A stretch of DNA of 24,000 bases from Bacillota bacterium (GTDB lineage: Bacteria; Bacillota; Desulfotomaculia; Desulfotomaculales; JASEER01). The notes below the pieces were generated by a model. It made no database searches. It had not been told where the DNA came from and was given only the letters and a program-made list of their open reading frames with translations. The stretch is taken from the NCBI GenBank assembly GCA_036804525.1, contig DAIRSE010000016.1, positions 5,661 through 29,660 on the forward strand, given 5' to 3'. Each line of letters begins with the position of its first letter. Within the stretch, counting starts at the first letter, position 1. The translations under genes were made by a program, and so were the position numbers. This document shows, piece after piece, positions 1 to 24,000 of the stretch.

Positions 1-185
1 CAGGACGGTGACTCCCAGAGAGAGACTCTGGGAATTGCGGCTCCCGGCAGCGGGATGTCCTTCCTGAAGGCTGACGGTTTGCCTCTTGAAACCGTTGGTT
101 GAAATGTTGGCCACATTGTGGGCCGTGACATCTATCCTGCGTTGGGTAGCCTGCAGCCCGAGAAACGAGGTATGGATCCCCCTGA

Positions 186-659
186 TCAAAATGTGCAGCC
201 CCCTTTCAGGCGCATCTTGTGCATTTTCAGCATCAGTTCAATCTCCCCCTGTCCGCGCCCCAGTTCCTGAGCAATACTTTCGATGCTCTTGCCTTTCTCG
301 TAGGCTTTGGCCACCTCCTCCGCCAGCGAAGGGACCGCGACATTGTATGGTATACCCACCACACTTAAGGACTCAAGCTGGATCTCCACCTTGGCCAAGC
401 CTTCCTTGACGCCATCCAGGCCGGTTCTCAACGCAGCCAGCTCGGCCGCGATTTTCTCCAGGCGCTCGTCAAGGTTGACCTGTTCCTCAACCGCCGCCGC
501 CAGCTCGCCTTCAAATCGCTGTTGTTTATGCGCCCTGCGCCGTATGATCAGCCAGCCCAGCGCCGCCAGACCCAGAAACAACAGAACGATCACGCCGATA
601 TAGACCAGGCTGAACGCCAACGGGTTGGTCATGAATAAGCTACTTGGCATCGCGTTCAC
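186..659 (-). CDS. small membrane-anchored coiled-coil protein with C-terminal HTH-like motif; last gene of the fla operon (SwrB position after fliA)
   Basis: 157-aa ORF overlapping the fliA stop (TAG, 640-642). It has an N-terminal hydrophobic helix (LAFSLVYIGVIVLLFLGLAALGWLII) followed by RRR, then an Ala/Glu/Leu-rich helical segment. The C-terminus carries KGKSIESIAQELGRGQGEIELMLKM, which looks helix-turn-helix-like. The start is ambiguous: GTG 659, ATG 650 (preceded by AAAGGGTG) or ATG 632. Confidence 0.65.
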   Translation of the reverse strand: MNAMPSSLFMTNPLAFSLVYIGVIVLLFLGLAALGWLIIRRRAHKQQRFEGELAAAVEEQVNLDERLEKIAAELAALRTGLDGVKEGLAKVEIQLESLSVVGIPYNVAVPSLAEEVAKAYEKGKSIESIAQELGRGQGEIELMLKMHKMRLKGGCTF

Positions 660-1413
660 CCTTTTTCTCCAACTCCGTGATTATCTTGCGTAGCCGGTTG
701 ACAGCCTTGGTATGCAGTTGGCAGACCCTCGATTCGGAGACGTTAAGCACCAGGCCGATTTCCTTCAGAGTTAATCCGTCCTGGTAATACAGGGCAAGAA
801 TCAGCCGGTCGCGCTCGCCGAGCAGGTTAATAGCCTCAACAAGGGTCTCCTTATACTCCTTGTCTAGCAAGGAGTTCAGCGGATCAGGGCTGCTTTCGTC
901 CTCGAGAAAATCGGTCCAGGAAACCTGGTCCCCGTCGCCGGCAACAAACGGCTCATCCAGAGAAACCGGCGAAGTTGATTGAAAATGGGCCATCAACTGG
1001 TGATACTCGCTTAGGGAAAGGCCGAGCGTATCGGCGACCTGCTCGTTTGTCGCGGGCAGGCCGGAATCCTGTTCGATTGTTTCGCGCACGGCATTAATCT
1101 GCTGGAGTTTTTGCCACAAGGAACGCGGAACCCAGGCCAGCTTCCTGATCTCGTCAAGCATGGCTCCCCTGATGCGGTAGTAGGCATAACCCTGAAAGTC
1201 CGTGCCGTGCGAAGGATCATATTTCTCCACGGCTTCGATCAGCCCGAAGACTCCCCATCCTTCAAGGTCCTCCTGGGCTACAAAGGAAGGAAGGCGCACG
1301 GCCAGGCGCCCGGCGATATGCTTCACCAGGTGCAGGTGCGCGAGAATCAGCTCTTCCCGCAGTTCGCTGCTGCGTGTTTCGAAATACTTTTGCCAGGTTT
1401 CTTCTACAGTCAA
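640..1413 (-). CDS. fliA: flagellar sigma factor sigma-28 (FliA/SigD/WhiG family)
   Basis: 257 aa with sigma-70 region 2 (HLHLVKHIAGRL, DLEGWGVFGLIEAVEKYDP, YAYYRIRGAMLDEIR) and a region 4 HTH (LTLKEIGLVLNVSESRVCQLHTKAVNRLR). It sits at the distal end of the fla operon, as sigD does in Bacillus. Confidence 0.93.
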   Translation of the reverse strand: MTVEETWQKYFETRSSELREELILAHLHLVKHIAGRLAVRLPSFVAQEDLEGWGVFGLIEAVEKYDPSHGTDFQGYAYYRIRGAMLDEIRKLAWVPRSLWQKLQQINAVRETIEQDSGLPATNEQVADTLGLSLSEYHQLMAHFQSTSPVSLDEPFVAGDGDQVSWTDFLEDESSPDPLNSLLDKEYKETLVEAINLLGERDRLILALYYQDGLTLKEIGLVLNVSESRVCQLHTKAVNRLRKIITELEKKGERDAK

Positions 1414-1415
1414 GC

Positions 1416-2078
1416 CTACTCACCTCTTACAAGCAGAGACTTCTGCCTGCTCATTTCTCTGAGAATAAACCCGACTATCCTGTCCTGGTCACTGACGCTG
1501 ATGTCCTTGAAACGGACCGACACCTCTTTGAGACGCGGATCCTTCGCCGAGGGTTCACTCCGTACCACCTTCGCCGTGGCCTGGATCGGCCGCAGCGGCC
1601 GTGAACGAGGCAGCACGAAGCTCAACGCGAGCAGTTGGTTGACTGCATACGACTTCCGGCCCGTAAAGCGCAACCCCCCGCCGCTGATGTTGATCACCCT
1701 GGCATCCTCGCGTCCCGTATTACTGAACTCGTCTTCAGGAGACGGCCAGACCTGAACGGCGAAAAACGTGTCGATGCGCGCAAATTCGCGCCGCTGAATG
1801 CGCCTTACGGCCGAAGGAAGCTTGACGGCGTACAGGATCGTGTCGGCGGTCACCTTCTCTTGCACCAAAGCCTCAAAACTGTAAACCGCATCCCCTCCGG
1901 AAAACCGTATCCGCACCTCGTCCCCCGGTTCCAAAATCATCGGTACGCGCTGCTGGTAGGGACATGTGAATACCAGAAGGCCGTTCGCGGTTTCGTGCAC
2001 AGCCGCCACATAATACTCCGGCGGGTCGAACATCTTGGCTACTTCAAGTTTTAGGCCCGGAACAAAGTACTCTATCAT
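1416..2078 (-). CDS. PilZ-domain flagellar brake protein (YcgR/MotI-like c-di-GMP receptor)
   Basis: 220 aa. Both canonical PilZ c-di-GMP motifs are intact: RRxxxR (RREFAR) and, about 30 residues later, D/NxSxxG (NISGGG). An N-terminal YcgR-N-like beta domain is present. The start ATG overlaps the flhG stop (TGATG). Confidence 0.85.
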   Translation of the reverse strand: MIEYFVPGLKLEVAKMFDPPEYYVAAVHETANGLLVFTCPYQQRVPMILEPGDEVRIRFSGGDAVYSFEALVQEKVTADTILYAVKLPSAVRRIQRREFARIDTFFAVQVWPSPEDEFSNTGREDARVINISGGGLRFTGRKSYAVNQLLALSFVLPRSRPLRPIQATAKVVRSEPSAKDPRLKEVSVRFKDISVSDQDRIVGFILREMSRQKSLLVRGE

Positions 2079-2950
2079 CAGGCAAACAACCGGCAGAGCC
2101 TGTTGACGAAAGACTCTACGGCTCCTACTCCTTTCCCGCCCTGACCGGTGAGAGCCAGGGCGATATTCTCAATATTTCTTGAAGCCAGCGCCTTAGGGTT
2201 GCTGACAATAAAAGGCTCCTGATCCCTGACCGCCTGGGAGACGACGGCGTCGTCCACAACCGTTCCCGCGTGGTTGACCCGGAAATCCAGAAACCGTCCG
2301 GCTGCCGAGGCGAGACGTTTTGCTGTCAGCAGCCCTTCAGCATTGTTCCTGGCCCGGTTAACGATGACCGATGCGTCGTTACGCACCTTGTTCTCCGCCA
2401 GGACCTTCATTAGGGCATAGGCGTCGGTTATGGAAGTGGGCTCGGGCGTAACCACGAACAGCACTTCCTGAGCCGCGGCCACAAAACCAAGTACCGTCTT
2501 GTTGATGCCTGCCCCGGTATCAATCAGCAGGAAATCGGCCATCAACCCCAATCTCTTAAATGACTCAAGCACGTGTAAACGCATCCCCTGATCAAGGCTG
2601 GTCATTTCCTGGATACCTGAACCGCCTGAAACAAGTTTCAAGCCGAAAGTCGTCTCCCAGACCACTTCGCTGATGTCCTTCCCTCTGTACAAAACGTCAA
2701 AGAGAGAAAACGGGGGCGCGGTCCCGAGAAGTACCTCGGCATTAGCCAAGCCAAGGTCCGCATCCACAAGCACAACCCTTTTGCCGGCCCTGGCCAGGGC
2801 CAGGCCCAGGTTAACGGCGATACTGGTCTTGCCTACCCCGCCTTTCCCGCTGGTGACTGCTATAACACGTGACGCGCATTCGATCGCGTGCCGTTTCCCG
2901 GCCAGCTTCTGCTGCATAGCCAGGCGCAGGTTATGTGCCTGATCAAACAC
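2078..2950 (-). CDS. flhG: MinD-type ATPase FlhG (YlxH), flagellar number/placement regulator
   Basis: Deviant Walker A (SGKGGVGKTS). An N-terminal DQAxxLR FlhF-activator motif (FDQAHNLRL) and a C-terminal amphipathic tail are present. I place the start at GTG 2950 (AAGGAGGTG, then 6 nt) rather than the ORF-track TTG 2971. Confidence 0.9.
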   Translation of the reverse strand: MFDQAHNLRLAMQQKLAGKRHAIECASRVIAVTSGKGGVGKTSIAVNLGLALARAGKRVVLVDADLGLANAEVLLGTAPPFSLFDVLYRGKDISEVVWETTFGLKLVSGGSGIQEMTSLDQGMRLHVLESFKRLGLMADFLLIDTGAGINKTVLGFVAAAQEVLFVVTPEPTSITDAYALMKVLAENKVRNDASVIVNRARNNAEGLLTAKRLASAAGRFLDFRVNHAGTVVDDAVVSQAVRDQEPFIVSNPKALASRNIENIALALTGQGGKGVGAVESFVNRLCRLFA

Positions 2951-4046
2951 GGCGTCCACCTCCTTGCACAACCAGGGAAGCCAGCTTCGCCGGGTTTACG
3001 GCCTCTATATCGTCGGGCACGCTCTGGCCATTCGTAACGTAGACAACCGGTTTCTGCGTCAGCTGCACAAGGTTGACAATCGCACCCAAAGTCTCTGTTT
3101 CATCGATTTTCGTCACAATAAGCTTGGAACACTTGAGAAGCGCAAAATCCTCAGCCTGCCTGGCCAGATCGGCAGCCTTGGTAGGGGCGCTGAGCACCAG
3201 AACGACATCCAATTCCTTATCTATTACATCGGTAAATTCCTTCGTCTGCATTACCTGTTGATAGCTATAACTTGGGCGTCCCGCGGTATCAACCAAAATA
3301 TAGTCCTTGTCATCGTGATGCGCCAGGGCATCCTTAAATCCCGCCGGCGTATGGGCGACCTCCAGCGGGACGCCCATTATCTCGGCGTAGGTCCTGATCT
3401 GTTCGACCGCGCCGATCCTGTAGGTATCAATGGTGACAATCGCCACCGACCGCCCAAACAGGACAAGTTGGCCGGCAAGCTTGGCCAGGGTCGTTGTTTT
3501 GCCTACGCCGGTGGGCCCCACAAAAACGATAATCTTCTTCAGGCGGAGATCCCGGTAGTGATCTCCCACCAGGCCGGCAATCGCCCCTTCGAGGACCCTT
3601 TCGGCAGATTCTTTTGCATCGTCGTTCAAAAGCCCCCGTATCGCAGCTGCATCCCCGACAATCCTCTGCGCGACCGTAACGTCGACCTCGCGCCGCACCA
3701 GGAAGTCCATCCAGAGTTCGGTATCGTGGTGTTGCTCGTTTTGGTCCCGAGGCACGACCTTGGCAAGAAGGCTCTTCACCTCGGCCAGTTCCTGCAACAA
3801 GACGATACTGTCTTCGAGGGTTCTTGCTTCGGCCGGACGCAGCACTCCCGGAAAACCGCCTGTCTCGGCCGGGCCGGGCGTATCCAGGGCCGCCGTGACC
3901 TCAAGAAACCGGGGCTTCAGGCAGCCCGCCAGACCGCGTGCCCTGACCCGGCGGCTCGAAATAATAACGGCGTCCGGACCCAGGTCGGTCTTAATCAGTC
4001 CCAGCGCCTCCTGCATGTCGCGCGCCAGGTAGCGTTTAATCTTCAT
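2943..4046 (-). CDS. flhF: SRP-type GTPase FlhF
   Basis: 367 aa. G1 motif is GPTGVGKTTTLAKLA, G3 is DTAGR, and TKIDE matches the G4 position. The start overlaps the flhA 3' end. Confidence 0.92.
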   Translation of the reverse strand: MKIKRYLARDMQEALGLIKTDLGPDAVIISSRRVRARGLAGCLKPRFLEVTAALDTPGPAETGGFPGVLRPAEARTLEDSIVLLQELAEVKSLLAKVVPRDQNEQHHDTELWMDFLVRREVDVTVAQRIVGDAAAIRGLLNDDAKESAERVLEGAIAGLVGDHYRDLRLKKIIVFVGPTGVGKTTTLAKLAGQLVLFGRSVAIVTIDTYRIGAVEQIRTYAEIMGVPLEVAHTPAGFKDALAHHDDKDYILVDTAGRPSYSYQQVMQTKEFTDVIDKELDVVLVLSAPTKAADLARQAEDFALLKCSKLIVTKIDETETLGAIVNLVQLTQKPVVYVTNGQSVPDDIEAVNPAKLASLVVQGGGRRV

Positions 4047-6105
4047 TCCACATCACCGTACCCAGTACTTCCAGCTCTACCAGGTTGCTCACCTCGGTAA
4101 GGGCGAGAACGGGAACCGTCACGCCGTGGTGATCAAGGAAACGGCGCAACGGCAGCCGGATCCTGCCGGAACAGAGAATGACCGGAACAACCCCGCGCCT
4201 CCCGGCTTCCTCGACCGCACCGACAATCGCCTTGGCCGCCCGCTGTGCCGCCTGAGGCTCGAGCAGCGGGTAGTTGCCGAAGGAGGTCATCTGAATGGAT
4301 TCGGCAATGGCCTGCTCCAGCCGCGGATGAAGCGTGACGGCCGGCAGCTTCCGGTTTTCGTCGGCATACTGCAGGGAGATTGTGCGCGCCAGGGCCTGGC
4401 GCACCGATTCGGTCAAAAAGTCAATATCGCGGTTTATCCTCGCCCCGTCGGCCAAAACCTCCAGGATGCCTACGAGATCACGGATGGGTACGCCCTCCTT
4501 AAGGAGGTTTTGCAGCACCTTCTGAACCTCGCCCAGGGTCAGCAGGTTGGGCACCAGTTCCTCAACGACGGCCGCGTTTTTCTCCTTGACCACGTTAAGG
4601 AGTTCCTGCAGCTCCTGCCGCCCCAGGAGTTGCCACCCCTGACGCTTAATAAACTCCGACAGGTGGGTGATCAAAACCGTGACGCAGTCGACAACGGTGT
4701 AACCCTGGGCCTCGGCCTGCTCCCTTTCCTTCTCCGTTATCCACCATGCCGGCAGGCCGAAGGTGGGCTCCTTGGTCGGGATACCCCTTATACCGCCGCC
4801 GCTCCCCGGGTTCATCGCCAGGTAGTAGCCCGGCATCAGTTCACCCTGGGCCGCTTCCACGCCACGCAGCTTGAAGACGTAGCTGTTGGGCTTCAGCTGC
4901 AGGTTGTCCCGGATTCGGATGGGCCGGACGTAAATACCCAGATCCTGGGCGCTCTGCCGCCGTACAGCCGCCACTCGCTGCAAAAGGTCCCCTCCCTGTT
5001 CCTCGGAAGCAAGAACGACGAGGTTATAGCCGATCTCCACTTCGAGGGGATCAACCTGAAAGTACTTGAGCACGTTTTCCGGTTCCGGTTTCGGTTCTGC
5101 AGAACGTTTTACCGCCGCGGCCTGCTGCTGGACTCTGGTCTGCTCGGTCTTGACCATGTTGTAGGATATGAGGCCGAGCCCTCCGCCGAGAGAGAGAAAC
5201 AGGATGTTTGGCATACCCGGGAAGAGCCCCATGGCGATCAGGATACCGGAAGCGACCATGAGCACCTTGGGGAAACGGGTCAACTGCTTGGAAATCTCAA
5301 ATCCGAAGCTGGCGTCGGAAGTCGCGCGCGTAACCAGCACGCCCGCGGCCGTGGAGACCAGTACGGCCGGAAGCTGGGCTACAAGGCCGTCGCCGATGGT
5401 CAGAATGGTGTAGGTGCGTAACGCCTCGCCGAACGGCATGTCCATCACGGCGACGCCCATGATAAAGCCGCCGATAATGTTGATAACCGTAATGATCAGG
5501 CCGGCGATCGCGTCACCCTTGACAAACTTGGAAGCACCGTCCATCGCCCCGAAGAAGTCCGCCTCACGTTGGAGCCTGCGCCGCCGTTCGCGGGCCTCTT
5601 CTTCAGTAATCAGGCCGGCATTGAAATCGCTGTCGATGGCCATCTGCTTGCCGGGCATGGCATCGAGGGTAAACCTGGCCCCGACTTCGGCCACACGCCC
5701 CGCGCCGTTGGTGATCACGGCAAACTGGATGACGGTGATAATCAGAAAGACGACAAAACCGACAATGTAACTCCCCCCGACCACCACCTGACCGAAGGCC
5801 TCAATGACGTTGCCGGCCGCGGCCTGCCCCAGGATCAGGCGGGTGGAGGAAATGTTCAGGGCCAGCCTGTACAGCGTCAGTACCAGGAGCAGTGTCGGGA
5901 AAACCGAAAACTGCAGGGGGTCGGTGGTGAACAGCGTTATCAGCAGGACGAGCAGTCCGGCCGTAATGCTGACGACCAACAGCACGTCCAGGGCAAACGG
6001 TGGCAGAGGGATGACGATCAGCAGCACGATGCCGATGATCAGCGCCGCCACCAGATAGTCCAGATTCCGTCTTAACCCTGCCGGATTGAGGAGTGATTCA
6101 GCCAT
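4036..6105 (-). CDS. flhA: flagellar type III export gate protein FlhA
   Basis: FHIPEP-family sequence with an N-terminal polytopic membrane domain and a large C-terminal cytoplasmic domain. I set the start at ATG 6105 (MAESLL), preceded by GAGGTAGCA. The 19 extra ORF-track residues upstream are translated from tandem-repeat spacer DNA. Confidence 0.95.
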   Translation of the reverse strand: MAESLLNPAGLRRNLDYLVAALIIGIVLLIVIPLPPFALDVLLVVSITAGLLVLLITLFTTDPLQFSVFPTLLLVLTLYRLALNISSTRLILGQAAAGNVIEAFGQVVVGGSYIVGFVVFLIITVIQFAVITNGAGRVAEVGARFTLDAMPGKQMAIDSDFNAGLITEEEARERRRRLQREADFFGAMDGASKFVKGDAIAGLIITVINIIGGFIMGVAVMDMPFGEALRTYTILTIGDGLVAQLPAVLVSTAAGVLVTRATSDASFGFEISKQLTRFPKVLMVASGILIAMGLFPGMPNILFLSLGGGLGLISYNMVKTEQTRVQQQAAAVKRSAEPKPEPENVLKYFQVDPLEVEIGYNLVVLASEEQGGDLLQRVAAVRRQSAQDLGIYVRPIRIRDNLQLKPNSYVFKLRGVEAAQGELMPGYYLAMNPGSGGGIRGIPTKEPTFGLPAWWITEKEREQAEAQGYTVVDCVTVLITHLSEFIKRQGWQLLGRQELQELLNVVKEKNAAVVEELVPNLLTLGEVQKVLQNLLKEGVPIRDLVGILEVLADGARINRDIDFLTESVRQALARTISLQYADENRKLPAVTLHPRLEQAIAESIQMTSFGNYPLLEPQAAQRAAKAIVGAVEEAGRRGVVPVILCSGRIRLPLRRFLDHHGVTVPVLALTEVSNLVELEVLGTVMWNED

Positions 6106-6117
6106 TGCTACCTCAAT

Positions 6118-6190
6118 TTCGTCGTACGCCGTTCGTCGTACGGAGTTAAAACCATCGACCATTCCGACTACCGACTACTAAACTACCAAC
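6118..6190. repeat. short tandem repeats in the flhB-flhA spacer (7- and 14-nt periods)
   Basis: ttcgtcgtacg occurs at 6118 and 6132, a 14-nt period. ccgacta ccgacta occupies 6164-6177, followed by degenerate ctaaacta/ccaact. Confidence 0.8.
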
Positions 6191-6191
6191 T

Positions 6192-7277
6192 CTACTGACC
6201 ACCAGATACACTCTGCCGGTGTCTCTTCAGCCTGTAGACAAAGGCCAGGATTTCGGCCACCGCCTGGTAAAGCTGCACGGGAATCTCCTTCCCGACATCC
6301 ACCTTCCAGTACAGGTACCGGGCAACGTCCCTGTTTTCAACAACGGGCACATTGTGTTCCCGGGCTAAATCTTTGATCAGCCTGGCCATCAGATCGGCGC
6401 CTTTGGCCGTCACCCGGGGGGCCGCCATTTGATGTCCTTCGTAGCGCAGCGCTACGGCGAAATGGGTCGGGTTGGTCACCACGACCGTGGCCCGCGGCAC
6501 CTCCTGGCGAATCCTGTTCAGGGCCATCTGCCGCTGTCGCTGTCTGATCCAGCTCTTAAGGTAGGGGTCGCCTTCCGAATGTTTCAGCTCTTCCTTTAAC
6601 TCGGCGCGGGTCATCATCAGGCTGCGGTTATAGGTGACGCGCTGGTAGGCAAAGTCGGCCAGCGCCAGTACAAGGTACCCGACCCCTACCGTAACGGCCA
6701 GTTTCACCAGCAGGTTCGTGACGGTAACAAACCCCGCTGCGGGAGTAGTCGCGGTCAGGGTAAACAGCTGCAACAGGTGTGCCTTCAAGATCAGGTAGGC
6801 CAGAACAAAGACGACAAGCACCTTGGCACAGGCCTTCCCCAGTTCGAACAGGCTCCTGGTGCTGAAAATCCTTTGCAGCCCGCTGATAGGACTGATCCTT
6901 TCGAGTTTCGGCGCCAGACTTCCGGGAGCAAAAAGGAAACCGACCTGAGCCAGGTTGCCGAAAACGGCGACGATCAAGGCGACCGCCAGCACGGGGGCGA
7001 GCAGGACCAGCATGTTGTGCAGCTCCAGCCGGGCCAGGAAAACCAGGCTCTCCTCGTTTACGTTAAAGGTTGGAAAACTACGGAGGTGGAGCGTAAAAAG
7101 CCTGAAGAACTGTTCAATGTACCAGTCGGAACTGGTGGCCATCAGCGTCACCAGCGCCAACAGTACGAAGGCGCCCGTAAGTTCCTGGCTTTTTGCCACC
7201 TGTCCCCTGCGGCGGGCTTCCTGGATCCGCCGCGGCGTTGCCTGTTCAGTTTTGTTCTGTCCGGCGTCGTTAGCCAA
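6192..7277 (-). CDS. flhB: flagellar export switch protein FlhB
   Basis: 361 aa with four TM segments. The conserved autocleavage motif NPTH is present (VVVTNPTHFAVAL). Confidence 0.95.
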   Translation of the reverse strand: MANDAGQNKTEQATPRRIQEARRRGQVAKSQELTGAFVLLALVTLMATSSDWYIEQFFRLFTLHLRSFPTFNVNEESLVFLARLELHNMLVLLAPVLAVALIVAVFGNLAQVGFLFAPGSLAPKLERISPISGLQRIFSTRSLFELGKACAKVLVVFVLAYLILKAHLLQLFTLTATTPAAGFVTVTNLLVKLAVTVGVGYLVLALADFAYQRVTYNRSLMMTRAELKEELKHSEGDPYLKSWIRQRQRQMALNRIRQEVPRATVVVTNPTHFAVALRYEGHQMAAPRVTAKGADLMARLIKDLAREHNVPVVENRDVARYLYWKVDVGKEIPVQLYQAVAEILAFVYRLKRHRQSVSGGQ

Positions 7278-7279
7278 GG

Positions 7280-8065
7280 TCAGCCTCCCAGATACCGAAT
7301 AACCGTCAGGTAATCCGCGCTCAACCGGCTGAACGTCTTTTGCAGCAGCCAGTTAATCAGGGGCGCGGTCAGCATGATGATCATAAAACCGGCGAAAATC
7401 TTGATCGGAAAACCCAACATAAAAACGTTCATCTGCGGGACCAGACGGGACATCAGCCCCATAACGGCATCGGCCGTAAACAGTATGGCAATCAGGGGTC
7501 CCACGATCTTCAAAGCAATAACAAACATTTCGGCGAATTTGTGAATCACAAAAAGCGTAAGCTCGCCGGTAAGCACCCCGTGCCCGAGAGGAATAATTCC
7601 GATACTCTTCACGAGGCCCTCGATCAAGGCGTGGTGCCCGTTGAGCGTCAGGAACAGCACCAGTGTCCACAGGTAGAAAAACTGGGCCAAAGCAACGCTG
7701 TGCCCCCCGCTCGACGGGTCGATAAACTCGGCCATCGCCAGGCCCATCTGGAGACCCACCAGGGAGCCGGCCACCTGCGCCGCAAAGAAGACAAGGCTGA
7801 CAAACAGTCCTAAGCCCAAACCTACAGCGACCTCGCTCAAGATAGCCAGGGACAGCGACAGCCAGTGATCAGTCGGCGCCGGCGCCGCCGGAACGAGCGG
7901 CAGAGCCGCGAGCGCCAGCATCAGCCCCAGCCCGGCCTTCACCAGGGGGGGCACCATTCGGGCCGAAAACACAGGGCAGACACTCACGAAAGCGGTCGCC
8001 CGGGTAAACACCAGCAGGAAAAGCGCCAACCGGTCCATACCCAGGCCGAATACTTCACCAGGCAC
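7280..8065 (-). CDS. fliR: flagellar export apparatus protein FliR
   Basis: 261 aa, polytopic and hydrophobic, positioned between fliQ and flhB. The GTG 8065 start overlaps the fliQ stop; ATG 8038 is an alternative start. Confidence 0.9.
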   Translation of the reverse strand: MPGEVFGLGMDRLALFLLVFTRATAFVSVCPVFSARMVPPLVKAGLGLMLALAALPLVPAAPAPTDHWLSLSLAILSEVAVGLGLGLFVSLVFFAAQVAGSLVGLQMGLAMAEFIDPSSGGHSVALAQFFYLWTLVLFLTLNGHHALIEGLVKSIGIIPLGHGVLTGELTLFVIHKFAEMFVIALKIVGPLIAILFTADAVMGLMSRLVPQMNVFMLGFPIKIFAGFMIIMLTAPLINWLLQKTFSRLSADYLTVIRYLGG

Positions 8066-8327
8066 GCACGTCAGCCATCCTCAAGAGAATGTCCCCCGTA
8101 AAGCGCAGCATGACGTTGACATACCAGGGCGCAAACAGTAAAAGACCCAACAAGACCGCAATGATCTTGGGCACGAACTGGATCATCTGGTCCTGGATTT
8201 GTGTTGTGGCCTGCAGGATACTGATGACCAGCCCGACAACCAGGCTGATCAGCAGGGGCGGAGCGGCCAGCAGCAGGATCATCATCAATGACTTCTGCAC
8301 CAGTTCCAGGGCTACAGATGAGGCCAT
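8055..8327 (-). CDS. fliQ: flagellar export apparatus protein FliQ
   Basis: About 90 aa with two TM helices (LLLAAPPLLISLVVGLVISILQATTQIQDQ). Start taken at ATG 8327, which lies 7 nt after GGGAGGG. Confidence 0.9.
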   Translation of the reverse strand: MASSVALELVQKSLMMILLLAAPPLLISLVVGLVISILQATTQIQDQMIQFVPKIIAVLLGLLLFAPWYVNVMLRFTGDILLRMADVRAW

Positions 8328-8347
8328 GCGCATCCCTCCCGGATTTG

Positions 8348-8438
8348 GCATCAGGCACTAAGCGCTAGGCTCCAGGATTAGGGGTTAACCCAAGTCATGA
8401 TGCGTAATGCCCCAATCCTAATGCTTAATGCTTAATGC
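8348..8438. repeat. two heptamer-periodic arrays in the fliP-fliQ spacer
   Basis: Plus 8397-8438 reads atgatgc gtaatgc cccaatc ctaatgc ttaatgc ttaatgc. Plus 8348-8382 reads gcatcag gcactaa gcgctag gctccag gattagg. The palindrome GGGTTAACCC (8382-8391) lies between the two arrays. Confidence 0.85.
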
Positions 8439-8442
8439 CGTT

Positions 8443-9210
8443 CTAGGCGAAACTCTCAACAAGCGACTTGACCACCAGGTACCAGCCGTCGACCAGCACA
8501 AAGAGCAATATCTTAAAAGGAAGGGACATCATCACCGGCGGTACCATAAACATGCCGAGCGACATCAGGATGCTGGCCACCACCATATCGATCACCAGGA
8601 AGGGCAGGTACAGCAAGAAGCCCATTTGAAAGGCCGTCCTCAGCTCACTGGTGACGAAGGCCGGGGCAACGACCGTCAAGGGCAGGCTTTTCTTGTCCGG
8701 GTTCTCGATCTTGGCCATTCGTACAAATAACTCAAGGTCCTTGTCCCTTGTCTGTTTCAGCATGAACTCCCGCAGGGGAGCCGCCGCCCTTTCCTGCGCG
8801 GTTTCGAGCGTAATCCGGTTATCGACGAAAGGCTTAAGAGCCTGGTCGTTAATCTGGTTGTATACGGGAGCCATAATAAAGAAGGTGAGGAACAGGGCCA
8901 GTCCCACCAGCACCATGTTGGGCGGGGCCTGTTGGGCTCCCAGCGCCGTACGGAGAAACGATAAAACAATCACGATTCGCGTAAAGGAAGTGACCATCAC
9001 CAGGAAAGCCGGCAGCAGGGACAGGACGGTCAGGAAAATAAAAATCTGGACGGTCTTGACCATCTCGGCAGGCGACCCGGGCTGACTGACGTTGATATTG
9101 ACCCCCGGAGCCGGCGTCAGCGCGTCGGGAGGTGCCGCCATCGCCGGCCGGACGGCCACGAAAACAGCTATCACCAATGTCAGGACAACGGCTTGACTTA
9201 ACCTACTCAC
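8443..9210 (-). CDS. fliP: flagellar export apparatus protein FliP
   Basis: Conserved FliP core (FTRIVIVLSFLRTALG..., LPFKILLFVLVDGW) with a signal-like N-terminus. I place the start at GTG 9210 (GGGGAGG, then 7 nt), overlapping the fliO stop as GTGAGTAG. The ORF-track start at 9324 would lie inside fliO. Confidence 0.92.
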   Translation of the reverse strand: MSRLSQAVVLTLVIAVFVAVRPAMAAPPDALTPAPGVNINVSQPGSPAEMVKTVQIFIFLTVLSLLPAFLVMVTSFTRIVIVLSFLRTALGAQQAPPNMVLVGLALFLTFFIMAPVYNQINDQALKPFVDNRITLETAQERAAAPLREFMLKQTRDKDLELFVRMAKIENPDKKSLPLTVVAPAFVTSELRTAFQMGFLLYLPFLVIDMVVASILMSLGMFMVPPVMMSLPFKILLFVLVDGWYLVVKSLVESFA

Positions 9211-9592
9211 CCGGCGGCCTCCCCTGTCCCTTGCCGAATCTCTCCCCGGTTTGACGCAAAAAGTTGAGAAACGACTTGACTGCCGGCGGTTGGGGGAGCC
9301 CCGCTTGAATGGGGGTCCACTCAAAGGCTTCCGGCAGGTCCTGAAATTCCTTCAACAGGGTGGTGCCATCCTCGCCGTGACCCAGCAAATAATACACGTC
9401 ACCTACCCTGACCAGGCTGATGCGGGACTTGCCTCCTAAGGGAAGCTGCTCGACAACCTGCATCCGGCGCCTGCCCGTCCATGCCGCCGGCCCGGTCACG
9501 GCCAAGAAACGGAAGCAAATATAGATCAGCAGAACAGTCAACGGGAGAGCGACAACCAGCCTCAATACGGCGCCAAGCAAATCCGTCGTCAT
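9203..9592 (-). CDS. fliO: flagellar biosynthesis protein FliO (FliZ of Bacillus)
   Basis: 129 aa with a single N-terminal TM helix, then a segment of the type VVEQLPLGGKSRISLVRVGDVYYLLG. Positioned immediately upstream of fliP, and its start overlaps the fliN stop. Confidence 0.75.
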   Translation of the reverse strand: MTTDLLGAVLRLVVALPLTVLLIYICFRFLAVTGPAAWTGRRRMQVVEQLPLGGKSRISLVRVGDVYYLLGHGEDGTTLLKEFQDLPEAFEWTPIQAGLPQPPAVKSFLNFLRQTGERFGKGQGRPPGE

Positions 9593-9987
9593 TTTTTTAC
9601 TCCTTGGGCCTGGTAAGCTCTCGGGGTCAGTATCGCGTGAATGCGCACGGCGAAAGAGTCGTCGAGAACGATGACTTCCCCCTTGGCAAACCGCTGGTCG
9701 TTGATGTAGACGCTGACCGCCTCTCCGACCGCCTTGTCAAGCTCGATCACCGAACCTTCCTGAAGCTGAAGCAGTTCACCGGCGCGGATGGTCTTCTGGC
9801 CCAGCTCCACCCAGAGGCTCAGCTTCACGTCTTCCAGGTAGCGGAGACTGTTCTTGATTTTTGCCGCCGGTGGCTGGCCGTCCAGTTTGGGGAAACTCAC
9901 CTTGTGAACTGTTGTCCGCTCATCACTGAGCGCCGAAAGAAAGGCACTGATTTCACTCTTCCGCAGCACTGATCCCCCCGTTCCCAA
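9589..9987 (-). CDS. fliN: flagellar motor switch protein FliN (SpoA domain)
   Basis: C-terminal FliN/SpoA signature: VELGQKTIRAGELLQLQEGSVIELDKAVGEAVSVYINDQRFAKGEVIVLDDSFAVRI. The start is uncertain: TTG 9987 has no SD, while GTG 9969 follows GGGGGGA. Confidence 0.85.
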   Translation of the reverse strand: MGTGGSVLRKSEISAFLSALSDERTTVHKVSFPKLDGQPPAAKIKNSLRYLEDVKLSLWVELGQKTIRAGELLQLQEGSVIELDKAVGEAVSVYINDQRFAKGEVIVLDDSFAVRIHAILTPRAYQAQGVKK

Positions 9988-9990
9988 CCG

Positions 9991-10485
9991 TTATTGAACG
10001 AGGAACTCGACAATATAGATCTCCTTGGCCTTAAACCCGTGCAGTTCGCCGTTCACCTGGTCCAGCAGTTCCTGCCGCAGCTCGTCGGTCTTGTCCACGG
10101 CCAGGACTTCAGCCGCCGTTTTACTGCGCAGGGTATTGATGATGCGGTCCTTGATCTGCGCGTCCTTCTCGTGGACCTCCTCGGCCTTCTTCTCCGGAAC
10201 CGAGATCGCCAGTCCGATCTTGAGATAGCGCGCGGCCTGGGCATCGGCGAGGTTAACAACGATGGTGCCGAGTTCGACGAGTTTGAGTTTCTCTTCTTTC
10301 TCTTTCTTAGGCAGCTTGAAACCTACTTTCTCCTGCAGGGCGGGAGAAGATTTGTAGAAGGCGGCGGCGATACCGCCGCCTGCTACGAGTAACACTGCCA
10401 TTATTAAAGCAATGAGTTTCACGGGCAGGCGGCGCTTGGGCGCCGGGGCCGCCTGCTGCTCCTTGACTTCATCGGGACCGGGCAT
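9991..10485 (-). CDS. fliL: flagellar basal-body-associated protein FliL
   Basis: Single TM helix (LIALIMAVLLVAGGGIAAAF) and a FliL periplasmic-type domain (VNLADAQAARYLKIGLAISV). Start placed at ATG 10485, 8 nt after AAGGAG. Confidence 0.85.
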   Translation of the reverse strand: MPGPDEVKEQQAAPAPKRRLPVKLIALIMAVLLVAGGGIAAAFYKSSPALQEKVGFKLPKKEKEEKLKLVELGTIVVNLADAQAARYLKIGLAISVPEKKAEEVHEKDAQIKDRIINTLRSKTAAEVLAVDKTDELRQELLDQVNGELHGFKAKEIYIVEFLVQ

Positions 10486-10509
10486 CAGCAAGACTCCTTA
10501 TAACGAAAC

Positions 10510-11421
10510 TTACCGCTTGATATCGATCAGCTCGCGCAGCATGTCGTCCGATACGGTGATGACCCGGGCACTGGCCTGGTAGCCGCGCTGCGTGATGATC
10601 ATGTTGGAGAATTCGGTAGAAAGGTCGACGTTGGACATCTCCAGGTTGCCGGAGAGGGCCTTGCCCCGGCCGCCCGACTCGGGCGCGCCCCACCCTGTAC
10701 TGGTCGGAGTACCGCTGTCATCAAGGGGAACCTCAAGAAGGTTGAATCCCAGCTTCATCAGGTTTTCGGGGTTGGGATAGTTGTCCAGACCGATCGTACC
10801 GATGTAACCGCTTGACCGGGCCCCGGTGTCGTCATAGACAGTTACCCAGACGCCGCCGTCACTGGTGACGCGGATGGTCTCCAACCCGTGCGTGGCAGGA
10901 TCATAAAGACGAATGGGACTGCGGACCGTATCGTCGAACGCCTGAAGGTTTGGACTGATGTCCTGAGTATTCCCCAAAACGTAATGCCCGGACGAGTTGA
11001 CCAGATAACCCTCTTCGTTTACGTAAAAGGCCCCGTCCCTGGTGTAGTAGTATTTCGAAGGCTCGCCGCTGAGATCGACTGTTCCGTCATCACCCGGAGT
11101 ATACGCTCCCAAAAGGAAGAGACCGTTACCGTCAACGGCCATATCCAGGACGCGGTTGGTGGCCATCAGCGACCCCTGGCCGAACAGGCAGTCGATGGCC
11201 GAAACCGCTACCCCCAGACCGACCTGGGCGGGGTTGATGGAGTTGACCCCGATCTGGGAGGTCGAATTACCGCGGATGTTCTGGCTTAACAGCTCGGTGA
11301 AAAGCACACGCCCGCTTTTGAACGAAGTAGTGTTGACGTTGGCGATGTTGTTGGCGATGACGTCCATGCGGACCTGCTGGCTCTTTAATCCAGCCACGCC
11401 TGACATCAGAGAACGAATCAC
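10510..11421 (-). CDS. flgE: flagellar hook protein FlgE (short Firmicute type)
   Basis: 303 aa. N-terminal rod/hook motif (MDVIANNIANVNTTSFK) and C-terminal flagellar basal-body rod-protein-type segment (LEMSNVDLSTEFSNMIITQRGYQASARVI). GTG start lies 8 nt after AAGGAGGG. Confidence 0.85.
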   Translation of the reverse strand: MIRSLMSGVAGLKSQQVRMDVIANNIANVNTTSFKSGRVLFTELLSQNIRGNSTSQIGVNSINPAQVGLGVAVSAIDCLFGQGSLMATNRVLDMAVDGNGLFLLGAYTPGDDGTVDLSGEPSKYYYTRDGAFYVNEEGYLVNSSGHYVLGNTQDISPNLQAFDDTVRSPIRLYDPATHGLETIRVTSDGGVWVTVYDDTGARSSGYIGTIGLDNYPNPENLMKLGFNLLEVPLDDSGTPTSTGWGAPESGGRGKALSGNLEMSNVDLSTEFSNMIITQRGYQASARVITVSDDMLRELIDIKR

Positions 11422-11446
11422 GCTGATTACCCTCCTTAGGATGTGT

Positions 11447-11496
11447 GGGCTGCTTCAGTCGGTCCGCAGCCCGCAGCCTCCTTTCGGGCCGGCTGC
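11447..11496 (-). other. two adjacent GC-rich hairpins in the spacer preceding flgE
   Basis: On the minus RNA, hairpin 1 is GCAGCC-(12 nt)-GGCUGC (11496 down to 11473). Hairpin 2 is GGGCUGC-(12 nt)-GCAGCCC (11472 down to 11447). The arms are interchangeable, so alternative pairings are possible. They lie directly upstream of the flgE SD. Confidence 0.4.
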
Positions 11497-11865
11497 CTAC
11501 TTGACCAATACCGCACTGTCGATGTTGGTGAAGACCTGGTTCTGCGGGCTGTCGTTAACAACAGCCGTAACGATGACCCCGTTAGCCACGCTGGTTACCA
11601 GGGCCATATTCTTATACAGGATCAGCGACTCTCTGGCCCCTTTAAGACGGGCCTCAGCCGCGGCGCTGCTGATCTTTTGCAAGTCGGCCGGTGAAAGAAC
11701 GATGTTCCTTTCACTGAGACGGCGACTGGCATGCGCCGAAAGCTTGACCTGCTGCCCAAATTCGCGGGCCAGGAGCTCGGCGAAAGCACCGGTGTTCTTA
11801 ACCTGTCCCCGTCCTGCCGGTGACGGCCCGATTGGCGGCGTGCCGCCTATCCGATTTACCACCAT
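11497..11865 (-). CDS. conserved Firmicute flagellar-operon protein of unknown function (flg_new type, TIGR02530 as I recall)
   Basis: 122-aa ORF sitting exactly between flgD and flgE. It contains the SAHASRRLSERNI motif that I associate with this family. Family assignment is from memory and has not been searched. Confidence 0.7.
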   Translation of the reverse strand: MVVNRIGGTPPIGPSPAGRGQVKNTGAFAELLAREFGQQVKLSAHASRRLSERNIVLSPADLQKISSAAAEARLKGARESLILYKNMALVTSVANGVIVTAVVNDSPQNQVFTNIDSAVLVK

Positions 11866-11882
11866 CTGGATGCCCCGCCTCC

Positions 11883-12353
11883 TTAAGCTGCTCCCTCAGA
11901 ACTGCTGCCCGCGGTGTCGGTGACAGGTTCCCCGGCGAAAGACGTCTGTTTCGCCGCCGCCTTGATTTCCACAACCCGGGCCAGACTGTACGACCGGCCG
12001 TCAATGATGATGAGCGGGCCTTCGCTGTTGAATGTTACCTTCTCAACGACTCCGGTTACTTCGCCGGACTCGGTCTTGAGGACGACTTCCTTGCCGAGCA
12101 GGTCTAGGGCCTCGCGTACCCGGGTCGCTTTACCCATCTGCTCCAGGACCTGTTCGACGGCGAAGAGTCTCTCCAGCATCCCGAACTGGACCATCTGCTG
12201 TATCTGACTGGTCATATCCTGCGGCTCAAAGGGATTGGGGTTTTTTAGCTGTGCCACAAGGACCTTGAGAAACGTATCCTTCGTAAAAGTGTTGCGGTCA
12301 GTTGTTTGCGTTTTTTGCGTTTGTGTAACCGAACCGATGCCGTCTACGGCCAC
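11883..12353 (-). CDS. flgD: flagellar hook capping/assembly protein FlgD
   Basis: FlgD N-terminal motif (FLKVLVAQLKNPNPFEPQD). Start probably GTG 12353, 7 nt after GGAGG. The ORF-track GTG 12362 directly abuts the SD. Confidence 0.88.
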   Translation of the reverse strand: MAVDGIGSVTQTQKTQTTDRNTFTKDTFLKVLVAQLKNPNPFEPQDMTSQIQQMVQFGMLERLFAVEQVLEQMGKATRVREALDLLGKEVVLKTESGEVTGVVEKVTFNSEGPLIIIDGRSYSLARVVEIKAAAKQTSFAGEPVTDTAGSSSEGAA

Positions 12354-12373
12354 CGGCTCCACCTCCTTAATCG

Positions 12374-14236
12374 TTACGCCAGCAGGTTGATCCCCGGCCG
12401 CATGCCGCTCAGGTGTTCCCCCGCGCCTTCAGACAGCGCCTCGGCAGCCGGCGTATCCGTCACCCGGCGGACCAAAACCCCGTCTGCGGGTGTCCCCTGG
12501 TGTTCGCCGTCCGCTCCAAGGTAAACATCCCCGCCCGAGAGATGGATGTCAAAGCGCATCAGGTTATCCCTAAGCAAGGGCAGCGCCTGCTGCACAGCTT
12601 CCCTCACACCGTGGTCAGCGGCAAAGAACTTGACATCCACGTCCTGAGCCGAAGAATAGACAATCTTTACCCTGACACTTCCCAGGTGGGGCGGGTCCAG
12701 CCGGATCTCCAGCACGGCCTTCCCGTCAGGCAACCACCTGGCCTTTTTAATTGCTTCGGCCACCTTTTCGGCCAGCTGACTGCCGAATGTTTGTACGTCC
12801 GGGGCGCCATCGGGGACGACAGCCTTGAAGACGGCCTTAACCGGCGCATCCAGGGTATTGACGGTTGCCGTAAAAACCGGCACGCCGGGTCGGTCAACCC
12901 CGCCATCCTGCACCGGCCCTTCCAGCCTGGTTTCCAGGATCGCCGCTTGCCCGCGGTTCCCCGTGTTTTGGATGTCTCTCCCGGCCGTCAACGGAAATTC
13001 CGCACCGTTGCGCCTTAAATCGCCTGACCTCGTTCCGTCGGATATGTCCGCGCCCCTCAAGATGATCGTCCCTGCGTTCTGCCTGTCCCCATCATTGGGA
13101 CGCTCAGCGCCGGCAGGCGAATCGGCATCCGCAGCTCCTAACAGCGAAAGCGCCGGAGACTTAGGCGGAATAATTGTCGGACCCGACATACCCGGGCCGG
13201 GAGCAACCGGATTCTTCCCGTCACCCGTCTCAAAGCCCTGCCTGCCTGTAACAGGGGATTTTACAACCGCCGTTTCATCCGGGACATTCTCCGGCGGTAT
13301 TTCGGGCAAGGACAGAACCAGGCCCGAATCCCGACTTGGGTCAACCGCCGACAAAGGTGTGAGGGCCGGCGACCTGGCAACAGCCTTAGATGGTACCTGT
13401 ACGACGTTGCGCACTGTTGCAAGCTGACCGCGCAAGGACGGAGGCAGCATCCTCGGCTCGCCAGGGCTGCCGAACGGTACTCCCGTAGCAAGCTGTTCCA
13501 CTACGGGGTTCCCGGCTGGTAATGTCTCTTCCGGGCCGTTCTTTAATCCGGCAGGCGCTTCAGCACCGGCCGCCGCAAGCAGCTGGTCCAGCCGCGGTTC
13601 AGCAACACCGGCGTCTGCCATAGCCTCAAACCCGACGTCCCAACCGGCACTCGGAGGTGACATGCTTCCGTCCGGCGCGCCGGCCAAAGCATCTGAATGC
13701 GGGGGATTACTGTTAACAGGCAGCGGCGCCAAGTCCGGCACATCAACGTCGTGCAGCGCGTGTTTCAATTCCTCAACCGGTTCACTGCCGCCGTCTCCGG
13801 ACTCGCCGGGGACCTGTGTTTCCTGAAAGACAAAGGCTGGCACGCCAAGACCGGCATGCGCGCACCGGCCGGCGGGCGTCCGAAACCAGACGGGGCCGGG
13901 GGGCGGATCAAAGGCTGCAGGCAGCGGTGCTTCAGCAGGGTATGCGTTTCCCATGCCGGACATTGATTCGGCTTCAAGCGATACCCTTACAGAGGCTGCC
14001 GCTCTTGCCGGGAACACCTCAACATTCTCTTCCGTTCCCGGACAATCTGCTCTGCCGGAGGGCGCTGCTCCTATTGGAAGCGCCGCGACCGCCGACGGGT
14101 GACCGGCAGCCGGCAGCCCTGCTCCCAGGACATCCAGCAGTCCCTGAAGAAAGCACGGCCCCGTGTTTTGGCCGCTGAAGCCGAGTTGCTGTAACTGGAC
14201 CATAATATTCGGCGTTAAAGCCAAACCCGGTAACAA
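12374..14236 (-). CDS. fliK: flagellar hook-length control protein FliK
   Basis: 620 aa with a long Pro/Ala/Gly-rich, low-complexity central region. C-terminal Flg_hook domain present (LEIRLDPPHLGSVRVKIVYSSAQDVDVKFFAADHGVREAVQQALPLLRDNL). TTG start lies 7 nt after AAAGGAGGG. Confidence 0.85.
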   Translation of the reverse strand: MLPGLALTPNIMVQLQQLGFSGQNTGPCFLQGLLDVLGAGLPAAGHPSAVAALPIGAAPSGRADCPGTEENVEVFPARAAASVRVSLEAESMSGMGNAYPAEAPLPAAFDPPPGPVWFRTPAGRCAHAGLGVPAFVFQETQVPGESGDGGSEPVEELKHALHDVDVPDLAPLPVNSNPPHSDALAGAPDGSMSPPSAGWDVGFEAMADAGVAEPRLDQLLAAAGAEAPAGLKNGPEETLPAGNPVVEQLATGVPFGSPGEPRMLPPSLRGQLATVRNVVQVPSKAVARSPALTPLSAVDPSRDSGLVLSLPEIPPENVPDETAVVKSPVTGRQGFETGDGKNPVAPGPGMSGPTIIPPKSPALSLLGAADADSPAGAERPNDGDRQNAGTIILRGADISDGTRSGDLRRNGAEFPLTAGRDIQNTGNRGQAAILETRLEGPVQDGGVDRPGVPVFTATVNTLDAPVKAVFKAVVPDGAPDVQTFGSQLAEKVAEAIKKARWLPDGKAVLEIRLDPPHLGSVRVKIVYSSAQDVDVKFFAADHGVREAVQQALPLLRDNLMRFDIHLSGGDVYLGADGEHQGTPADGVLVRRVTDTPAAEALSEGAGEHLSGMRPGINLLA

Positions 14237-14237
14237 C

Positions 14238-14678
14238 CTATATCCCTCCTTTCTTTATGGAATACGAGATCGTAGCCAAGGCATCCATTTCCCGGTTTGT
14301 CTTCCGCGTCACCTCTCTTTCAAAAGCATTCTGCTGCTTTTGCTTTAACGACTCCAGAACCAGGCGTTCCTTCATCACCGCGAAAGCCTCGCTGCGTTTG
14401 CTGTCAGCCTCCTGCAGGCTTTCCCGTAGTTCACGTTCGGCCTGGGAAATGCGCGCGTCAAGCAGGTTGCGGTAGGCCTCGAAATCAACCATAGCCACGA
14501 TGTCGGACAGGTTGACACCGGACTCCTGAACGTTCGCCAGCATTTCCTTGAGTTTTGCCAGGTTCTCGCGGCAGGCTTGGAGAGCGGCATCGGCCGCCGC
14601 CAGCTCCTGCAGCACGGCCTGTTCCTTAGCCGACTTGACTTGGAGCACCGGTTCCAGGCTGAAAGCAAACTTGGACAT
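14238..14678 (-). CDS. fliJ: flagellar export chaperone FliJ
   Basis: 146 aa, all-helical coiled-coil composition, positioned directly after fliI. Its start overlaps the fliI stop. Confidence 0.8.
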   Translation of the reverse strand: MSKFAFSLEPVLQVKSAKEQAVLQELAAADAALQACRENLAKLKEMLANVQESGVNLSDIVAMVDFEAYRNLLDARISQAERELRESLQEADSKRSEAFAVMKERLVLESLKQKQQNAFEREVTRKTNREMDALATISYSIKKGGI

Positions 14679-16006
14679 CAGTCAGCATCGCCTCCAAGGA
14701 TTTGTCTCAGCATGGACAGCGTGGTTTCGAACTCGCAGTATTCACTTTGGTCCTGCTGAAGAAACTTTATCAGTTCGGGGTATACGGCAAGGGCCTGGTC
14801 GACAAGCGGGTCCGAACCCTTAACGTAGGCCCCGATGTTAATCAAGTCTTCTGCTTTACGATACGCCCCCAGCAGCCGCTTGGCCTTCTGGGCCAGCCTG
14901 ACGTGTTCCTCGCCGGTCACGTCGGGCATCAACCGGCTGTTGCTCTGGAGGATGTCGATCGCCGGGTAGTACCCTGTCCCCGCCAGTTCTCTGGAAAGGA
15001 TGATGTGCCCGTCGAGGATGCCCCGTACCGCATCGGCAATGGGTTCCTGCATATCGTCCCCTTCCACCAGCACGCTGTAGAAACCGGTGATCGTACCCCT
15101 GGCGTTGGTCCCGGACCGTTCCAGCAGCTTCGGCAGGGCCGCGAACACCGAAGGCGTGTAACCCCTGGTCGTCGGCGGTTCGCCGATGGCCAGGCCGATC
15201 TCTCTCTGGGCGAGGGCAAAACGCGTCACCGAGTCCATCAGGAACATAACGTTGTGTCCCCTGTCGCGAAAGTATTCCGCGATGGCCGTGGCCACGGCGG
15301 CGGCGCGCACCCGCACCAAAGCCGACTGGTCAGAGGTAGCCACGACGACGACCGACTTGGCCAGGCTGTTGCCGAGGTGGCGTTCCAGGAAGTCCCGGAC
15401 CTCGCGGCCGCGCTCCCCGATCAGGGCTACAACGTTGACGTCCGACGCGCAGTAGCGGCAGAGCATGCCCAGCAAAACGCTTTTCCCCACCCCGCTCCCG
15501 GCAAAAATCCCCAGCCTCTGCCCCCTGCCGCAGGTAAGGAGAGCGTCGACAGCCCGGATGCCGGTCGGCAGGGGTTCCCTGATGCGCGGCCTCTCTAGAG
15601 GATTGGGAGGATTGTTGTCCACCGGGAACGGCTCCCCTTCGACGTGCTTGCCGCTGAAGGGCCGGCCCAGACCGTCGAGGACCTCGCCCAGTAAGGCCTC
15701 CCCGATCATGATCGTCAGCCGGCGCCCGGCGGGCGTCACCAAGCAGCCCGGGTGCACACCCTTTAAATCACCGAGAGGCATAAGGAGCGACACCTTGTCA
15801 CGGAACCCTACCACCTCGGCCTTAACCGGCAAAGGCTCGCGGGGGACAATGATATCGCAGACCTCGCCTATCGGCACGCTCAAGCCCACAACCTCCACAG
15901 TAAGGCCCACAACCTTGCTCACTTTGCCGCTGACCCTGAGGACCGGGGCATGCTGTATATTCTCCACCCAGTGATTGAGGTCAATGTTCGCTGCACCGCG
16001 CGCCAT
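14678..16006 (-). CDS. fliI: flagellum-specific ATPase FliI
   Basis: 442 aa. Walker A is GSGVGKS and Walker B is VMFLMDSVTR. F1/T3SS ATPase architecture. Confidence 0.96.
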   Translation of the reverse strand: MARGAANIDLNHWVENIQHAPVLRVSGKVSKVVGLTVEVVGLSVPIGEVCDIIVPREPLPVKAEVVGFRDKVSLLMPLGDLKGVHPGCLVTPAGRRLTIMIGEALLGEVLDGLGRPFSGKHVEGEPFPVDNNPPNPLERPRIREPLPTGIRAVDALLTCGRGQRLGIFAGSGVGKSVLLGMLCRYCASDVNVVALIGERGREVRDFLERHLGNSLAKSVVVVATSDQSALVRVRAAAVATAIAEYFRDRGHNVMFLMDSVTRFALAQREIGLAIGEPPTTRGYTPSVFAALPKLLERSGTNARGTITGFYSVLVEGDDMQEPIADAVRGILDGHIILSRELAGTGYYPAIDILQSNSRLMPDVTGEEHVRLAQKAKRLLGAYRKAEDLINIGAYVKGSDPLVDQALAVYPELIKFLQQDQSEYCEFETTLSMLRQILGGDAD

Positions 16007-16009
16007 CGC

Positions 16010-16651
16010 CTAACCCAACCTTAATGCTTTGCGGATGCCTTCCCAGCGCACATCCCAGGAGGCATCGACCAGGCCGTCATCGGTATCGATCTTGCAAGCC
16101 CCGCGCGGCAGGGTAGCATCTTCGACAACAGTCACTTCGCTGCCGGGAACCGCTTCCAGCAGAGCGTTGAGGTTTTCCCGCATCACGCCTGCGTCTTCCG
16201 GGCTGGCCAGAATAGTGATCCGGGGTCTTCCGCGCACTACAGCCAAGGCCTCTTTAGCAATGGCGACAACGGTCTCTTCCTTGAGAGCAAGCTGTTCGGC
16301 GACCAGTCTTTCGGCAATGGCGCAGGCCAGGTTTAACAGTTGGGGCTCGAGGTCGGCCAGAGTCTGCCGGTAGATCTCCCGTGCCTGCTGGAGGACGCCT
16401 AAAGCCTGACGCCGGATTTCAGCGGCTTCCTGCTTCGCCCTGTCCATACCCTCGCGGTAGCCTTCCTGAAAGCCCTGTTCCCGCGCCTTCAGGCGCAGCT
16501 GCTCGCATTCGGTCTCCAGCTCCCTGCGTAAAGCCGCCTCGTCACATACGGGGCGAATCAAGGCCGTGGGCGAAAGGGTTCTCAGGGGCAGCGAGACTTT
16601 GCTCCTGTCTTCAAGGAGGGGCCCTTTCAGAATGCGCCGGCTAGATAACAA
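16010..16651 (-). CDS. fliH: flagellar assembly protein FliH
   Basis: 213 aa with a Glu/Arg/Ala-rich coiled coil followed by a FliH-type C-terminal domain. Positioned between fliG and fliI. Confidence 0.85.
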   Translation of the reverse strand: MLSSRRILKGPLLEDRSKVSLPLRTLSPTALIRPVCDEAALRRELETECEQLRLKAREQGFQEGYREGMDRAKQEAAEIRRQALGVLQQAREIYRQTLADLEPQLLNLACAIAERLVAEQLALKEETVVAIAKEALAVVRGRPRITILASPEDAGVMRENLNALLEAVPGSEVTVVEDATLPRGACKIDTDDGLVDASWDVRWEGIRKALRLG

Positions 16652-17648
16652 GGGCGTCTTCTCCTCCTCTTGAAATAACGATCTCGCCGGCCTCGTCCAG
16701 CGAGCGGATGATCTTGACTATGCGCTGCTGGGCTTCCTCAACTTCGCGCAGGCGCACCGGGCCCATGAATTCGATCTCTTCTTTGAGCATCTGGGCCGCC
16801 CGTTGGGACTGGTTCTTGTAAATCCGTTCCCGAACATTCTCGTTGGCGCCGCGCAAGGCCAAGGCCAGTACCTTGTTGTCGACTTCCCGCAGGACACGCT
16901 GGATCGAGATATCGTCCAGGGTCACGATGTCTTCAAAGATAAACATCTGCTGGCGGACTTCCTCGGCCAGAGACGGATCGTCGTACTCCAGTTCTTCCAG
17001 GATCTTCTTTTCGGTCGCGCGGTCGGCCTGGTTGAGGATCTTGACCAGCGCCTGCACGCCGCCTACCGTGTAACTCTCCTGCTGGACGAGAGCGGCCATC
17101 TTGCGTTCCAGGATCTTCTCCACGTCCTGAACGACTTCGGGAGAAGTTTTGTCCATCAGTGCTATACGCCGGGCGACCTCGGCCCGGATTTCCTGGGGCA
17201 GCATCGCCAGGCAGGCCGAGGCCTGATTGGGCTCCAGGTAGGCGAGGATCATGGCGATGGTCTGCGGATGCTCGTCCCGGATGAAGTTGGCCAGATACCT
17301 GGGCTCCGTCTTGCGCAAAGCGCTGAAGGGCAAGATCTTGGACGTGCTGGTCAGCTTCTTGATGATCTCGGCCGCCCTGTTCGGCCCGACCGTTTTTTCC
17401 AGGATCTCCTTGGCGTATTTGATGCCTCCCTGAAGGATGTACTGCTTGGCCTGGTAGAGATCTTCAAACTCGGTCAGGATGCTGTCGCGCGTCTCCGGGG
17501 AGACTCTCCCCAAGTTGCTGATGGTATAGGTGATCTTCTCGATATCTTCGTCGTAAAAGTTCTGGCGCAGGACCTGGGACGACAGGTCGGCGCCCAGAGC
17601 CAAAAGAAGCACGGCCGCTTTTTCCACACCGCTTAGTGACCTTGCCAT
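16641..17648 (-). CDS. fliG: flagellar motor switch protein FliG
   Basis: 335 aa. N-terminus is GVEKAAVLLLALG and the conserved MFxF motif is present (QQMFIFEDI). C-terminal torque-helix region present. Confidence 0.95.
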   Translation of the reverse strand: MARSLSGVEKAAVLLLALGADLSSQVLRQNFYDEDIEKITYTISNLGRVSPETRDSILTEFEDLYQAKQYILQGGIKYAKEILEKTVGPNRAAEIIKKLTSTSKILPFSALRKTEPRYLANFIRDEHPQTIAMILAYLEPNQASACLAMLPQEIRAEVARRIALMDKTSPEVVQDVEKILERKMAALVQQESYTVGGVQALVKILNQADRATEKKILEELEYDDPSLAEEVRQQMFIFEDIVTLDDISIQRVLREVDNKVLALALRGANENVRERIYKNQSQRAAQMLKEEIEFMGPVRLREVEEAQQRIVKIIRSLDEAGEIVISRGGEDALVI

Positions 17649-17651
17649 CGG

Positions 17652-19172
17652 TTATCTCCCCTGGTCAGTAGTCAGCCAGACCTTGATGATTTCCGCTACC
17701 TGGTCCGGTTTCTGCTTAGCCAGTTCGCGAATCGGCGTCGGGTCCTTGCCGGCCGCCGCTTGACCTCCGAGCTGCCCGACCATGACGGGCGTAACCTCCT
17801 GTACCGCAGGCTGTTGCGGAACCGAAGCCTTACGCCCGCGCAGCACCGACATCGCGACAAGCCCGATGATCGCGAGCAGCAGCACCCCGCCGCCGGCAGC
17901 TACATACAGCATCCACTTGTTCTTCTGCGCGGCCGGTTCGGGAGCGGGCCCCAGGTCTTCCTCAGCACCGGGCTCAAAGGCCAGGCTGGATACAACGACC
18001 TGGTCGCCGCGCTGCTCGTCCAATCCTAAAGCGGCGGTAACAACCTGCTGGATCTGCTGCTGGCGGCCCGGCGCCACCGTATCGTCCACCACAACGGCCG
18101 CTGAGATCCGTTTCACCGCCCCCGGAGCCTTAACGGTGGTTTCCTGAACCGTCCCGACTTGATAAGTTTTGCTCGATTCCTCGCGCTCGTACGAGGACCC
18201 GGCCCCCTGGCCGGTATTGTAGGTAGGCACCTGAGAAAGGCTGTTCTCGGTTTCCGGAATCCCGCCGGCTCCGGCCCCGCTGCCCGTTTCGCGCGCGTTG
18301 TGTTCGGTCAGGACCGCGGAATTCTCCGAAGGGATGCTGGAAACCAGTTCCTGGCGATCAAAATCCAGCTCGGCCGTCACCTGGACGACGAACTTTCCGG
18401 CGCCGAGGACCCGTTCGAGCACCGACTGCACCTTCTTCTCGCACTCGCGCTCGAACGACCGCGTAGCCTCATGCCGGGCTAAGGCCGCACCGGTCAATTC
18501 GTCGGCGGCCATGTCGCCGTTCAGGACACGTCCCCGGGCATCGACGACATGGACGTTCTCGCTGCGCAAACCCTCGACACTGCCGGTGGCCAGGGCGACG
18601 ATGCCTTCGACCTGCTGGCGCGAGAGAGAGGCCCCCGGCTTCAGCTTTAAAACTATGGAAGCCTTGGCTTCCGCACCCTCGTCGCTGAAAACGCTCTTCT
18701 CCGGGATCACCAGGTGGACCCTGGCCTGCTCGACCTCGACAAGCTGAACAATCGTACGGCGGAGTTCTTCCTGCAGGGCCCGCTGGTAGTCGACCTTCTG
18801 TTCGAATTCGGTAACGCCGAAGCGGGTCTTGTCAAAAAGCTCGAAACCCGGGCCGTCGACGCCGATGGCGCCCGAAGTAGCAAGCTGGATGCGGGCCTCG
18901 TGCACCTTGCTTTTGGGGACCTCGATCGTGGTTCCCTGATCTTTGAGGATGTACGGGATCTTCATTTGCTTGAGGCTTTCGGTAATCGTGCCCGCTTCCT
19001 TGGGATCGAGCCCCGTAAACAGCGGGGCGTAATTCACAGTCTTCAGCCAGCTCAAAAGGAGATAGACACCCGCCGCGAAGGCGATCAGCAGGAGGGCGAC
19101 CGCCCCCTTCTGCACGGCGGACATGGCCTGCCAGCGATTCAGCAGGTTCCCCTGTACCGGCTGGTCAGCCAC
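17652..19172 (-). CDS. fliF: flagellar MS-ring protein FliF
   Basis: 506 aa with an N-terminal TM helix, YscJ/FliF ring-building domains and a C-terminal TM helix. GTG start lies 8 nt after GGGAGG. Confidence 0.93.
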   Translation of the reverse strand: MADQPVQGNLLNRWQAMSAVQKGAVALLLIAFAAGVYLLLSWLKTVNYAPLFTGLDPKEAGTITESLKQMKIPYILKDQGTTIEVPKSKVHEARIQLATSGAIGVDGPGFELFDKTRFGVTEFEQKVDYQRALQEELRRTIVQLVEVEQARVHLVIPEKSVFSDEGAEAKASIVLKLKPGASLSRQQVEGIVALATGSVEGLRSENVHVVDARGRVLNGDMAADELTGAALARHEATRSFERECEKKVQSVLERVLGAGKFVVQVTAELDFDRQELVSSIPSENSAVLTEHNARETGSGAGAGGIPETENSLSQVPTYNTGQGAGSSYEREESSKTYQVGTVQETTVKAPGAVKRISAAVVVDDTVAPGRQQQIQQVVTAALGLDEQRGDQVVVSSLAFEPGAEEDLGPAPEPAAQKNKWMLYVAAGGGVLLLAIIGLVAMSVLRGRKASVPQQPAVQEVTPVMVGQLGGQAAAGKDPTPIRELAKQKPDQVAEIIKVWLTTDQGR

Positions 19173-19191
19173 CCCTTAAAACCTCCCTGTC

Positions 19192-19226
19192 ATTGGACGT
19201 AGGACATAGGACATAGGACGTAGGAC
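19192..19226. repeat. heptanucleotide tandem array (5 units; coding strand GTCCTAN)
   Basis: Plus strand reads attggac gtaggac ataggac ataggac gtaggac. It lies immediately upstream of the fliF SD. Confidence 0.9.
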
Positions 19227-19378
19227 TTAAGGAAGAACTCAGGAATCAACTTCGGGCCGGGCCCGCTACGCTCACCTGTTTCGGCCCTACCCGCGAAACC
19301 ATCATAAACCGTATCGGTTGTAGACCGGTATTTCGGCTGTTCCGTACCACGTACGACATACGAACGACGGACGACCGT

Positions 19379-19612
19379 TTTTGAGTCAGGAATCGGCGTA
19401 GCCGATCGATTCGGTCCTCTGTTTCCGACGACGGACGACTGACGACGGACGACCGCTTTTGAGTCAGGAATCGGCGTAGCCGATCGATTCGGTCCTCTGT
19501 TTCCGACGACGGACGACTGACGACGGACGACCGTTTTTGAGTCAGGAATCGGCGTAGCCGATCGATTCGGTCCTCTGTTTCCGACGACGGACGACTGACG
19601 ACGGACGACCGC
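19379..19612. repeat. three head-to-tail copies of a 78-bp unit in the fliE-fliF spacer
   Basis: Units occupy 19379-19456, 19457-19534 and 19535-19612. The first and third are identical; the middle one differs only at its last base. On the coding strand each unit is four GTCGTCN heptamers plus a roughly 46-nt core containing the hairpin AUCGGC-UAC-GCCGAU. More degenerate copies continue down to about 19230. Confidence 0.95.
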
Positions 19613-19906
19613 TTAGACAGGCATGCGCGACAGCTCTTGATAAGCCTCGACCAGCTTGTTGCGGACTTCCAGGGAAAGCTGCATCATCAGGTGGGCCTCT
19701 TCAAGGGCGATCATCACCTGGTGCACGTCCTTGACCTCCCCGGAGAGAAAGCCCTGCACAGCCTTGTCGGCCTTGACCTGCGAAGCGTTGAGCTCCTCAA
19801 TCGCTCTGGTCAGGACCTCGCCGAAAGCCGCCCCCTTGGCCGCCCCCTGCTTATTACCGGGGCTTAACGTGGATAGGCTGCCAACCGCTGAGACTTCCTT
19901 AATCAT
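19613..19906 (-). CDS. fliE: flagellar hook-basal body protein FliE
   Basis: 97 aa with FliE-type sequence (VHQVMIALEEAHLMMQLSLEVRNKLVEAYQELSRMPV), positioned after flgC. Confidence 0.88.
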   Translation of the reverse strand: MIKEVSAVGSLSTLSPGNKQGAAKGAAFGEVLTRAIEELNASQVKADKAVQGFLSGEVKDVHQVMIALEEAHLMMQLSLEVRNKLVEAYQELSRMPV

Positions 19907-19925
19907 TCTTACCTACCCCCGTTCC

Positions 19926-19981
19926 CTGCGACCTACGACATACGACGTACGACTTACGACGTATGACGTACAACGTACGAC
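19926..19981. repeat. heptanucleotide tandem array (8 units; coding strand GTCGTAN)
   Basis: Plus strand reads ctgcgac ctacgac atacgac gtacgac ttacgac gtatgac gtacaac gtacgac. The array fills the flgC-fliE spacer. Confidence 0.9.
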
Positions 19982-19984
19982 GAA

Positions 19985-20377
19985 TTACGCTCCCAACTCA
20001 AGGGCCTTCATGATCATCTGCTTCGAGGCCTCGAAGGCTGATACGTTGGCCTGGTAGGCCCTCGTCGCGCCGATCATGTTCACCATTTCCTGCCCGAGGT
20101 CGACGGCCGGATAGGCTACGAAGCCCTGCGCATCGGCGTCGGGATGGCCGGGCTCCTGCACCCTGACGGGCGGAGAGGGGTCGGGTAACAGCGCGGTCAC
20201 CGCCACCCCCCCGGAAAGCATCTCCGTGAAGACGGGCATGTTGCGCCGGTACGGCCCGCCCCCGGCAGTCCTGGTGGTATGGATGTTGGCGATGTTATCG
20301 GCTAAAAGGTCGAGGCGGAAGCGCTGGGCCGTCATACCGGAACCGCTGATGCGCAAGCCGGAGAAGAACCCGCTCAT
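19985..20377 (-). CDS. flgC: flagellar proximal rod protein FlgC
   Basis: 130 aa. Rod motif LADNIANIHTTRT is present and the C-terminus reads YQANVSAFEASKQMIMKALEL. SD is GGGGAGGAGG. Confidence 0.93.
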   Translation of the reverse strand: MSGFFSGLRISGSGMTAQRFRLDLLADNIANIHTTRTAGGGPYRRNMPVFTEMLSGGVAVTALLPDPSPPVRVQEPGHPDADAQGFVAYPAVDLGQEMVNMIGATRAYQANVSAFEASKQMIMKALELGA

Positions 20378-20381
20378 CTAG

Positions 20382-20738
20382 CTACCTCCTCCCCTGAATG
20401 ACTTCGCGCAGAATGGCAATATGCTTTTTCAGACACTGCGCGGTCGTGTTATACAGCAGTGAGTTGGTGCTTAGCTCGATCATCTCTTCTTCCAGGTCGA
20501 CATTATTCCCGTCGGCGCGCAGTGACGGGCGGCTGTCGCGGACAACCCTGGGCTCGGCGCCCGCCGCCGCTCCCCCTTTCAAGGCATGGTCGAGCACCTG
20601 TTCGAAAACCACGCGCTCTTTCTTATAGCCGGGGGTGTCGATGTTGGCGATGTTCTTGGCCGAGGCCTTTTGCCGCAAAGCCTGGGCGTCAAGGCCCCGG
20701 CGGAGGAGTGTCGTCGTAGGGTCGTCCAGGATACGCAT
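20382..20738 (-). CDS. flgB: flagellar proximal rod protein FlgB
   Basis: Rod motif SAKNIANIDTPGYK is present. Start placed at ATG 20738 (MRILDD), preceded by AAAGGGGGAAGG. The ORF-track start at 20774 lies inside the leader hairpin region. Confidence 0.9.
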   Translation of the reverse strand: MRILDDPTTTLLRRGLDAQALRQKASAKNIANIDTPGYKKERVVFEQVLDHALKGGAAAGAEPRVVRDSRPSLRADGNNVDLEEEMIELSTNSLLYNTTAQCLKKHIAILREVIQGRR

Positions 20739-20780
20739 TGCGCCTTCCCCCTTTGGATCGCTCGGCCTGTTCAAGAGAGA

Positions 20781-20806
20781 AGGCTATCCCGAAACCGGGA
20801 TAGCCT
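20781..20806 (-). terminator. leader hairpin forming the riboswitch expression platform (possible attenuator)
   Basis: Perfect 11-bp stem AGGCUAUCCCG-GUUU-CGGGAUAGCCU on the minus-strand RNA, followed by UCUCUCUU, which is a poor U-tract. It sits about 40 nt before the flgB SD. GAGAGAAGG, just 3' of the aptamer, is complementary to CCUUCUCUC on the 3' flank of the hairpin. Confidence 0.45.
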
Positions 20807-20824
20807 CTGAAAGACTTCCTTCTC

Positions 20825-20923
20825 TCCCGTTTCGGCGACCGGCTACCTTAACCAACTTGACAGTGGCTTTAGGTCCTTGGCTTTGCGTCCCCATCTTTCG
20901 ATGGGTTTGCCTTTTCGACGGAA
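20825..20923 (-). promoter_or_regulatory. c-di-GMP-I (GEMM-I) riboswitch aptamer in the flgB operon leader
   Basis: The minus-strand RNA carries GGCAAACC, then the hairpin CCCAUC-GAAA-GAUGGG, then GGACGCAAAGCC. These are followed by CCUAAA, AGGUAGC, and CCGA. P1 closes as UUCCGU/ACGGGA. The blocks are colinear with the Vc2 aptamer as I recall it. Confidence 0.85.
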
Positions 20924-20969
20924 CATTATCTGCTTGGCCAAACAATGGCGATATTCCCATCTCTAGCTA

Positions 20970-20999
20970 AGTTTACAGGTAGTCTACATAAGTTGACAA
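20970..20999 (-). promoter_or_regulatory. candidate sigma-A type promoter for the riboswitch-flgB leader
   Basis: Minus strand reads TTGTCA-N18-TAAACT, about 40 nt upstream of the aptamer. The match is moderate. An alternative -10, GATAAT at 20925-20930, would truncate P1. Confidence 0.3.
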
Positions 21000-21122
21000 T
21001 AGCTGTCGAAAAGGCGCGGACGTAAACTATGAAAGTTTTTGGCGAAAAACGACGCGTTTCGGTCGGTGCGAAAGGCCCCGAACCTTCCTTCGGTACCACC
21101 GGCCGCGCCGCCGGCAAAGTAC

Positions 21123-21158
21123 AAAAAAACAGGGAGGCCTTGCATGGCAAGACCTCCC
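21123..21158 (-). terminator. Rho-independent terminator, minus-strand specific
   Basis: Minus RNA reads GGGAGGUCUUGC-CAU-GCAAGGCCUCCC: a 12-bp stem with one G-U pair. It is followed by UG and then UUUUUUU. On the plus strand the same position is a C-A mismatch and no U-tract follows. Confidence 0.75.
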
Positions 21159-21405
21159 ATGAAGACGCCGGGGAAGAGCAACAGCATAGGTACTATAACA
21201 AGGTTTTATAATACGATAGCCTTAAAACACATCGGCATCTTAGACAGAAGCACCACAAGCCCGATGAAGATACATCGAGCTAATTCATAAATTCGCACCT
21301 TTTCCAACTATTACAGTTTTTGCATTTGGGTGTTTCGACGTGCTAATTTAATTATTTGTATATTTTCATCAGGCACTACTTATTTTGCTGCAGAAACACC
21401 GGTTA
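21123..21405 (-). ncRNA. candidate sigma-28-dependent small transcript (about 280 nt) with no convincing ORF
   Basis: Bounded by the sigma-28 promoter at 21412-21439 and the terminator at 21123-21158. The interior is AT-rich compared with the rest of the window. Only micro-ORFs are present. Confidence 0.4.
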
Positions 21406-21411
21406 GATAGC

Positions 21412-21439
21412 ATATCGGCATCCTCCCCCTCAAACTTTA
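21412..21439 (-). promoter_or_regulatory. sigma-28 (FliA/SigD) promoter, near-perfect consensus
   Basis: Minus strand reads TAAAGTTT-GAGGGGGAGGAT-GCCGATAT. The consensus forms are TAAA-N15-GCCGATAT and TAAAGTTT-N11-GCCGATAA. Both boxes match 8/8, and the spacer is 1 nt longer than the consensus. Confidence 0.7.
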
Positions 21440-21500
21440 GCCCCCATTTGTAAAAACCCATAAAAATTTTGTTAAGGGCTAAATTTGACTAAATAGGTCT

Positions 21501-21527
21501 TAAGTTTGCCCGGTGGGCTCCGAAACT
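21501..21527 (+). promoter_or_regulatory. sigma-28-like promoter of the flagellin gene
   Basis: cTTAAGTTT-N11-TCCGAAAC. The -35 matches 7/8 of the extended box and the -10 retains the CCGA core. It lies about 60 nt upstream of the flagellin ATG. Confidence 0.5.
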
Positions 21528-21586
21528 ATTGTCAGAGGGGCTTCCCGGGGGCCCTGAAGCTTTACCCGCAAAAGGGGGAAAACAGG

Positions 21587-22693
21587 ATGCAGATTTACCA
21601 CAATATCGCCGCCCTGAATGCCACGAGACAGCTTGGCGTTAACACCCTGTCAGCGAATAAATCCCTGGCCCGCCTGTCCTCGGGTTTGCGCATCAACTCC
21701 GCGGCCGACGACGCCGCCGGGCTGGCCATCTCCGAAAAGATGAGGATGCAGATCAGGGGCTTGGGCCAGGCGATCAAGAACTCGCAGGACGGGACCTCGA
21801 TGGTACAGACCGCCGACAGCGCCCTCCAGGAAATCCAGGGCATGCTCGACCGTATGTACGAACTGGCCAACCAGGCGGCAAACGGGCTTTTGGAAGATGG
21901 CGACCGCACCAAGGCTCAAAACGAGATCGACGCGCTGGTGCAGCAGATTAACACCATTGCTTCGTCTACAAAGTTTAACGGTAAGCTTCTGCTCAACGGA
22001 ACCTTCGGCGTCCAGCTTGATAGCAGTTCAACTCTCGCCGTAGGCAGCAACGGCGTCACCGCCATCGACATTTCAGGGGCAAAGGCGAGCACAACGTATA
22101 CAATTACTCAGACGGTAGCCGGACAGATTGACCTTAGCGATGGTAATGGTAACACGCAGCGGCTTACCGGGCTTGGGAACACCTACACCGGAACACTGAA
22201 CTTCGACAAGCTTGGAGTAAAAATTTCAGGCACGAATCTTGACTTAGACGGCACTTCTCCCCTTAACGGCCTTACCATCGTTACCACCGCTAACGCAGCC
22301 GTTTCTCTGCAGATCGGCGCCGAGAATGACGTTAACCAGAGAATCGGCGTGACCATCGCTAACCTGAGCGCCTCTGCCCTTGGTATCGGCACCCTCAGCA
22401 TCAGCGACCAGACTTCGGCCCAGAGTGCCATGGATGCCATCAACGCGGCTATGGCCACGGTCAACACCGAGCGCGCCAAGCTGGGCGCCCTCCAGAACCG
22501 CCTTGAGTATACAATCAAGAACCTCGGCGGCACCCAGGAAAACATGACCGCCGCCGAGGCGCGTATCCGCGACGCCGACATGGCCAAGGAAATGATGGAG
22601 TTCACCAAGTTCAACATCCTGAACCAGGCAGCGACGGCGATGCTCGCCCAGGCCAACCAGATGCCGCAGACCGTCCTGCAGCTCCTGAGGTAA
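21587..22693 (+). CDS. fliC: flagellin
   Basis: 368 aa from ATG 21587 (SD AGGGGGA). N-terminus is MQIYHNIAALNATRQL...LSSGLRINSAADDAAGLAISEKM. C-terminus is LGALQNRLEYTI...ILNQAATAMLAQANQMPQTVLQLLR. The ORF-track start at 21506 adds a non-flagellin leader. Confidence 0.95.
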   Translation: MQIYHNIAALNATRQLGVNTLSANKSLARLSSGLRINSAADDAAGLAISEKMRMQIRGLGQAIKNSQDGTSMVQTADSALQEIQGMLDRMYELANQAANGLLEDGDRTKAQNEIDALVQQINTIASSTKFNGKLLLNGTFGVQLDSSSTLAVGSNGVTAIDISGAKASTTYTITQTVAGQIDLSDGNGNTQRLTGLGNTYTGTLNFDKLGVKISGTNLDLDGTSPLNGLTIVTTANAAVSLQIGAENDVNQRIGVTIANLSASALGIGTLSISDQTSAQSAMDAINAAMATVNTERAKLGALQNRLEYTIKNLGGTQENMTAAEARIRDADMAKEMMEFTKFNILNQAATAMLAQANQMPQTVLQLLR

Positions 22694-22711
22694 CCAAAGC
22701 TCCCGCTCCTG

Positions 22712-22748
22712 AAGAGGCCGTCCGGTCTGAGGGCGGCCTCTTTTCTTT
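22712..22748 (+). terminator. Rho-independent terminator of flagellin
   Basis: AAGAGGCCGTCC-GGTCTGA-GGGCGGCCTCTT forms a 12-bp stem with one G-U pair. It runs into TTTTCTTT. Confidence 0.85.
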
Positions 22749-22779
22749 GCCCGGCGGTCCTATTTGGGCCGCCGTTCTC

Positions 22780-22807
22780 TAAAGTTGGGCTTTGTTCAAC
22801 CCGATTA
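22780..22807 (+). promoter_or_regulatory. sigma-28 promoter for flaG-fliD
   Basis: TAAAGTTG-N12-CCCGATTA, about 35 nt upstream of the flaG ATG. Confidence 0.6.
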
Positions 22808-22840
22808 GCAAGGTAAGAAGAGGATACCGGAGGGGTAACG

Positions 22841-23173
22841 ATGAACGTTACCGGTGTGGGGAGCGCGGCGCCCGCCGCGCGCATTATCCAGAACCGCGTT
22901 CAGGAGCCCGCAAAGCCGCCGGGCGTGCAGAGTCCGCCGGACGGGCCGCAGCGTACCGAAGAGCCGGGCGGCGGACCGTCGCGCGTCCGGATGCCCCTGG
23001 ACGGCGGAACTTTTCTGCAGTTTTCTGTGCACGAAGAGACCAAGGACGTCATCGTACGGGTGCTGGACAGCGTTACGGGTGAGGTCATCCGGGAATTTCC
23101 GCCGGAGGCCATCCTGGACATGGTCGCCCGGATGCTCGACCTGGCCGGCCTGCTCGTCGACGAAAAGCGTTAA
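22841..23173 (+). CDS. flaG: flagellar protein FlaG
   Basis: 110 aa with the FlaG-family C-terminal segment (LQFSVHEETKDVIVRVLDSVTGEVIREFPPEAILDM). SD is GGAGGGG. Positioned between flagellin and fliD. Confidence 0.85.
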   Translation: MNVTGVGSAAPAARIIQNRVQEPAKPPGVQSPPDGPQRTEEPGGGPSRVRMPLDGGTFLQFSVHEETKDVIVRVLDSVTGEVIREFPPEAILDMVARMLDLAGLLVDEKR

Positions 23174-23191
23174 GAACGGGGTGATGACCAA

Positions 23192-24000
23192 ATGGCCGGC
23201 ATCTTTCGCATCAGCGGCCTGGCTTCAGGCATCGACACCGAACAGATGGTCCGTGACCTGATGAAGGCCCACCGGATGCCCCTGGAAAAGATTAAGCAGC
23301 AGAGACAGGTCCTGGAGTGGAAGCGGGCGGACTACCGGGTGATCAACAAGGCCCTGTACGATTTCCGTACCGGTACCGCCTTCTCTATGAGGCTCGGCTC
23401 CACCTACACGAAGCGCACGGCGACCAGCAGCGACAGCGGCGTTGCAACGGCCTCGGTGTCCTCAAGTGCTGCCAGCGGGACCTATCAGGTTACGGTGAGC
23501 AGGCTGGCCGCGGCGGCCTACAACGTCAGCGCGGCGCCCGTTTCCGCCAGCCAGGCGGATAAAGTCGACGCCGCCGCCACCCTGTGGTCGCAGCGGAATA
23601 AGTTCGCTGACACAAACTTCGGGTGGATCAACGCCGACGCAACGGACGCGATCAGCGTATCGTTGAGCGGCACCACATTTAATCTGACGCACGACGCCAT
23701 AGTGAGCGTCGCTTCGATCGACGTGGACGGCGTGGGATATACGGTTTTCACAGACCAGGCAGCCTACGACGCGAGCGGCGACCCGAATAAGGTCCTGGTG
23801 AACCTGGATACCGGCGGGTTAACCTTCAACAACACCATCAACGCCGGACAGACCATCAACGCCGGCTACACATACAACACCAAGACCTTCAGGTTCACCG
23901 TCACCACGTACGGGGACATCAGCGCCAACACGCAGGAGTTCACCGTCGACGCCGCGCAGAAAAGCCTGAACGCCGTGCTGGCCGACATCTCGGCGGCTAG
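23192..24000 (+). CDS. fliD: flagellar filament cap protein FliD (5' partial, runs off the window)
   Basis: My own translation from ATG 23192 gives MAGIFRISGLASGIDTEQMVRDLMKAHRMPLEKIKQQRQVLEWKRADYR..., a typical FliD N-terminus. The frame stays open to position 24000. It is absent from the ORF track because no stop codon is reached. Confidence 0.88.
   Translation, partial: MAGIFRISGLASGIDTEQMVRDLMKAHRMPLEKIKQQRQVLEWKRADYRVINKALYDFRTGTAFSMRLGSTYTKRTATSSDSGVATASVSSSAASGTYQVTVSRLAAAAYNVSAAPVSASQADKVDAAATLWSQRNKFADTNFGWINADATDAISVSLSGTTFNLTHDAIVSVASIDVDGVGYTVFTDQAAYDASGDPNKVLVNLDTGGLTFNNTINAGQTINAGYTYNTKTFRFTVTTYGDISANTQEFTVDAAQKSLNAVLADISAA

Follow-up and report, generated by a model that had tools for sequence, protein, structure and literature searches.

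MIRUs form a dispersed family of ~40 loci, and in 1997 Supply et al. are said to have found that many of them carry small ORFs overlapping neighbouring genes. REP elements are imperfect ~35-nt palindromes with stable stems, present in hundreds of dispersed copies, and some of them, such as the malE-malF REP, can stabilise the upstream mRNA segment. MIRU minisatellites are mostly intergenic, where they are presumably transcribed as part of polycistronic operons (PMC3635867). Among the longer simple repeats of many prokaryotes, those with a 7-nt unit form the most frequent class, for which an origin by polymerase slippage has been put forward (PMC4679880). The TAACTGA repeats of Beggiatoaceae and Cyanobacteria are 7-nt tandems in stop-to-start spacers, variable between strains (PMC4679880). 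In Haemophilus influenzae, the transcribed (ATCTTTC)n repeat of the hmw1A 5'-UTR base-pairs with a G-rich segment and RNase III cleaves it; how much is expressed depends on the number of repeats (PMC12721329).

Here we analyse a tandem array in the flagellar operon of a Desulforudis-related Bacillota MAG, within a stretch of 24,000 nucleotides that we call the window. FliF and FliG of the window are exactly the proteins recorded for "MAG: Bacillota bacterium", and we found no literature linking Desulforudis to tandem repeats or CsrA. Our comparisons indicate that the 3 x 78-bp array between fliE and fliF is probably a genuine, very young and copy-variable tandem duplication (minisatellite/VNTR) in a lineage-specific non-coding spacer.

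Layout of the fliE-fliF spacer

The genes around the array are ordered flgB-fliE-fliF-fliG, and all features below lie on the minus strand. fliE (19613-19906, 97 aa) was identified by its ORF and by Pfam PF02049 FliE (E = 2.7e-27); its stop codon, TAA at 19615-19613, stands directly ahead of the array in operon sense. fliF (17652-19172, 506 aa, GTG start) has PF01514/PF08345 homologues and is identical to NCBI MFZ5898488.1. A first-pass annotation of this DNA had described a gap of ~440 nt parting two genes that are normally adjacent, and both statements hold. The ORF listing with Pfam gives 440 nt, at 19173-19612. In four other Clostridia/Bacillota loci 8-27 nt lie between the two genes, in one more 12 nt, and two nearer relatives have gaps of 111 and 156 nt.

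Tandem Repeats Finder places the array at 19364-19611 and scores it 489, with 98% matches over 3.2 copies of a 78-nt period. These are head-to-tail units within the ~10-100 bp of minisatellites, and also within the 40-100 bp of MIRUs, with which the fliE-fliF array shares an intergenic position inside an operon. Units were 98-100% identical to each other in a repeat search of the window, and a 26-nt core occurred three times in the window versus 0 in 100 shuffles. In operon sense, unit 1 covers 19535-19612, unit 2 (starting A-CGG) 19457-19534 and unit 3 (starting G-CGG) 19379-19456. The 78-nt sequence quoted in the first-pass annotation was correct, as was its statement that the three units are alike save one base: they differ solely in the first base, which is G, A and G. 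Unit 1 starts with G-CGGTCGTCC, has four heptamers GUCGUCN, and continues with GGAAACAGAGGACCGA, the hairpin AUCGGC-UAC-GCCGAU and UCCUGACUCAAAA. Beyond unit 3, 15 nt at 19364-19378 (ACGGTCGTCCGTCGT) match the start of a fourth unit at 100%, so that this stretch and the unit start are a direct repeat pair 78 nt apart.

Copy number in related genomes

A contig of GCA_049324175.1 (L013) is 99.8% identical to the window over 16.3 kb, with 33 SNPs and one 1-nt indel. It holds a single unit against three in the window, a 156-nt indel of 2 x 78 nt exactly in unit register, as expected of minisatellites among close genomes, although both alleles come from metagenome assemblies and exact copy number may reflect assembly. 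Units 1 and 2 have no counterpart in L013, and unit 3 corresponds to its single unit and to the 59-nt unit A of a sister lineage. The recent amplification that had been proposed from the sequence alone is borne out by this difference. Since copy number is 3 versus 1 in near-identical genomes, we regard the array as a minisatellite of the ordinary sort and not as a regulatory device that has been demonstrated.

In the sister lineage (Tu-874, DRI-14 and two more assemblies; L001, L006, L014 and L015) the gap is 314 nt long and holds a 59-nt unit with a diverged 60-nt unit. Apart from the copy number of the unit, every length difference between the lineages is a multiple or a duplication of a local motif: 14 nt (two heptamers), 7 nt (one heptamer) and a 4-nt ATCG duplication.

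The single unit of L013 is bracketed by the 17-mer AAACGGTCGTCCGTCGT, one at each end. Amplification most likely started when the 15-17-nt direct repeats flanking the single copy, which belong to 7-nt microsatellites, mispaired by strand slippage or recombined unequally, and it would then have gone on between whole units. The extra units would lengthen the untranslated spacer by 156 nt and add two more small hairpins of about -7 to -9 kcal/mol each. Given that genomes do not keep the copy number constant, the likeliest view is that amplification as such is neutral, or acts at most as a mild reversible tuner of fliF expression relative to the upstream rod genes.

Degenerate copies and heptanucleotide tracts

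At least two degenerate copies had been noted in 19230-19378, and alignment against shuffles agrees. The whole unit aligned to 19230-19363 with P < 0.002, and the two halves of that stretch aligned locally to the unit and its core with P = 0.016 and 0.008. The first of these old copies (D1, 19313-19363) reads GUAUGUC GUACGUG GUACGG followed by AACAG-CCGAAAUACCGGUCUACAACCGAU and is the same in the window lineage and the sister lineage; the other (D2, 19239-19282, GAAACAGGUGAGCGUAGCGGGCCCGGCCCGAAGUUGAUUCCUGA; P = 0.008) has two substitutions between lineages, at 19254 and 19241. Judged by its sequence, the whole spacer is a decayed tandem array of one ~55-60-nt module, in which a heptanucleotide tract is followed by GGAAACAG, then by a hairpin of only 6-8 bp and by GAUUCCUGA. 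Beside fliF lie two old degenerate modules and beside fliE one young module, the latter being single in the 99.8%-identical genome, triple in the window, and 59 nt long followed by a diverged 60-nt copy in the sister lineage.

Heptamers are found at other places in the operon as well. A (GUCCUAY) x5 microsatellite at 19191-19229 lies directly upstream of the fliF ribosome-binding site and has one unit fewer in the sister lineage (7-nt indel). Another, (GUCGUAC) x ~8 at 19925-19982 in the flgC-fliE spacer, is a hot spot of small variants relative to L013 (3 of the 34 small differences fall in this 78-nt heptamer spacer), and in the sister lineage another heptamer takes its place. The window contains seven period-7 arrays versus 0.1 in shuffles, all of them in intercistronic spacers, and 0-2 arrays of other periods; 7-nt tandems in spacers near start codons are what defines intergenic heptanucleotide SSRs. 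Period-7 arrays also occur in Desulforudis-like loci and in L009, and are absent from L002-L005 and L011. Heptamers systematically fill the stop-to-start spacers of the operon, and their sequence, number and orientation shift among close relatives; both sequence and orientation at one and the same spacer vary between lineages.

In the sister lineage, (UGUAGGA)n of the flgC-fliE spacer is complementary to (GUCCUAC)n before fliF, with a predicted duplex of -48.9 kcal/mol, a ~20-bp helix and z = -4.6 to -4.9. A comparable inverted pair of heptamer arrays is present in L009. Long-range heptamer complementarity is weak in the window lineage (z = -2.3), and the unit's own heptamers have no complementary partner in the window. 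According to these predictions, complementary heptamer pairs in some genomes could form long double-stranded RNA. As to RNase processing, the sole lead comes from the complementary 7-nt arrays flanking fliE in the sister lineage, not from the 78-nt units.

Conservation of the spacer

Over its alignable part, the spacer differs between the window and the sister lineage at 2 of 184 positions (1.1%), with 0 of 59 in the unit, versus third-codon divergence of 12.9% in the 3' part of fliE and 28% in fliF. Across a 16-kb comparison it is the best-conserved non-coding stretch, at 1.1%; the c-di-GMP aptamer stands at 3.3% and two further spacers at 42-44%. Within the sister lineage, L015 carries 6 substitutions in its 314-nt gap versus 0.9% divergence at third positions of fliF. 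The low divergence speaks against a plain minisatellite and hints that the modules are not junk. An alignable spacer of ~250 nt that is ~10-25x less diverged than nearby synonymous sites may be either a constrained and undescribed non-coding element or the trace of a very recent exchange that involved the spacer alone.

RNA structure and regulatory signals

The imperfect hairpin proposed for each unit was retained in part. Its core, AUCGGC-UAC-GCCGAU, is predicted with pair probability 0.7-0.9 in every unit, and the AGGA/UCCU extension falls away at a predicted 0.01-0.02. The unit hairpin has a stem of 6-8 bp and -6.7 to -10.5 kcal/mol. Neither the gap nor its units showed unusual folding stability relative to shuffles (z = +1.05 to -0.55), and only the 59-nt unit of Tu-874 reached z = -2.0. 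The ribosome-binding region of fliF (19173-19190), with GGGAGG at 19187-19182 and the GUG start at 19172, is predicted to pair with heptamer UCCU and the upstream UCCUUAAG (P unpaired = 0.01), with fold z-scores that are not significant.

No Rfam 15 family matched the gap at its gathering score; the best candidate at E <= 10 was terC RNA, antisense, with 20.2 bits versus a gathering score of 39.9. Searches of the gap found no promoter of sigma-70 or sigma-28 type and no sense-strand terminator, with marginal terminator-like sites on the antisense strand only, and neither signal was found in the 111-nt and 156-nt gaps of the relatives. From the lack of promoter and terminator in the gap, we infer that the array would be co-transcribed with the flgB-fliE-fliF operon.

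The first-pass annotation had offered docking of a CsrA-type protein to the GGA motifs as one option, and this did not stand. GGA occurs eight times in the 440 nt of the gap in sense orientation, 1.8 per 100 nt versus 2.2 for the operon (P = 0.78 versus shuffles), and the motifs are mostly paired by prediction (P unpaired 0.16-0.44). In L015 one GGA is lost. The usual place of fliW-csrA is after flgL, and in the flagellar clusters of L006 and L013 it is absent between flgL and fliT. CsrA docking was rejected on these grounds, together with a copy number that is not conserved.

Searches for further copies and coding potential

No second copy of the unit, of its 50-nt core or of the conserved 136-nt part was found in the 24-kb window and ~130 kb of other loci. 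A metagenome scan with a 21-mer common to both lineages gave one match, a chance hit within a coding region, and a genome-wide scan gave no match to a 24-mer that includes the window-specific ATCG duplication. Viral contigs, plasmids and phages contained nothing similar to the unit, and a mobile-element origin was set aside for this reason. Terminal inverted repeats, or an inverted repeat with one arm in the array, were not reported. REP or MITE elements are recognised by a stable palindrome, or by terminal inverted repeats with a target-site duplication; here we found a 6-8-bp stem and unit z of -0.1 to -0.6.

Past the TAA of fliE its reading frame runs on for 141 codons, ending at a TGA that lies 17 nt short of fliF, both in the window and in L013, and a 37-aa ORF lies inside the gap at 19246-19359. 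In the sister lineage no frame is open across the gap, and the 14-, 4- and 7-nt indels shift the frame. A search of 1.84 billion representative proteins gave no homologue of the 37-aa ORF, which also has no Pfam match and no preceding Shine-Dalgarno, and the open frames of the unit contain no start codon. Small ORFs overlapping the ends of flanking genes, as in MIRUs, are not seen here: start codons are missing and the sister-lineage frames are closed. A coding function was rejected on the closed sister-lineage frames and on the 37-aa ORF having neither homologue nor Pfam match.

Discussion

Several other explanations of the array have to be weighed against a young minisatellite. The window matches a MAG, a near-identical MAG contig (L013) has one copy, and minisatellites are often not spanned by short reads (PMC3635867), so the array might be an assembly artefact of a genome that truly has one copy like L013. 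We hold this to be very unlikely: the unit-to-unit junctions ...CUCAAAAG-CGGUCGUCCGUCGUCAG and ...CUCAAAAA-CGGUCGUCCGUCGUCAG are impossible to derive from a one-copy allele, so that reads holding at least two adjacent units must exist, and G/A alternation at the junction base should give long k-mers a unique path. Repeat collapse, which is possible in L013, is the commoner assembly error, and two tandem units are present independently in four sister-lineage assemblies, one of them the complete genome of Desulforudis sp. Tu-874 (NZ_CP187479.1). The unit could also belong to an intergenic family scattered over many places in Desulforudis-type genomes (MIRU-, REP/BIME- or MITE-like), with the fliE-fliF array as one of its tandem clusters. 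Its 59-78-nt tandem units within an operon, internal hairpin and strain copy variation do resemble MIRUs (PMC3635867), and the MAG contig L007 breaks off 23 nt upstream of fliF, a common effect of repeats. Yet the absence of a second copy from the window, ~130 kb of other loci, viral contigs, plasmids and phages, the single chance 21-mer match in a coding region, the want of terminal inverted repeats and a hairpin of only -6.7 to -10.5 kcal/mol make such a family quite unlikely. Translation of the gap, as a read-through extension of FliE or as the 37-aa small protein, is almost certainly wrong. The sister lineage closes every frame, the open unit frames lack a start codon, and the 37-aa ORF lacks a Shine-Dalgarno, homologues and a Pfam match; these outweigh the open fliE-phase frame in the window and L013, a unit length of 78 that is divisible by 3, and the few substitutions in the 37-aa ORF, which are synonymous or conservative.

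A regulatory role of the spacer is doubtful. With its repeated modules and the heptamer tract beside the ribosome-binding site, it would be a cis-regulatory fliF leader on the operon mRNA, on which a protein or RNase acts, for example RNase III at heptamer duplexes, or a protein of Csp/S1/HutP type that recognises sites of 7-nt periodicity, and the number of modules or heptamers would tune or switch MS-ring synthesis. Such a leader would be consistent with the lowest non-coding divergence of the 16-kb comparison (1.1%), with the predicted pairing of the fliF Shine-Dalgarno with heptamer UCCU and the conserved UCCUUAAG in both lineages (P unpaired = 0.01), and with the heptamer duplex of the sister lineage (-48.9 kcal/mol, z = -4.6 to -4.9). 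L009 has a similar inverted array pair, the relative L010 has a riboswitch within the operon, between flgC and fliE, and the heptamer repeat, hairpin and RNase III of hmw1A offer a precedent (PMC12721329). On the other hand, no significant fold z-score was obtained for units, leader hairpin or whole gap, heptamer complementarity in the window lineage is weak (z = -2.3) with none for the unit heptamers, and the same spacer differs in heptamer sequence and orientation between lineages. Moreover, the 6 substitutions in 314 nt of L015 mean that the sequence is not immutable, and diverged sequences are too few for covariation analysis. In its most specific form, in which the fliE-fliF spacer of Desulforudis-type bacteria is an undescribed modular cis-regulatory fliF leader with its RBS masked by the heptamer tract and tuned by slippage, the proposal is unlikely. 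If it were true, slippage-driven changes of modules and heptamers would allow heritable and reversible tuning of the MS ring, and the spacer would be a motility contingency locus in a slow-growing subsurface organism.

As a copy-variable minisatellite, the array may be used as a strain marker for Desulforudis-like populations. It is also a warning that copy number at fliE-fliF is unreliable in short-read MAGs.

Among known systems, the leaders bound by CsrA, such as the hag 5'-UTR of Bacillus subtilis, share with this locus the flagellar mRNA context and a GGA in each unit. In contrast to these leaders, GGA here is unenriched and mostly predicted to be paired, none of the unit's GGAs lies over a ribosome-binding site, the motifs are not conserved in number or sequence, and fliW-csrA is off its usual flagellar-cluster place (L006 and L013). 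REP/BIME elements of enterobacteria are likewise repeated hairpin elements in untranslated intra-operon spacers, but the unit differs from them in its 6-8-bp stem of -6.7 to -10.5 kcal/mol, which folds no better than shuffles.

The heptamer SSRs are similar in that the arrays here immediately precede the ribosome-binding sites of fliE and fliF, and from lineage to lineage they differ in sequence or by a single unit. As in hmw1A, the heptamers are predicted to pair with a G-rich segment, here the Shine-Dalgarno region of fliF. Unlike the TAACTGA and hmw1A repeats, they have other heptamer sequences, which differ by spacer and lineage, and a canonical Shine-Dalgarno is present. The 78-nt unit itself is not a simple-sequence repeat but a higher-order repeat built upon a heptamer tract.

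Compared with MIRUs, the fliE-fliF array has no second locus in ~130 kb and the window, no conserved frame and no sequence relationship, and it belongs to another phylum. Nevertheless, the MIRU-VNTRs of Mycobacterium tuberculosis, which are tandem units of ~50-100 bp between operon genes, presumably co-transcribed and variable among close strains (PMC3635867), have the same general form as an array with a 59-78-nt unit and 3 versus 1 copies at 99.8% identity. The fliE-fliF array is well documented as a bacterial minisatellite situated in a flagellar operon.

Repeat architecture of the fliE–fliF gap

The flagellar operon is read from the minus strand. A c-di-GMP-I riboswitch aptamer (20921-20831; 75.8 bits against a gathering score of 35) stands upstream of flgB (20774-20382), followed by flgC (20377-19985), fliE (19906-19613; Pfam FliE, E = 2.7e-27), a gap of 440 nt (19612-19173) and fliF (19172-17652, GUG start), with fliG and the remaining genes downstream, all on the minus strand. 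On this strand, the gap opens with three 78-nt units (19612-19535, 19534-19457 and 19456-19379), which are identical apart from their first base in operon sense (G, A and G, respectively). They are followed by the first 15 nt of a partial fourth unit (19378-19364), a degenerate region of two copies (19363-19230) and five GUCCUAY heptamers (19229-19191), which are followed by GGGAGG, the ribosome-binding site of fliF, and by its start codon GUG. In operon sense, each unit consists of the heptamers GUCGUCC GUCGUCA GUCGUCC GUCGUCG, then GAAACAGAGGACCGA, a hairpin AUCGGC-UAC-GCCGAU and then UCCUGACUCAAAA. Tandem Repeats Finder reported a period of 78 with 3.2 copies and 98% matches at 19364-19611 (score 489), and a 26-nt core of the unit occurred three times in the window and never in 100 shuffles. 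The first-pass annotation had thus described the array accurately, as its period, copies, unit sequence, degenerate copies and gap were all recovered, and both degenerate copies aligned to the unit better than shuffles did (P = 0.016 and 0.008). The same annotation took fliE and fliF to be normally adjacent, which agrees with gaps of 8-27 nt elsewhere in Clostridia and Bacillota versus 440 nt here. In three nearer relatives the gaps were 12, 111 and 156 nt and had no similarity to the spacer of the window.

Copy-number variation and origin of the array

FliF and FliG of the window exactly match MFZ5898488.1 and MFZ5898489.1 ('MAG: Bacillota bacterium'). The closest named organisms are Desulforudis sp. 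Tu-874, DRI-14 and 1088, with FliF identities of 92-93%, and beyond these FliF identity falls to only 47-50%. A MAG contig of GCA_049324175.1 (L013) encodes an identical FliF. Over 16.3 kb, 33 SNPs and two indels, of 1 and 156 nt, separate this contig from the window. The longer indel is exactly two units, so that L013 has only one 78-nt unit in a gap of 284 nt. Recent amplification, as proposed from the near-identity of the units, is therefore borne out and sharpened to a polymorphism of three versus one copies. In the sister lineage, the gap is 314 nt in 4/4 assemblies (the complete genome of Desulforudis sp. Tu-874, L001, and L006, L014 and L015). Its first unit is 59 nt long, with two heptamers versus four in the window and a hairpin arm without the ATCG duplication; apart from these missing parts, it shows no substitution relative to the window unit. 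The second unit is diverged and 60 nt long, the degenerate part of the gap is the same in both lineages, and the sister lineage has one GUCCUAY heptamer fewer. Another contig of the sister lineage, the MAG contig L007, ends 23 nt upstream of fliF within the repeat-rich spacer (1-23), consistent with a repeat-caused assembly break.

Among the three units 1/234 bases differs, compared with about 28% divergence between lineages at fliF third positions, which places the amplification long after the two lineages separated. In the one-copy allele, the 17-mer AAACGGTCGTCCGTCGT, part of the heptamer tract, lies at both sides of the unit, 78 nt apart. Moreover, length differences among the six sequences (78, 156, 14, 7 and 4 nt) are each a multiple or duplication of a local motif, a pattern characteristic of slipped-strand mispairing or unequal recombination. 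Our conclusion is that a heptamer microsatellite seeded the 78-bp array, a young higher-order repeat of the minisatellite or VNTR kind, whose copies may then have been gained by slippage or unequal exchange between direct repeats.

Since the three-copy and the one-copy allele were both taken from MAGs, their exact copy number is uncertain, and the three-copy array could be an artefact of assembly. We consider this very unlikely, because units of the array meet at two distinct junctions, …CUCAAAAA-CGG…CAG and …CUCAAAAG-CGG…CAG, neither of which the one-copy allele should be able to yield, and because the alternating junction base would leave long k-mers with a single path through the array. The complete genome of the sister lineage also has tandem units. 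A VNTR generated by slippage, neutral or mildly modulatory, is probably the best explanation of the array.

No further copies of the unit were found in the window or in ~130 kb of other loci examined, and viral contigs, plasmids and phages gave no match. A 21-mer common to both lineages had a single metagenome match, which lies within a coding region and was set aside as a chance match rather than a second repeat locus. A 24-mer that includes the window-specific ATCG duplication matched nothing in reference genomes, as expected for Tu-874, whose unit lacks this duplication.

Heptamer arrays in the spacers of the operon

The window contains seven tandem arrays of period 7, compared with 0.1 in shuffles and 0-2 for other periods, and all seven lie in intercistronic spacers, from stop to start codon (among them 8416-8440, 6163-6191, 19193-19229 and 19925-19978). 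Such arrays are present in Desulforudis-like loci and in L009, a 'Candidatus Desulforudis sp.' MAG, and none was found in the comparison loci L002-L005 or L011. The heptamer sequence varies from spacer to spacer, and the same spacer differs between close lineages. The arrays are hot spots of small variants; the 78-nt flgC–fliE heptamer spacer alone accounts for 3/34 of the small differences that separate the window from L013. The flgK–flgL spacer also consists of heptamers from the stop codon onward, of TAGGACG type in the sister lineage (L006, 2453-2492) and of AGACGTA type in the lineage of the window (L013, 2497-2524). In addition, the flgC–fliE heptamer array shares a 25-nt inverted repeat of 84% complementarity (6118-6142 versus 19960-19984) with an array of similar kind that lies 13.8 kb further down the operon.

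Conservation of the spacer and possible recombination

Divergence between the lineage of the window and the sister lineage changes sharply along the locus. It is 2/184 (1.1%) in the unique part of the gap (19173-19363) and 0/59 in the 59-nt unit, giving 2 substitutions in 243 nt where ~30 are expected at the rate of neighbouring third positions. The 3' part of fliE (19613-19799) differs by 4.3%, with 8/8 changes at third positions (12.9% of these), whereas the 5' part differs by 33.6% after a switch at ~19800. Values are 41.8% for the flgC–fliE spacer, 10-13% for all positions of fliF (~11% at its start) and 3.3% for the riboswitch aptamer. The low spacer divergence may originate either from constraint on the modules or from very recent exchange between lineages with breakpoints near gene ends, and the mosaic across fliE, spacer and fliF likewise suggests recombination breakpoints or strong constraint. 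The sharp change within fliE indicates that recombination has shaped the locus. L015 differs from its closest relatives at 6/314 gap positions and at only 0.9% of fliF third positions, which argues against strong constraint on the spacer.

Tests of function

Past the TAA stop of fliE, the window and L013 have 141 further codons without a stop in the fliE frame (19190-19612, minus), up to a TGA 17 nt ahead of the start of fliF. A coding gap was rejected, as the sister lineage carries frame-shifting indels and has no frame open across the gap. Within the gap only one ORF reaches 20 aa (19246-19359, 37 aa). No Shine-Dalgarno sequence precedes it, and it had no Pfam match and, in a search of 1.84 billion representative proteins, no homologue. 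The gap contained no match to sigma-70-type or sigma-28-type promoters, and no terminator on the sense strand. The sigma-28 scan was controlled by its recovery of a perfect TAAAGTTT-N12-GCCGATAT upstream of the operon (21439-21412, minus). Folding of the whole gap and of single units was no better than that of dinucleotide shuffles (z = +1.05 to -0.55), and the only robust structural element was a predicted 6-bp hairpin (-6.7 to -8.6 kcal/mol), with a predicted 8-bp stem in the 59-nt version (-10.5 kcal/mol). For the hairpin proposed in the first-pass annotation, the AUCGGC-UAC-GCCGAU core was retained (pair probability 0.7-0.9) and the AGGA/UCCU extension was not (0.01-0.02).

None of the three functions suggested for the array, namely CsrA docking, RNase processing and a dispersed element, is supported. 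The evidence does not favour a CsrA leader: sense-strand GGA is at or below background frequency and mostly predicted to be paired, one GGA is missing in L015, and fliW-csrA is absent from its usual position after flgL.

A lead for RNase processing would lie in the heptamers rather than in the 78-nt units. In the sister lineage, (UGUAGGA)n between flgC and fliE is complementary to (GUCCUAC)n before fliF (L001, 5333-5379 versus 5951-5982; the same in L006), and the predicted duplex (-48.9 kcal/mol, z = -4.6 to -4.9) forms a continuous helix of ~20 bp enclosing fliE and the spacer. Inverted arrays AGAATCC/GGATTCT in the fliH–fliI gap of L009 (6178-6205 versus 6374-6395) are also predicted to pair (-33.5 kcal/mol, z = -6.4). 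The corresponding pairing in the window is weak (z = -2.3), and the heptamers of the unit itself have no complementary partner within the window. In both lineages, UCCU of the heptamers and a conserved UCCUUAAG are together predicted to mask the fliF Shine-Dalgarno sequence, in a hairpin no more stable than shuffles. In hmw1A, a heptamer repeat in the 5'-UTR pairs with a G-rich arm, RNase III cleaves, and expression is inversely related to repeat number (PMC12721329). By analogy, hmw1A may offer a mechanistic precedent for heptamer pairing here.

Upstream region and riboswitches

Riboswitches of the c-di-GMP-I class upstream of flagellar operons are known in Clostridia, and one was also found upstream of flgB in L006, L009 and L011. 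In L010, whose FliF is 50% identical, a c-di-GMP-I-GGC variant lies inside the operon, in a 259-nt flgC–fliE gap (2463-2556; 59.5 bits against a gathering score of 59). Upstream of the window's riboswitch, between the divergent flagellin gene and the flgB operon, the sigma-28-type promoter (21412-21439, minus) precedes a strong terminator-like hairpin (21132-21158, minus; 12-bp stem followed by a T-run) by ~250 nt. This pair is a candidate for a sigma-28-driven RNA or leader of ~270 nt, which had no Rfam match.

Comparison with known repeat families

By its structure the array is not a REP or MITE, and Rfam gave no match to any known RNA family in the gap. Small overlapping ORFs, a feature of MIRUs, are also lacking. 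The array resembles MIRU-type minisatellites in having tandem units between operon genes, of 50-100 bp in MIRUs, that vary among close strains (PMC3635867). The heptamer arrays of the window, in turn, resemble the intergenic heptanucleotide repeats of Beggiatoaceae and Cyanobacteria (PMC4679880).

Follow-up and report, generated by a model that had tools for sequence, protein, structure and literature searches.

We analysed a 24,000-nt stretch of DNA (the window) and, judging from its sequence, lean towards the view that the 850-bp divergent intergenic region between flgB and the flagellin gene encodes a discrete, structured small RNA of ~280 nt, which would be transcribed by sigma-28 RNA polymerase from a stand-alone non-coding gene. 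With a promoter and a terminator of its own, and a separate flgB promoter downstream, the candidate appears to be an independent unit. A first-pass annotation had already read the region as an independent sigma-28-driven sRNA. That reading stood in so far as the promoter, the RNA body and the terminator were conserved, conservation collapsed past the terminator, compensatory changes were found, and there was neither a conserved ORF nor a conserved antiterminator, while its claim of novelty did not stand.

As shown in Table 1, the window holds a Firmicute-type flagellar locus, identified by gene annotation and Pfam. The minus-strand operon that starts with flgB runs beyond fliF through flhA, flhF, flhG and a PilZ/YcgR-like gene, and the gene at its distal end matched TIGR02479 FliA_WhiG with 247 bits (cutoff 189.6), with Pfam sigma-70 regions r2, r3 and r4 all found. 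The cognate sigma factor for a sigma-28-type promoter would be encoded in the flgB operon itself. The candidate unit has a GC content of 36% over 21200..21500, versus 55-69% in the flanking sequence, and neither the ORF list nor Pfam gave any other minus-strand gene upstream of the terminator. The first-pass annotation had described these points in the same way, namely the AT-rich stretch inside a GC-rich locus, the lack of another minus-strand gene before the terminator, and the position between the flagellin gene and the flgB leader with a riboswitch. Its distance of ~160 nt from the terminator to the flgB promoter and riboswitch had to be corrected, to ~115-125 nt for the promoter hexamers and ~200 nt for the aptamer.

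Table 1 Features of the candidate unit and its surroundings. Positions are those of the window; paired segments of helices are given in the order in which the minus strand is read.
Feature	Position	Strand	Basis or remark
FliA/WhiG-family sigma-28 gene	640..1413	minus	last gene of the flgB operon, at its distal end
flgB	20382..20738	minus	first gene of the operon, followed by flgC, fliE and fliF
c-di-GMP-I riboswitch aptamer	20831..20921	minus	in the flgB leader; Rfam RF01051, 75.8 bits
Sigma-70-like flgB promoter candidates, TCGACA-17-TAGACT and TTGTCA-18-TAAACT	20970..21009	minus	hexamer match
GC-rich spacer from terminator to flgB promoter	21015..21120	minus	38/106 identical to DRI-14, not conserved
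U tract UGUUUUUUU and predicted 3' end	21123..21131	minus	sequence
Terminator hairpin GGGAGGUCUUGC-CAU-GCAAGGCCUCCC	21132..21158	minus	12 pairs, 3-nt loop
Candidate RNA body, AT-rich, putatively non-coding and structured	21162..21404	minus	comparison with DRI-14
Predicted long-range helix P2, 21317..21309 with 21200..21192	21192..21317	minus	nine pairs
Predicted helix P4, 21257..21251 with 21213..21207, G-U rich	21207..21257	minus	seven pairs
Predicted hairpin P3, 21281..21273 with 21266..21258	21258..21281	minus	nine pairs, 6-nt loop
Predicted helix P1, 21400..21394 with 21335..21329	21329..21400	minus	seven pairs
Predicted transcription start, A residues 8-9 nt past the -10	21403..21404	minus	from the usual sigma-28 spacing
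Sigma-28 (FliA/SigD)-type promoter TAAAGTTT-N12-GCCGATAT	21412..21439	minus	consensus match
AT-rich inter-promoter spacer, ~60 bp	21440..21499		separates the two divergent sigma-28-type promoters
Flagellin sigma-28-type promoter TTAAGTTT-N12-CCGAAACT	21500..21527	plus	read from sequence
Flagellin gene	21587..22693	plus	followed by flaG and fliD

Among the relatives found, the unit recurred in two species only, Desulforudis sp. Tu-874 (locus L001; FlgB 85% identical) and DRI-14 (locus L081; FlgB 82%, FliF 92% and flagellin 74% identical), and one SRA contig was identical to DRI-14. A further locus, L083 from a Bacillota metagenome-assembled genome (GCA_049324175.1), had 1 difference from the window in the 325 bases compared. 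The comparison rests on three distinct sequences, and Tu-874 and DRI-14 are 97.5% identical to each other. When genome contigs were searched with FlgB, Tu-874 was close and the other 79 were distant among the at least 80 loci listed, and the protein searches with FlgB, flagellin and FliF gave no matches between ~50-60% identity and the level of DRI-14 (74-92%). The distant loci L084-L088 and L091-L093 differed in gene order and lacked any counterpart to the unit. A metagenome scan with a 25-mer from the terminator gave 0 matches, and a scan of viral contigs gave 0 matches; a two-block probe found 2 matches in the metagenome scan, both of which were unrelated AT-rich sequences and were discarded. 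Further copies of the unit were searched for by blastn against the window and loci L001-L091, which returned orthologues only, and no terminal inverted or direct repeats suggesting a mobile element were seen at the unit. All these results suggested that the RNA seems to be confined to one small clade as a lineage-specific element, and its general significance would thus be limited unless its target or a read-through mechanism is unusual. Since Tu-874 and DRI-14 bear strain designations instead of labels of metagenome-assembled genomes, they may be cultured, and in that case the hypothesis could be tested directly.

The minus-strand promoter candidate carries the N12 spacer GAGGGGGAGGAT between TAAAGTTT and GCCGATAT. 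We took as the sigma-28 criterion a -35 TAAA and a -10 (G)CCGATAT/A lying ~15 nt apart, and TAAA-N16-GCCGATAT is an exact fit to this -35/-10 pattern. In a search for TAAA-N14-17-CCGATA the site was the sole match in the 24-kb window, with 0.06 matches expected and 6 of 100 shuffled sequences giving a match, and it was again the sole match in the window when the full 16-base consensus was searched with up to three mismatches (0.08 expected). The first-pass annotation had called it the best sigma-28 match in the window, better than the flagellin promoter itself. The results agreed with both statements, the second one for the consensus used, because the flagellin promoter passed neither search pattern.

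The promoter was kept at the orthologous position in loci L001, L081 and L082. It reads TAAAGTTT-N11-ACCGATAT in Tu-874, where the spacer is one base shorter, and has an N12 spacer in DRI-14, to which 24 of its 28 positions were identical (86%); the SRA contig identical to DRI-14 carries it as well. On the opposite strand, the flagellin promoter region (21495..21532) was identical to DRI-14 at 37 of 38 positions, and the spacer between the two promoters (21494..21440) at 53 of 55 (96%). This spacer may possibly serve as a shared upstream (UP-like) element or as a regulator site. It contains an inverted repeat (I5). A second GATGCCGATGTG motif with the appearance of a -10 element (21239..21228) was not conserved in the relatives and was dropped.

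We then consider the terminator. Its stem has G-C at 8 of the 12 pairs, and UGUUUUUUUG comes directly after it. Being a G+C-rich stem-loop with a direct U tract, the structure is predicted to act as an intrinsic (Rho-independent) terminator. The hairpin had an energy of -22.7 kcal/mol (z = -5.6) and ranked first by a wide margin among the 31 terminator-like sites found in a scan of 4001..24000. On the plus strand the single U-G pair of the stem would become A-C, and no T run follows the hairpin there. This is what the first-pass annotation had reported, a strong 12-bp terminator with U7 whose lone non-Watson-Crick pair is a G-U in the minus-strand RNA only.

In all relatives the block 21161..21132 was identical at 30 of 30 positions (P = 8e-5 at the substitution rate of the body). 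The identical stem is followed there by a weaker tail, CGUCUUUUG, and some read-through is plausible because of this weaker U tract. No conserved antiterminator pairing was found for either arm of the terminator in the window, Tu-874 and DRI-14. When the 3' arm was blocked in folding, the upstream segments that paired with the 5' arm were not the same in the window as in the relatives. In all three sequences the terminator was 13-14 kcal/mol more favourable than the alternative pairing. The lack of a conserved antiterminator points to an RNA that is discrete and whose termination is constitutive.

The first-pass annotation had made its reading depend on a promoter and a terminator that recur in some relative, and both were kept in Tu-874 and DRI-14. 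Between them, the RNA body was identical to DRI-14 at 177 of 243 positions (73%). As a neutral yardstick we took six flanking genes, whose 592 four-fold degenerate sites were 60% identical, and the body was significantly above this level (P = 1e-5). It was also significantly above the adjacent spacer, where identity was 36% over the 106 nt after the U tract (Fisher P = 1e-10). The boundary of conservation coincides with the terminator U tract, which is 370 bp away from the flagellin promoter; farther downstream, identity to DRI-14 was 86% in the flgB promoter region and 97% in the c-di-GMP-I aptamer. A conserved block that starts at the promoter and stops at the terminator is as expected for a transcription unit. 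These results suggested that the body is conserved in sequence and structure beyond neutral expectation across the three sequences.

The main alternative is a feedback promoter, whose chief role would be to feed sigma-28 transcription into the flgB operon through a leaky or regulated terminator gate, with the short RNA as a by-product. This would be a positive autoregulation, with the sigma-28 gene lying in the flgB operon, and it is compatible with the sRNA reading. The layout matches that of B. subtilis, where the flgB operon includes sigD and, ahead of its sigma-A promoter, has the sigma-D promoter PD3(fla/che), which provides positive feedback (PMC3874003). It is the weaker U tract of the relatives that keeps this explanation in play, and folding of a read-through RNA predicts base pairs between GCCUUUUCGAC and the 5' edge of the aptamer. 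However, in the window a 12-bp hairpin with U7 stands in the way, no conserved antiterminator was found, and we know of no terminator between PD3 and flgB in B. subtilis. For a plain feedback promoter there is no need of 240 nt of conserved structured RNA or of an invariant terminator, and the 106 nt past the terminator were not conserved. Besides, PD3 of B. subtilis lies within ~300 nt of the flgB start (PMC3874003). On balance we consider it unlikely that feedback into the operon is the main role of the unit, and we go on with a discrete small RNA as the preferred reading.

The structure of this RNA was predicted by RNAalifold on the three sequences, which gave a multi-helix fold with 9 pairs of the full model broken in some sequence. 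A reduced model of five helices, P1-P4 and the terminator, was picked for having no broken pair. All of its 132 cells were standard pairs, against 37-48% when the partners were slid by 1-3 columns, a figure which is partly built in because the helices were selected as unbroken. Compensatory changes were found in three pairs, one in P1 and two in P3, and one-sided changes in four more pairs, which are still paired via G-U. Changed sites made up 10 of the 88 helix positions, always with the pair kept, versus 55 of the 183 unpaired positions. Tu-874 and DRI-14 differ in seven RNA columns, two of which are both sides of one P3 pair that goes from G-C to A-U, and the chance of such a double change in P3 was about 0.01 in a simulation. 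In a shuffle control for covariation the observed values were reached in 22 of 500 shuffles, and the covariation statistics are weak because there are three sequences, two of them nearly the same.

In helix P1 a G-C pair was replaced by A-U, a compensatory change, and a U-A pair by U-G, and none of its pairs was broken. Hairpin P3 showed two compensatory changes and one wobble change, and its energy ranged from -13.4 to -14.8 kcal/mol across the three sequences, with z about -4.4; in the window it holds one U-G pair, which would be A-C on the plus strand. In P2 one A-U to G-U change was found and no pair was broken, and this helix is uncertain because a local hairpin (21213..21206 with 21199..21192) competes with it in single-sequence folds. 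P4 is weakly supported in the model, with one G-C to G-U change and none broken. It would be specific to the minus strand because of its three G-U pairs, and it overlaps the 5' arm of the local hairpin that is the alternative to P2, so the two are mutually exclusive. The consensus fold reached -64.9 kcal/mol on the minus strand versus -57.4 kcal/mol on the plus strand, which loses P1, P2 and P4, and several helices require G-U pairs that are present in the minus-strand RNA only.

The last result bears on the idea that the region acts as DNA, being an extended AT-rich upstream part of the flagellin promoter (UP elements, regulator sites or curvature) in which the promoter and terminator motifs are incidental. 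The sequence beside the flagellin promoter is indeed AT-rich and very conserved, most evidently in the inter-promoter spacer, and the B. subtilis hag promoter needs an upstream element. But compensatory changes that keep hairpins, and pairs that form as G-U in the minus-strand RNA only, speak against it; the conservation stops at the terminator U tract, far from the flagellin promoter, and the promoter consensus is both unique in the window and conserved. We therefore regard a purely DNA-level role as improbable.

Another possibility is a cis-acting sensor, either a riboswitch-like or a protein-dependent attenuator, whose structured 5' domain would govern the terminator and thereby whether sigma-28 transcripts enter the flgB leader. 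Attenuators classically consist of a structured domain with an intrinsic terminator behind it, placed ahead of an operon, and the invariant terminator sequence could reflect a contact with protein or RNA. Against this, Rfam gave no family match. In Rfam 15 only c-di-GMP-I was found over 20700..21700, with nothing at gathering scores inside the unit, and lowering the stringency up to E = 10 inside 21123..21404 returned chance-level matches only (E 1.2 and 8.8). No conserved alternative pairing was detected with either arm of the terminator, and a separate promoter as well as the 106-nt non-conserved spacer lie before the regulated leader. An attenuator is thus a doubtful explanation, one to which we give little weight.

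As the first-pass annotation had stated, the unit contains micro-ORFs only. Three of them, of 21, 23 and 26 codons, keep their length in the relatives, only because their stretches of the alignment are without indels. The synonymous versus non-synonymous changes were 3 versus 9 in the first, ~10 non-synonymous in the middle one and 0 versus 12 in the last, and none of the three has a Shine-Dalgarno sequence. The ORFs that start at the ATG in the terminator differ in length, with 39 versus 55 aa on the minus strand and 48 versus 10 aa on the plus strand, and have nothing common to the window and the relatives beyond the hairpin; Pfam gave nothing for the two longest ORFs of the region. With no ORF combining conserved length and conservative substitutions, the unit appears to be non-coding. 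A small protein or peptide of 10-48 codons is hardly credible, since the several micro-ORFs, the three kept lengths and a GGAGG-N6/7-ATG motif on both strands of the terminator are outweighed by mostly non-synonymous changes, length-kept frames that lack a Shine-Dalgarno sequence, terminator ORFs of varying length and the empty Pfam result.

According to the preferred reading, a discrete sigma-28-transcribed small RNA, sigma-28 RNA polymerase would start near 21404 on the minus strand, its sigma factor being the product of the last gene of the flgB operon. The RNA would fold into several helices, of which at least P1 and hairpin P3 are well supported, and transcription would end at the intrinsic terminator (21158..21123). 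With initiation driven by sigma-28, the RNA should build up only once expression of the hook-basal body genes and of sigma-28 has taken place. It would appear together with flagellin, whose sigma-28 promoter diverges across the shared 60-bp AT-rich spacer. Other sigma-28-dependent sRNAs suggest, by analogy, that the RNA most probably works in trans, acting on mRNAs or on a protein. We infer in this way that the RNA is transcribed, that this depends on sigma-28, where precisely it starts and stops, and what it might target or how it might work.

In a target scan over the genes of the locus, the best complementarity was between the 3' arm of the terminator (CCUCCC and its flanks) and the Shine-Dalgarno region of fliF. 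This complementarity recurred in both species and was no better than in shuffled controls, and the arm is buried in the -22 kcal/mol hairpin. Pairing of the 3' tail of the sRNA with the flagellin start region (AAAACAGG with CCUGUUUU) was also considered, and it was not kept in the relatives. A role as a CsrA sponge is unlikely because only two GGA motifs were counted.

It is a long shot that the unit has a dual role, in which a late-class sRNA is made together with a partial read-through flgB transcript whose extra 5' sequence misfolds the c-di-GMP-I aptamer. On such a read-through RNA, GCCUUUUCGAC (21015..21005) would pair with the 5' edge of the aptamer (20919..20909), and the pairing is predicted to comprise 11 bp in the window sequence and 7 bp in that of DRI-14. 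If this were true, the flagellar operon would escape c-di-GMP control once sigma-28 is active, and the locus would represent a riboswitch bypass that depends on promoter choice.

Small RNAs that depend on a flagellar sigma factor have been characterised mainly in Proteobacteria. The first-pass annotation held that no sigma-28-dependent sRNA was known in Firmicutes, and this claim was wrong because B. subtilis has RnaC/S1022, whose transcription depends on SigD alone (PMC4366234). The trans-acting RnaC/S1022, which represses abrB, resembles the candidate in being a Firmicute RNA under a flagellar sigma factor and in having a non-coding gene that stands alone, with promoter and terminator of its own, and no sequence or Rfam relationship between the two was detected. 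RnaC is shorter than the candidate and is not known to be encoded inside the flagellar locus, whereas the candidate sits between the flagellin gene and flgB. In addition, predictions for C. difficile place SigD-type promoters ahead of a few ncRNAs (PMC7438776).

E. coli has four sigma-28-dependent, UTR-derived sRNAs, MotR, FliX, FlgO and UhpU, which feed back on flagellar synthesis (PMC10578931). They are like the candidate in being late-class, FliA-dependent and placed in or beside flagellar genes. But they come from the UTRs of mRNAs and depend on Hfq, whereas the candidate would be an independent intergenic unit of ~280 nt from a Gram-positive lineage, highly structured and without homology to them. 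The flagellar sRNAs of Campylobacter are likewise late-class and FliA-dependent, lie in or beside flagellar genes and feed back on flagellar synthesis.

Compared with PD3 of B. subtilis, the sigma-28 and sigma-A promoters of the candidate locus are parted by a terminator and ~240 nt of conserved RNA, and a c-di-GMP-I riboswitch follows. In C. difficile, the early flagellar operon, which contains sigD, is preceded by a c-di-GMP-I riboswitch, Cd1 (PMC7446863). The riboswitch and a sigma gene inside the operon are common to that flgB leader and to the one in the window, while the window locus lacks an equivalent of the invertible flagellar switch of C. difficile. To our knowledge, no upstream sigma-28-driven, terminated unit is known in C. 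difficile.

Thus the candidate shares the regulatory logic of the known sigma-28 sRNAs and no detectable common sequence or structure family with them, and its placement between early and late flagellar genes, adjoining a c-di-GMP riboswitch, is unusual. If the preferred reading is true, it would be a second Firmicute example, unrelated to RnaC/S1022, in a deep-subsurface sulfate-reducer lineage, and the locus offers a concrete case for how sigma-28 output, c-di-GMP sensing and early-gene transcription combine.

The two predicted divergent sigma-28-type promoters, one for the flagellin gene and the other for the candidate small RNA on the minus strand, are separated by an AT-rich spacer of 60 bp. 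As listed in the table, this spacer lies between the two promoters, and its conservation reached 96%, higher than that of coding sequence. It also holds an inverted repeat, AAATTTAGCCC / GGGCTAAAGTT, whose arms are separated by 32 bp; one of them extends into the -35 element of the promoter on the minus strand. The spacer may serve both promoters as a UP element, or it may be the site of a regulator. Within the minus-strand promoter itself, the G run of the spacer was G5 in Desulforudis sp. Tu-874 (N11) and G6 in Desulforudis sp. DRI-14 (N12), two strains that are otherwise nearly identical. Compared with the copy of the same MAG at NCBI (L083), the window showed a single T/A difference, which falls inside the candidate RNA in a stretch predicted to be unpaired.

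The terminator hairpin of the candidate RNA was invariant in the sequence itself, beyond structure alone. Both of its strands carry GGGAGG-N6/7-ATG, which is ribosome-binding-site-like, and the CCUCCC of its 3' arm resembles an anti-Shine-Dalgarno sequence.

Downstream in the flgB leader, the c-di-GMP-I riboswitch has a terminator-like platform, and the 5' edge of its aptamer forms one arm of a perfect 11-nt inverted repeat. Pairing of GCCUUUUCGAC with GUCGAAAAGGC at this edge would need an RNA reading through from upstream; in minimum-free-energy folds of such a read-through leader, the pairing comprised 11 bp in the window and 7 bp in DRI-14. The upstream arm overlaps TCGACA, the candidate -35 hexamer of flgB. 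A gene for a PilZ/YcgR-like protein was found just ahead of the sigma-28 gene, and the flgB operon may be under double c-di-GMP control, via the leader riboswitch and this protein.

Further along the operon, the 440-bp fliE-fliF intergenic region contains a tandem repeat with a 78-nt unit, and every unit holds a small hairpin, GACCGAATCGATCGGC... The copies in DRI-14 are fewer and degenerate. Directly 5' of the fliF Shine-Dalgarno sequence lie copies of the heptamer CATAGGA (GTCCTAT on the mRNA strand), and the heptamer repeat is present in DRI-14 too.

Coordinates of the features in the window and in related loci
Locus	Position	Strand	Feature
Window	1416-2078	minus	PilZ/YcgR-like protein gene
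Window	19191-19226	plus	CATAGGA, 5 copies
Window	19364-19611	minus (operon)	78-nt repeat, 3.2 copies, 98% matches
Window	20831-20921	minus	c-di-GMP-I riboswitch
Window	21005-21015 / 20909-20919		11-nt inverted repeat
Window	21132-21161		terminator hairpin
Window	21350		T/A difference
Window	21440-21499		inter-promoter spacer
L001 (Tu-874)	3320-3331		promoter spacer, G5
L081 (DRI-14)	2319-2331		promoter spacer, G6
L081 (DRI-14)	4115-4260		78-nt repeat copies
L092	3319-3352; 3707-3745		~40-nt motif
L093	4463-4556		c-di-GMP-I-GGC riboswitch, 59.5 bits

In the more distant locus L092, from a Candidatus Desulforudis sp. MAG, the motif GGGAAACATGTGCCAATGTG..AAAAA(T)TGGTACTT occurs twice, once 5' of a c-di-GMP-I riboswitch and once directly 5' of flgB, which may reflect duplication of a promoter or operator. 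In L093, a distant relative whose FliF is 50% identical, a c-di-GMP-I-GGC riboswitch is located within the operon, in the flgC-fliE gap, and not upstream of flgB.
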